Below are positions 1-64,000 of a stretch of 64,000 nt of DNA, piece after piece. The notes under the pieces are model-generated. The model searched no databases. It was given only the letters and a program-made list of their open reading frames with translations, and had not been told where the DNA came from. Source of the DNA: Mobula birostris (taxonomy: Eukaryota); assembly GCF_030028105.1 (NCBI RefSeq), contig NC_092382.1:53085764-53149763 (forward strand). The letters are read 5' to 3'. Position 1 is the first letter of the stretch, and every line of letters begins with the position of its first letter. The position numbers were made by a program, and so were the translations under genes.

Positions 1-865
1 AAGACTTGGATAGATTGGAAGAATGGGCAGAGAAATGGCAAATGAAGTACAATGTTGGAAAGTGTATGGTTCTGCACTTTGGCAGAAAAAATAAACAGGC
101 AGACTATTATTTAAATGGGGAAAGAATTCAAAGTTCTGAGATGCAACGGGACTTGGGAGTCCTCGTACAGGATTCCCTTAAAGTTAACCTCCAGGTTGAG
201 TCGGTAGTGAAGAAGGCGAATGCAATGTTGGCATTCATTTCTAGAGGAATAGCGTATAGGAGCAGGGCTGTGATGTTGAAGCTCTATAAGGTGCTGGTGA
301 GACCTCACTTGGAGTACTGTGGGCAGTTTTGGTCTCCTTATTTAAGAAAGGATGTGCTGACGTTGGAGAGGGTACAGAGAAGATTCACTGGAATGATTCC
401 AGGAATGAGAGGGTTAACATATGAGGAACGTTTGTCCGCTCTTGGACTGTATTCCTTGGAGTTTAGAAGAATGAGGGGAGACCTCATAGAAACATTTCAA
501 ATGTTAGAAGGCATGGACAGAGTGGATGTGGCAAAGTTGTTTCCCATGATGGGGGAGTCTAGTACGAGAGGGCATGACTTCAGGATTGAAGGGCGCCCTT
601 TCAGAACAGAAATGCGAAAAAATTTTTTTAGTCAGAGAGTGGTGAATCTATGGAATTTGTTGCCACGGGCAGCAGTGGAGGCCAAGTCATTGGGTGTCTT
701 TAAGGCAGAGATTGATAGGTATCTGAGCAGCCAGGGCATCAAAGGTTATGGTGAGAAGGTGGGGCAGTGGGACTAAATAGGATAAAATAGATCAGCTCAT
801 GATAAAATGGCGGAGCAGACTCGATGGGCCGAATGGCCTACTTCTGCTCCTTTGTCTTATGGTCT
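1..865 (+). mobile_element. CR1-clade LINE, 3' end of ORF2 plus 3' UTR
   Basis: ORF 6..776 has the CR1 C-terminal motifs (WQMKYNVGKC, RDLGV, LYKVLVRPHLEYC, LERVQRRFT, RRMRGDLIETF, FFSQRVVNLWN). It is followed by the CR1 3' stem-loop gatgggccgaatggcct and a short tail. Confidence 0.95.
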
Positions 866-1507
866 ATTCGTTATGCATAATGATTTAGTTTTTTATTTAT
901 TATGTTTTAATTTATTATCTATGCCAGAATATGTATTTATGTATTGCATTCAACTGCTGTTGCTGAGTCAAACAAATTTCACTTCAATTGCCTGTGATAA
1001 TAAATCTGATTTTGACATAATAAGATATATATATATATATACCACACTCAATTTGTTTACCTGTTCATTACTCGAATGGGGCAAGGAGGTTGTCCAGTAC
1101 ATGAAATCAGCAAGTACACAAACTGGGTGAGAGAGGGGATCTAGGAAATGGCAAGTATTTTGTCAGCTCCGGCACCTAAAACAATTAGCACTGCACTCCT
1201 GCTGAAAGGACATCCCACTTTCTAACAACCGCCCTCCTTTCACGCCTACGGTCCCACAACCTTCCGACTACTCACCCCCCACCCACAGTCCACCCGTAAC
1301 CTCTACCCACACACAGACAGATCCCCTTCACCCCAAACCCCCTCCCAGCCTGGGAACCACAACTGACTGATCCCACAGCCCGGGCTCGGGCGCAAAGCTA
1401 AAACCGGGGCTGCGGGACCGGAGAGCCCGGAGTCTGCAGCTGTCCGGCAGAACTCGGTCCCGGCCCTTTCCAACTGCAGCAAACCCCCGATTTACACAAA
1501 CTCCATT

Positions 1508-1730
1508 ACTCACCTCCTCGGTAGCAGAACCGCCGGCGACAACTGTGATGGGCACCGGGCCGACGTTCAGCAGGATATTCGCCGCAGCACCACCCGTGGA
1601 CGGAGGTCAATGCAGCGCCACCAGTGGCCGGAGGTCCTTGCAGCGCCGCCGGCGGACGGAGGTCAATGCAGCGCCACTGGTGGCCGGAGGTCCATGCAGC
1701 GCCGCCGGCGGCCGGAGGCGGGAGGGACAA
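1508..1730 (-). promoter_or_regulatory. CpG-rich putative first exon/promoter of a leftward transcript
   Basis: CpG-dense stretch with a consensus donor GAG|GTGAGT on the minus strand (plus actcac at 1508-1513). No coding exon was identified. Confidence 0.4.
1584..1723. repeat. GC-rich 28-bp minisatellite, about 5 units
   Basis: Units start at 1584, 1612, 1640, 1668 and 1696; consensus gcagcgccRcYRgYggMcggaggtcMat. Confidence 0.9.
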
Positions 1731-1744
1731 CGGAGAGGTAGATC

Positions 1745-2680
1745 ACAAACACGACAAACTGCAGATGCTGGAAATCCAGAGCAACACCAACAAAATGCTG
1801 GCGGAACTCAGCAGGCCGGGCAGCATCAATGAACATTTGACGTTTCCAGTTGAACCCTCCTTCAGGACTGAGATGGAATAGGGGAAATATCTGAATAAAA
1901 TCGGGGCGGGCGAGGAAATGCCGAGCTGGAGGGTGATAGGTGAAGCCAGGTAGGTGGGAAAGCTCAAGAGCAGAAGAAAATAGAATCTGATAGGAGAGGA
2001 GAGTGGAGAATAGGAGAAAGGGATGGAGCAGTGGATCCAGAGAGAAGTGTTCAGCAGGTGAGAGGACGTGAAAAGTCAGAGAGGAAGAGAGGGAGTGGGA
2101 GGGAGAGGTGAGGGGGAGATCTGTTCGGCGGAAGGAGAAATCGATATTCATGCCATCAGTTTGGAGGGTAACCAGACGGAATATGAGGCGCTGATCCTGG
2201 ACCCTGAGGGTGGCCTCATCTTGGCACAAGAGGAGGCGATGGGTTGACACGTCGCAACGGGAATGGGAATCGGAATGAAAATGTTTGGACACCGGGAAAT
2301 CCCGCTCGGAGCAGATAGTTCAAAGGTTAATTAATTATCAAAGCAGGGATCCATAAACAGCTCCGAGTTTTTGTTTTCTTCTCCAGTGAGCCACGGAACA
2401 AAGAACATGAAAGTCGTTCAGAGAGAAACATCAAACTCCCACCCAACCCCCGCATAAAAAGGAACGGCATCCCGATCATCAACCCCCAAAACCCCACTCC
2501 TCCCGCAAATGGGAAAAATAACATCGATCCCCCCGAAAAAACAACCCGACCCCGCACAACTGCGGAGGAGCCGGTGTCACCAGTGCAGAGGAGCCGCATC
2601 GGGAGCAGCGGACACAACGGGCGACCCCGGAAGATTCACAGGTGAAGGGTCGCCTCACCCGGAAGGATGTTTGGACAACG
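1745..2680 (-). mobile_element. Penelope-like element 3' part (GIY-YIG), split by a LINE-tail fragment at about 2325-2565
   Basis: Minus-strand peptides FRVRRPFTCESSGV..CVRCSRCG and HFHSDSHS...LIFRLVTLQTDGMNIDFS match ORF 55786..56559. The terminal sequence ctgcagatgctggaaat is shared with the other copies. Confidence 0.85.
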
Positions 2681-3129
2681 GGGAGAGTTCGGCCGTCCGG
2701 CCCTTTCACTGTGACCCCCGAACTCCACATCAAATCCGTCCAAACGAATCTGGGTGAACTTTAATGACCAATAAATATAATTCCTCTCTTTGATCAGCTG
2801 TCTGAATGATTCCCTGACTCTGAGAGGAAGGGGTGTCTATGGTCCACATTGTCAGGGTGTTGAGTTTACCAGGAGACAGAGACTGCAGGGACGGGAGGTT
2901 TTCTGGTCACTAATACACTGTGTGTGGACCCCGCTGGCAATTCTGGTGTTGTGACCCGAATCGAGACAAACACCACGCTGCCCACTCCACCAACAACACG
3001 GCACAGCCGGACACATAACAGGGGACTTTACATCTCACAACACTGGATTCAGTGATGAAACCCGTGATTAATGTTGTTGTCCCACTGAAATCATAAGAAA
3101 TGTCCATTCAGGTGTTTTTAATTACAAGC

Positions 3130-3456
3130 GCTCCCCCACAGGTGACGTCACACATGGTTCCCCCCGTGCGTAACTGACGTCACACACGCGCTGCTCTGCT
3201 CGTGCTGAGGCGGTTTAACGGCTGAGCTACCGACCACGAGACCCCTCCACCCCTCACCTCCGAGGCGATGTCAATCACTGTTTCCGCCCAATAGCGGAGG
3301 CGGACCAGCCGAGAGGGCGTTACCCCGCTCAAAGAGGAGCAAACCTCAAAGTAAATGTCCGCTTTCTGATTTATTTCCATTTCCCTCCGAGGGAAGTTGG
3401 GACGTTTGTGAAGCGTCTCCTGCGGCCGGAGTCTGATGTGTCGCTGAGAGGTAGGA
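3130..3456 (+). promoter_or_regulatory. CpG-island-type promoter and putative first exon
   Basis: Two TGACGTCA (CRE) palindromes at 3143 and 3175, a GC/CCAAT box ccgcccaat near 3284, and a donor-like GAG|GTAGG at 3450/3451. Confidence 0.5.
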
Positions 3457-3749
3457 GGAGACCGCTCGGCCCGTCGGTTTGATGCCGGTTCCCCGGGGAG
3501 GGAGAGGATGAAGACGGTGAGAGAGGGGGCGGACAGGATGTTTGTCCCGGTGGGGACAGGAGGGGCTCATCTGTGGAAATGTCTGAGCCCACGGTGGTGG
3601 CGATTCACCACATTGGGGGCAAACACCGGCAGACTGTTGCCCTGCAAGCGGGGCCAATGGTCCGGGCAAAGTGACAATTATTTGTGTTTTGTTGAGATTG
3701 CACCGGGAATATGGTGTAAAATCCCGCTCCCCACACTAACACGGGTTAT

Positions 3750-4010
3750 ACAGACCAAAGAACAAACTGCCGGAGGAACTCAGTGGGTCGGGCAGCATCT
3801 GTGGAGGGAAATGGACCGTCAACATTTCGGGCCGAGACCCTCCCTCTGGACTGAGAGTGGACGGGAAATAGTCCGAGAAAAGAGGTGAGGGGTGGGGATG
3901 GGGCAAGAGCTGGGGAGTGAGAGGTGGGTCCAGGTGAGGGGGAGGTGGGAAGGTGGAAATAGTGACAGGGGTGGGAGGTGAGTGGTTGGGGCAACACGGG
4001 GCTGCAGAAG
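3750..4010 (-). mobile_element. Penelope-like terminal fragment
   Basis: ggaggaactcag...ggcagcatc...tttcgggccgagaccct is shared with the other Penelope ends; the hammerhead motif is degenerate. Confidence 0.75.
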
Positions 4011-4059
4011 ATGGAAATTAATTCCATAGAGGATTAACAGAGAGGTTAGAGAGTATTTG

Positions 4060-4500
4060 TTATAGAGGGTGCAATGAAGATTCACCAGACTGATCCCTGG
4101 AGTGGTGGGTGATCATATGAAGAAAGATCAAATGTGATAACCCTTTCATTTAGAGAACCGAGAACTGAGAGGTGAACACATTGAAATGCACAACATCATT
4201 ACCGGTTGAACCAGGGATCCCAGTCTCTGAAAAAGGGGTTGGACTGTCCAGGACTGAGATGAGGGAAAATGTCTTCACTCCAAGAGTGGTAAATGTCTGT
4301 AAATCCCCACCCCAGAGGGCGGTGAAGATTCGGTGATCATCCTCACATAAAACAGAGGCCAGCAGATGTGTGGAGACTGGAGGGATCGAGGAAATGAGGA
4401 TCGGGCAGAAACATGTGGCTGAGATGGGAGAGCAGCCGTCATCTTGTTGATGGTTAGAGGGGCTGAATGGCCACATCCTGCTGTTTCTCACTTGATGTTT
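4060..4500 (+). mobile_element. Degenerate CR1 3' fragment
   Basis: agattcaccagactgatccctgg, ttcactccaagagtggtaaat and gggctgaatggcc resemble 380-860. Confidence 0.7.
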
Positions 4501-5539
4501 CAGTGTTGCTGTCCAGTGAGGCCGGGGGACTGTGAATAGAAATGAGTGTTTTTAAACACAGACTGATTTAAATGAAACCTGCACATTTCCTGTTTGGGTC
4601 TGAATTGTGTGTTGGATCGGAATGGGAATTGAACCCTTGACTCTGTGACTTGGAGGTGGAGGGAAAGGGAGAGGGAAGATATGGAGGGAAAAGGTAACTA
4701 CGTATCTGGTGGCAGTGGAATAATGTGGAAAATGCAGTGGATGGGTTGGGCAGCGGGTGAGGGGTGAGGAGCAGAGTCACCGGTTCAGGTGGGAGACCCT
4801 CCACCCGTCACCTGATCCCGTTTCCTGTTCACATTTCCCTGCAGATCTGTAGCATCTGTCGGTCACTACTCTACATGTCCGTGTAGCTTCATCTTTCGCC
4901 CATTCAGACAAGGCAGTGAGATCCGGATCTGTCACGTCCTCTTGTCGTGGGTGGACAATATGTTTTTTTTCTGCAATATTTTCAGCATGTTTCATTCCAC
5001 TGTTATTACCTGCTGAAGTGCAGCCAATGTTTCTGTGTGTATGACCAATTTGTGTGAGAGTTTAGCCTTTTCTATTTATCTGAGCTTCTCATAAACGTGT
5101 AGTTTACTTAAGCTTCACTCTAGAATTTCCAAAGCAACAACCCAGTCAGTATTTAGTTCCACACAATTAAAATAGTTTATTATATTTTTTTTATTTTGTA
5201 TTACTTATATAATTTAACTGTTTAATATGCATATTCTTATCTTAAATCACATTTGATAAAATCTATTGTTATGAATTGGGTTCTATTGCTGCCGCAGAGA
5301 CAACAAATTTCATGACATATGCCGGAGCTATTAAACCTGATTCTGATTATCGGTATGGGAGACCCACCACCAGTCACCTGATCCCAGTTACCGCAGATTG
5401 TAATGCGAGATTGAAGCCTTTTCTATTTATCTGCATTCTACAGAAATAACAAAAGTTAAGTTTCCTTCTGTGGTTCCAAAGCAGCTCAGTCTGTCTAACA
5501 TTTCCACACAATTAAAATGGGGAATTTGTTTATTTTTAT

Positions 5540-6275
5540 CACGTACTGAGCTACAGTGAAATTCTTGCCCGACATACCATCCACACAGATCAATACATTA
5601 CAATAGTACATTGAGCTGATATACATCAAAACAATAACTGTAACAAAGCATTATGGCTGCAGAGAAAGTGCAGTGCAGATAGACACATGGCGCAGGGTCA
5701 CGTCGAGTTACATTGTGAGGTCGAGTCCATTTTTTTGGCTTATAACCGCAGACAGGAGGCCGTCCTTGAGGCTGGTGGTACGCGCTTTAAGGCTTTTGTA
5801 TCTCTTCCCTGATGGGGGAGTGGGGTTGCAGCAAGAACGTCCAGGTTGTGAGGGTCTTTGAGTACATGGTCTGCTTTTCCGACGCAGGGGAAGTGTAGGA
5901 AGAGTCCATGGAGGGGAGGCTTGTTTCTCTGATGTTCTCTGCTCTCCAAAGTTCTCTGCAGTTCCTTGCAGTCATGGGCAGAGCAGTAGCCATACGAAGA
6001 TGTGAAGTATCGACAAGAAGCTCAGAGACCTCGGCCTTCACCCTGCCTTGTGTCGCTGGATCCTGGACTTCCTGTCAGATCGCCGGCAGGTGGTAAGAGT
6101 GGGCTCCCTCACCTCTGTCTCTCTGACCCTCAGCACACATACCCCACAGGGTTGTCTCCTTGCCCCCTCCTTTACTCTTTTTATACCCATGACTTGTGTC
6201 ACCACCCACAGCTCCAATCTACTAATTAAATTTGCTGACGACCCTACATTGATTGGCCTAATCTCAAATAATAAC
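5540..6275. mobile_element. Rex1/Babar-like LINE fragments: minus about 5540-6000, plus RT fragment about 6005-6275
   Basis: Plus-strand peptide CRWILDFLSDRRQVVRVG...PQGC..., IKFADDPTLIGLI; it abuts the truncated end of the Gypsy RT. Confidence 0.75.
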
Positions 6276-7799
6276 TTTCAATCGATCAAATGCATCCTGA
6301 CAAGGCTCGGTCCAAACAAACTTTTCACCCTTCTTCAGGAGATTAGTCAGAGGAAGAGCGATATCAGCAAAGTTCTTACAGAACTTACGATAATATCCAA
6401 TCATTCCCAGAAACCTTCTGAGAGCCTTCATACCAGTCGGATTAGGAACTTCAGAAATTCCCTGGACTTTTGCCTGAACAGGAGCCAACTTGTCTTGACC
6501 TACTACATAGCCAAGATAGGTCACAGTGGCATGGCCAAATTCACTATTAACTGTAAGGTTGGCTTGGGAAAGCCTGTCAAACAGCTTTTCTACTGCAGAG
6601 ATATGCTCTTCCCAAGTGTCACTCCCTGTGACTAAGTCACCAATATAGGCAACTGCGTGTTCTAACCCTCGAATTACAGAATCAATCATTCTCTGGAATG
6701 TTCCTGGAGCATTTTTCATTCCAAATGGCAAAACATTGTATTCATACAACCCAGTAGCTGTCACTAACGCGGAAATTTCTCTACCTCCGTCTGTCAATGG
6801 AACGCACCAATACCCTTTCAACAGATCAATCTTTAAGAAATTTAGCTTTTCCAACCTTATCGAGGCAATCATCCACCATAGAGATAGGATAGGCATCTGT
6901 TTTTGTTACTGCATTTACCTTCCTATAGTCAGTGGAAAATCTAACACTACCATCAGGTTTGGGCACAATAACGCAGGGTGAGCTCCAATCTGATTTTGAA
7001 GGCCTAATAATACCATTTTTCAGCATATATTCAATTTCTTACTCAGCCAATTTACGCTTTTCTACGTTCATGCAATATGGGTGCTGTTTAATTGGTTTGG
7101 CTTGACCAATATCTACGTCATGTACTGCGACCGTGGTTTGCTTGGGAACGTCGGGAAATAAATTTTTAAACTTCAGAATTAATTTCTCAGCTGTTGTTCT
7201 TGCTTTGGCTGCAGATGAGCCAACTTGTTATCAATGTTTTCCAGAACAACCAAGTTCATTAGCCTAACTGGGACCATGTCTGGCTTGTGAAAAATCTCAG
7301 GCTACGTCCACACTAGACCGGATAATTTTGAAAACGCAGGTTTGGCGTAAAAACGCCAGGTGTCCACACCAGGCAATTTTCAAAATACCTCTGTCCTCAT
7401 TAGAATGGATATTTGGGTGAATCTCCTCCAACTGGGCATGCGCAAGACACACGGAAAAAAATCAAAGAGGAAACGGTGTACTTGGTGCGCGTTTGTCCAG
7501 TTGGACTAGAGAAACTTAAATGGAAATTGCCAAACAAAAGACCTGGTGCGCGTTAGTCCAGAAACGTTTTCTACAGCCATAGTCTCTTCACCGATGAAAG
7601 GGACGACAGGTACAACTAAATGGAACAAGGCTTGTTACTAGGCAAAAGTGAAATTTGCTGTTACCTCATTTGTTTGCCTTTACCTTTGCCATGTCTTTGT
7701 GTATTAATTTGGTGTATTTAACATGTGCAATAGAATGAGTTACTGGGCAAAGGTGACAATTGCATCTATTGAATGTTTGCACAAGCAATACATTAATCA

Positions 7800-8183
7800 T
7801 ATTACACAAGCATGGGTGAACCCAAGTGCAGAACAGGGGCGTGGGGACAGAGTCGGGAGTCGTTATCACCGTAGCGAGTGTGGAATCGGTTTCCAGGGGA
7901 GTCTTTACCTGAAGTCTTGGGTTTGGAGAGAATCCAGGAGCGATGCTATACTTAGAACTAACAGTCCTAAGAACCATGAACGAAGGTTACTCACACTGGC
8001 GTCGACCAACGAACTGTCAGCTCGTTGTTGTGATCACAGGGTCTTTATCCTGCATTTTCTGATGGAAAGCAGGTGTGTGTGTGTAAGTGGAACCTGGGAA
8101 TGATTGGAAATTAAACGAGGGGATTGAAGCCCAATTCCTGAGGTAAACAGTAAGGTGGGGGATTGCCAGAAGGGTCCGTGACA
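7800..8183 (-). mobile_element. Solo Gypsy-type LTR nested in the Harbinger
   Basis: The minus strand starts tgtcacgg and contains cacacctgctttccatcag, as does the LTR at 26435. Candidate 5-bp TSD AATCA/AATAA. Confidence 0.6.
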
Positions 8184-8384
8184 AATAAAGTGCCTTGTTA
8201 AATGTATAAAACATGTCTGCATCAGTGTTATCTTGTATTTCCATACAATGTTACATTAGGCTGTTACACATCCATTGTCAAAGAAGTACTTGCATAAATA
8301 GGTAAACTACCTTCATACAAGCAAGGACAGAAAACAGGGCAAAGTAAGTATACTTATTTATTCAGTAAGGTACGGATCAAAGTA

Positions 8385-8525
8385 GCTCCCCCACGGCAAG
8401 CCAGGACGGAGATAATGAGGAGGAATCGGTGAATCTGTCTTTGATTCTCAGAGAGATTCATGAGTTCCGACAAGATAACAACAAACAGCTGGAAGATATT
8501 AAAGGAGAAATAGTAAAAACTCTGT
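8385..8525 (+). mobile_element. L1-like ORF1 N-terminal fragment
   Basis: Translates as EEESVNLSLILREIHEFRQDNNKQLEDIKGEIVKT, resembling the coiled-coil start of fish L1 ORF1p. Confidence 0.55.
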
Positions 8526-8539
8526 GTACGTACATCTAT

Positions 8540-9055
8540 TGAAGCTTCTGGACACATCTTCAGTGATGTTCCTGGAATCATCGGGTGTTTCGGGTCTTTC
8601 AACATCATACAACCTCCTCCAGGTGACCCAGCCGGGGCTGATCAGGTCCCAGCTTGTGTCCAGATGGCTAGCTACTTACGAATCCATGGCTCCCCTCTTT
8701 TGAGCCACAGCCATCTTGAGGCCCTCTCTGCCGCATCAGTGGTACTGCGGATGGCTCTCCTCTTCCCCTCTCCCTCGATGCCCAAAATGCTGAAAGCTCT
8801 AACTAAAGAACGGGCTACGAATCCCCTGCAACCAACCTCCACTGGGAGACACCTTGCTTTCCATCCAGCCTGCTGACAGTTGCTGACCAGTCCTGCGTAC
8901 TTGGAGAGCTTCCTTTCAAAGGCCTCCTCCAAGCTATCTTCCCATGGGACTGTCAGCTCCAGCAGCACCACTTGCTTAGTAGACTCAGACACTATGACAA
9001 CGTCTGGTCGCAGGGTGGTGGCTGCGATATGGTTGGGGAACTTCAGCTGCCCATC
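8540..9055 (-). mobile_element. RLE-endonuclease non-LTR retrotransposon 3' end (Hero-like)
   Basis: TTLRPDVVIVS...VVLLELTVPWE...ERKLSKY...PVEVGCRGF is a PD-(D/E)xK restriction-like endonuclease; the 3' UTR is self-complementary. Confidence 0.85.
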
Positions 9056-11409
9056 AGAAGTACTTGCATAAATAGGTAAACTACCTTCATACAAGCAAGG
9101 ACAGAAAACAGGGCAAAGTTAGTATACTTACTTATTCAGTAAGCTATGGGTCAAAGTATTTGGTAAGTACATTTCTAACTCTTCTGGCTTCAGTATTGTT
9201 TCTGTCTGTTCTGAAATTGTTAGGTTGTGTGGGGGGGGTTGCGTTCAAGAAAACAATGAAATGTCGCGCTGCCGCCATCTGTTCTGGCACGTCATGACAG
9301 CGTTTTTAAAAATATCCGTTTACCCCGTCCACACTGCTTTGCGCAATCGACGTTTACAAATTTACACACTCCGGAGGGCGTTGAAGAAAATCTCTGTTTT
9401 TGGGGGAGGAAAACACCATTTCAGTGTGGACAGAGGGTCAAAACGAAGACAGAAAGCTTTGGTTACGAATTTATCCAGTCTAGTGTGGACGTAGCCTTAG
9501 ATGAGTCAATTGTTTCATTTTCAGCATTGCCAGATTCATATATTTTGACAACAACACTCACAGATGCTGCCTGCTTGACAAAATAAGGCTTTATCATATT
9601 TATGTGTACCACCTGTGTTAGTTGACGTCGGTCGGGTGTTTTAGTAACATAATTCGCATCATTACTTTGAGAGACTATTTCATATGGTCCATTGAATTTC
9701 GCCTGAAGTGGATACGTCAACATTGGAAATAGGGCAAGCACCTTATTCCCCACCTCGTATTTTCTTCCGCAAGCCCACTTATCAAACCAACACTTCATTT
9801 TGTTTTGAGAAATCTTTAAGTTTTGTCTCACTAGACTACAAGCTTGGTGTAGTTTATTTTTGAACTTCAAAACAGTCTAACAGGTTAACATGTACATCCC
9901 CATCAAACCACTGTTCCTTTAACAAGGCCAAAGTTCCCCTCACTCTATGACCAAATACAAGTTCAAAAGGACTAAAGCCCAGTAATTCCTGTACCGGCTC
10001 TCTTACTGCGAACAAAAGCAAATGTATTCCTTCATCCCAGTCTTTTCCATTTTCAACACGGTATGTCTTAATCATTGTTTAGAGGGTAGAAGGAAATGTT
10101 TCTAAAGCCCCTTGTGATTCCGGATGGTACTCAGACAATGTAATTTGTTTAGCTCCCAGTTCATAAAATACCTGCTGGAACAATCCAGGTGTAATATTAC
10201 TTCCTTGATCAGACTGGATTTCTTTAGGTAAACCAAATAAAGTAAAAAACCTGTTAAGAGCTTTCGCCACAGTTTTAGCTTTAATATTTCTGAGAGTTAT
10301 TGCTTCTGGGAATCTGGATGCAGTACACATAATATTTAGCAAATACTGATGGCCAGATTCAGTCTTTGGCAATGGGCCAACACAATCCACTATAACTTTG
10401 GAAAAGGGTTCACCGAATACAGGTATAGCCAGAGTGGGCCACTGGGGTGACCTGATTAGGTTTACCCACAAATTGATAAGGGTGACAGGTTCTGCAAAAG
10501 GTCACAACATCTTTCCTTAAATTAGGCCAATAAAATTGTTCCATAATCCTGTTTACCATTTTATTCACTCTGAAATGGCCACCTCAGGGCATACTGTGGG
10601 CCAAAGCTAAAATTTTAGTCCTATAAACTTTAGGGACAACAACTTGGTGAACAATTGCCCATTCCTCACTCACAGGTATAGCAGGTGGCCTCCACTTCCT
10701 CATTAACACTCCATCCTTGAGATAATAGCCAACTGGTACTTTCTTAATCTCATTATCTGAGAAAGCTGTTTCTTTTAAAGCTTCAATCTCAGGGTCTTGG
10801 TTCTGTTCTGCTATAAACTCCTTCCTAGACAGGAATAAATCTTTCTTATCAGACTAACTACCTGAGTCCTGTTGAAACAAAGAAGGTAGAAGAGTCCCTG
10901 ATAAGTCATCATAACCTGAATCCCGATTTTGGCTGTCATGGGTATCAGAATCATGCTGCACAGAACTGTCTGCATTGGCAGACTTTTTAGCCATACTTTG
11001 AGTTACTGCGCAGGAAGGATAAATGTTAAAATCCATCTGTGGGTCGTCAGTGGTTGGCTTAGTTGTCAACTGCACTGCAGGAACGACTTTACCATCTGCC
11101 CGGTCATTCCCTAACAGCAAAGTAACATCTTCCACCGGTAAACTGGAGCATAATCCAATCTTAACAGGTCTCGAAACCAACCCTGACTAAAATTACCCTG
11201 TGCAGTGGCACAGAAACCATGCCACCCCCAATGCCTTTAATAAGATTTACCTCACCTATGTTAGTCTCATCATCAAACTTTAGAACACTGTCTAATGTAA
11301 GTGACTGAGAAGCCCCAGTATCTCAAAGAATTTTCATAGGTACCAGGGTTGACCTTTCCTTTACTAATACAAACCCATCTGACATAAAGTGATCGAATAC
11401 CTTCTGAAC

Positions 11410-11841
11410 AAGAGGAATTCTGCAGATGCTGGAAATTCAAGCAACACACATCAAAGTTGCTGGTGAATGCAGCAGGCCAGGCAGCATCTCTAGGAAGAGG
11501 TACAGTTGACGTTTCGGGCTGAGACCCTTCGTCAGGACTAACTGAAAGAAGAGCTAGTAAGAGATTTGAAAGTGGGAGGGGGAGGGGGAGATCCAAAATG
11601 ATAGGAGAGGACAGGAGGGGGAGGGATGGAGCCAACAGTTGGACAGGTGATTGGCAAAGGGGATATGAGAGGATCATGGGACAGGATGTCTGTGGAGAAA
11701 GACAAGGGGGAGGGGGAGAACCCAGAGGATGGGCAAGGGGTATAGTCAGAGGGAGAGACGGAGAAAAAAGGAGAGTGAGAGAACAAATGTGTGTATAAAA
11801 ATAATAATAAATAACGGATGGGGTACGAGGGGGAGGTGAGG
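11410..11841 (-). mobile_element. Penelope-like 3' terminal insertion with a 16-bp TSD
   Basis: cgaataccttctgaac at 11394-11409 and 11842-11857; the insert matches the reverse complement of about 56560-56965. Confidence 0.92.
11504..11539 (-). ncRNA. Minimal type I hammerhead ribozyme motif (Penelope)
   Basis: AGUC-CUGACGA-A-GGG UCUCAG CCC-GAAAC-GUC-AACU. The core is intact; stem I has one mismatch. Confidence 0.75.
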
Positions 11842-13135
11842 CGAATACCTTCTGAACTCAGTCAGACCTCTCAGTCCTTAACTGAGCCTCAACAGAATGT
11901 GGGTTTATAGGTGCTTCAACATACTGATCACAGGCATTTGGAACTGACTCCTTTTCCTTTATCTTCTTCAGGATGGAAAAATTAAGACATCATATGACCA
12001 GCTTTCTTACAATAGTAACAAGTAAGACCAGAATATTTCTCCTTCAACTGCTTCCCTTCATCCTTACTCTTGTTATTAGTTCCAGCATTAATTTCTGGTT
12101 TACCCTGGTTATCCCTGCTACTCTTTTGGAAGCTTTTATTCAGGGTGAACTCATGAGTTATGGTTAAAGCAAACTCATCTGTGAATCTAGCAGACTCCTG
12201 CAAAGTGGCAGCATCCTTTTCATCTAAATATGTCTTTATGTCATCAGGGACGCACCTTTTGAATTCTTCAATTAAAACCAACTCTTTCAAGCTGTTAAAA
12301 TCATCATTTACATTTTTATATATGTGCCAGTGGTCAAAACACACAAACTTCTCATAAGCAAATTTCATACAAGTCTGGTTCAGAGATTTCCTCAAATTTC
12401 TAAACTTTCCAACTCGTAAGCTTTGAGCACAGCCTGTTTCACTGTGTCATAATCAGCTGCTTCATCAACTGTCAAAGCACAGAATAGGCTTGCTGAGCCT
12501 TGCCCTTAATTACACTTTGTAAGAGAATAGGCCAACCCTCTTTTGGCCACTTTATACTCTGAGCAAACTTCTCAAAATGCTGAAAGTATTTATCAACCTC
12601 TGCCTCATCAAATGGAGGTACCAATTTAACTTCCCGACTGGACTCAAACTTATCACCAGAGTCTAACACTAGACCCCTTTGCTGCAATCTCTCTTATCTT
12701 TTCCAGCTCAAACAGCCTCTGTCTTTCTGCTTCCTCCCTGTTTTTCTGCCTCTCTAGCCTCAAACTGCCTCTGCCTTTCCACAGCCTCCATCTTTAATTT
12801 TTCTAACTTGTACGGGAGCTCAAGCTCACTAAGTTTACTTTCCAGAAACACCTCCAACTCTTCCACTTTAAACACACCCTCATATACATAATGTTCAGCT
12901 ATTGTCCTCTGCATCTGTGCCTTCCTCATTGTTTATTTCACCTTAGCAAGTTCTAACCTTTTAGCAATACTCAACAACTCAATCCTTCTGGCGTCTTCTA
13001 ATGCCTCAGAGGTTGGTGCTTCCAGAAATCTATCAACATCCATTGCTGGTGATTTTCCACACACAAATAAATCAAAAGGGATTTCCCCAATGAAATTGAT
13101 AATTAATCAATCAATATGCCCCCAAATTTGTTCAT

Positions 13136-13155
13136 ATCCCAGACGCAGGCCCTAA
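13136..13155 (-). promoter_or_regulatory. Primer-binding site, tRNA-Pro-like (degenerate)
   Basis: Minus strand TAGGGCCTGCGTCTGGGAT versus canonical Pro PBS TGGGGGCTCGTCCGGGAT, located just inside the LTR. Confidence 0.65.
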
Positions 13156-13158
13156 TTT

Positions 13159-13965
13159 TGTTACGAACCGTAATGCTTTAGAAACGAACCAGCAGCAATA
13201 GACTGGAGTCTGGTTTTGATGTGAAAACCACTATCTTTATCAGTGTCTACTTATAAATAATAACTTAAGCAAGATAAACAAAAGTTAACAGTGTTACGTG
13301 TATATATGTGTGGAAGTATTACTCCCAAGCTATTGAACGCAGGGGAAACAAGGCTTAGGGTTTTGAGATGATAAAGTATGAAAGTTCAATTCATCCATGG
13401 AATAGGTGATGAGACAGAGATATTTGTAATCCAGGGTAAATGTCCAGAGGAGGGAATCATGTCGAATTCCACAGGTTCCACGGTGGTAAAACAAGAGAAC
13501 AGTCGCTGTAGATTTTATCCGTCATCGTTCCAAATCCACATACGAATTATCACCGAAAGTGACTTGTCACAAGGGGTATCGTCCTCAAGTGAATTCCCAC
13601 ATCACACGCAGTCAAGGGTTAACACACAACTGGTCTTCACAGGATACCCCAAATCCAATCCACTCCTATAGTTCAAAAGAGGTGATAACCACACATTCGA
13701 TGTACACTGAATCGATAATTAACCCACCCTTGTGGGCATAGGAAAGTTCTAAACAGTGACCCTTGGCCACTAGTTCCTTTGTTTCGATCCTTCCATTTTA
13801 CCTCCTTCGTCTCTGTCTGACTCTGAGTGTCCGTGTCCTCGGTTAAATCTAAACAAGCTGCAAGCAATGTAAACAAGCCGTAAGTCAGACTGATTCACCT
13901 TCTTAATCTCTCTCTCTCTTTTAAAATGAATGTCCATAGCAAACAAAACCAAGGGATTCATAACA
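13159..13965 (-). mobile_element. 5' LTR of the Gmr1-like element (807 bp)
   Basis: TG...CA ends with an inverted repeat (tgttacgaa / ttcataaca, 8 of 9 match), followed on the minus strand by a PBS and gag. Confidence 0.88.
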
Positions 13966-15346
13966 ATGGCCACTCCCCAGTGTGAACTGACTGGTGTGCC
14001 AGTAGTTTGGAAGATTGAGTGAATCCTTTACCGCATTCTGAGCAGGTGAACGGCTTCTCCCCAGTGTGAACTCCCTGGTGTCTCTTTAGGTGGGATGCAT
14101 GAGTGAATCCCTTCCCACATTCTGAGCAGGTGAATGGCCACTCCCCACTGTGAACTGACTGATGTGCCAGTAGTTCAGATGACCGAGTGAATCCTTTCCC
14201 ACAGACTGAGCAGGTGAACGGCTTCTCCCCAGTGTGAACTCGTTGGTGTCTCTGTAGGGTGGATGAGTGAGTGAATCGCTTCCCACAGACTGAGCAGGTG
14301 AACGGCTTCTCCCCAGTGTGAACTCGCTGGTGACTCTGTCGGGTGGATGAATCAGTGAATCTCTTCCCACAGACTGAGCAGGTGAACGGCTTCTCCCCTG
14401 TGTGAACTCGCTGATGATTCTGCAGGTTGGATGACTGAGTGAATCCCTTCCCACATTCTGAGCAGGTGAACGGCTTCTCCCCAGTGTGAACTCGCTGGTG
14501 ACTCTGCAGGGTGGATGACTGAGTGAATCCCTTCCCACAGACTGAGCAGGTGAACGGCTTCTCCCCAGTGTGGACTCGCTGGTGTCTCAGTAGGGTGGAT
14601 GACAAAGTGAATCCCTTTCCACAGTCCGAGCAGGTGAATGGCTGCTCCCCAGTGTGAATTCGCTGGTGAGCCATTAGGTCAGATGACTGAGTGAATCTCT
14701 TCCCACAGACTGAGCAGGTAAATGGCTTCTCCCCAGTGTGAACTCGCTGGTGACTCTGCAGGTTGGATGAGTGGGTGAATCCCTTCCCACAGACTGAGCA
14801 GGTGAATGGCTTCTCCCCAGTGTGAACTCGCTGATGACTCTGCAGGTTGGATGACTGAGTGAATCCCTTCCCACAGAATGAGCAGGTGAATGGCTTCTCC
14901 CCAGTGTGAACTCGCTGGTGACTCTGTAGGGCAGATGAATCAGTGAAACTCATCCCACAGACTGAGCAGGTGAACGGCTTCTCCCCAGTGTGAACTCGAT
15001 GGTGTCTCTGCAGGGTGGAAGAGTGAGTGAATTTCTTCTCACAGACTGAGCAGGTGAATGGCTTCTCGCCAGTGTGAACTCGATGGTGTATCTGTAGGTT
15101 GGATGACTGAGTGAATTTCTTCCCACAGACTGAGCAGGTGAATGGCTTCTCCCCAGTGTGAACTCGATGGTGTTTCTGTAGGGTGGATGAATCAGTGAAT
15201 CTCTTCTCACAGACTGAGCAGGTGAACGGCTTCTCCCCAGTGTGAACTCGCTGATGTGTCAGTAGTTGAGATGACAATGTGAATCTCTTCCCACAGTCCG
15301 AGCAGGTGAATGGCCGCTCCCTGGTGTGAACTCGCTGGTGAGCCAT
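13958..15346 (-). CDS. Tandem C2H2 zinc-finger protein, 16 complete fingers, C-terminus truncated by the LTR
   Basis: 16 repeats of CxxC-x12-HxxxH with TGEKPF linkers. The last linker reads TGEWP-LL-stop, where the final codons and TGA come from the LTR start TGTTATGA. Confidence 0.9.
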
Positions 15347-15990
15347 TAGGCTAGATGAAAAAGTGAATCCCTTCCCACAGACTGAGCAGGTGAACAGCTT
15401 CTCCCCAGTGTGAATATGCTGGTGACTCTGTAGGATGGATTACAGTGTGAATCCCTTCCCACAGACTGAGCAGGTGAACAGCTTCTCCCCAGTGTGAATG
15501 TGCTGGTGACTCTGTAGGGTGGATTACAGAGTGAATCCCTTCCCACAGACTGAGCAGGAAAATGGTTTCTCTCCTGCGTGAACTCGCTGGTGTAACATTA
15601 GGTCAGATGACCAAGTGAATCCTTTACCAGAAATTGAGCAGATGACCAGCCTCCGATTGGTGTGTCCACAGGTGGGATGACCGACTGAATCTTTTCTCAC
15701 ACACAAAACAGATGAATGGCCTTGCACAGTGTGATCTTGCTGATGACCCTCAACTGAGATGGCCAAGTGAATCCATTTCCACTGTCTGAGCAGGTGAATG
15801 GCCTCTCCCCGTGTAAAACGACTGGCATGCCAGTTGGTCAAATGACCGAGTCAATCCCTCCCCACAGTCTGAGCAGGAAGGATGGTCGATTGAATCCCTT
15901 GCTCCACTTCTTAAATATCTAGACAGAGACAGCAAAACTGGCGCGTCGTGTTTGAGATTCCTGTAGACAAATTCCTTCTTGTGTTTAACC
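15347..15990 (-). pseudogene. Degenerate upstream zinc fingers in the same exon
   Basis: In-frame fingers carry TAA at 15440-15442 and 15524-15526, with further decayed fingers up to about 15900. Acceptor-like tttttacag|gtt near 15990. Confidence 0.75.
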
Positions 15991-16699
15991 TGTAAAAAAA
16001 TTTACAAAATACATCAATGGGTGTAGGACAACATTTCAGATGAGATTACTTGAGTTGCCAAGGTTTGATCTGGTATTACTGTTAGTGAAGTTCAACCCAA
16101 GTTGAAGAGAGAAATTATCTTCAAACTGGGCACAGTGCTGGCATCTGGAATGACCATCAATTCCCTGATGATCTTCCTGTCTCTGTAAGAATGGGGCATT
16201 TTGCTGTCTCCAATTTGTGCCTTGGGTCAGTTTGACTCTCTCCATTGGTATTATTCCCTGTTCCTGCTAAGCTGCATGGGTGCCTGGCCCCTCTCTTCAG
16301 GTCATATCCATCACCCCCTCCAACTCCCAAATGATCTGGAATTCATCCATTTCTAGCTCAAACTCCCTAACATGCAGGGTTACAAGCTGCAGCTGGACGC
16401 ACACCTAGCAGGTGAGGATGTCAAGGACACTTGAAGTCTCCCCACCTTCCCACCAATGTCCCATCTAATTTGTAATGAGCCGTGTGCCAAAAAATCTTGG
16501 GCTGTGCAATTTTTACCCAGTGACAATAATATGTGCACACTGAACTTTAAATAGAGGTATTCATTTTAACAGCTAGTAAATCACTGTCAATAAGAACTTT
16601 GATATCCTCTGGATTTGATCAAGTTCATCTGCACTTTCACACAACCTACGTAGCAGGCCTGTAGAGGGTTAGGAAGAATTTTCTCACTCCAGCTTTTGC

Positions 16700-17055
16700 A
16701 CACCATCCATATCTGATTTGCTTGCTAAATGACACTTTTAAAAGTCAGATTTCCAAATATCACTCCACTTCCTCCCACTTGCAAATTCTCCAGCAACTTT
16801 TGCATCACCACAATAAACACAGATTCTGTATCGTACATAAATATTTCCCCTGAACCCTCCCCCCAAGTGACTGTCGGTGCTGAGCTTATTGATGGCAATG
16901 CCAATGAGTATGAAGGGAAAGGCAGTACTCTGTCCGGCACATTTGTGATGTGAAAGCTACTTGTTGCCCAGGACAAAAGTGTTTGATATAATTATGTACC
17001 CAGAGAGAGTGGGTCAAAACGTGTTCTCACGAGTAGAAAAGTCCAGAACAAGAGC
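16700..17055 (+). mobile_element. Degenerate CR1 fragment
   Basis: CR1-like RT and C-terminal remnants, e.g. agagtgggtcaaaacgtgttctc...agtccagaacaagag. Confidence 0.45.
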
Positions 17056-17065
17056 AGGTAGAAGA

Positions 17066-17200
17066 AACAACACACACAAAATGCTGGAGGAACTCAGCAG
17101 GCCAGGCAGCATCTAAGGAAGAGTACTAATGCTGAATTCCTCCGGCAATTCGTGTGTGTTGCTTGGATTTCCAGCATCTGCAGATTTTCTCTCGTTTGTG
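17066..17200. repeat. Inverted pair of Penelope termini (hairpin)
   Basis: aacacacacaaaatgctggaggaactcagca ... tgctgaattcctccggcaattcgtgtgtgtt. Confidence 0.75.
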
Positions 17201-17473
17201 ATAGGAGGTAGAACAAAGGTGATTTAAAAGATTTGTTCCCTTTCTCCGAGTTCCCAATCCTTGCATTTAGACAGCTGGAGCTCAGCTCTGTTTGAGAGAT
17301 CCATCGGTTCCCATTCCCTCACCAGCCGGAAGCTCCCCGGGGTCCGTGTACGGGTCGTGGGACTGAGAGAGAGAGGGAAGAGAACAGGACTGTCCCGGGA
17401 TTCGGGTCACGGTATCCGGAGCTCACAGTAATTATCCCGAATTCGGTGTTGAAAACCCCACCAGCAAACTGTC

Positions 17474-17560
17474 TCTTACCTGGAGCCGATTTTCCGAGGC
17501 CTTTAGTGTACTGCGCGCATGCGCGATATTCGGGAACAAACATCAACCCTGACGTCTGCG
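17474..17560 (-). promoter_or_regulatory. Putative promoter and non-coding exon 1 of the zinc-finger gene
   Basis: Donor CAG|GTAAGA at 17480/17479, NRF1-type palindrome cgcgcatgcgcg at 17514-17525, CRE-like tgacgtct near 17550; CpG-rich. Confidence 0.6.
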
Positions 17561-17787
17561 CATTTGATCGGTGCTTCAGCGACGGCGAAAATTGTTATGC
17601 CGAGCTTTCTGGGTAATCACGGTGCCATTAAATGTTCCGGCAAGCTTCTGTTCCATGTCCAGACCTCAGTTTTTTTTTTGTGTAGAATACCCAGTAGCTG
17701 TTTTAACACAGAAAGCGGATCCCATAAACGATTTGCTCAATATCAACAGGTATTCCGTGTATCTAATGCCAAAGTACAATCCTCTTA

Positions 17788-17985
17788 CAAATGTAAGAGA
17801 TTCTGCAGTTGCTGGAAATACAGAGACGCACACACACACAATGCTGGAGGAACTCTGCAGTTCAGGCAGCAAATGGGCAGCGGAGTTCATAGGCTAAGGA
17901 TACTGAGGGAGCTCGGCCTAAACGTTGTGTATTTATTCCTCTCCACATTTGCTGCCTGATCTGTTGATTTCCACCAGTAATTTAC
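17788..17985. repeat. Second inverted pair of Penelope termini with a decayed hammerhead
   Basis: tgctggaggaactc..caggcagcaaatg ... catttgctgcctga..tccaccag. Confidence 0.65.
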
Positions 17986-18377
17986 AGAAATTAACCACCT
18001 TTTTTTTCATTCAACCAGTTTCCAAATGTTTCTGATCTTTAATTTGTAGCCATATCCTGCTGGTCTGATTTCTCCTCCTCCTCGTAAACTCTAGACCCCA
18101 TAATTCTCTGGAGCCCTAAAGCCCTGACTCACACTGCCAACTCTTTCTGAATCCGCTCTGTCGAAAATTCATTCGCTGGTCTGCTGTCAGGCTTGAGAGT
18201 CGCGTTGCAACAACCCAGCTGTCTGAAGCACAGTCCTTTGAAATTAGTGAAAATGACACAAAACGTTGGAAAGAGCGGGGAAGGAGTTTAACCAACTTCG
18301 TCCGGAGCCTTGAAGAACGTCAAAACCACAGTGAGCACGTCGTCTTATTCAGCCTGGAGACAATCATGCAGGAGATT

Positions 18378-18738
18378 CATGCAGGTGTATAGGATGATGA
18401 GAGGCATTGGTTGTGTGGATAGCCACAGGCTTTTTCCCAGGGCTGAAACGGCTAACACGAGGGGGCATATGTTTAAGCTGCTTGAAAATAGGCACAGAGG
18501 AGATGTCAGAGCTAAGTTTTTTCTAAACAAGGAGTGGTGTGTGCGTGGAATGCACTGCCAGCGACGGTGGTAGAGGCGGATACAATAGGGTTTTTTAAGA
18601 GACTAGATACATGGGGCTCGGGAAAATAGAGGGCTATGCGGTAGGGTAATTCTAGGCAGTTTCCAGAGTAAGTTACATGGTCGACACAACACTGTGGGCC
18701 AAAGGGTCTGTAATGTGCTGTAGATTTCTATGATTCTC
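18378..18738 (+). mobile_element. CR1 3' end
   Basis: VYRMMRGIGCVDSHRLFP...TRGH; 3' UTR gggccaaagggtctgtaatgtgctgtag...ttctatg. Confidence 0.85.
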
Positions 18739-18949
18739 TGAAATTCAAGGGAGATCTCTTCTCCCACGGAGTGGTGACTGGTTGCAACCTGTCATCACAG
18801 GGAGAGTGAGAGGGGAAAGGCAGGGATAGATTTTGATATACTGATATGGAACGGAAATATGGGCAGGGATCAAATAGTCTGAGTGGCCTCCCTAGTTTAC
18901 ATTGTGAGTGTGGCAGAGACAGTAAGTACCTGAGACACGGGATTTGATA

Positions 18950-19377
18950 CAGAACTGATTTATCTTTCACAGATCCAGAATATTAAACACTCGTCTAGTT
19001 TAAGGCTAACATCGGCAGAACGGACTCCTCCAATGCTCAGTGACTAGGGTTCAGTCCTGGGTGCGATGAGCAGCCGCAAGAACTGCAGAATCTGACAGTA
19101 ACAGTCCCTCATGAACCTGCAGCTGCCTTCAGTCACCGTGATGGTTAAACATTTAACACAGAGCTGATCTGAACTTCCTCCCTGATGTGAAGTTGCTGGT
19201 GTTACAGCAGCTGGAATGATTGAGTAAAACTCTTTGCTCACTCCGGACAGAAATGTGGCCTCTATTTATAGTGAACTCAGTGGAGCATCACAAGGTGGGT
19301 TAACTGAATGAGTCTCTTCGCTCACACCGAGCAGGTGAACGGCCGCTTCCCAGTGTGAAGCTATTGGTGTATCTGCA
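18950..19377 (-). pseudogene. Remnant 3' end of a second C2H2 zinc-finger gene
   Basis: cacaccgagcaggtgaacggccgcttcccagtgtgaag reads HTGKRPFTCSV on the minus strand; cut by a Penelope insertion. Confidence 0.6.
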
Positions 19378-19985
19378 AACACGAAGAAATCTGCAGATGC
19401 TGGAATTTCAAGCAACACACGTAAAAGTTGCTGGTGAACGCAACCGGCCAGGTAACATCTCTGGGAAGAGGTACAGTCGACGTTTCGGGCCGAGACCCTT
19501 CATCATGACTAACTGAAAGAAGCGCTAATAAGAGATTTGGAAGTGGGGGGGCAGGGTGGAGGGGAGATCAGAAATGATAGGAAAAGACAGGAGGGGGAGG
19601 GATGGAGCCAAGAGCTGGAGAGGTGATTGGCAAAAGGGATATGAGAGGATCATGGATCTGGATTCAGAGGGACAGAGGGAGAAAAAGGAGAGTGAGAGAA
19701 AGAATGTGTGCATAAAAATAAGTAACAGATGGGGTACGAGGGGGAGGTGGGGCCTTAGCGGAAGTTAGACAAGTCGATGTTCATGCCATCAGGTTGGAGG
19801 CTACCCAGACGGAATATAAGGTGTTGTTCCTCCAACCTGTGTGTGGCTTCTTCTTGATAGTAGAGGAGACCGTGGATAGACATATCAGAATGGGAATGGG
19901 ATGTGGAATTAAAATGTGTGGCCACTGGGAGATCTGCTTTCTCTGGGGGCCAGTGGGTAGTTGTTCATTGAAACCGTCTTCCAGT
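19378..19985 (-). mobile_element. Penelope-like 3' part (GIY-YIG C-terminus and UTR); hammerhead motif at 19475-19510 with C3 changed to A
   Basis: Reverse complement of about 56340-56965. Confidence 0.9.
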
Positions 19986-19989
19986 CTGC

Positions 19990-22900
19990 TTCGGTGGTGC
20001 AGGCACGCAGGCTGGTGGTGTTCGTCAGGAGCACTACGAAACGGGATGTCACCTTTAAGCGAGAGATGCCTCTGGAACATTTGTTCCCCATGATGGTGAT
20101 GCATAGCACCCCCGTGAGGCCAGTTGGGAGATTGCTGTTGGGACAAGGGCCTAAGTTGACCGCTGAAAGCTTTTAACTTTGGGGCATCACTTGTCCAGGA
20201 AGGTTGGAAGCGGAGGCTGGTGCAGAAGATGATGACGCTGACAGGTGTTTTTTCCACTGACGAGTTTGATGTGGGTTGTTCCAAGAGCATTCACCACACC
20301 ATACGGGTAACTGAGGATACTCCGTTTAGTGAAAGATCGTGGCGACTGGCTGCTGCAGATGTGGAAGACGTGCGGCAGCATTTGGGCAAGTTGAAGGAGG
20401 CTGGGATCATTACAGAGTCCCGAAGACCTTATGCCTCTCCTATCGTAGTGGCCCAGAAGAAGAATGGGAAGGTTGATATGTGTGTGGACTATAGAACACT
20501 GAACAGGCGCAGGGTCCTTGATCAGAACACAGACCCCGGGTCGAAGACGCGCTGGCCTGTCTGAGTGGGGCGAAGTGGGTTTGAGGACTGGATATTACCA
20601 GATCCCGATGAGTGAGGCCGATAAGGAGAATACAGCCTTCATTTGCCCTCTGGGATTTTACCAGTTCGAAAGGATGCCCCAGGGCATATCGAGGGCCCCT
20701 GGCACCTTCTAGAGGGTCATGGAGAAGACAGTGGGAGATAGGAACCTGCTCGAAATGTTAGTATATTTGGTTGACTCAGTATTTGGATCCATCTTGGAAG
20801 AACAAGAAGCGAGAATACTGAAGGTGCTCAACCGGCTGAAGCAGGAAGGGTTGAAGCTTTCCCTGGACAAGTGCCAGTTCTGGTAGCTATGTTGGACACA
20901 TTATCTCGCGGAATGGTGTAGCGAACACACGGCTAAGATCGAAGCAGTGACCACCTGGCCAAGGCCCCAGACCGTGAGTGCTCTGCGTTCGTGCCTAGGG
21001 TTCTATGGGTACTACCAGAGATTCGTGAAGGTCTACGCCCAGGTGAGTCATCCCTTGAACCAGCCTCTGCGTGGCTACCCTCCCCTGGGACAGAGGGGGG
21101 TGGGGGAAGGACGGGAGATGGGAGAATATTTGAACCCGTCAGAGCCCTTCGGACAGAGATGGGATGACAAATGTGAAGCGTCTTTTCTGTTACTGAAGGA
21201 GATGCTGACTCAGGCGCCGGTGCTGGCTTTTGCAAACCCCCGATTGTTCTACGTGCTACACACTGACGCCAGTCATGAGGGTTAGGGGCCGTTCTATATC
21301 AGGATCAGGGCGCTGGCCTGAGGCCTGTGGCATTTGTCAGCCAGTGTTTGTCACCTTTGGAGAGGAACTATCCCACTCAAAAGTTGGAGTTGCTGGCGTT
21401 GAAATGGGCGGTGGTGGATAAACTGGATGCCACAGACCGTCGGTGGCTGGCAGCCTTGTCTGTATATGATTTCAGCCTGAAGTACCGCCCCGGGAGCCGG
21501 AATGTCGATACGGATGCTCTGTCCCGACGGAGGCATGAGGAACTGAAGAAGTACGCGGAGTATGAGAGTGTTTCTGCATCCGGGGTGAAGGCGATGGGCC
21601 ATCTTGCTATCACGGTGCAGGCTGAGGAGAAGGAGAGGCCAGATCGAGCAGTGGACTCATTCGGGGCGTCCAATGACGCCGTGCCCCTAGTTTACAGTGA
21701 TCTCACTGCTCTGAAGACCACGCAGCTGCCGGAGTTAAACCCTGGGGAAGTGGCCGCTGCTCAGCGAGATGACCCGGGCATTGGCCCTGTCTGGCACGCC
21801 GTGGAAGAGGGGGATGTGACACAGGTGGAGAAGACTGAACACGTTTCAGTGTTTCTGTTATTGAGCGAATAACTACGGTTGAGTTTGAAAAACAAAAATT
21901 TATAGCGGGTAAGGTCACTCTCGGACCGACCTCGGTGTTGGCAGCTGGTCCTGCCTGAGAAGTATCGGAAGGTTGTCTTGAAGTCCCTCCATGATGGCTC
22001 TGGACATGTGGGGGTGGAAAAGACCTAAGGATTGCCCAAGGACCGGTTTTACTGGCCCCGAATGAGGACGGAGGTCGAAGAGTACTGCTAATCCTGCATA
22101 CGGCGGAATTCGCTGCCTGGGCAGGCTGTCCCTTTGTCCCACTTGCAGATTGCGGGGCCGTTTGACCTGGTGTGCATGGATTTCGTGGCCATAGAACCCG
22201 ATGCCAGCAACACGACGAATATCTTGGTCACCACGGTCCAAAACACCAGGTATGCTCAAGCTTTTCCTACCAAGGATCAGGGAGCGACTACAGTGGCGAA
22301 AATGCTATGAGAGAATATTTTTCGCCGGCGGATACATAGTGGCCAGGGACGGGACTTTGAGAGTAAACTCATCTATGAGTGACTGGGCATGCTCGGGGTT
22401 GAGAAATCGAGGACCACGCCCTATCATCCGCAGGGCGGTCCCCAGCCGGAGATGTTTAATCGGGACTCTGGAGATCAGCAAAAAGAACCGCTGGAGTCGA
22501 CATATTAGGCAAATGGTTCACCGTTACAACTGTACACGGAATGAAGCTACTGGTTACTGCCCCTATTATCTTATGTTTGGGGGCGAAGCCAGGTTGCCCA
22601 TTGACCTCTGTTTCGGGACTGATGCGGGTGAGGCATCGCCGACGCCTTACTTGAAGTATGTGTCTGATATGAGGAAAGAGCTGAAATGGGCTTACGAGTT
22701 AGCCGGGGAGGCGGCCGTCCGGCAGAATCGGGGAAATAAGAGAAGATATGAAACGAAAGTAAAGTTCTCCCAACTCCTACCGGGAGAACGAAGCCTCATA
22801 AGGAATCTGGGATTAACTGGAAAGCACAAATTGGCTGATCACTGGGCAGCCACGCCCTATGTGGTGGAGAGTCAGATGCCAAATTTACCGGTTTTCCGGG

Positions 22901-24183
22901 TGCGGCCCGAGGATAGAAAGGGGCCTGTCAAGATTCTCCATCAGAATCACCTTTTGCCCCTGGGGTAAGACGTACAGATAAAACGGGAGCTTGAAGCGGC
23001 GGCTGCACCCAGTATCAGGACTCTGCGTCCCCGCAGGGTGGAGGACGTGCCTACCTCGGGAGAGACGGGCCCAGGTCCAGCCCCTGTGCGGGATACTGAC
23101 TCGGAGGATGATGACTGGGATGGTTGGTATCTTCTGCCGTTCGCTTATACTCCCGTGATCGAGGAAGAGAGTCCTGGTATTTCCCCACTGTGTTAGACGG
23201 GGTAAGGGGGGCTAGTGATAGGCAGTCCGTGGTACCGCAGGGCGCTGAAGGAGAGTATGTCGGGTTTGAACCAGAGATAGAGGGTTCCGAGGCGCCGAGG
23301 GGTTTGGGTGACCGCCTCGTAGTTTCAAAAGGTCCCCTATAGTCTCCGAGGCGGAAGAGTCAGAAGCGGGGATACGTAGGTCTCATAGAAGTCGGAATCC
23401 CCCGGAGAAGTTGGCCTATGTTGCACCCGGGGAGCAGGGTGTGATCTCTACTGTTTTGGGAAGTTATTTCCCTGCTTTCTGCACGTGGATTGGGCTGTTT
23501 GTTTTGCAGGAAGGCGTGGCGAATTATCTGACTGTCATGACGGCATGACTTACTTCGGTGGGGGGAGAATGTAGGGTTCTCAGTAATACTAGATGGACAG
23601 TTAACTGTTAATTGCTTATTACCAAAATGGCTTCTCGTACTGTTAAATGCTGAGCAAGGTGTTCTCTGTACAGCGTGTTTGGAATATACGTAGTGATAAT
23701 GGAAATTGTCTTCATTTGCTAGCCAATGCAAGTCATGTTATGTTATCTTGTATATGTGTGCTGAGTTGAGGAGCGCGGGCTTTTTCGGGAGGCGAGCCGA
23801 CAGGACAGACGTGCGGGGAACGGATAGCGGTTCCAGGGCGGCAGATACCGGACCTCGGGGGTTCGGATGGTGGCCGCAGTCTCGGAAAGACGTTGTGGAT
23901 GGAATCGGAGGCGTGAGCTCCGAAGTATTAAAATATTATGCGCACAGGACTGATATGTTACTAACGGGGCACATTTTCTTCTAGCTGTTGCCACTAACCC
24001 ATCACCAAAACTTGCTATAACGTATAAATCTTTACTCGCACTTGGCATATTGTTTGATATTTGTGTCGTGGCTGATCACTGGGTGCCTCACACCGTATCC
24101 GCACCAAAGCAATTGCACTGTTGGCGGGGTCGACGGCTATTCGCCCTAGGCAACGGGAGCCAGTTGCGGCAAAGGCCGTTATA
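19990..24183 (+). mobile_element. Gypsy pol (RT-RH-INT) with PPT and 3' LTR, decayed and 5'-truncated
   Basis: YASPIVV, CVDYRTLN, GYYQIPM, MPQGI, APVLAF, HTDAS, ERNY..KLELLALKWAV, YNCT, LMFG, PYVV. PPT ggtggggggagaa is followed by TG at 23570. The right LTR end is approximate. Confidence 0.9.
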
Positions 24184-24184
24184 C

Positions 24185-25435
24185 CAGCATGTGTCGTGAA
24201 ATTTGTTAAAGTAGCAGCCGCACTTCAATGCAATACATAACGAATATAATAAATTATAATAATAGCAACAAAGGCATAAGTACATCAATTACAGTTAAAA
24301 ATCGTGCAAAAAAGAGAAATAAGATATTAAAAAGTGGGTTGTGCTTACGGGTTGAATGCCCATTTACGAATCGGATGACAGAAGGGAGGAAAATTACCTA
24401 AATCACCGAGCGTGTGTTTTTAGGCTTCTGTAGCTCCTGGATGGTGACAGTGGAAAAATGGCTTGTCCTGGGTGCTGGATGTCCTTAATACCGGACGCTG
24501 CCTTTCTGGGACACCGCTCCCTGAAGATGTCCTGGGTACTTTGTTAGGCTGGTACCCAAGATGAAGTCGACGAGATTTACAACCGTCTGCAGATACTTTC
24601 GGTCCTGTGCAGTAGCACAGCACCATCACCCCACAACCCCCCACTATCATACCAGAGAGCGATGTGGCCTGTCAGAATGCGCGTCACGGTACATCTAAAG
24701 AGGATTTTTTTAAACTGCATTTGTACTTGTTCACACATCAAACCTCTTCAAACTCCGAATGAAGTATGGTCTTTTTCTTGCTTTGTTTATAAATGCATGG
24801 ATATGTTGGGACCAGTTTACATCCTCAGAGATCTTGACACCTAGGAACATGACAATGCTCACTCTCTCCACTTCTGAATCCTCTGAGGATTGGAAAGTGC
24901 TCCTTTCTCTTACCTTTCCAGAGTCCACAATCAGCTCTTTGGTTTTACTGACGTTGAGTGCAAGGTTGTTGCTACGACGCCACTCTTCCAGTTGGGACAT
25001 CTCGCTCCTGAACGCCCTCTCGTTTCCATGTCAGGTTCTACCAGAAAATGGTTGTGTCATCAGCAAATTTATAGACGGTATTTGAGCATTAAAGATTTTA
25101 GAGCAGTGGGCTAATCACGCAACTCTGAGGCGCACCAGTGTTGATTGTCAGCGGGTAGGAGATTTTATCATCAATCAGCAAATATTGTGGTCTTCCAGTC
25201 AGGAATTCGAAGATCCAGTTGTAGAGGGAGGTACCGAGGCCCAGGGTCTGCAACTTTTCAATCCGGATTGTGAGAGTGATGGTATTACATGCTGAGATAT
25301 TGTCGATTAACAGCACCTTTGTTGTTTGTGCTGTCCAGATAGTCAGAGGCCGCGTGAAGAGCCAGTGAAATTGCATCTACCGAAGACGTATTGTGGCGAT
25401 AGGCAAATTGCAACGGGTCCTTGCTGAGGCAGGGG
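24185..25435 (-). mobile_element. Rex1/Babar-like LINE 3' portion
   Basis: YNWIFEFLTGRPQ, TINTGAPQSCVISPLL, NNLALNVSKTKELIVD, FLGVKISEDVNWS. Confidence 0.85.
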
Positions 25436-26434
25436 TTCAGCCTTATTCCTCTGAATTACACAGTACAGGACTAGAGCCATATAATGCCCCTCAAATGACA
25501 AGCCTTTCAAAGGCGGAATCATTTTGATTGACCTCCACAATGTCAGCATATCTTTATAAGAAAGGGACGCAAAATTGCTCACAATTCTGCAAGTGAATGT
25601 CCCTTACTGTTAGACTCTTGTTAAACTCTGTTCGACAGAGCTCAGTTTGAGTACTATTTACCATTCCCAGGTATGGCGGACACTGACTGCAATACTGTGC
25701 AATTTTACCGTCGCTTATTATTTGGACTGTGTGAATGTGCACCACTATTGTATAAATTCACAGCAAATCTTGCACTACCATCTTATCAGTGTAAACGTGT
25801 AAATCTTGCGAATATTGTCATCTTTGATTTATAATTCCTGGAAAGTTTATATTTTGAGGTACTTACTTCTATTCCTTCGTACCTCTCCTCTAATATTTGT
25901 GTATCTGAGCACTTGTAATATTAATGTGACATCTGTAAATTTCTTTGGAATCAATAATGCATCGGTAAATCTCTCTACCTATCCTCCGTATTTACCACCT
26001 TAAAGGTTGCTTTACGTAAAGCTATCTAATCAATTTCTCTTCCCTGCACAACAGCCAGTCCAGCATAACTGATCCCCAAGTGAGCTCAACCACCAGCCGC
26101 TCGAAAAAGCCATATCATAGCATACTAGAAATGTCTCCTCTTGGAAGCGTTTTTGGAAAATCTGATTTCACAGTCTTTCTACATATTGAAATACCTCATG
26201 TCTATCGTAACACTACACTTTTGCCATGCATTTTCTATCTTAGCCACTGTTTGGAGATCTTTACATAACTCCCATCTGGGTCATTTTACCCTGCTGTTCC
26301 TTAGCCCTACGTATAAAGATACAACATCATCTGACCATATGTACTCTCTTTCTAATGATTAGATTTTAGTTTTGTACCAACAGAAGTGCGCTGTGCGCTT
26401 TGCTTCCATGCCTTTCCTTTCGATACAATGTGCA

Positions 26435-27835
26435 TGTCACGGTCCGGATCGTAAATTCCCTATTTTCTCCTAATTTCCTTTGATAGTGCCACAATTCCGA
26501 CCGTCAGTTTCCCACTTGCTCCTAATTCTCTTTGATGACGGCACACCTGGTTTCCATCAGGACCTGCAGCATGAGAACTCCGGCGTTACAACCAGTAGTT
26601 GCCAGATTGTTGGTTTTGAGGGTGTGGTAAATAACTTTTCCCGGACGCTTAAGGCTGTATGTTCTAGGTTTTGCCCAGTATCGAAAATTACCTGTGAAAC
26701 TGAATTTCTTCGTGTCAGGATCAGTTTTCTAAGTTCAACTCCAGTTCAGAGGCTTACCTGTGAAACCCAGCCTCCCCGCGCCAAAATAAGTCTTTTAAAG
26801 TGTTAATTCAGCACCAAGGCTTGCCTGCGTAACTCCGTCTCTCCGTGCTAAGAAGGATTTTGTCAGCCGTTTCTCTCTCTACGCTCCGAGTCAAGATAAA
26901 TTCTGTGCGTCTTCTGCCTTCCTGCTCTCCTTCCTGTTTGCCGTTCACGTCTGCATCCTAACTAAATCTCCATGCCTGTGTCGCCTCATTCGTTGCAACA
27001 GAAAGATCTGGCCACTATGCACCTAGCGGACACGAATACCCTGCAACAAGACCTCACCAGCCAGGACTCCCAACTAGGTTTGCATGACCAACTCCTCCAG
27101 GAGGCCATGGCGAACGTCCGTTCTCCCTGCTGACGTAACGAAGATCGGTGACCAAGTGGACCGCGTATTTTACCCACTCCTGGAACTCTGTCTAACCAGC
27201 CCAGACAGCCTGTAGTGCCAACACCCAACGTATCAGCAACATCACCATCAAGATAGCCGCACGAACCTGAACCAGAGCACTACGCTGGGGATTTGGGAAA
27301 GTGCCGGGTCTTCCTTCTGCAGTGCTCCTTGGTGTTATAACAGCCGTCATCCACGTACTCCACGGATACGTCAAAGATTGCTTATATCATGGGGTTGTTG
27401 CGGGGAAGTGACTTAGCGTGGGCTACAGCTGTTTGATATAATCAACCGGATATCTGCTCTTTTTTTCCACCTTTATCGCGGAAATGAGAAAGATCTTTGA
27501 CGACTCCGTCCGTGGTACAGATACGGCTAAGCGCCTACTCACACTCCGCCAGGGCTCACGCAGCGTTGCCGAATATTCCGTGGCGTTCCGGACGTTAGCG
27601 GCCCACAATAAGGCACTCCAAAACGTATTTCGGAACGGTCTCATTGACATGGTGAAAAACAAGCTAGCGGCAAGAGATGACACCGACAGCCCGGATTCCC
27701 TGATCTCCCTGTCCACCTGGTTGGACAATCGTCTCCGAGAACGCCATAAAGAACAAACGGGTCCTCCACCACATTTGGCCACTACAGGGCACGCATTTCC
27801 GCCTCCCGTCAGAAAAAATGAAACCTCTCTGCTGC
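26435..27835 (+). mobile_element. Tf1/sushi-type Gypsy element: 5' LTR (26435-27000) and truncated gag
   Basis: TG..CA LTR with ATG at 27017. gag motifs [28 protein letters not shown] and LDNRLRER. Confidence 0.85.
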
Positions 27836-27844
27836 TGCTTCTAG

Positions 27845-28734
27845 TAGAGATAGTGACCATATTCATCCTGTCTCGGGGAAAGTGTGGCCTCTCCAGAGTT
27901 GTCAAATGCAGCTGGTTGCCATGGCCGTGGCGGATCTGCTGGTTCTTATCCTGGATCTGATACTGAGCAAGGTTTCACTTACGCACATGCCAATCGGCGC
28001 TTTCTTCCGCTCAATGACCACGGTGTAATATCCACGCTGCTCTGATTTACACCGTCACCGACTGTTCGGTCTGGTTCACCGTCACGTTCACCTCTGATCG
28101 AGTTGTCGCCATTTATTGCTTGAAACTGAAAACAAAATATTGCACCGGGAAAACTGTGGCCGTGGTTTTGGGGACAGTGACTGTGATCAGCTGTTTAAAG
28201 AATATGTATTGGTGTTTTAGGCTCTCAGAGAACTGCACGTGGACAATCAACCCATTCATTTGTTCACAGAGAGTTCTTGTTTTCAGTTTCATAACTCAAA
28301 TTGACCTATTTTATTACTTCCTCGACCCTGTACTGACATTTGTGCTGGTTCTAGTAACGAACGGTTTCACCGCCAGGCACGTCTTAGTCACCAGCAGAGC
28401 TCGCAGGAGACTCAGGGTTCCCGGCAATGGACAGAGTACCATAGACCCGGAGATGGAGAAACGCAGGAAATGCCTCGTTTTATTGCTGATCACTTCGGGG
28501 AATTTCATCGTGCTATGGGCACCTTTCACTGTTTATTCTGCGTGGTATCGGCTGAATGATTTTATCAACCCTGTGCGTCCGCCCGAATCGCTGAGAGAGC
28601 TGGGCATCATTCTGCAGCTTCTGAGCTGTTGTACAAACACGGCCCTTTACGCCGTTACACAGACCAAGTTCAGGGAACAGCTACAGAATATGGTAAATTC
28701 TGCGCTTGCTGTCATTGTTGTGAGGAAGTCGTGA
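27845..28734 (+). pseudogene. GPR139-like GPCR exon-2 pseudogene
   Basis: Colinear with 40087-40985. It has a 1-bp and a 2-bp deletion with a TGA at 27958 between them, DRF changed to DRV, and no exon 1. The 3' flank 28735-29190 is homologous to 40986-41430. Confidence 0.9.
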
Positions 28735-29189
28735 ATTAGCGGTGTCTCCGGTCTGACCCAATTTACGTCCCATACATTGCGGTTACTTTCTGTTCCTCTG
28801 GGTCCGGCGCTATCCTTCTTCCACTCACACCTCCGCGGCAATTACATAGAAGGTTCCCTTACATAGCCGCAGTGCTCTATCCTCATTCGCCGGCCTATCT
28901 TCCCATCACTGCCCTACAGATGTTAGTGAATTTTGCTCCATGGTTCCACGTGCATTCTTTCTGGCCGCCCGGATACTTTGATTCACCTGCAAGGCCATAA
29001 TCCTCTGAGGGCGTCTGTGTTCCCGAAACAACCCGTTCACCCCCTACAGAGATGACTGAATTGGTGCCGCGAGTCCATGGACGACTCAATTGGAGATGCT
29101 TCCTGCAGCCTCGCTGATCTCGTCATTTTCATCTACGTTGCCTACAACTTCCCACATGGACCTCAGATTAGATTGCTTCCATTCTGACA

Positions 29190-29700
29190 TCTCTCTCATC
29201 TATCGATCTTTCTGTCCAAAATTCCAGAGACAGATTATCTAACGAAATATTTTACAAAGCCAAGCTACTGTCTGTCACAGTTATCTTGACGATACCTCCT
29301 GCCGCACGGATACTGGCAAAAGTGCTATTCCATTCTATCATTTGCATAGATGAGACTTTCCTCTCAAGTCATTTTACAGCAAATGGAGATTCTCTTTCAC
29401 CACGATTGAAGGTGCCATCACCACTCCCTGTCTCATTTCACGCAGGTAAAACACTCCATCCCTCCCAAACTAACAGAAGTGATGGGGTCTCCTGGTCCTC
29501 AGGTAACACGCAATGAGCTTTCGCATGCAAGATAGCTTCTATAACTTCCACCATCTCCATAGCGACTCTACCACCCGGCAGGACTTTCCCTCCCCCATCT
29601 CCGGTTTCCAAAGATCGCTTTCTGCGCGACTCTATTGTTTACTCGTCGTTGCCCACATGTCCCCCCTATTACTGTCACCGTACTCCAGACATTATTTCCA
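29190..29700 (+). mobile_element. Old Penelope-like RT C-terminal fragment
   Basis: atattttacaaagcc, ggggtctcctggtcctc and aacttccaccatctcc resemble 55670-56070. Confidence 0.55.
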
Positions 29701-29805
29701 CACGGACACTGGTTATTCAAGTACAACGGAGACCACAATGATAACATACTTCATTTCCAGTGTCCACTCCCTTGCAAGAAATAAAATACTGATTATCCAT
29801 CAGGG

Positions 29806-30484
29806 GGAGAAGAAGATGACGGCGTGACGCAGTGCGCGCGACCGCTCCGAATTGATACCGTATTTGTGAAGTAGGATGCCGTGCACAATCCTGATTTGAT
29901 GGAGACAGTTGTGAAAAGCACGGAGGAACATCTGGAGAAACTTCTGAAATGCCTGCTTCGCTGCCGATGCTACTGTGCGATCGAGAGTCTCCGAGGGGAA
30001 GGCCCCAAATCCTCGGCTTTGCCTATTGCCTGTTGTCTGTTGCCGAGGCCGGGATCGAAGCGCTCGGTAGAGATGGTGCTCGATGCTTGTTGTCGGAGTG
30101 CTGGTCGGCGGCTCGAAGTTTTCGGACGGACTCGGAGTCGGACTGTGGTCGGGTGCTTCCAGGATGCTGCATCGGCAAGTTTGCAGCGCTGGAAGCTCTT
30201 GGCATGAAGGGTTTTCTTCCTTCAACCGTCTGCCTGAGATGATGGGACTTTCGAGAGACTTTATTTTTACCGTGTCCGTGGTCTGTTCTTCTATCAAATT
30301 ACGGTATTGCTTGCACTGTTCTAACTGTATGTTGTAATTATGTGATTTTCGTCAGTTTTTAGTCTTGGTCTGTCTTGTGTTTCTGTGATATCACACTGGA
30401 GGAACAAATTGTATCATTTCTTAATGCATGCATTACTAAATCACAATAAAAGAGGACTTCGTGTCCTCATAATCTAATCTAATC
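29806..30484 (+). mobile_element. Non-autonomous retroposon (SINE/LINE derivative) with an (AATCT)n tail, copy 1
   Basis: Starts gaagatgacggcg and ends caataaaagaggac..cctcataatctaatctaatc; colinear with 57420-57970; no meaningful ORF. Confidence 0.7.
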
Positions 30485-31239
30485 CAAGCTACAATCGACA
30501 AAACCCATTGACAGTAATAATGACGTTTCCAATCCCTGTCAGACCAAAATACTACCGATGCCGCGGACAGAATTGTCCGAGAAGTTGTTATGAGCTTGAT
30601 AATCTAGAGATCTGAGGAGAGATATTTACGGATATGACAGAGGAATACAGAAGCATTCAGCATTAACTTTTATATTCTATTCGCTATAATATCGGGAATG
30701 GCACAGTCCGTTTCTGAAAAACTCGCTGTATTATTATTAGTCTTCAAAATATTTACACTTGGAGGGATCGAATGTGATGGAGTGTTTTCCCGACACGTAG
30801 TTATGTCCATTATTGGTGACATTTTTCTCACGTGAATCTCAGGTTCATTTTTGTGTGCAATCCGTTTGAAAATAAAAGCGGAACTTAGTGTCAAAGTCGG
30901 CAAACAATGTGCGCCAAATGGTCTGTTCAGTGCTTTATATAGTATTCCCCGGTCTATCAAATTTTCCCCAACATTCACAACTTCAGAAACGCCATGCACC
31001 ACCTAATGTGCTACTATAATGAAGAGACTACTGAACGTTTGTTGCCATGACAGATCACGTAGCATTGAAGTACTTGTAATGTGACAGGAAATTTACTCGC
31101 ACGTATGCAGAGCATTATATACTTAGCAACTCTGATTTTGGGATTATTGGGGAGAGTGTTGGTTTCACTTATGAATCCTGACATCTGGAGCTTCCGCCAC
31201 ACTGCTGCTGTCTTCCACGGTGAAAACTGATGCAAAATG

Positions 31240-32350
31240 TTACAGCGCGTCCGCCATTTCATTGTTCCCCATTACTATCTGTCCAGCATCGTTTTCCAGC
31301 TGTCCGATGTCCAGTCTGGTCACTCTCTTTCACTTTATATATCTAAAAAAATGTGGGTACCGTCTTTAATATTGTTGGCTAGCGTTATTTTGCATTCCTT
31401 CGATGCCTTCTTATTGACATTTTAGTTGCCTTCTGTTGAATGTTTAAAAACGTCCCAATCATCTAACCCCACTAATTCTTGCTCTTTTATGTGCCTAATT
31501 TTTGGATATTAAGTTGTTTTTTCTCTTCTCTTGTTCGACACAGTTTGTCATGTTTTTCTTTACAATACCGCTTCTCTTGTGACGCACGAATCCTGTGCCT
31601 TCTAAATCCTTTCCGTAATTGCAGGCACTGCTGCTCTGTCGCCATGTCTGCTCGTGTCTTTTCCCCCCAATCAATTCTGGCCAACTCCTCCCTCATGCTT
31701 CTGTAATTTCATTTACTCCATTGAAGTTCTGATACATCTGACATTCGCTTTTCCTTCTCAAATTTCAGGATGAATTCGATCATAGATCTATCTACAATGA
31801 ATTAACACCTTCTGATCCTGTGGGACCTCTTTTAAATGATTTGCTTTAATCTTGCAGAACAGAGCAAAGCCGCCCCCTCTAGCTTCCTGCCTGTCCCTTG
31901 CTACAATGTGTATCCTTGATATTAATCTCCAAGCTATAAACTTCTTTCAACTATGATTCCGTTTTGCATATGCATGTATGACAATGAGTAACTGTGCTAC
32001 AAGTTCCTCTACCATATCCAGTGTACTGCGTGCATTCAATATCACACCAACAGTCCTGTATTCAGACACTTCGATTTTTCCCGCTTTGATGTTGCAACTC
32101 GTCCTCCTAACTGCAATTTTGTCCTATCAGCGGCCTTTCCTTTCAAGGAGTCTCTCTATACATTGCCTCTGCTTGTAAACCAACGACTGCATCTTCAGCA
32201 CCATCTTGCAGGTTCCCATTCCTGTAACAAATTAATTTAAACCCACCCGAGCAACTTAGGCCAACCTGCCCGCTAGGATATTGGATCCTTCGGGTTCAGT
32301 TGTAACCCATTCCTCTCGTACCGGTCGTACCCTCCCCAGAATCTCAACCA
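31240..32350 (-). mobile_element. Degenerate CR1 ORF1/ORF2 fragments
   Basis: MREELARIDW and gaatcggttacaactgaacccgaagg-like CR1 ORF1-end sequence on the minus strand. Confidence 0.6.
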
Positions 32351-34270
32351 CAGTCTCAACAACTAACTCATTCACAACATTAATGCCAATGACCAAAAAG
32401 CCAACAAATCGTCCCTGTAACTGAGGACCCGAGGCATGACTTACACTCTTCAGAGCCTGGTGCTAGTGGTCGCATGACCGGGACCTGTGATGTACGTTAG
32501 CTGCAAATACGGCCATACTCTACCAAGTCCCAAGACTGCATGTCCCCCTGATCTGTCGGGCGGAGGGAGAAGCAGAGTAATTGTTTAAGTAGGTGGGCGA
32601 ACCATGCTCAAGAGTAACCTGCAAACTGGCAGAGGGAAGGAGCCGCGTACATCTCTTTTATTTGGTCTATCTGCACAAAAATAATTCCGAACAATCTTCA
32701 GTGGATTAGTGGATAAAGAGCATCAAGTATGAAAAGAGATGCAGCTTGTGTTCAGAGGTGCAGGTAACAGAACTCACCGGAGAACCGAAAAATACAAAGT
32801 CTACATCGCTTTCAGCTTTATACAGCTGCTTCTTTATTTCTGGTCTCCCATACTGGCAATAACATTGTGAATATAATTATTAAAATATCCTGTATGCACG
32901 TAAACATACGTTTCACATGTTTAAACGCGTCAACATATTGTAAAGAGTGCTGCAAATAAATGTTGGGGTTTGTACTGTGCCAGGCAGGCAGTGTACAACA
33001 ACAAAGAGAATTATTGCACATCACAAATCAGATTAACTGCAGTCAGAAACAGATGTAGTTCAGTACATGTAGAAATATGGAATGCGTCATATGCTGGTAT
33101 AAAATGAGAGTACGACATGTTATTACTAAGTATTTTGCAATAATTTGAAATGTTTGCTACAATGGGAGTCAATATTCTACGGAGAAGGACTCTGCAGATG
33201 GGGACGGATGTAAAACACAGCCTTGATAAATTTGGCCGAAGTCTCCACTAAACGCGGTCAGATTCATCTCTCCGACCTCCAGGAGAGCCACTCCCTGCAT
33301 TGGAAATGCAGAACAGCAGGCACGATGCCGACACTTTGAGTGTAATGCTGGAGCGTCAGAACCGCTACGGGCTGTTGTATTCAATACGCAGAATGGATTG
33401 CACTTTCAAAGCACGTCACTGAACACCCTGGTGTTGTCACTGCTTCTCTGGAACTCAGCTCAGCTGACTGGATGATCTCACTGCAGGCCAAGCTGCCGCG
33501 TCATTACTACCGTTGACCATGATGATAATATTGTTGTCTCTGTGGCCTTAACAGTGACAATACTGGTTATGTAACAGCGTGTCCTGGTCATTGTCAGGGC
33601 ACCCATATTTTAAATTCCTCCACTTTGCGTGGAATCCAAGTTGAGAATTATCAAGTGAGAGCTCCCTGCAGTCAGATGATCGCGATTATATTGATCAAAG
33701 GCGTCAATAGATGCTCTACATTACTGCTCCATCTACTGTCCTGTAGATTCAGCGCTAATCTCAGGTGCAGGATCCGCGCCCACCCCGAACATCGGCTTTT
33801 ATCTTAAACGTGCAGCCCATATGTCGCTATTATAGTGCCAATAGATTGCAAATTATTAAACTGCATCTGGTCTGGAATCTATACAGGTAAGCCACCGCAC
33901 ACCTGATTGCCAATTCTATGAAACAGACACCAACAGAAATAGCTTGTTTTATAGCTCGGACGACGGAGCGAAGCGATTGAGCAAAGCAGTAATGTAACTG
34001 AGTGGTAAACATGTTGCTAATTTCAACTTTAGCTTCTGTGCAGTCAATGTTTCAAACTCCACGTGTGTAGTATAGACTTACGCACAAGATAACACATAAT
34101 CAGCATCTTCTTCAGTACATCTGGTGTTGAAATACTCAAAACCGGACAGCTTTCTCACTCGACGAGACGGGAGAGTATATAGACAATAGAATCGTGTCAA
34201 AGGATTGGCAATACAGAGGGATCTGAGGAAAAGATACTTTTCCAACCATATGTCAGAAGGGATCTGGAAC

Positions 34271-35165
34271 TTAGAATAGACAATAGGTGCAGGAGCAGGC
34301 CATTCGGCCCTTCGAGCCGGCACCGCCATTCACTGTATTCATGGCTGATCTTCCACAATCAGTATCCAGTTGCTGCCTTATCCCCATAACCTTGATTCCG
34401 CTATCTTTAAGAGCTCTATCCAGCTCTTTCTTGAAAGCATCCAGAGACTTGGCCTCCACAGCCTTCTGGGACATTCCATATATCCACCAATCTCTGGGTG
34501 AAAAAGTTTTCCTCAACTCCGTTCTAAATGGCCTATCCCTTATTCTTAAACTGTGGCCTCTGTTTCTGGACTCACCCATCAGCGGGAACATGCTTCCTGC
34601 CTCCAGCGTGTCCAATCCCTTAATAATCTTATATGTTTCAATAAGATGCCCACTCAGCCTTCTAAATTCCAGAGTATACAAGCCCAGTCGCTCCAATCTT
34701 TCGACATATGACAGTCCCACCATCTCGGGAATTAAGCTTGTGAACTTACGCTGCACTCTCTCAATAGCAAGAATGTCCTTCCTTAAATTTGGAGACCAAT
34801 TCTGCACAGAGTACTCCAGGTGTGGTCTCACCAGGGCCCTGTACAGCTGCAGAAGGACCTCTTTGCCATTATACTCAATTCCCCTTGTTATGAAGGCCAG
34901 CATTTCATTAGCTTTCTTCATAACCTGCTATACTTGCATGCTTGCTTTCAGTGACTGATGTACAAGAACACCTAGATCTCGTTGTACTTCCTTTTTTCCT
35001 AACTTGACTCCATTTAGATAATAATCTGCCTTCCTGTTCTTACCACTAAAGTGGATAACCTCACATTTATCCACATTAAACTGCATCTGCCATCTCACCC
35101 AGCCTGTCCAAGTCACCCTGCATTCTCATAACATCCTCCTCACATTTCACACTGCCACCCAGCTT
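34271..35165 (-). mobile_element. CR1 LINE 3' portion
   Basis: WQMQFNVDKCEVIHF, RDLGV, LYRALVRPHLEY, IERVQRKFT; 3' UTR gaagggccgaatggcct. Confidence 0.93.
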
Positions 35166-35581
35166 TGAATCCTTGAATCCAGGGAGATCGCAAAATCATG
35201 AAACATGACGTGCAGCTATCAGGTCACGTGGCCACTGCCCGCAGGAATGACCAGGCTTTCGAATGGGGCCTGGACCTGGCCTGCAGTCAGGTCAAGCACA
35301 TGACCCATTATAACATCTGAGACTGATTGTATTGAAGCTCATACTTAATCAGCAAAGTACAGTATATTCGTGCAGGAAAGTTATACGTACTTTTGTTCTT
35401 CTACAAGCTAAAATAAAAGAGCTCAGCTCTATCAATGAATATACAGTATGTTATCACATGAATCAAAATGGTACTTGTTAATCTTTAGGGTATGTGGTTC
35501 ACCTAAAGAAATACATATCTGTCATATCTAATGCAAATATCCAAGACAAAATGCAACATTAGTACATTACAATTAAAATCA

Positions 35582-35836
<255 letters not shown>

Positions 35837-38302
35837 CTAAAATAAGGTTGGCACAATACATTATTTATTTCGTACCGTGTAAAGTGATTCGTGGTAGAGT
35901 GTAAACTCAAAACATTTACAAATGTAATATTGCACAGTAGATAAAGAAAGTTGTCAGATCTGAAGGAGAAAAATCGTTTGCACTTCTGAAACGTGACGGC
36001 TATCAGAGGCATAGTTTATTCCGTAAATGGACCCGAGTAGTAATAAATGGAGCAGCCGCGAATCAGAGACTGTAGAAAATCAGAACCGGAATGAGGTTTA
36101 ATATGTCGTGAAATGTGTCGTTATGCGCTGCAATACATAATAATAAAAACTGTAAATCACAGTTAGAAGATAATATGTAAAAAAAAAACTAAATTTAATT
36201 AGTGCAAAAAGAGGACAACATGTAGTGAGGGAGTATTGTTGGGTTCAATGCCCTTTCAGAATCCTGATTGCTGAGGGAAATAAGCTATTCCTTATTATCA
36301 TTGCAGATCCAGACACATCACTGACCAGACTGACAGAGTCACGACTGATCAAATCCACATCCCTGACCACAGTGATAACCTCACTGCATATCCAGTCCCA
36401 TCACTGTCCACACGGAGAACTAAGCAGCTTGCCCAGATCCAGTAGGGTCGACCCTAGTAATGTCGCTGCTACTTCAACACCATCACTGGCAGTGCGAAGC
36501 CCTGTCTTTAAAAATGTCACTGAGCAGAACTGTTCGACTAAAGATGATGTCCAATTATCAGTGATCCCATTGTCACGGGTTACGAAAGGCAAATATGAAA
36601 ATATTCACAATATATTCGATTGTCAATGGCCGCTCACATACAGGCAAACATAACGGCTGTTTGAGCAAGACACAATACTGCAGAGTCAGTGGCTCAGGAT
36701 TGGTATCATTGATGCATTCCTGGATTTATATTTTTACACAAGAATATCAGTAAACACAAGCTGTTGGGGAAGAACGCTCGCTGTGTTTTATCGTTATCAT
36801 CACATCAGACGTGGTTACACTCCGAGCACAGCAGGGAAAACGAGTGTTTGTAGCACAGGGTTACACATCTGTAAAAGGGATTTGTTGAAATTTGTGATTT
36901 ATACGCACAAATCTAAATCTGATTACTGCTCAGTTGATTAGCAGCTGAAGAACCATGTGCCGCTGGTATTCAGTGGCTGGACGTAATGGTGCCGACAAAA
37001 TAATCTAAGAATACCTTTACTTCGACACCTGCTATGCACAACTGTGCTTGTCTGATGTTTTGTGTGACGAAGAAATATGTTTTATTGCAACGTGTACGCT
37101 TTTAATCAAAAGCTTACCGCTTTGAACACCATTCTGACAAATATATTGCGGTGACCATTGTGAATAAACGTGCCCGTTCTGCTGTTTCTACATTTCTAAG
37201 CTTTAAGAGGAGCTCATTGCAAACCACAACAGAGATTAATAACAGTCAAGAAGAGACGTGTTTCACTAGTTCCCGTTCGATCTTTGCAGTCTCACAAATA
37301 TGCCATGACATTATTCAGGGGGAAATGAAAATAACACCAGTTCCCAAAGATTTTCAAATAATATATGAAGGCAGATACTGTTAAAGAACAGGAAACATTC
37401 CAAGAAGGCTACATAAAGGGGAGAATCATAATAAAGTAAACCGAATAACCGATTTAGAGCACTGGTGTCTTTTGTTTTTTGTGTGATTTTCAATGGAGGG
37501 TAAATTGTACAAACGTACAGCGTCACCTTTGCTTGCCAATAAGTACAAAGTCATTTCATAGAAAGGTTCTGATGCTCCTGGATTTAAGTGTTTTCTGTCA
37601 CATCGACTCTTTACACCCAGCGGAATTGCATCAGCTGCCGGAGAGTGGTACCGTATGTATGAATGCGTCCTGGCCTCTTGTATGGTATACGGGTATCGAC
37701 AGTAAGGAGTTATTTTTTGCCCTTGTTTCTTTCTGATTTAACAGCATGAAGAATTCGCAGTAAACCGAGACTGAGTACACATGTTGAAGATTATTAATCT
37801 ACTACTATATCAGGATGACGTGAGAAATACCAGTCAGCCACTTGTAGAGGCAGAGTAAGACTGCGTGCAAAGAATACTTATCGGCCACTCGGTGATCTGA
37901 TCCACACTGTGCTGGAGGGATCCCAGTTGCCGACAGTTAATTCCATCATCCCCTGTCTCTGTTTCTGCCTTTCTCTCCCTCACCTTCTGTCTTCCTCCTC
38001 CCCGCATATCTGCCGCTCTTGTCTACTCGCTACTCCCGGCTCCCAAGGGAACCCCTTTTTCGAGAAAGGCTGATAGTCTTTCTCTGTTATAAAAATTAAC
38101 ACATCCTAAGCTAATGCCGCTGTTCCAGAACCGCTGTTCTGCATTTCTTATTTTACACACACCAAGGAAGAATCACTTGTGATTTTTGACTTATTTACCT
38201 CATTCCTTACACGGGATTTTAAAACAAAATACATACATTTGTTCATTATTTAAGGACCATTTTTTCAACTTAATATTCAGCTAAGTCGACTGAAATATTG
38301 TT

Positions 38303-38401
38303 AACAACAGGAATTCTGCAGATGCTGGAAATTCAAGCAACACACATAAAAGTTGCTGGTGAACGCAGCAGGCCAGGCAGCATCTCTAGGAAGAGGTGCA
38401 G
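38303..38401 (-). mobile_element. Short Penelope terminal fragment
   Basis: aacaggaattctgcagatgctggaa...gcatctctaggaagaggt is nearly identical to 11410-11500. Confidence 0.85.
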
Positions 38402-38562
38402 TTATATTGTTAGTTTTTTTTAAATTTATTTTTGTAATTCGAATATATGTAATAGCAGCAGTGCTTATATACACACTTCTTCCTCAGCTACTGGGTAAAC
38501 CAAGGGTTAACTCTTTCTGTCATTTCATGGAAAATAAATAGCGCCTTTTCAAGGTAGGCTGC

Positions 38563-38620
38563 TGACGTCACCGGAGGGTTTCTCTCTCTTATTAATAAGA
38601 GTCGCTTTCACTCAGTTCCC
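38563..38620 (+). promoter_or_regulatory. Putative GPCR core promoter
   Basis: TGACGTCA at 38563, TATA-like tattaata at 38590 and Inr-like tcagtt at about 38612, roughly 100 bp before the ATG. Confidence 0.5.
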
Positions 38621-38710
38621 CCAGTTTCAGCGAGCACAGCCTCTCCTGTCACGGACAGAGATCCGGAGCGGCACAAAGAGGAGAGTAAGGACAGACCGGC
38701 TCGTTCTGTC

Positions 38711-38891
38711 ATGGATCAGAATTCGGGATGGACGGCTTGGAATATAACAGAAAATGGGAAAAACATCTTCTGGATGGTTCCATATATTTTTGCGCATGAT
38801 GAACGGATAACGGTAGATTTTCGAGTCACGAATGTTTTATTCACCATTCAAGTGATTTTCTTCCCTGTCCTCGGCATCATTGCTCTTCCCG
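38711..38891 (+). CDS. GPR139-like class A GPCR, exon 1 (N-terminus and start of TM1)
   Basis: MDQNSG...IQVIFFPVLGIIALP with an N-glycosylation sequon NIT and a phase-1 donor G|GTGAGT. Confidence 0.85.
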
Positions 38892-40086
38892 GTGAGTCTC
38901 TGTCCAAAGGTAACTTATGAAACAAAATTTAACTGCACATTTTCCTTTTGGCCTGTACCTCTCATAATAATAATTAAGGCTGCTGACACACATACCAGTT
39001 GATAATTAAGCAAATACACTTCGATAATTTACTGAATCCAGGACTCCTGCCTAAGGAAATATGTGCTAACACTTGTGATGATCCACAGCGGGTTTACAAC
39101 AACAGTGTATCTTATTATCTGTCTTATTCCTGTAGAAAGTGTAACCTTATTGTGAGCATTCCTTCTCCATTTCTCCCTGGTCGTTTTAACCAACATCAGT
39201 CGGAAGACAAATTTCACACAAACTTTAATCACTTTCCAACTTTCACGAGCTGCCTGAGTTTCCACTGAAGCAAGGGAAGCATCTCTCCGCGAATGTAATC
39301 AGGACGTCCCTCTCCTGCATCTGACCGTCTTCCTCCCCACTGTGTTCTTAAAACTGCATATTCCGTTTGGGATCAAAAATTATAGAATGTATATTTCACA
39401 CCAGGTGCATTTGACGATGTTTAAAGCCTAGGTAACACATTTCTGAAAACGTGATAGACTTCCGTAAGTTCTTGAAATATTGATCGTGACGTATTTTTAT
39501 GGTGACAAATCAACTTCATTCTTGCTGAGAAAATAAAACGTATTTGAGAATATAATGAATATCATACGAATATAAAGGCAAAGCTACAACAAATAGACGG
39601 TGAGCCTCGTGGTATAATTTGAAGAGAATAACACTCCCTCAAAGTCGAGAAACGGGAAGAGAGGTGCAATAATTGTGATTTGTGCTGCTGCTCCATTTGC
39701 AAATCCCGTTGCCCCTGGTGACGGTCAGCGGCGGGAAGCTGCTCTTTATCCAGAGGTGGTTCCTGTCAAGGATACTAACTTCACGACAGTCGAGATGCCG
39801 CAGATTTAATCGATGATGCGCTATTCGGCCCTTTGCCTCAAAAAGTACGAAATCCATCAATCGTCAGCCATCGTTATCTGTAACCTCCGCTCTCTGTTTC
39901 TTTACCGATATTCGGTCCAACATATTGCATTGAGTGTACACACATTTGCAAAGCAGTTTAACTTTTGCGATTGTTTTATTCTGTCAGGTACGCTCATTCT
40001 TGACATTGTCACATACAGAAAAGTGGATTACTTTATATGTAAATGCTTCCTGATGTGTTTACCCTCATTGATTCCTATCTTCGCAG

Positions 40087-40985
40087 TGAACATGGTGACC
40101 ATATTCGTCCTTTCTCGGGGAAAGTGCGGCCTCTCCAGAGTTGTCACTTGCTACCTGGTTGCCATGGCAGTGGCGGATCTGCTGGTTCTTATCCTCGACC
40201 TGATATTGAGCAAGATTCCACTTATGTACGTACCAATCGACGTTTTCTTCCGATCAATGACCAAGGGGTGTAATATCCACGCTGTTCTCCTTTACACCGC
40301 AACCGACTGCTCCGTCTGGTTCACGGTCACGTTTACCTTTGATCGGTTTGTCGCCATTTGTTGCCAGAAGCTGAAATCAAAATATTGCACCGAGAAAACC
40401 GCTGTCGTGGTTTTGGGGACAGTGAGTGCCATTGGCTTTTTAAAGAATATTTACTGGTATTTTAGACTCTCGGGGTACTACACGTGGATAGCTGTTCCAT
40501 TTATTTGTAGGGGGAGAGTGCATTATTTGAATTTATTTATCGCGACTCAATTTGAACTATTTTATTACATCCTCACCCCTGTATTCCCATTTGTGCTGGT
40601 TCTGCTGACGAATTGCTTCACCGCCAGGCACGTCTTAGTCACGAGCAGAGCGCGCAGGAGACTCAGTTTTCCTGGCAACGGACAGAGTGCCAGAGACCCG
40701 GAGATGGAGAAACGCAGGAAATACCTCGTTTTATTGCTGATCGTCTCGGGCAATTTCATCTTGCTGTGGGCACCTTTCACTGTGTATTCTGCGTGGAATC
40801 GGCTGTATGCTTTTGTCACGTATGTGCGCCCACCTGATTCGCTGCGAGAGCTGGGCGCCATTCTGCAGCTTCTGAGCTGTTGCACGAACACGGCCCTTTA
40901 CACCGTTACGCAGACCAAGTTCAGGGAGCAGCTAAAGAATGTGGTAAAATCACCGCTCTCTCTCATGTTTGTGAAGAACTCGTGA
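40087..40985 (+). CDS. GPR139-like class A GPCR, exon 2 (spliced CDS 1080 nt, 359 aa)
   Basis: Acceptor cgcag|TG joins exon 1 in frame (LP-V-NMVT). Motifs: MAVADLL, SVWFTVTFTFDRFVAIC, FILLWAP, SCCTNTALY, KFRE helix 8. No disabling lesions. Confidence 0.92.
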
Positions 40986-41459
40986 CGTTGCGGCGTCGCT
41001 CGACCTGAAACCACTGAAGTTCTATCCACTGTGGGCAATTTTTGTTCCTCTGGGTCCTGCGATATCCTTGTTCCACTCACACCTCCCAAGCGGAAATTAC
41101 ATAAATTTTTCATTATACAGCTGCAATGATCGCCCCTCATTCGCCGGCCTATCTTCTCATCTCTGGCCTATTTATCCAATTTACACCGTAGTTCCACCCT
41201 GCAATCCTTCTGGCTGCCCAGAGACATTAGTCCAGGTGCAAAGCCATTCTCCTGCGAGGTTGCCTGGGTTCCCGAAACAACCCGTTCATGCCCTACATTG
41301 ACGGCTGAATTGGTGCTGTCAGTCCAGTGACGTCTGAATTGGTGCTGCTTCCTGCACCCACGCTGAGTTCGTCAATTTTATTTACAACTTACCACACCGA
41401 CCTCAGATCAACTTGTTCCCATTCTGACACCACTTGTCTCTCGCTCTCTCTGTTCCCAA

Positions 41460-43750
41460 CACCACAGATCCGTTAGAAGCCCGAATTCTATAAACAGCCC
41501 CATATTGGCCTACACACCCCTAAATCAATGAACGTTTCCAAATCGGTGTGTATCTCTCTGTTAGCGGACTCTGTTCTAAGTCTGCGCAATCTGGAAATAA
41601 GTACATATCACAAACACGCTGCAACCCCATAATAGATCATTCCAGAGCAGGAATCATTTCAAAAATTTTCGAAAATGGGGGTATTTCGACATTAAAAAAC
41701 CGTACGCAACCCAAATATCTAAGTTACTACAAATCTGTGTGCAGCCGGATATTCGACAACACGCTCTAAATCTGAGCATATCACCAAATCCGTGTGTACC
41801 CCCAAGGCAGAGCACACGCCTAAATCTGCATGCATGCCGAAATCCAGGCGCAGCCCCCAAAAACTCTGTGCACCGTATACATACCGAATTTACCTTAACT
41901 CTGTGCAATCCCCAACTGAGTGCGGATCCCAAACACGCTGACACCCACCACATGATCCGAACAGTATCCGGGTCAAAGAATAATTTCAAACCGTTCGCAA
42001 ACTGTTTGCCATAAAGTAACAAGAATACTGTTGAAACTTCAAAGTGCATTGATTCTGAAAGTGTTTATAAATAAAACAAAATTCAGATACGTCACACTAC
42101 AAATCCACAAGCACCACATCTCTGTGAGAAACCCGAAATCCGTAAACATCCCCATATTAATCTGCATGCTCCTAAATCAACGAGCATTCGCGAATCAGAC
42201 TGCACCATTATACTGGTGGTCACGTCACTGAATCTGTTCGGATCATTTGACCAGTGTGAAATCCCCTATTTGCCAACACCGCCCTAAATCAGAGCACTCC
42301 ACAAATTAGTACCCACTCCAAACAGGATGAAACTCCAACATCCGCAACAGATTAACTCAGAGCAGGAATCATTTCAAACCGTTCAGAAAATGACTGTTTC
42401 CATGATAAAAATCCGCACGCATCCGAAAATTCAACTGCAACTGCAAATCGGCCGATACACCCAAATATGGTGTACCCAAAATCCGTGTGCACCTCCATAT
42501 TAGACATATCAGACCCTACATCTGCGCACATCAGCAAATAAGAGCGAACCCCTAAATCCATATGCATCCAAAACCCGCTGACAACTTCACATGAACATTA
42601 GGTTATCCAAATGCAGGAGTCATTTCTAACAGTTCACAGAATAGCTGTTTCCGCTTTCAAAAATCTAGAACAAATTCAAAGTTCGATGTGCATCTGTTAT
42701 TAAAGTATCTATAAACGAAAAGACCTTGAGACATCCCCAGATCCGTGTGTACTCAAACTCGCCGTGAACATCTCCAAATGTCTGTGCACCTTCAAATACA
42801 AGTGCGCTCCTGCAAGTACGATTGTTTATCCTGGAGTGAGAATCATTTCGATCTTTTTCACAAGATGGCTGAATCCACATTGAAAATAGCAAGAACAAAG
42901 TTCGCTGTTGAAGTGCATTATTTATTAAAGTATCTCTAAACGAAACAACCTTGATATTTGTCATTAACCCAAATCCACCAAGACCCACAAATCGAGATGC
43001 ACTCACAAGTACGGATGGACACCCATATCGCTGCTCACTGCGAACCTGACAACACCCTTTGGATACACATCAGCTTATCCCAGAGGAGGAATAATTTCAA
43101 ATAGGCCACTCAGTAGCAACCTCCATCTTAAAAATCATAGTAAGAGCAGAGATGAAAATTAAATGTGTATTTATTAATAAAATACCTCTCAATGAAACAA
43201 CCTTGAGATTCGTTACAACTCAAAATCGACCAACATCCCCAAATCCGTAAGCACCCTTAGACCGTATGCACCACCAACCCAGCTGACACCCATGTACGCA
43301 CATTTTATTTTCAAAGAAGAAACATTTTAAAAACATGGGGGTGCACAGGCAAGTGGGGCTGCACACGGATTTGTGGGAGCCGTTGCATGTGGAGTTGTGA
43401 CAAATCTCAACATTCCTTTACTTCCGATATTTTATTAATTAAAGCACTTCCAATTATGAACTTTGTTCTTACTGTTTTATAAGGTGGAAGCAGACAGATT
43501 GTGATCTGTTTGAAATTATTTTGCTCAAGAATAATCTAATGTGCATGTGGAGATGTCAGCGAGTTTGCGGGTTGCGTGAATTTGGAAGCCGACGCAGATT
43601 TGGGGTTCCACAAGGATTTTGTGGTGCGTGCTGATTTAGGAATGTGCACAAATTTAGGGGTATGTTGGCAAATATATTTGCACACCGATTTGGGGTGGGG
43701 GGTGGGGAGTGAAAAATCTCAAGAATGTTTCATTTATAGAAACTTTAATA
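41460..43750. repeat. Degenerate complex satellite (about 20-bp aaatccgtgtgcaccc subunits in 220-390-bp blocks); orientation flips near 43330
   Basis: Recurrent ccagagcaggaatcatttcaaa-like landmarks at about 41642, 41968, 42357, 42607, 42830, 43079 and 43310, inverted at about 43509; a further minus-orientation piece lies at 47750-47895. Confidence 0.7.
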
Positions 43751-43756
43751 ATAACT

Positions 43757-45729
43757 GCTGGGTCTGCCAATTAAGATTAGTTAACTGAAAGGACTGGGCA
43801 ATCGCAGGTCGGAGGCAGTTCAGAAAAGTCTACACTGCCAGCTGGGTATTCTGATGGTCTAGGAGTTTGCCAGCACTGGACTACCAGGTATCCTTAAAAC
43901 GAGCTATAATGTCCGAAAGGGATTTGCCTTTTATATGTGAACTTCGGGAAAGTTCGCAAAAATCCCCGTGCTGTCGGGCCGTCATTAAAATGGGTTCCAT
44001 TACCTCAGCGACCCATGGCTTGTCTTACATCGCCCGCCCGACCTGGTTTCCAGTCACGTTCGGGCGTCTGTCTGGGACTGGAGAACCTACTCTGTGTCCC
44101 TCCCCAAGAAGTTCCATATGTAACACTGAGGAGTGCGCGCAAATCCCCGGGCAGGAGCTGGAAAACTTGACAAGTTTGTGTGAACCAGTTGGTTGTCTTA
44201 GCGGGTTAGGAGATTAATTAACGGTATTCTATACCACAGGCGCGACCCAGGGCTTTAGAATTGTGATTTCCCCACAATTTTCGGGGAAACTCACTGATAT
44301 CTTCCCCAGTAGATTTATCTACTGCTTCTCTCCTGTTCCCTTTTGATTTTGTTTTCTGACCTGTCTGTTCCCGACTAATAGGTGTTAATTCGGGGACCCG
44401 TTCTGACCCGGCACCTCGGCGGAAACAATAGCCGACGCAGAGAGCGCCACCTCGAAATCATGATTCCTTTGTTAGAAATAGGTTCTTTCTTGCGTTCAGT
44501 TGTAAGTTGTTGGTGTCCCATTTGTTAGAACACCATAACATGTAATCGAGGTCAAATATTTCATTTTTAGCGAGTCGAAAGCACCGCCATAAATCCAATC
44601 CCCTTGACTCCAAGCATATGACTCACTAGAAAATGTGACAGAGTACATGCTATCCCCTGTTCTCAACCAAACCTTATCAGCGGGCGATCCTGCAGGAAAC
44701 CAGCAAATTCTTTGTCTTGTACTTTTCGACTTCCTACATCGCGGTGTCGTTTACCGGTACTTTCGTTTTAGGATCACTCGGGCGTCGCTCGTGAGGCGCC
44801 GTTCTTGCCGGTTTACCTTTAGAGGGGTCCACCAACCTACTAGGATGGTAACCCAACACTTTTCAGAATTAAAGTGTACTTAACAGATGTTGCAACATTC
44901 GCGAGCCTCAGTTATACACTTATACAATCCACTGATTATAAAAGCGAACATCTGGGTCACAAAGTGGATCAGTTTTATTTTAAAGCAATTTTAAATTTCA
45001 TGGTTCCCTGTCCCTTCTCGCAGTTTTCTTCTTTTCCTTACCCGAACGCAGGTACAATGATCACCGGCTGGTGAGGGACAACCTTTTCTGGCACAGTCCG
45101 AGGGGCCAAATTCTCGGTCAAGGGTTCACTATATCGCGTTTAAAAAGTCCCATCCTCGTCGCCAAATTTGTCAGGCCAAGTCAAATCACGTTCGGACTCA
45201 AATAGTGATATTGTCGGAGAATACAAAACAACACCCGGACTCAGATATTTGAATGTCTTTTATTTCCGTGGCCATGTGAGAATCGTTTCTCAGAGCGGCG
45301 ATTCTGAATTTACAGTTCATAATGCTCAATTTTCATCAGTCACACATTATCATTATCCCAATAAACTCTCTCACCAGTAGTTTTCCCCCTTTCACCTTGT
45401 TACATATACCTGTTACGGTGCATTCTCCAGTTACCTTATAAGGTAACCGTAGCCTTCAGCCAGAAGCAGATGACAACAGGTGGTTCCCAACCTTCACAGA
45501 GTGTTTTGACCCTTAATCACGACACTCTCCAGTTGGTGGGCCGGCAGTGGTGGCCAAATCACTGCCCATCTCCTCTTGGCTTCCAGCTCCCCTCCTCTCG
45601 CCTACTCCAAATCCAACAAGAGGCTCGTTCTGCCTCTTCCCCCATCCTACAAACTGCTTGATTTTTTTGCTCCTTTCGTCCAGGCGCAGATCTGAGAACA
45701 ACCGCTATGCTGATTTCGCTGGCCTTTCA
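43757..45729 (-). mobile_element. Endogenous retrovirus fragment (class I-like): 5' LTR, PBS, leader, decayed gag
   Basis: LTR tgaaaggcc...ggcctgaca (45729-45169) with AATAAA near 45260. gag-like remnants KPW, LPGDLRALL and FKDTW...TFLNCLRPAIA. Confidence 0.75.
45148..45164 (-). promoter_or_regulatory. Primer-binding site for tRNA-Ser(GCU)
   Basis: TGGCGACGAGGATGGGA is complementary to the vertebrate tRNA-Ser(GCU) 3' end ...UCCCAUCCUCGUCGCCA, 4 nt inside the LTR. Confidence 0.85.
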
Positions 45730-45839
45730 TCTTAAGTACATGCACTCTGGTATTAGTTATTTCATGTTTCATGTTCAGCGAAAAAAAAAAACGGGATGTC
45801 CACGATGTCAGTGCCTTTCATGTTCCTATGAACTTCAAT

Positions 45840-48800
45840 CAGGCCTCCCTCAGCCTCTGCCGCTCCAGGTAAAATATCCCAAGACTGTCCAATCTCTCCT
45901 TATCAAGGAAGCATCTTGTTAAGGCTCTTCGACTCTCAGTTCAAAACCCCCACAATTTTCCAATAATAGAATCCAATACTCAGGATGTGGTTAAACTGGA
46001 GATTTATAAAACTGCAACAGAACTACCTGACCCTGGAACTCAGTGCCTCGACTGCTAAAGACAAGCAGGCCCTACGCCGCTCGCAGCAACCCCTCACCCT
46101 GTGCAGCACCTAAAGAGAGTAATGAACTGGGATCCCAAACCCGCTTCTAGATCAACACAGTATATCAACACATACCCATCTTCCCCATGACATAAGCCCC
46201 AGTCCTGGTCAACTTCCTCTGCAGTCTTCCAGCACAAAGTATCATTGATATAGAATGCTAACCAGAGCTGAATGCAGCATTTTCACGGAACTTAGCGGGT
46301 CAGGCTGGATCTATCGAGAGGAGTAGAGTCGACCTTTCGGCGACAAAATTTCCATTACAGCATTGACAGTGGCCCTTCGGCCCACCCCTTCCGTGGCGTT
46401 CAGGTGCCATACAAAACATTCCCATCTGCCTGCGTTTGTCCCGTCTGCTCTGGGATGGAAATTTGCCTGAATGTACATCTCAGTCGCAAGGCATTGGGTC
46501 TGAAGGGACTTTTCCCTGCCGTAAGAGTCGTTGATCGAACCTTTTCTATCCTGTAGTTACCAACAGTGTTTTTTTTAAATTTGTTTAAGTACAGGACCTC
46601 TAAGGGGGCAGTGTTTTGTCTCTTAAGGTGCATTAGGGTGGATAATTTTCCAGGGCCAGGCGGGATATACTTGCAGATTACTTGGAGAAGCGGGAGATTA
46701 AAACTCTGAGGACCTCTTCTCTGTAGCTACAAGCAAGATACCCAAAAAGCGGAGATAAATGGTATTCCATTATTCATAAAAGGGGATGGGTTATCCTGGA
46801 AAATATCAACTGCTGAGTCACACTTCGGGGTATGAAACTTACTGGAGAGGATTCTTCGGGATTAGATGTAGTGTTATCGAACACCACACACATAAACATT
46901 TTCTCTGGCTCTTCCAATCTCTGCTGAGCTGCTTTCTGGCCTAGTCCCAACGACCTGCATTAAGACCATAGCCTTTCATATACTTCCCATCCATTTACCC
47001 ATTCAAGTGTCTCCTAAATGTTGAGATTGAGCCTGCATTCACCACTTCCTCTGGCTACTCATCCCACGTTCATACCGCCCTCTGAGTGAAGAAGTTTCCT
47101 CTCGTGGTCTACTTTCACCTTTAAAATATGAACTCTTGTTCCAGTCTCACCTAACTTGAGGGGAGAGTGCCTCAGTTTGGGAGAGAATAGGCCTATTGAT
47201 TCTCTCCTTCTGACTCAACCCCTCAATTTCTGAAACATCATTATAAATTATCTCTGTAATCTTTCAAGTTTATTGATCTCTTTCCTGCAGATATGTGATC
47301 TGAACTATACATAATGCTCCACGCCGATCCTCAATAACGTCTTACACAACTTCAACATAACATTTTAATTCGTGTACTCGGTACTCTGATATATGAAGGC
47401 GTGTGTGCAAAGATTCTCCTCGTGACCTTATCTAGGAATTTTGAAACTGCATTCTCGGAACCCTCTGCTCTCCTGCACATCTGAATTACCTTCCACTAAT
47501 TGTATAAGTCCTGCCCTGGTAGGTCCTGCCAAAGTGCAACAGCTCACACTAGATCCCATCTCGATGGAATTTCACATTAAGTTCCAACTTCAAAATGTTC
47601 AGCCCGTTTCCAGCTGCTTCACTCACGCTAAAAGTTTTCATAACCTACTTCGCTGTCCACTCACACTCCAAATCCAGGTGTCATCTGAAAATCCAGTTTA
47701 CCATATAACGATTGACTTATATATCCTGTTCCTTAGAATGTTTTTCACTCAGTTCTGGGGGTACACGCATATTTGGGGGTGTCGCTGGATTTGAGGTGCA
47801 CACTTATATGAGAGGAGTGTGCAGATTTGGGGGTGTACACATATTTTGTCATCCTGTGAATGGTTGGAATGATTCTAGTTTTGGGATAATTTGTTTTGCA
47901 AGTCGATGTCCAATTCTACTGTCATTATCCTTCACCGAATTTACATTTATCCCCCTGCAGCACCAGTCTTATCCTTATCAAAAACTGTTTGCGAACCTCC
48001 AGAATTATACTACTGATACTACTAAGTCAAGCCTGTCTCCCTCCCTGGTCGTCCATCTAAATACTCTTTCAGGAAACATTCCAGGACCCATCTGAACCAT
48101 AAAGCCCCATCCATCCTCAAGGGATAAGAGAATGCCAGTAATGTTGGAGTGATTATTTACCCGCAATAACTGCATGATTGCTTTTACATCAGCCCATAAC
48201 CTCCCGACCTTTCTGTTCCTCTGTCTTACAGGCTGCAGGTAGAACACCATCAGAGCGATTGCACATTCCTTATTATTGAGCTCTACCTGCATCGTGTTAC
48301 TGATGAAGCCTATGGGATGATCTCGGACCTGGGACATTCTGACATTCTGCCTGATCAGCAGTGCAGAACCACCCCCGCCCCCGCCACCTTCTGGATTGCC
48401 TGAATCATCTGAATTCTGGAATGGTTAGCGACCAGCCCTGACCTTCTCTCAACCAGAGCTCTGCAATATCTGGCTCACTGTGTCACGTACTAATCCAGGT
48501 TCTAAGTACGTCTGTCTTAAGTGTTACACACCTTTACTGACATAACCTCACTTCAGCCCCTCGGAGACACCGGGCTCATTAACGGGGTCCTGGCTGGACT
48601 TCATTTTGGCGTTCCTTGACTTCGTCTCTACCTTTTTACTCAATCCTACTTACTCACTTGCAGTTCCATTTCCCACTCTCCCGCCCAACCCCCAAGACCA
48701 GGCCTGCACATGCCACATGTTAATGCCAGGGCAGATACATCAAACTTGCCAGTTAGAATATCAACTCCCTTTCAGTGCAGGTGTAAAACCAATGTTCTTA

Positions 48801-49940
48801 CACCAGTCCACCAAACCTCGAAGAGAGCCCAATAATATGTGTATACGATGCCCTTCCTCCTGCACAAATTGTTAGCCACACATTTACCTGTTCTTCCTTA
48901 GCATCTTTTCCCTCTTAAGCCCGTGATACGGGAAGTAATAGTGAGATCACTTTTCCGGAGTTGCCAGTTCTTAAGCCATAAACCTTCTTAGCTTCTCAAT
49001 TAACTTGTTTGGAAATTTTGAGGGACCTATAGACTTGCATAGCACGACTCCCCTGATCCTCCACACTGCAATAAAATCTGCCATTTGTGCTCTATAATCC
49101 AGTTTGAATTTTTATTATGTATCAGCTCGTACTGTTACTCATGGAAGTCCATCTATCACATCGTACCCCAGCTCTACACCGTGTCGACGTCCCATTGTAA
49201 CCTATGATGAAATTCTACACTATCCACAACAACAGCACATCGGTGTCCTTCATTCAATTAGAGATGAAGCTAAGAACAATGAGCCACGGAGCCCAGCAAC
49301 CTCAATGTTACTCTAGTCTAATCGCTAAGTTTTGTTTCCTTTTTTAACTTGGGAGAAAACCCATAAATATGATGGGGATTTCGTACAAATTCCTTCCAAA
49401 AAAACACCAGCATTGAACTCCGATTTCCAGTGCCCCGAGCTGGATTAGTCTGATTCTAAGCACTACGCTACGTGGAGCTTCAAACAGCAAGTTACCAACC
49501 CACATATGTACTTCCTCTTTCAAGTCGTTTACAAATATGAGAAAAAGTAGATCTCCTGGAAACGCCCCACCTACTGCCAGTCCCATACTCACTGGGCAAG
49601 GTAAGTCCAAACCCAGGCAGCTGAGTTTCCATCAGTCCCATGCCTCCCGACGTTCTGGGTGAATCTATTGCAGGGGCTCTTGTCAAGCGCCTCACTCAAT
49701 TCCATACATACAGCGTCCACCACTCTAGCCTTTGTTTTGTCAACCCCTCAGAAAGTCATTCAGGTGTGTAAGGCATGATCTTCCCCTCACAAAGCCATTT
49801 GACTGTTTCTAATTATGCTTCTACAAATATTTGTCAATCCTATCGCGAAGAATTCCCTTCAAATATTTAGCCTTCATTAATGCCAGGAGTCATGGTTATA
49901 CAATTAACAGGATTATCCTCACTACCTATTACCCGTCTTA
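45840..49940. mobile_element. Mosaic of old CR1 fragments, mostly minus strand
   Basis: Remnants such as TREGDRLDLV, LFLIFVNDL and aatactcaggatgtgg; individual boundaries are not resolved. Confidence 0.6.
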
Positions 49941-50396
49941 ACCAACCTTACATTTAGAGTTTATATTTAGATATCATCCCCTCACAATGAACATTAATTG
50001 ACATCACGGACCAACCACTGAATGATTCAGATTGATTCCTCAATTCAGTTTTGTCTGGAGTATGTAATATCTGAATACAAACTGCCGCTACTCTCATCAC
50101 CTTTCTAATTGTATAAACAATAATATCCCTCATCGCGTTTGTTTAGAGAGATCCTCCAATTTTCCAGTTGCATGAGTTCAAAATTAACTGAGCCTCTGTC
50201 CCATTAATTATCAAGTGTCTGTTTCTGTAACGCTGTCCTTTTCAACCATTATTCGCTTGTTCTTTGTCCAGGGTCGGTTCTGTGTTGGCACAGCCGAACA
50301 TCTCGTTGACACTGACTAGGATTAGACCAAACACAAACAAGAGGAGCTCTGCAGATTTTAGAAATCCAAAACGCTGGAGGAGTTCTGCAGACCAGG

Positions 50397-52211
50397 CAGC
50401 ATCTATGGAGAAGAGTAAACTGTGGACATCAGCATCTATGGAGAAGAGTAAACTGTGGACATCAGCATCTATGGAGAAGAGTAAACTGTGGACATCAGCA
50501 TCTATGGAGAAGAGTAAACTGTGGACATCAGCATCTATGGAGAAGAGTAAACTGTGGACATCAGCATCTATGGAGAAGAGTAAACTGTGGACATCAGCAT
50601 CTATGGAGAAGAGTAAACTGTGGACATCAGCATCTATGGAGAAGAGTAAACTGTGGACATCAGCATCTATGGAGAAGAGTAAACTGTGGACATCAGCATC
50701 TATGGAGAAGAGTAAACTGTGGACATCAGCATCTATGGAGAAGAGTAAACTGTGGACATCAGCATCTATGGAGAAGAGTAAACTGTGGACATCAGCATCT
50801 ATGGAGAAGAGTAAACTGTGGACATCAGCATCTATGGAGAAGAGTAAACTGTGGACATCAGCATCTATGGAGAAGAGTAAACTGTGGACATCAGCATCTA
50901 TGGAGAAGAGTAAACTGTGGACATCAGCATCTATGGAGAAGAGTAAACTGTGGACATCAGCATCTATGGAGAAGAGTAAACTGTGGACATCAGCATCTAT
51001 GGAGAAGAGTAAACTGTGGACATCAGCATCTATGGAGAAGAGTAAACTGTGGACATCAGCACCTATGGAGAAGAGTAAACTGTGGACATCAGCATCTATG
51101 GAGAAGAGTAAACTGTGGACATCAGCACCTATGGAGAAGAGTAAACTGTGGACATCAGCATCTATGGAGAAGAGTAAACTGTGGACATCAGCACCTATGG
51201 AGAAGAGTAAACTGTGGACATCAGCATCTATGGAGAAGAGTAAACTGTGGACATCAGCACCTATGGAGAAGAGTAAACTGTGGACATCAGCATCTATGGA
51301 GAAGAGTAAACTGTGGACATCAGCACCTATGGAGAAGAGTAAACTGTGGACATCAGCATCTATGGAGAAGAGTAAACTGTGGACATCAGCATCTATGGAG
51401 AAGAGTAAACTGTGGACATCAGCATCTATGGAAAAGAGTAAACTGTGGACATCAGCATCTATGGAGAAGAGTAAACTGTGGACATCAGCATCTATGGAGA
51501 AGAGTAAACTGTGGACATCAGCATCTATGGAAAAGAGTAAACTGTGGACATCAGCATCTATGGAGAAGAGTAAACTGTGGACATCAGCATCTATGGAAAA
51601 GAGTAAACTGTGGACATCAGCATCTATGGAGAAGAGTAAACTGTGGACATCAGCATCTATGGAGAAGAGTAAACTGTGGACATCAGCATCTATGGAAAAG
51701 AGTAAACTGTGGACATCAGCATCTATGGAGAAGAGTAAACTGTGGACATCAGCATCTATGGAGAAGAGTAAACTGTGGACATCAGCATCTATGGAAAAGA
51801 GTAAACTGTGGACATCAGCATCTATGGAAAAGAGTAAACTGTGGACATCAGCATCTATGGAGAAGAGTAAACTGTGGACATCAGCATCTATGGAGAAGAG
51901 TAAACTGTGGACATCAGCATCTATGGAGAAGAGTAAACTGTGGACATCAGCATCTATGGAGAAGAGTAAACTGTGGACATCAGCATCTATGGAGAAGAGT
52001 AAACTGTGGACATCAGCATCTATGGAAAAGAGTAAACTGTGGACATCAGCATCTATGGAAAAGAGTAAACTGTGGACATCAGCATCTATGGAGAAGAGTA
52101 AACTGTGGACATCAGCATCTATGGAAAAGAGTAAACTGTGGACATCAGCATCTATGGAGAAGAGTAAACTGTGGACATCAGCATCTATGGAGAAGAGTAA
52201 ACTGTGGACAT
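50397..52211. repeat. 33-bp tandem array, exactly 55 copies
   Basis: Unit cagcatctatggagaagagtaaactgtggacat; 1815 bp = 55 x 33; only two variant types; embedded in a Penelope terminal sequence. Confidence 0.98.
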
Positions 52212-52224
52212 TTTGGGCAGAATT

Positions 52225-52226
<2 letters not shown>

Positions 52227-52257
<31 letters not shown>
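52227..52257. repeat. (CT)n microsatellite
   Basis: About 15 CT dinucleotides. Confidence 0.9.
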
Positions 52258-52259
<2 letters not shown>

Positions 52260-52999
52260 GTCCTGTTGCCTGAGCTGAAGCTTTTCTCCAGCACTATGTG
52301 TAGGATTAGACCACATCAGTTCCCAGTTTCTTCACTGTGTCTTTTGTTCTGGGTTCACAGCATCTCCTCTTCCACTCAACCACACCTCCCGCCCCCCCCC
52401 CGCCCCAGCAACTCTTTCTCTGAGAGCTAAAATTCTGACACTGAAAGTTAGTTCAAACGGGAAAACAAAAGCAAAAGTAGAGACAGAAGAGAAAAAGATC
52501 GCGAAGGAAAGGACAGGTAATGATGGGAACAGGAGTGCTTGATACCGACGAAATTATACTCCAAAAACAGACAGTTTTGTCAGAATCGGGAAGAAGGGGT
52601 GACAGGTTCGCCTCAGGATTCAATTTCAGTGTGGCGAGGGTGAGATGCAAAGGAGATTTTTCTGGGATGCTGAGGCCACTGGTGCCGTCGGGATCGACTG
52701 TAAATAGCTGTTTTATAACTGTAAGGCAACACACACAAAATGCTGGAGCAACTCAGCAGATAGGGGGCAACTTTGGAAAAAAGTAAACATTCAACTATTC
52801 GGGCCGACAATCTTCACGATTTCGTGTGCGTTCTGTATTTCGAGCATCGACCGAGTTTCTCATGCTTTGTTTGTAACTCTGTTCATCGTATTGTTTCCGT
52901 TTGCTCACAAGTGGGAGTACAGAATAGGGACATGAAAGCAGCTGAATTGTACCACTGCACAGCATTTATTTATATCCGCTGAATGAGTTTCAAAATCCA

Positions 53000-53877
53000 T
53001 TACAGTGGGTATATCACCGCATTCTTGAGGTCCTCTCGGAATTTGCTCTGAGTCAGGGCGTAAATGCACGTGTTGGTGCAGGAACTGATGATCTGAAGCA
53101 TTCCCGATGTCTCTTGTACAATGTAAACAGGATGCATGACAGAATAATAAACAAAACTCATTGAAATCCGTTAATAGATATAAAATACCAAACGTGTTCC
53201 GCACAACAATATGAAACTACCGGTTATGCTGAAGAGCAAAACGATGGATTTGCGTCGGTTCTCCATCTCCCGGTCCTTGTCATTCTCTCCACTCTTTTGT
53301 CCCCGGAGCCTTCTGCGGGCTCGACTGGCCACTAGAATCCGCCTGGCTGTCAGAATATTGAACAACAAAATCAGAAAGAATGGGACACAAGGGGTAAAAA
53401 TGCGGTGAAGCATCTCAAATACCGCCCATGAAGAAGAGTATTTGTAGCTCGATGTAGGAACACAATACCAGGGAACACCATCAATTATTACAAGAGGTTC
53501 AGAAGTAAAGCCCCAAGGGACATTCTCCAAACAGGCCAGCACACTCACTGACCCGATAACCACAGCCGCCGTTCTCTCGGTGCAATATTTTGTTTTTAGC
53601 TTCTCACAGCAAATAGCCACAAATCGATCGACGGTGAAAGCGACAGTTAGCCAGACAGAGGCCGCGGTGCTCGCAAAAATCAACCATCTGGCGAGACTGC
53701 ACACAGGAGTAATGAACAGGAATGATCGGCGAAAGTAAATCCAAGCAGTCCACATCAGCAGCGGTTGCGAGATAACGACCAGGAGATCGGCCGCTGCCAT
53801 TCCCACCAGGTAGCGAGTAACACATTTGGAGAGACCGCACTTTCCACGGGAGAGGATCGCAATCGCCACCAAGTTCG
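53000..53877 (-). pseudogene. GPR139-like GPCR exon 2 with a premature TAA at 53171-53173
   Basis: Acceptor ttccag|CG; [35 protein letters not shown]. After the TAA the frame continues for 56 codons through TM7 (SSCTNTCIY) and helix 8 (KFRE). Confidence 0.9.
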
Positions 53878-54983
53878 CTGGAAGAGAGACAGAAAATAGC
53901 AAATTGAGAAAAAACTGAGCAGAACCCAATGCAGCAGTTTTCGGGGATCATCTAATATTTGGACTTTAATGCTGCATTTAACGGTAGAAAGTTGAAGAGA
54001 GGTCCAAGAGCTGATTGAGTTTATACATTAAAATAAAGCCAAATGATTTGAATTTGGATTCCTTTCTGATGACCAAAATGTGAAGAGGCAGCGGAAAGAT
54101 AAAGCTCGGTAACCTCAGAGTCAGTGCTGGTTGGAACATTTTCTATCGGCTTCATCCGCGTCTGATATGAATGAAATTAATAAATCTGGACGCTGATGGC
54201 GGGATTCTTGCATTAGACAATCATCAACTTCCATGCAACTCCCTGTCAGCGACAGAATAGCCGAAGGACGAAACAGAAACAGGAAATCCTGGAACCACTC
54301 ATCCAGGCAAAATTGAATATGTGGGAAAGCAGTTAGCGTGTATTTTGTTGGAACTGTTTACAGAGAGCCCCTATGACACGACTTTCTCTTTCTATAGATG
54401 CTACTTTGTGCCTCTAGCATTCCCCGTGTTTGTTCCCTATTGCAGCATTTCTCACCTCGCTGATTTTACAACAGAACATTGTCCGAGGCAGCAGTCACAG
54501 CGAGGTCTGATACAGCCTCACAGATATACTCGAAGCCTCCGACTGAATCCATCACAGCGAAGCCGGGGAGAGGGATTCAACGTCCAGTAGCAGACCCGGT
54601 GACGCAGTGGAATGTCTGTAGAGGGGTCAGATGTGGATATGATAGAATACACTTCACAGTATTGATCAGCAGCGACGTCACTGTGTTGTCCAACAACTGT
54701 TTTATTTTCTGTCACACCGCACACATTTACTAAAAATCCTCAAGTTCCATGCTGCAACATGGAACTCATCACATTTCCTAAATCGTTATCACTAATCGAT
54801 GGTTTGATCATTACACGTGGCTCACACGACCGCTGACATACCAATGCAGACCAATTGTTATCATCTCCACAGCAGTATAAACACAATATTGGCAAATGCA
54901 GTGTAGCTGCTTCGAGACCAAAAGCACAGAGACCCGAGCATTACATCATTGAAACACAAACCGCTGGAAGAAATCCGCCTGCC

Positions 54984-55663
54984 CCACTGAGGTCCACCGA
55001 TGATTTCTACAGCGTTTATTTTTAGATCCAGACATCAGAATCCACAGTGGCTGGTTTCGATTCCATTCCGAGAATGCCGAACACCAGGACTGAACATGTG
55101 ACCGTGGAAACCAGCGACAGAAACGATCACTACGTTGGCATTTAACTTCAATTCCCGCCAACGGCAGCTGATAAGGCGGCTTACCGGGAATTCCAAAGGC
55201 TGAAATAAATGGATAGTAAACTTCTCCTATCCGTAAAAGGACTGGATACCCCATTTCAGTAATAATCTGCCAATTGTCTTGCTTCTGAACTCACAGCTCC
55301 TTCAGCAACTCTGAGCTAATGCATTCAAAACGGCTCTGATTTATACAAAGGATCAGTCTCCAGAGATACGGTTATGCCGCTGACGAACTGACAACAGTCA
55401 CTTGAATAAACATGGGAATTGAACACCATTCATTGTCTCTGATGTCAATATTCAGCCGACTGAAGACAAGCACTTCTAAATTCCTAGGCATTACCTCAGC
55501 GGTTACTCACCTCGGGAAAGGAAATCTGCGTGACCCACTGAGGTCTATCGATGAATCCTACAGCGGTTTATTTTTAGATCCAGATTTCAGAATCCACAGA
55601 AGCTGGTTTCGATTCCATTCCGAGAATGCTGAATACCAGGACTGGACATGTGGCAGTGGAAAC
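54984..55663. repeat. Diverged direct repeat of about 128 bp (54984-55110 and 55535-55663)
   Basis: cccactgaggtc...tttatttttagatccaga...gctggtttcgattccattccgagaatgc...gtggaaac occurs twice. Confidence 0.85.
55185..55254 (-). pseudogene. Exon 1 of the minus-strand GPR139-like GPCR
   Basis: MGYPVLLRIGEVYYPFISAFGIP with a phase-1 donor G|GTAAGC, at the same intron position as the intact paralog; TATAAA at 55345-55340. Confidence 0.85.
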
Positions 55664-56962
55664 AACCCTGCTGACTCTCACAGCTATCTGGACTATTCCT
55701 CTTCTCACCCTGTCTCTTCTCGCAATTCCTCCGTCTCCGCCGCATCTCCTCTCAGGATGAGGTTTTTCATTCCAGGACGAAGGAGATGTCCTCCTTTTTT
55801 AAAGAAAGAGGGTTCCCTTCCTCCACCATCAACTCTGCTCTCAAACGCATCTCCCCCATTTCACACACATCTGCTCTCACTCCATCTTCCCTCCACCCAA
55901 CTAGGAATAGGGTTCCCCTGGTCCTTACCTGCCACCCCACCAGCCTCCACGTCCAACATATAATTCTCCGTAACTTCCGCCACCTCCGACGGGATCCCAA
56001 CACTAAGCACATCTTTCCCTCCCCGCCCCGCCCCCGCCTCCACTCTCTGCTTTCTGCAGGGACCGCTCCCTACACGACTCCCTTATCCATTCGTCCCCCC
56101 ACCCCCACCCTGGCCCCCATCCGCCCCCACGATATCCCTCCTGACACTTATCCTTGTAAGCAGAACAAGTGCTACACATGCCCTTACACTTCCTCCCTCA
56201 CTACACTTCAGGGCCCCAGACAGTCCTTCCAGGTGAGGCGACACTTCACCTGTGAGTCGGCTGGGGTCATATACTGCGTCCGGTGCTCCCGATGCGGCCT
56301 TCTATATGTTGGCGAGACCCGACGCAGACTGGGAGATCGTTTCACTGAACACCTGCGCTCTGTCCACCAGAGAAAGCTGGAGTTCCCAGTGGCCACACAT
56401 TTTAATTCCACGTCCCATTCCCATTCTGATATGTCTAACCCCAGCCTCCTCTACTGTAAAGGTGAAGCCATACTCAGGTTGGAGGAACAACACCTTATAT
56501 TTCGTCTGGGTAGCCTCCAACCTGATGGCATGAACATTGACTTCTCAAACTTCTGCTAATCCCCTACTTCTCCCTCGTACCCCGTCCGTTATTTATCTAT
56601 TTATATACACACATTATTTTTCTCTCTCTCTCCTTTTTCCCCCTCTGTCCCTCTCACTATACCTCTTGCCCATCCTCTGGGCTTCCCCCTCCCCCATTTC
56701 TTTCTCCCTAGGCCTCCTGTCCCATGATCCTCTCATATCTGCTTTGCCAATCACCTGTCCAGCTCTTGGCTCCATCCCTCCCCCTCCTGTCTTCTCCTAT
56801 CATTTTGGATCTCCCCCTCCCTCCCCCTCCAACTTTCAAATCTCTTACTCACTCTTCCTTCAGTTAGTCCTGACGAAGGGTCTCGGTCTGAAACGTCGAC
56901 TGTACCTCTTCCTAGAGATGCTGCCTGGCCAGCTGCATTCACCAGCAACTTTGATGTGTGTT
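55664..56962 (+). mobile_element. Penelope-like element: RT C-terminus, GIY-YIG endonuclease and 3' UTR
   Basis: DSHSYLDYSSSHP, FKERGFP, FTCESAGVIYCVRCSRCGLLYVGETRRRLGDRFTEH, VATHFN, EQHLIFRLGSLQPDGMN. Confidence 0.95.
56866..56901 (+). ncRNA. Minimal type I hammerhead ribozyme motif (Penelope)
   Basis: Stem I AGUC/GACU, core CUGACGA, stem II GGG..UCU (with wobble pairs), then GAAAC-GUC; predicted cleavage after 56897. Confidence 0.8.
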
Positions 56963-57127
56963 CTATTGAAAAGAATGTCGGAGTTCTATTGACAAAGACC
57001 GGAAGCAGCCACATTTACAGATTTCAATTTTGTCTTCGCTAATTATCCATTTGTAAACAGAGTTCAACGACACGTCCGACTCCCAACTTCTGTCCCTGCG
57101 GTTTTGCACGTTCAACATCATCCTGGC

Positions 57128-57129
<2 letters not shown>

Positions 57130-57172
<43 letters not shown>

Positions 57173-57180
57173 ACACACAC
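57130..57180. repeat. (CA)n microsatellite
   Basis: About 25 CA units with one interruption. Confidence 0.95.
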
Positions 57181-57419
57181 GGGATGGCAGTGATCCGATG
57201 ATCACGATGCTGATGTACAAAACATGAGATAACCTACAGATGCTGGAAATTCAAGGCAACACACACAAAGTGCTGGCAAAGCTCTGCGGAGAATTTTGAC
57301 ATGTTACTGATGTAACAGGCGTTTAAGAGCATCTCAAACATGCAAGAGATCAAACGAAAATTACAAAGAAATGCTTCGATCGGCAAAGGAATGCGAAGAC
57401 CGCTTAAATATTAAAAACA

Positions 57420-57970
57420 GGACTCTAAATTCTGATTTGATGGAGACGGACGTGAAAGCACAGGGGAACATCTGGAGAAATTTCAGAAGCGCTCGCTCGC
57501 TGCTGTCGTTATGGCGCGGTCGGGAATCTTCCGGAGGGAAGACCTCAAAATCCCCGGCTTTGCCTGCTGTTGGCGACCGAGATTGAGGTCGAATCGTTCG
57601 TACAGAGATTGCACTCAGTACTTGGTGTCCGAGAGCTGATTCGGAGGCTCGAAGCTTTCGGATGACTCAGAGACGGATTGTGATCTGGCATGGCAGGGAG
57701 AGTTTTTCTTCCTTCGCCCGTCTGCGTGAGATGAGGGACATTTGAGAGACTTTGAACTTTTACTGTGCACATGGGCTTCTTCATCAAGTTACAGTATTGT
57801 TGCACTATTGTAACTATATGTTATAATTATGTAGTTTTGTCAGGTTTTTTTTCAGTCTTGGCTTGTCCTGTGTTTTGTGATATCACACCGGAGGAAATAT
57901 TGTACTCATTTCTTAATGCATGCATTACTAAATGACAGTAAAAGAGGACTGCATGTCTTCATAATCTAAT
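57420..57970 (+). mobile_element. Non-autonomous retroposon, copy 2
   Basis: Colinear with 29880-30484; same ctgatttgatggagac start region and cataatctaat end. Confidence 0.7.
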
Positions 57971-58539
57971 AAATTGGGAGGTGAATCGACGCAGGGTAGC
58001 TGAACGTGAATGAAAGAAAGACAAGCATCAGATGCAATGTTATATATGTGTGAAAGAGAGAGAGAGTGTCAGACTGACAGATTGACAATGGCACAGGCTG
58101 CAACGGCCACTTCACAGAACCACATGACATTTACCTCTCCCTCACTGACCGAGTTTCTTCCTCGTACCCACAGGAAAAAACAAACTGCAATCAACTACCA
58201 TATTCCCTCCTGTCGAGGCACCAGATCAGCCGCTCCTGTCTGACACACAAGGTATGTTATAGAGCCCAGAGACAGCAACAGCTCATCAGTTCCACAGTTT
58301 CAGACAGCAGAGATATTCAGATTCAGTCCCACACTGAACCCAAGACCCCGACACAGGTCACCAATACAATGGTTACACTGAACCACAGATGGGTAATATT
58401 CCCATTGTATTCTGTACCAGTATCTTACAGGTAGAGACACAGACCAAGTCCCCAAATACTCACTGGGGCTGGCAGAGTCAGTGTGGATTCAGGGTTGGAC
58501 AAACAGACGTTTAATTGAGAGCTGATGAATGTGGTATTG

Positions 58540-60570
58540 GAAGAACCTAAGAAAGGATCGGATAAGCACATGGGGTTCGGGACACTATGCCTGTGTGAGA
58601 ATTAGTCAGTAGGTGAAGGTCAGATAGAGGAAGTAAATGGAACACGTTCAAAATTTAGGTGACTCAGGGTTTGTGGCTGAGACCCCAGCTGTTCATAGTC
58701 TACATTGGCGATTTGGATGTGAGGACCAACTTTATTATATCCATGTTGGCTGTTGTACAGAGCTGAAAGGCAAGGTTTGAGAAGGACGCAGCGAGAGTTT
58801 GGGGATGCAGGCAGAAGTGACGGAGTGAAGATGTGGCAGACAGACAGAATATGGGGGAATGCGAGGCCATTCATTCCCAGAGGAACAAACTAGAAAATCC
58901 ACATTTACTTGGGGACAGAGTGACCGGTTCATAGGGACCTGACAGTCCTTGTCAACAAATCACTAATAGTTAACATTCAGGTATCACAAATAATTAGGGA
59001 GCCAAATGATATTCTGTGCCGTGATACAGGAGGATTGGAGAAGAGGTATAGAGATGTCTGACTGGGAGGGTCCTACAGGGTGTGGTGAGAATGTACGTTG
59101 AATATTAGTTCCAGGTTTTGCCGCATTTCCTTGGGAAAGTTATCCCTATTGAAGAGAGGGTGCCGAGACTATTCCTCACACTGACAGGTCTCGTTCCTGG
59201 GAGGACACACTTGCTGCGTGCGGGGAGACTGAGTCTGTATTCTCCGGAATTGTGAGGAGAATTGCTGGCTTATTTCAGGTCATTCAGACCAATTGCAGGC
59301 AGAATGTTTCCCCTGAATGATAATTTTAATACCATGTGTCACAGCCCCAGAATGAAGGAACGGATATTCAGGAAGGAGTGGAAAACAAATGTCCTTAATC
59401 AGTGATTCTTTCTCCAGTTAAAACATACAACACTGCAGGAAAGGAGAAGGCTATTTGGTCTGTGATGTTGGGCTGATGTAATTAAGCCTCATTAAACTAA
59501 TCCCTCTGCCTGAATGCACATTGAATATTATTTCCAGGTCTAATCACAGTTCCTCACACTGACTTGACTGCTTCAAGAGATAGCAAGCTGTCTGTCTGAG
59601 GGGAGAGTGAATGAGCTAGGCCTGTATTTTCTGGAATTGTGAGGAGAATTGATGGATTCTTCCAGATAATTCGGACCGATGGCTGGGAGGACGTTTCCCC
59701 TGAATGAGAATTCTATTACCATTGGTCACAGACTCAGAATGAAGGAACTGATATTCAACATGAAGTGGAAAATAAATTTCCCTCATCAGTGATTATTTCT
59801 CCAGTTAGACATTGTAGGACAGGAAGAGACAATCCAGTCTGTGATGTTGGGTTGATATGATTTAGCCGATGATGCCTAATTATACTAATCACCCTGCCTG
59901 CGTGTTGTCTATATCCATCCTTTCTCTGTGTGTTTGTTTGTCTATCACAGAATCTGAAACACACCACTGCTTTCACTACCAAGCTAGAAATACATTCCAG
60001 AAACCGCAACTCTCGGCTTTGTTTTATATTAAACATTTCTCCGCAGACCTCCTTTGAACATTTTCCTCTCTCACCTTAACTGCGTGTCCTCTGTTATACG
60101 GTATTTTGATATTGTGAGAAAGATCACAGTTGCCTACCGCATTTATGACTCTTATAGGCCTCTCTATCTCCCCTTGGTAGCTGCCATTCTGGAAAGAATA
60201 ACACAAGTTCTTGCAAATCCTCCTTATAGATCTCCTCCCTATAAACCTCTTCTTTCCCCTCTCCAAAGCCTTGGCCTCCTTCTTGTAATGGGGTGACTGC
60301 AAACTCCAGATGCAACCTAACCAGAGATTGATAAAGCTGTAACATCACTTCCTTTTATGACAATAATGATCCTCTCAGTTCTCCCCTTGGCTCCCACCAC
60401 TCCGGAAAGAACAATCCAACTTTGTGCAACTCCACCTTCTAGATCTCCTCCTAAAGGTCCTCCTTACAACCTCTTCTATGCCTTTTCCAAATCCTCAGCA
60501 TTCATCTGATATGGAGCGACCGAAACTAAATGCAATACCCCACGTGCAATCTGACCAGAGTTCTATAGAA
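58540..60570. mobile_element. Degenerate CR1 fragments (plus then minus), including an old tandem duplication of about 380 bp
   Basis: 59172-59512 and 59550-59900 are colinear; LQLYQSLVRLHLE on the minus strand at about 60340. Confidence 0.65.
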
Positions 60571-60919
60571 AACCAGAGTTTTCCGGTCAAGAGGAACCTA
60601 CGGGTGGGCTGAGTCTGCGATGTCCCGACAAGCAATAGGTGGGAGAACTGCTGGAGGATGTTTGTTCTGCACCCGGACTGGTGGATACAGTGATCAGCCG
60701 AAGTGAACGGCCACTGCACTTCCTCCCTCGAACACAAGGAGCTGGACTCCCGTCGTGGACTGAGAGGTTTATACACAGAGCCAGACGTAAGATCACCCAC
60801 CTCTCCACCACAGGCCATGGAGAAATCTGTGGGACCACATCGCGATTTCCTCCCCCTATCCAGACAGGTAAATGTGGCAGCCCACACCCCTGTAGCCACG
60901 TCCACCTTGACCTTGGCGG

Positions 60920-61290
60920 AAAGCATCCTGATATCATGGCTTGGTACAGCAAAATACTCCTCCTGTGACTGTGAGAAACTGCAGAGGGTTACGACCACAT
61001 CTCAGCATGTCACGGAAACCAACCTCCCCTCCGTGGACTCTGTCTTCACTTCCCACTGCCTTGTAGAGCAGCCAGTATAATCACTCACCCCGGACATCCT
61101 GTCTCCCCTCTAACCGGACAGAAGATACCAAAGCCTGAAAGCTGACACTGCCAGGCTCATGGACAGTCTGTTATAAGGACAATGATTATGTTTTATAATA
61201 TTGTTATGCGATAAGAATATCCCTACTATAACGAGATGGACTCAACCTCAATATACTGGATTAGCATCTTGCACCTTATTGTCCATCTGG
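60920..61290 (+). mobile_element. Rex/Babar-like LINE 3' fragment
   Basis: ESILISWLG...CEKLQRV; cacccCggaca...gaagatac. Confidence 0.6.
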
Positions 61291-63129
61291 CCAGTGATGT
61301 AGTGGCATCCGCACTGGACTTCGGGGGAGGAATGATCCTGGATTAGAATCCAACCATCTTCTTCCAAAACAGACACAAATGCTGGAGAAACGCTCTCTCG
61401 GTCGACATCTCTCTCATAGGACACGAATGTATATATATTTTTTACTTCTTTTATGTCTGTTTTTTTTTTATCTTTAATGTGTTTCTGGGACAGGTAAAGG
61501 TTGTGATTTACAGCCTGGAGATGGTTTGAGTGATCCAGCGCTTTGCTGGCTCCGAGAAGATTCTGTGACAAGATCGCGCACACGGACGACCTCGATGAGG
61601 AGAAACTTTGAGTCGTGGCGGGAACCGCTGTTCGAGTCCGTATTGCCGTTTAACAAGTTGCCGTCCGGTGCGCCACAATATCGTTATTGTTTAACTGCAC
61701 TGCACTTTATCTCTTTATCTGAGGCAGTTATACTCGATTCTGCGTTCTGTTATTGATTTACCTTGTTCTACCGCAGTGCACAGTGTAGTGTTCTGATTGT
61801 TGTGTACGGTACTCAAGACAAGACTGTCACTGTCCCTCGGGACAGGTGTCAACAATAAACCAATCTTGCAAGGTACATCAAGGCGCATTGATCTTCTTGT
61901 CTGCCATTGCTGGTTTATTCCAGATTATTTAGAAGCTCGGGATTAATAGACTGTTATCCGCTACCCTCCCAGGTGTTTAAGCACATGTATCCCACTGCCT
62001 CACTGCCAGGACTGTGAGTGGTGACAGGAGTGGCTGACGAAACAAAGATCCTTCCTACAACACCTGAGCCTGAACCCCTAAACTTGAACCCCACAAGGGT
62101 AGTACACACGCTTCTTCCTGATGTGCTCCTTCCCTTCTCTAGTCTGCAGGTCACCCTTGGACAACGAGTAGCAGATGCTTAACCTACCCCACCCCCTCCA
62201 CCATGGGAGCATATCCCCAAAAAAGGGAGACAGCATGGTCTCCGTCGTCCATCCATCTTGATTGGTTCATCCTCATTCAATCAGTTTTCTGGTGCCCCAC
62301 CTTATTTACAATCAAATTCCAGACTTACTACCCCATTAAACATTTAATGACCATGCAGGAAGAGTTCAGTTTGATTTTAGAATAGATAGGTTAAAAGTGA
62401 ACAAAGGTATGCAAGTCAACAAAATGGTGAAGGCCTGTTTTTATTGACACGCCTGTCATTATTGGTTGGAGAAGGTCAACAGCAGCTCCATGAAACATTC
62501 CGGTTTCCACTTGGAATACAGTTGTGCAATTCCGATCTTCCTAAGGTGACTTTCAAAATATACAGGTAAGATTTACCGGGATGCTGCCTGTCCCAAGGTT
62601 TATAAACAGAGTTTAGAGTTTCAACAATCATGGGCTTTTATTGGAATGCTCGGGGCTGAGAGAAATCTTGATAGAACTTGATAAAATTATGGAGAAATTA
62701 TCATGTAGACCGGGGTTGCCAACTTTTTTTTTCTTAACAGTCAAAACCATTAACCAAGGAGTTCGTCATCATGCAGGGGATGGGAGGGGGAGTAGAAGAA
62801 GAGTGAGGCAAGTTTTTCTGTCGATTTTCCCCAGTAATCAATATCATCCTGTAACCCAAGACTATCCTACCGATGGACATGGCCACCATATATTATGTTA
62901 TCTGCAATCTGTTTAGATTGGTTCCCATTGTCATAAAGTTATCTGGAAACATTTGTGCATTATTCTGTGTCTTTACTACATTGACTTTCACAACGTAGAT
63001 AAATAAGCATAATGTCACACTGAAGTAAAATGGGAACATATGCCTTGTATCAACAGATGCAGAAACAATTACTGAAACAGATAAGAATGTCATGAATGCA
63101 TCTGTCCTTGCATTCCATCATTGACAACT

Positions 63130-63650
63130 TACTGGCCTTTGCAGAATGGAAGCACCTATGTACTTGAACAAAAAATCCTACAAAAAGTAAAGGACACAGC
63201 CTAATCAGTCAGCGATAAAGACCTCCCAGCTATTCTGCACATCTACATGAAGTGCTATGGCAGAAAAGCTGCCGCTGTCAACAGGAACACCTAACATCAA
63301 GGACAGGTTCAGAAACAGTTACCACCCTTCAACCATCAGGCTCTTGCACCAAAGGGGATAACTTTACTCAACTTCACCTCCTCCATCAGTGAAATGTTTC
63401 CTGAACCAATTGATACATTTTCAAGAGCTCTTCATCTCATGTTTTCAATATTCAGTACGTTTTTATTTATTATGATCATCTCTTCATTTTGTATTTACAC
63501 AGTTTGTTGTCTTCTGCACTCTGGTGAACACCTTAGTTGCGCGGTCTTTCATTGATTTGGTTATGATTGTTATTCTATTGATATGCAAGAAAGTAAATCT
63601 CAGGATTGTTTATGGTAACATATATGTGGTTTAATAATAGAATTTACTTT
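63130..63650 (+). mobile_element. Rex/Babar-like LINE 3' fragment
   Basis: caggttcagaaacagttaccacccttcaaccatcaggctcttg followed by an AT-rich UTR. Confidence 0.6.
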
Positions 63651-64000
63651 AAAATTGGAAAAAAAATAACTTGTTTATCAAAAAGATGTAGGAAATGCAG
63701 AAGAAAGACTGCATGGATAATTATGCATTTTTTACTTAGATTACCCCACTGTCCCAGATTCCCCACCACCATCCCCACCCCATCAATACATTGAATAGAA
63801 TAATACATTCATGACCATAATCCAGTATCTTCTGTATCAACTCTTTTCCATCTTCCTGCTTTCTCTGTTCTGTTTATCTTCTGCACTTAGACAGGACGTA
63901 TTTACAGGGTGTCTGCTCTATCAGCATCTCACGTATCTGTGGATCAGGGCAATTGATGATGAGAAATGGGTGAAGAAACATGGTTAATTTGCACTCGTAG

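Follow-up and report, generated by a model that had tools for sequence, protein, structure and literature searches.

Host genes can take poly(A) sites and terminal exons from LTRs, and the locus described here resembles such cases in that a sense LTR offers both a stop codon and an AATAAA; it differs in that one founder has passed this sense LTR-derived end on to about 180 or more paralogues, and in that use of its poly(A) signal is predicted. The closest precedent for its spread is the gain of ERVs by segmental duplication in young mouse KRAB-ZFP (KZFP) clusters, as described in passages of Bruno et al. (PMC11952569). In both systems LTR elements multiply via duplication of gene blocks, and groups of copies share their divergence and lie in one region; our cassette copies have the junction, internal breaks and flanks in common and are concentrated in a ZNF cluster. 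Unlike the mouse ERVs, the ray element sits inside a coding exon, where it forms the C-terminus and the predicted 3' UTR of a gene subfamily; it is a Gypsy element, accompanied by genes in which neither KRAB nor any other effector domain was found, and the passages of PMC11952569 describe no LTR-supplied gene ends. Another large expansion of fish ZNF genes in one repeat-rich chromosome region is that of the FiNZ-ZNFs on the ZNF arm of zebrafish chromosome 4 (Wells et al., PMC10547256), from which the ray genes differ in that no effector domain was found in them; a term search of the available text of that paper gave no mention of shark, skate or SCAN.

Here, we report a subfamily of ray ZNF genes that takes its stop codon, and likely also its mRNA end, from one LTR. 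The window, that is, the whole stretch of 64,000 nucleotides of Mobula birostris DNA that was analysed, includes one copy of the arrangement. A Gmr1-type LTR starts at 13965 in the middle of a linker of a C2H2 exon, sense to the ZNF gene, and the finger frame, on the minus strand, ends within it at a TGA (13960-13958), just as the first-pass annotation had read the junction. The LTR (13965-13159, 807 bp) has TG...CA ends, with the termini TGTTATGAA...TTCGTAACA inverted in 8 of 9 end letters, and right after it follows a PBS-like stretch (13158-13141), which we take to resemble a tRNA-Pro PBS. The features of the locus are as follows.

17480..17560 (upper bound approximate), minus strand: putative first non-coding exon within a CpG-rich promoter, predicted from sequence; donor GTAAG from 17479
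15599..15989, minus strand: 5' part of the ZNF exon, with a splice acceptor at 15990; its fingers are degenerate and frameshifted, as throughout the family, and it is likely 5' UTR
15524..15598, minus strand: frame from the usual family start ATG (15598), shut after 24 codons here and open in the close sisters L062, L065 and L068
15440..15442, minus strand: second in-frame TAA, inside a duplicated finger, read from sequence
13958..15346, minus strand: 16-finger frame of 462 aa, with an internal ATG and an LTR-derived end
13159..13965, minus strand: 5' LTR, sense to the gene, predicted 3' UTR, placed by sequence and copy alignment
13236..13241, minus strand: LTR poly(A) signal site, AATAAA in 31 of 36 aligned copies and GATAAA in the window
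13141..13158, minus strand: PBS-like stretch, read from sequence
11985..13043, minus strand: decayed gag with several stops and frameshifts; SCAN-like part at about 12407-12162, CCHC knuckle at about 12023-11988
11407..11850, no strand assigned: later repeat insertion between gag and protease, missing from most other clades
9550..11409, minus strand: decayed protease and integrase; rve at 10501-10079, p58_C/SH3 at 9876-9463
7300..9493, no strand assigned: nested later insertions between integrase and RT; inverted arms at 7294-7343 and 9453-9502, inner insert at about 8384-9086
6265..7286, minus strand: decayed RT, severed at about 6265 and fused to an unrelated repeat, with the identical break in all long copies
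3260..6264, no strand assigned: downstream flank that was duplicated together with the cassette and whose CpG-rich end adjoins the first exon of the next ZNF gene in tandem units

A homologue of the putative first-exon stretch (17480..17560) heads the next gene in tandem units, and 7tm genes are also present in the window.

From the internal ATG at 15346, the 462-aa frame encodes 16 C2H2 fingers, its last two codons and the TGA being derived from the LTR, and no effector domain was found in it. The first-pass annotation had the ZNF open for 16 fingers, which is correct from this ATG onwards, but two TAA codons (15526-15524 and 15442-15440) lie upstream in the same frame. Family members normally start at an ATG within the first finger that follows the degenerate ones; in the window copy this usual ATG (15598) yields just 24 residues because the TAA at 15526-15524 closes the frame. 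Early stops also occur in L056, L059, L061, L069, L072, L074 and L075, and L056 and L061 share with the window the change of the LTR poly(A) signal from AATAAA to GATAAA. Because of its early nonsense codon and its mutated poly(A) signal, the window copy, a member of a young subclade, is probably a pseudogene or a user of a downstream ATG.

The broken gag, protease, integrase and RT of the window element are colinear with P0128, an intact relative of 1581 residues (50% identical) whose domains run SCAN, integrase, RT, RNase H. The match to P0128 stops at residue 1443 of 1581, where a break in RT, at about 6265, joins the element to a repeat that is presumably LINE-like; RNase H, a 3' LTR, a TSD and the remainder of the ZNF exon were all searched for within the 64-kb window and none was found. 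The element reads gag-PR-IN-RT, with rve at 10501-10079 and RVT_1 at 6905-6264 on the same strand, and integrase before RT is a hallmark of Gmr1 among Ty3/Gypsy elements in the passages of PMC8220671 that describe the clade. This order supports an assignment to the Gmr1-type Ty3/Gypsy elements, in agreement with the earlier call. The first-pass annotation had also named the gag SCAN-like: the peptide that it quoted is present in the window and matches Pfam SCAN with an E-value of 3.4e-5, but the 24 bits of that match lie under the cut-off of 27, and P0128 reaches 43 bits with a SCAN at about residues 232-322. In addition to the domain order, the SCAN-like capsid and the TG...CA ends of the LTR are shared with the Gmr1 clade as described in PMC8220671, and the best gag relatives are annotated in Hypanus, Hemitrygon and Mobula. 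The ray element differs from the clade in being dead, cut in RT, left with one LTR and multiplied without transposing.

The junction is that of a founder cassette and not of a one-off insertion. A genome search with the exact 22-mer junction gave 65 matches and a degenerate junction pattern gave 126, with 0 for the reversed control of each, which bears out the earlier proposal that ZNF and LTR had been amplified as a unit. Among the matches listed, contig C17 holds 99 of 100 degenerate-junction sites. The arrangement of finger, 5' LTR and PBS was found in all 30 of the 30 best LTR matches, and the same junction at 28 of 30 LTR-start loci, the other two being related LTRs (71-76%) on other contigs; LTR identity among same-junction copies is 84-100%. 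Merged, the junction and LTR-start lists give 113 sites within C17:0-27.8 Mb; another 70 junction matches lie elsewhere, and the resulting figure of about 180 cassette sites is a lower bound, as LTR-start sites were inspected in part. For comparison, a 5' motif of the ZNF gene family has 699 matches; the junction is present in at least 21 of the 82 family genes checked (C17:0-12 Mb), and the LTR is still present in 8 of 40 sampled family genes that do not have the exact junction pattern.

Two observations bear on how the copies spread. The same RT break occurs in 13 of 14 extended copies, the 14th being interrupted earlier, and the break sequence has 159 exact matches in total; further, no matching 3' LTR was found within 16 kb downstream of these 14 copies. 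A second LTR at L076 was considered as a candidate 3' LTR and rejected, since it is 80% identical and a separate insertion. The shared RT break and the lack of an own 3' LTR in the copies examined therefore point to DNA duplication and not to transposition or site-specific insertion. Sampled copies retain the intron, the promoter and the downstream flank, which in 4 of 14 copies is followed directly, in tandem, by the next family gene's first exon. It is extremely improbable that a site-specific retrotransposon repeatedly targeted the TGEWPF linker of ZNF genes: such targeting would account for the same junction in many genes, for LTRs that are 84-100% identical and for related LTRs in other ZNF exons (L128), but one RT break is common to the copies, no 3' LTR, TSD or continuing fingers accompany them, their flanks are shared, and they have no third-position excess of the kind expected of separate active lineages.

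The window matches C17:33.70-33.76 Mb, which may be an assembly duplicate, at 99.95% identity over at least 58 kb, and C17:58.06 Mb at 95-97% over about 18 kb. Each clade has later insertions and deletions of its own, and the element interior is often deleted and the LTR kept, in copies that were sampled on the LTR. Mean pairwise distance is 6-10% in all segments (maximum 10-17%), with mean divergences of 9.5% for the LTR, 7.8% for the intron, 6-8% for gag and 9.9% for the flank. LTR distances correlate with those of RT (0.75), flank (0.57), intron (0.36) and gag (0.21), and the weak tracking of intron and gag suggests some recombination or conversion among copies.

We regard it as highly probable that a founder block of gene and element was multiplied by tandem and segmental duplication within a ZNF megacluster, with the LTR providing the stop codon and, probably, the 3' UTR and poly(A) signal, and with the decaying gag-pol carried along as a passenger. 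A single Gmr1-type element would first have inserted, in sense, into the last linker of a C2H2 exon, as the one junction suggests. RNase H, the 3' LTR and the old gene tail were then lost before most of the copying, as the shared break shows, and the copies sampled show that copying took place at the DNA level, together with intron, promoter and flank. Selection would hold the finger frames open in many copies, judging from the counts given below, and transcripts would end in the LTR.

For the frame counts we used 47 copies; L078, which has an eroded junction, was dropped, and L064, L105 and L137, which are without a start anchor, were scored separately. These 47 copies are not independent trials: they are related to one another, and 40 of the copies come from the junction and LTR match lists, which favour intact ends. 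Across 37,727 aligned codons of gag-pol there are 281 stops and 162 shifts relative to the intact relative, i.e. 1.17 per 100 codons. In 22 of the 47 copies the ZNF frame runs uninterrupted between the usual ATG and the LTR TGA, against about 0.5% predicted from the gag-pol rate; in the remainder, a stop lies within the last finger or linker (8 copies), the frame is broken early with 7 or more fingers left from a later ATG (11), or the ZNF is broken outright (6). A fully open copy is found in 11 of 20 LTR clusters. The last finger has a dN/dS of 0.31, with third positions changed at 22/26 sites vs 14/25 and 13/23 at the first and second. Its dS of 0.225 is twice that in pol (about 0.1), an inflation from which we infer that fingers are exchanged, which makes the share of open frames expected under neutrality an approximation.

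The gag-pol frames behave differently from the fingers. Pairwise dN/dS ranges from 0.51 to 0.87 across ten gag-pol segments, and the SCAN-like gag domain, at 0.66, falls among the values of the other dead segments. Selection, or separate active gag-pol lineages, was considered from these values below 1 and rejected after a count by codon position: non-CpG changes per site at positions 1, 2 and 3 are 349/925, 322/938 and 273/903, i.e. third positions vary no more than first and second ones, which fits neutral decay. We attribute the low ratios to transition and CpG bias, on the basis of this codon-position test, which involved no simulation. By these counts, selection seems to act on the finger frames but not on the retroelement proteins. 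The earlier suggestion of a selected LTR-terminated gene thus finds backing in the subfamily frames, of which the window copy, with its early TAA and its GATAAA, is a poor example.

These counts also bear on the relation to SCAN-ZNF genes. SCAN-ZNF proteins carry the SCAN in frame and N-terminal to the fingers. Emerson and Thomas 2011 is reportedly the primary paper on these genes and the origin of SCAN. In passages of PMC4592553 and PMC8321522, SCAN derives from the Gmr1 capsid, and our locus resembles SCAN-ZNF genes in that a Gmr1 gag with a SCAN-like segment lies beside a C2H2 gene. The difference is that the SCAN of the cassette is downstream, untranslatable and neutral. At the window locus no SCAN precedes the fingers in their reading frame; the SCAN-like segment lies about 1.6 kb 3' of the ZNF stop, behind the LTR and a broken gag. 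In all 38 scored copies the frame that opens at the gag ATG stops after 14-165 codons, short of the SCAN region (9 copies are without a scorable ATG). Nor does the gag-derived domain show purifying selection: non-CpG changes per site in SCAN+NC are 0.51/0.40/0.43 at codon positions 1/2/3, i.e. without a third-position excess, and stops and shifts are common. The segment is an ordinary part of a Gmr1 gag, as the intact P0128 also has one. The first-pass annotation had proposed a fish-lineage ZNF/Gmr1 juxtaposition linked to the origin of SCAN-ZNF genes; because the SCAN lacks codon bias, lies 3' of the stop and is beyond the end of the gag frame, the locus does not support a SCAN-ZNF precursor. 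An incipient fusion, in which the gag capsid is being exapted together with the fingers as in the tetrapod ancestor, is in our judgement very improbable: it could draw on the 24-bit SCAN match and on L057, which keeps a 454-codon stop-free gag-protease stretch including the SCAN region, but the sisters of L057 are broken in that stretch, and position, frame and the lack of codon bias all argue against it.

How far the LTR acts as a gene end requires more caution. All LTR frames stop (after 1, 14 and 64 codons, the in-frame one adding two codons and the stop), and non-cassette family genes often stop in a linker, with degenerate fingers after it, so the LTR-supplied stop is by itself ordinary. 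For the transcript end, the AATAAA present in most aligned copies lies at LTR +724 and is the sole one within the first 900 nt of most copies. Its conservation is matched or exceeded by 27% of LTR hexamer windows, and the LTR as a whole is no better conserved than its neutral neighbours. As the old 3' tail was lost with the 3' end of the element, open and selected genes would need some end. Among the matches listed, short contigs from runs guessed to be RNA, neither a poly(A) tail nor an RNA contig bridging the junction was found. Summed over contigs, depth across the 5'-most 590 nt of the LTR is 6-9 times that across the LTR end and gag leader in three guessed-RNA runs (organisms A, B and D), and 1.0 (median 1.9) times in one DNA run; this pattern fits an end in the LTR and was left uncounted, because depth cannot rank gene parts and other LTR copies contribute.

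A possible, though less likely, reading is that the LTR merely marks the lineage of an often duplicated founder, with transcripts ending anywhere downstream. Another ZNF clade, 11 of 40 sampled non-junction genes, carries in its degenerate tail a different, unrelated solo LTR (about 455 nt, with a 4-nt near-duplication; 29 matches to an internal motif), and L128 has a related LTR, antisense, within its exon; founder insertions carried by duplication are therefore a general feature of the cluster. This reading is also favoured by the unremarkable conservation of the AATAAA, by the expansion of subclades that lack it or have early stops, and by the fact that any insertion can supply a stop. It departs from the explanation that we prefer only in the last step, the transcript end in the LTR, and against it stands the loss of the old tail, which leaves open genes in need of an end and the LTR AATAAA as the sole one nearby.

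Rather improbable, to our mind, is that the LTR tail is a selected regulatory module that drives the expansion through LTR recombination or through better or coordinated expression, for example of repressors tied to the silencing state of Gmr1 elements. The LTR is found on at least a quarter of the sampled family genes (21/82), it persists in copies that have often lost their interior, although copies were sampled by their LTR, and a recombination role has been proposed for ERVs in mouse clusters in passages of PMC11952569. However, the mean divergence of the LTR is not below that of intron, gag or flank, and another LTR-marked clade has expanded as well. An extension to which we give a slim chance is that one LTR is the 3' UTR of about a quarter of roughly a thousand ray ZNF genes, that small RNAs or repressors against Gmr1 would co-tune them, and that the LTR would drive their duplications, i.e. 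a KRAB-free, self-regulating TE-defence loop.

The cassette is likely shared with other species, as sequencing runs of four coded organisms contain 13-57% of the cassette words and a contig of organism D spans the LTR and 23 letters of the finger side, under the 31-letter bridging rule. Of 251 matched proteins, none ends in LTR-derived residues, and 10 of 10 exact look-ups were blank, but generic ZNFs swamp this search and it is uninformative on other species. Searches of the literature brought up no report of this ZNF-LTR cassette, though a supplement may list it, and a term search of the mobulid genome preprint gave no mention of zinc finger.

For the origin of SCAN, the finding adds just that Gmr1 elements and ZNF genes meet often. 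For the gene family, it shows in a cartilaginous fish, across hundreds of genes, that through birth-and-death duplication one dead retroelement can become the common end of a transcription-factor subfamily. Decaying neutrally, the gag-pol passenger provides an internal clock and control, with which the duplications can be dated and selection on the fingers measured copy by copy, and comparing cassette with non-cassette clades offers a direct test of whether LTRs speed the growth of ZNF clusters.

Throughout the ZNF family (window 15599-15989 and family loci L101-L140), several frameshifted, degenerate fingers precede a start ATG that is itself part of a finger, and the ZNF exon showed no effector domain. 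The window also holds an older copy, which carries the family's non-LTR 3' tail and is broken into by a repeat at 19378:

18940-19377, minus strand: older degenerate ZNF remnant

LTR insertion into ZNF genes extends beyond the cassette of finger exon and Gmr1-type element, and a second LTR was found in family genes lacking the cassette junction:

L123:1597-2055 (G000:C4:2.247 Mb), gene strand: solo LTR unrelated to the cassette LTR

Solo LTRs of this type, about 455 nt long with ends TGTAAC...GTTACA and a 4-nt near-duplication, are located within the degenerate finger tail. The same LTR is present at L103, L104, L106, L108, L110, L115, L122, L124, L130 and L131, marking a separate ZNF clade on contigs C4, C5 and C17, and at L122 it provides the stop codon. 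At L128 (G000:C6:38.456 Mb), an antisense Gmr1-type LTR within the ZNF exon is related to the cassette LTR (about 69% identical) and is an insertion independent of the cassette founder.

Among the cassette copies, L057 (G000:C17:34.21 Mb) retains a 454-codon gag-protease stretch without stops that includes the SCAN region and is not in frame with the gag ATG of the same copy. Its openness is probably due to chance, because sister copies are broken across the corresponding stretch.

The window further contains the following features, with two of the three 7tm frames sharing 80% identity:

20160-21872, plus strand: second decayed Gypsy-type pol, RNase H match at 21279-21872
28018-28734, plus strand: rhodopsin-family 7tm reading frame
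39810-40985, plus strand: rhodopsin-family 7tm reading frame
50231-52430: near-perfect tandem repeat, unit length 33 nt, about 60 copies, three frames open
53171-53947, minus strand: rhodopsin-family 7tm reading frame
55675-56559, plus strand: weak GIY-YIG match (E 0.0013), probably a Penelope-type fragment

Downstream of the Gmr1 remnant lies one more feature:

3260-3450 and 4843, plus strand: CpG-rich stretch containing motifs that resemble splice donors and acceptors

These motifs are directed into the remnant, antisense to the element. In tandem cassette units (L042, L046, L048 and L055), the first exon of the next ZNF gene lies ~180 nt from the CpG-rich stretch, which there resembles a two-way promoter. 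The stretch could be a putative source of antisense RNA to the Gmr1 element.

Follow-up and report, generated by a model that had tools for sequence, protein, structure and literature searches.

A 55-copy minisatellite in one arm of a Penelope-like insertion of Mobula birostris, probably a product of post-insertion duplication and host turnover

Transposons are the source of about one quarter of human minisatellites (PMC3389668). The survey behind this estimate, which counts arrays with units of at least 20 bp, a G+C content of at least 40%, at least two copies that are at least 95% alike and an overlap with a transposon of at least one period, lists 7,276 transposon-derived minisatellites in the human genome, 6,817 of them without flanking direct repeats or a short last unit (PMC3389668). 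It also notes that tandem repeats arise in greater number from younger transposons and that retrotransposition may contribute to their initiation (Ahmed and Liang, PMC3389668). The available part of a review of minisatellites makes no mention of Penelope (PMC9659126). In our own literature search, which missed most subscription journals, we found neither a published minisatellite derived from Penelope nor a report of reiterative synthesis by the reverse transcriptase (RT) of a Penelope-like element (PLE).

We analysed a window of 64,000 nucleotides of Mobula birostris (NC_092382.1, positions 53,085,764 to 53,149,763 of the forward strand; positions below are counted from its first letter). On the minus strand, at 50397-52211, it carries a minisatellite of 55.0 units of 33 bp, each unit corresponding to -5 to +28 of a PLE end, counted from its predicted hammerhead cut. 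TRF gave a period of 33, 55.0 copies, 98% matches and 0% indels for this interval, and the exact 33-bp periodicity begins with base 50397 and ends with base 52211. A previous sequence-only reading had described a 55 x 33-bp satellite; the tandem array and its copy number are confirmed, and a single 1.8-kb minisatellite is the better term. With a 33-bp unit, a counted G+C of 14/33, 55 copies that are 98% alike and a transposon overlap of at least one period, the array falls within the limits of the human survey (PMC3389668). Like the transposon-derived minisatellites described in PMC3389668 and PMC9659126, it is an internal piece of one element copy, repeated head to tail and in register with both flanks of its parent copy. 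Like 6,817 of the 7,276 human cases, it has no flanking direct repeat (PMC3389668), and its expansion appears to have been local and block-wise. In contrast to the human cases of that survey, its parent is Penelope-like and not an Alu, L1 or ERV, and its 55 units compare with means of 2.3-2.4 units for Alu (PMC3389668). The array is a further, ordinary case of a transposon-derived minisatellite, with a Penelope-like parent. No function is implied; a coding role of the unit was considered and rejected, three of its six frames being open, about the chance level for 11 codons.

The array occupies part of one arm of a short Penelope-like insertion (50330-52300) whose two arms are inverted, head to head. 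The whole insert is bracketed by a perfect 13-bp direct repeat on the plus strand (left copy 50317-50329, right copy 52301-52313), the longest exact match between the two flanks. These are its only two copies in the window, and a 13-bp flank match appeared in none of 2000 shuffles; it is the probable target-site duplication of the insertion. The left arm (50330-50396, minus strand) is a Penelope-like 3' end that includes the second 'tail' end and reaches to about +100 from the cut. Alignment to other copies in the window shows an internal deletion of ~13 nt in this arm, and blastn matched it to the copies at 11407, 17077, 17200 and 38303. The array flanks align with 17077-17125 at 84% over 51 nt (E 5e-10). 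Beyond the array, at 52212-52221 (minus strand), the 5' end of the left arm retains a remnant of helix II and the GAAA junction, recognizable by alignment to native copies and to the loose-end consensus, its CpGs lost. The right arm (52222-52300, plus strand) is an inverted, element-sense 3' end, tail-less and internally shortened, with its endpoint at about +60 from the cut. Its start region holds a (TC)15 run at 52228-52257 (TRF) and weakly resembles a pyrimidine-rich 3' UTR (E 0.13), and 52264-52301 matches the copies at 17834-17871 (79%, E 6e-5) and 17074-17111 (74%, E 0.005).

The flanks had previously been read as a Penelope end, which blastn and alignment support; more precisely, the copy that hosts the array forms one of two inverted arms within an insertion edged by a 13-bp repeat. 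This copy shows 5' truncation, an inverted partner and a 30-40 bp tail on one end. It shares with the inverted 5'-truncated PLE insertions of Craig et al. 2021 (PMC8557442) and Frangieh et al. 2024 (PMC11167929) the head-to-head arms, the one-ended tail and the min-hammerhead remnant, as well as two clusters of 3' ends ~35-40 nt apart. It differs from those insertions in that the array copy has no ORF, carries a minisatellite in one arm and has a discernible 13-bp repeat. Two further short inverted pairs of element ends, at 17065-17199 and 17795-17983, are without an array.

The window carries many ends of the same family. A relative from a related subfamily, outside the array locus, occupies 55675-56962 (plus strand) and consists of a 5'-truncated ORF end, a 3' UTR and an intact min-hammerhead. 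Its ORF (55675-56559) has a GIY-YIG Pfam match of 19.4 bits (E 0.001), under the cut-off of 22.6, and is 37% identical over the whole query (E 2e-49) to the RT-bearing protein P0001, whose precomputed domains include PF00078; a direct Pfam scan of P0001 gave GIY-YIG only. The combination of an RT with a C-terminal GIY-YIG domain was found through this related copy in the window and not through the array copy. Upstream of GIY-YIG, the ORF at 55.7-56.6 kb contains a C-x4-CxxC linker. Because a CX2-5CxxC linker marks the Neptune and Nematis clades and not Penelope/Poseidon (PMC8557442), the family would belong to one of the former; it appears to be a Neptune-type PLE, with a linker that fits Neptune or Nematis.

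The intact min-hammerhead motif of the relative, at 56864-56903, is the single match in the window with a helix I of at least 4 bp. An Rfam scan of the window returned no hammerhead, its four matches being unrelated and all below gathering score. The GAAAC-GTC junction and helix II are present in the family loose ends of all four sequencing runs compared, and the array copy keeps a mere remnant of the min-hammerhead. A 15-mer of the hammerhead junction occurs four times in the window at up to two mismatches, against 0.06 expected; together with the alignment, this bears out the earlier observation that the last unit plus flank matches the stem II-GAAAC-GUC-stem I junction. The 3' ends of the family in the window cluster at +57 to +69 and at +91 to +103 from the cut. 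These two clusters are likely the starts of reverse transcription; two internal RT start sites are known in an anole PLE (Frangieh et al. 2024, PMC11167929).

Two other element copies deserve mention. The young-looking end at 38303-38403 (minus strand; 96% alike to the copy at 11.4 kb across 101 nt) has its 5' end exactly at the predicted hammerhead cut. It may be the cDNA of a cleaved RNA, although as one among about nine truncated ends it could also lie there by chance. Near the element copy whose tail end lies at 1745, a G+C-rich 28-bp tandem repeat of 4.8 copies (1584-1718) ends 27 bp away.

The sequence-only reading offered two origins for the array: slippage or unequal exchange that took place recently in an old copy, or reiterative, telomerase-like copying by the PLE RT, in which a 33-nt segment would have been copied 55 times near the ribozyme-cleaved RNA end. 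The latter draws on the sister-group relationship of PLE RTs and telomerase RTs (PMC8557442), on the telomerase-reminiscent template slippage reported for the eel LINE UnaL2 (PMC1636434), and on the array's plus strand corresponding to the cDNA. The cut site itself is a prediction based on the min-HHR model (Cervera and de la Pena 2014, PMC4209133) and falls, in unit 1, between +50424 and +50425. On the element (minus) strand, the unit runs from -5 to +28 relative to this cut and keeps GTC, and the flank extends a further 10 nt upstream. The alignment agrees with the earlier statement that the unit starts 5 nt before the predicted cut, keeps the GUC and lacks the core. Since a cleaved 3' product starts at +1, whereas the unit reaches 5 nt and the flank 15 nt beyond the cut, the template must have been uncleaved or the copying DNA-based.

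Telomerase repeat addition needs an alignment region that re-pairs the nascent 3' end at the start of the template, and its template boundary is set by a helix. In contrast, no alignment region is present here, with zero exact microhomology at either edge of the array, as the sequence-only reading had also noted. The array resembles the products of UnaL2 slippage and of telomerase in that a short unit is repeated on the cDNA strand of a retroelement, but UnaL2 slippage uses a pre-existing repeat at the RT start (PMC1636434), and the array unit is neither repeated beforehand nor located at such a start: it is internal, away from both 3' end clusters of the family. In the anole PLE, cleavage was dispensable in vitro and no RNA reads ended at the hammerhead cut (PMC11167929). 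Moreover, the array copy cannot self-cleave: on the element strand, both CTGAnGA and GAAA are absent from the left arm and array, and its helix I strand fails to pair with a native partner (+0.3 versus -3.7 kcal/mol). Each unit junction (50429-50430 and every later one) reads CTGATGT on the element strand, six of the seven core letters, by coincidence and without an accompanying GAAA or helix II.

The nearness of one unit boundary to the ribozyme cut is a coincidence of the kind expected about once in six by chance: of the 2,870 segments of 20-60 bp that can be drawn from the left arm, 16% start or end no more than 5 nt from the cut. No microhomology is found in 55% of the same segments. Another feature near the boundary is helix II, which folds in a native copy and whose base is 3 nt away; such nearness is not improbable by chance. 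The unit boundaries coincide with neither cluster of family 3' ends.

The distribution of variants within the array points to copying between units. There are three unit types, A (n=41), B (n=9) and C (n=5), and only two of the 33 columns are variable, at unit positions 6 and 14. Each variant occurs in five or nine units, and there is no singleton in 1,815 bp. The C units are units 21, 23, 25, 27 and 29, in alternation and within nine consecutive units (P 0.0008); the alternating CACACACAC run was seen in 0 of 200,000 shuffles. The B units lie between units 32 and 53, a span of 22 units (P 0.001, permutation). An array of the same age as the insertion would be expected to carry ~48 private substitutions (from half the divergence of organism C, described below), and none was observed. 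Because the variants are clustered, singletons are lacking and about 48 private changes were expected, we conclude that units were copied from neighbouring units, in blocks and recently. A single RNA template cannot yield the same variant five times at alternate units, and telomerase-like copying would be expected to leave independent errors rather than two clustered, multi-unit variants.

The units also carry the decay of their genomic host copy. Compared with the family loose-end consensus, the unit has three differences within the nine positions 50421-50429; two of these fall on CpG sites, and two further CpGs have disappeared from the flank past the unit. The decay states at 50421-50429 are common to all 55 units, a further point against telomerase-like copying. 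The contrast drawn earlier between a degenerate host copy, which has lost its hammerhead core and CpGs, and a nearly homogeneous array, 98% alike, holds. Taken together, a segment that crosses the cut, the missing alignment region and variants that need unit-to-unit copying at the DNA level leave the telomerase-like origin very improbable, and at this locus it is already largely refuted.

The first, last and most internal units are identical, so that the seed pair was presumably identical when expansion began. We infer that the seed duplication postdates the decay; strong homogenization could blur this order. Continuous homogenization could likewise erase the age of an older seed. For this reason, the variant map and the divergence of the relatives date the turnover and not the first duplication, and only the identity of the first, last and most internal units bears on the seed.

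Contigs of related organisms help to place the insertion in time. Four of the 16 listed runs, one per organism code and all consisting of contigs, were compared with 49600-50462 and gave 2,612, 126, 2,965 and 899 matched contigs. Most of these fall on the element end, which indicates that the element family is abundant. The relatives compared are 3-8% diverged. One contig of organism C matches 49865-50409 with 29 differences in 545 (5%), one of organism B matches 50150-50396 with 20 differences and two gaps (8%), and both bridge the target duplication and the left arm. As each bridges the edge of the insertion, the latter would predate the splits from organisms B and C, unless the bridging contigs are paralogous segments, as they may be. 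In organism D, whose share of words was 0.05, two contigs reach only 13-14 letters past the target duplication, short of the 31 letters required for bridging, and these were not scored as the insertion.

The repeat junction was detected in two of the four runs, those of organisms A and B. In organism A it is a 12-letter loose end. In organism B it is a 63-nt contig that is identical to 50411-50462 and has 19 letters left of the junction; this contig is under the 31-letter bridging rule and is not tied to the array flank by any contig, and it was accepted because monomer copies cannot yield its match. The depth of the last bin in organism A is 2,372, compared with 110-140 for flank contigs (~19x), summed contig depth being no measure of copy number. 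The junction contig of organism B has a depth of 10.8 against 3-7.75 in the flank (~2x), with the same caveat that contig depth gives no copy number. Organisms C and D have last-bin depths of 639 and 30, to which paralogous ends on the second unit may contribute.

These data also bear on the possibility that the array is genuine and its length of 55 copies inflated or mis-assembled. The evidence consists of contigs, none of which, among the pieces listed, spans the array stretch, and the junction contig of organism B reaches only about twice the flank depth. On the other hand, the structured variant map would be unlike a collapse or expansion error, and the junction occurs in organism A at a depth far above that of the flank, within the limits of summed contig depth. 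An inflated length seems to us distinctly improbable.

The array flank looks multi-copy in the runs: it shows several classes, by depth and by variants, which would be expected if it belonged to a duplicated part of a gene cluster. In the window, three single-exon GPCR genes that are related to one another form a cluster, at 27844-28734, 39810-40985 and 53003-53917. The last (minus strand) is a rhodopsin-family gene with an in-frame stop at 53171-53173; its frame continues past the stop and matches its paralog (44% over 317 aa), which makes a pseudogene the probable interpretation. Judging from a poly(A)-like signal at 52970, the array would lie outside the GPCR transcript. Elsewhere in the window, a C2H2 zinc-finger array with an 84-bp period and ~20 copies, in an open frame of 493 aa, lies at 13958-15877 (plus strand). 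No match to the element end was found in viral contigs. Tandem copies of the unit start were found at 16 loci in metagenomes; none of the 16 has a blastn match to the array-masked window, and they were dismissed as unrelated.

The tandem repeats of non-LTR retrozymes likewise come from the hammerhead region of PLE ends (bioRxiv 10.64898/2026.07.22.740005; PMC4209133), and repeats of this kind, derived from PLE pLTRs, are reported in the one cartilaginous fish sampled (bioRxiv 10.64898/2026.07.22.740005). It is nevertheless extremely unlikely that the array is a retrozyme or another mobile tandem RNA unit. Unlike retrozymes, its units have no catalytic core, are shorter and show no sign of mobility. 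The hammerhead is absent from every unit, whereas by the definition given in the preprint two or more consecutive units must each contain a complete type I hammerhead, and 33 bp is under the reported range of 51-972 bp (bioRxiv 10.64898/2026.07.22.740005). The unit has no fold (z +1.7 for three units), the array is in register inside its parent copy and, among the matches listed, a single X1 contig has a loose end before 50397.

Tandem duplication after insertion, followed by minisatellite turnover in the host, is in our view very probably the origin of this transposon-derived minisatellite. The other origin named in the sequence-only reading, by which an old copy recently underwent slippage or unequal exchange, is in line with it, being supported by the fixed decay states, the clustered variants and the insertion edge in diverged relatives. 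A Neptune-type PLE would first have inserted as a short head-to-head pair of 5'-truncated ends with a one-sided tail, producing the 13-bp target duplication; the anatomy of this step is observed, its mechanism conjectural. The copy then decayed in place, as seen in the loss of the hammerhead core and CpGs. A blunt 33-bp tandem duplication would have followed the decay. The simplest route would be the fill-in and end-joining of a staggered break, which is free of microhomology; small tandem duplications are known to arise via end-joining at staggered breaks (PMC8355091). Slippage on imperfect homology could be an alternative route. Finally, units or blocks were multiplied to 55 copies by a process that may have been unequal exchange, gene conversion or slippage, the copying itself being visible in the variant map. 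We also considered a duplication driven by a hairpin and rejected it, since the arms of the one-unit form fold together no better than shuffles (z -0.8). As DNA, the array units show barely any folding.

Alternatively, the seed could have been made by the machinery of the element at integration, with an RT that halted at helix II and resumed, without homology, 33 nt further back, leaving a very short partial tandem that the host could have homogenized and expanded later. PLE insertions are often partial tandems (PMC8557442), the RT of the anole PLE starts internally at sites non-homologous to the primer (PMC11167929), and the boundary 3 nt from helix II without microhomology would suit such an event. 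The repeat junction also exists in organism B, which argues for a seed older than the lineage of the window. However, the first and last units are identical and share the same decay states, and the re-entry point at +28 falls outside both clusters of family 3' ends. Furthermore, the two other readable go-back joints, found among the 2,612 X1 contigs, have different boundaries, ~12 nt beyond and 8 nt short of the array boundary. These paralog joints run from 50413 to 50387, with 28 letters between and a period of ~55 bp, and from 50419 to 50374, with two letters between and a period of ~48 bp. A third joint, from 50429 to 50393 in X1 and X10, was considered as a common boundary and set aside as uninformative: the family likeness stops at 50429, and the intervening letters are unread. 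A seed of this kind is, on balance, unlikely.

Helix II, whose base is 3 nt away from the boundary, offers a plausible RT pause site. The more general proposition, that PLE RTs stall at the hammerhead helix II and re-initiate ~30 nt back without homology, thereby seeding duplications with fixed boundaries, is slightly less likely still. If it were true, the hammerhead region would be a recurrent birthplace of minisatellites, the expansion to 55 copies still being the work of the host, and it would offer a present-day clue to how an RT of the PLE type might start to synthesize repeats. Should many independent arrays have the same boundaries, genome sequences could be used to test whether the RTs most closely related to that of telomerase synthesize repeats. 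The array described here, which we attribute to duplication after insertion and host turnover, may itself serve as a length-polymorphic marker, and at this locus the order of insertion, decay, duplication and expansion can be neatly reconstructed.
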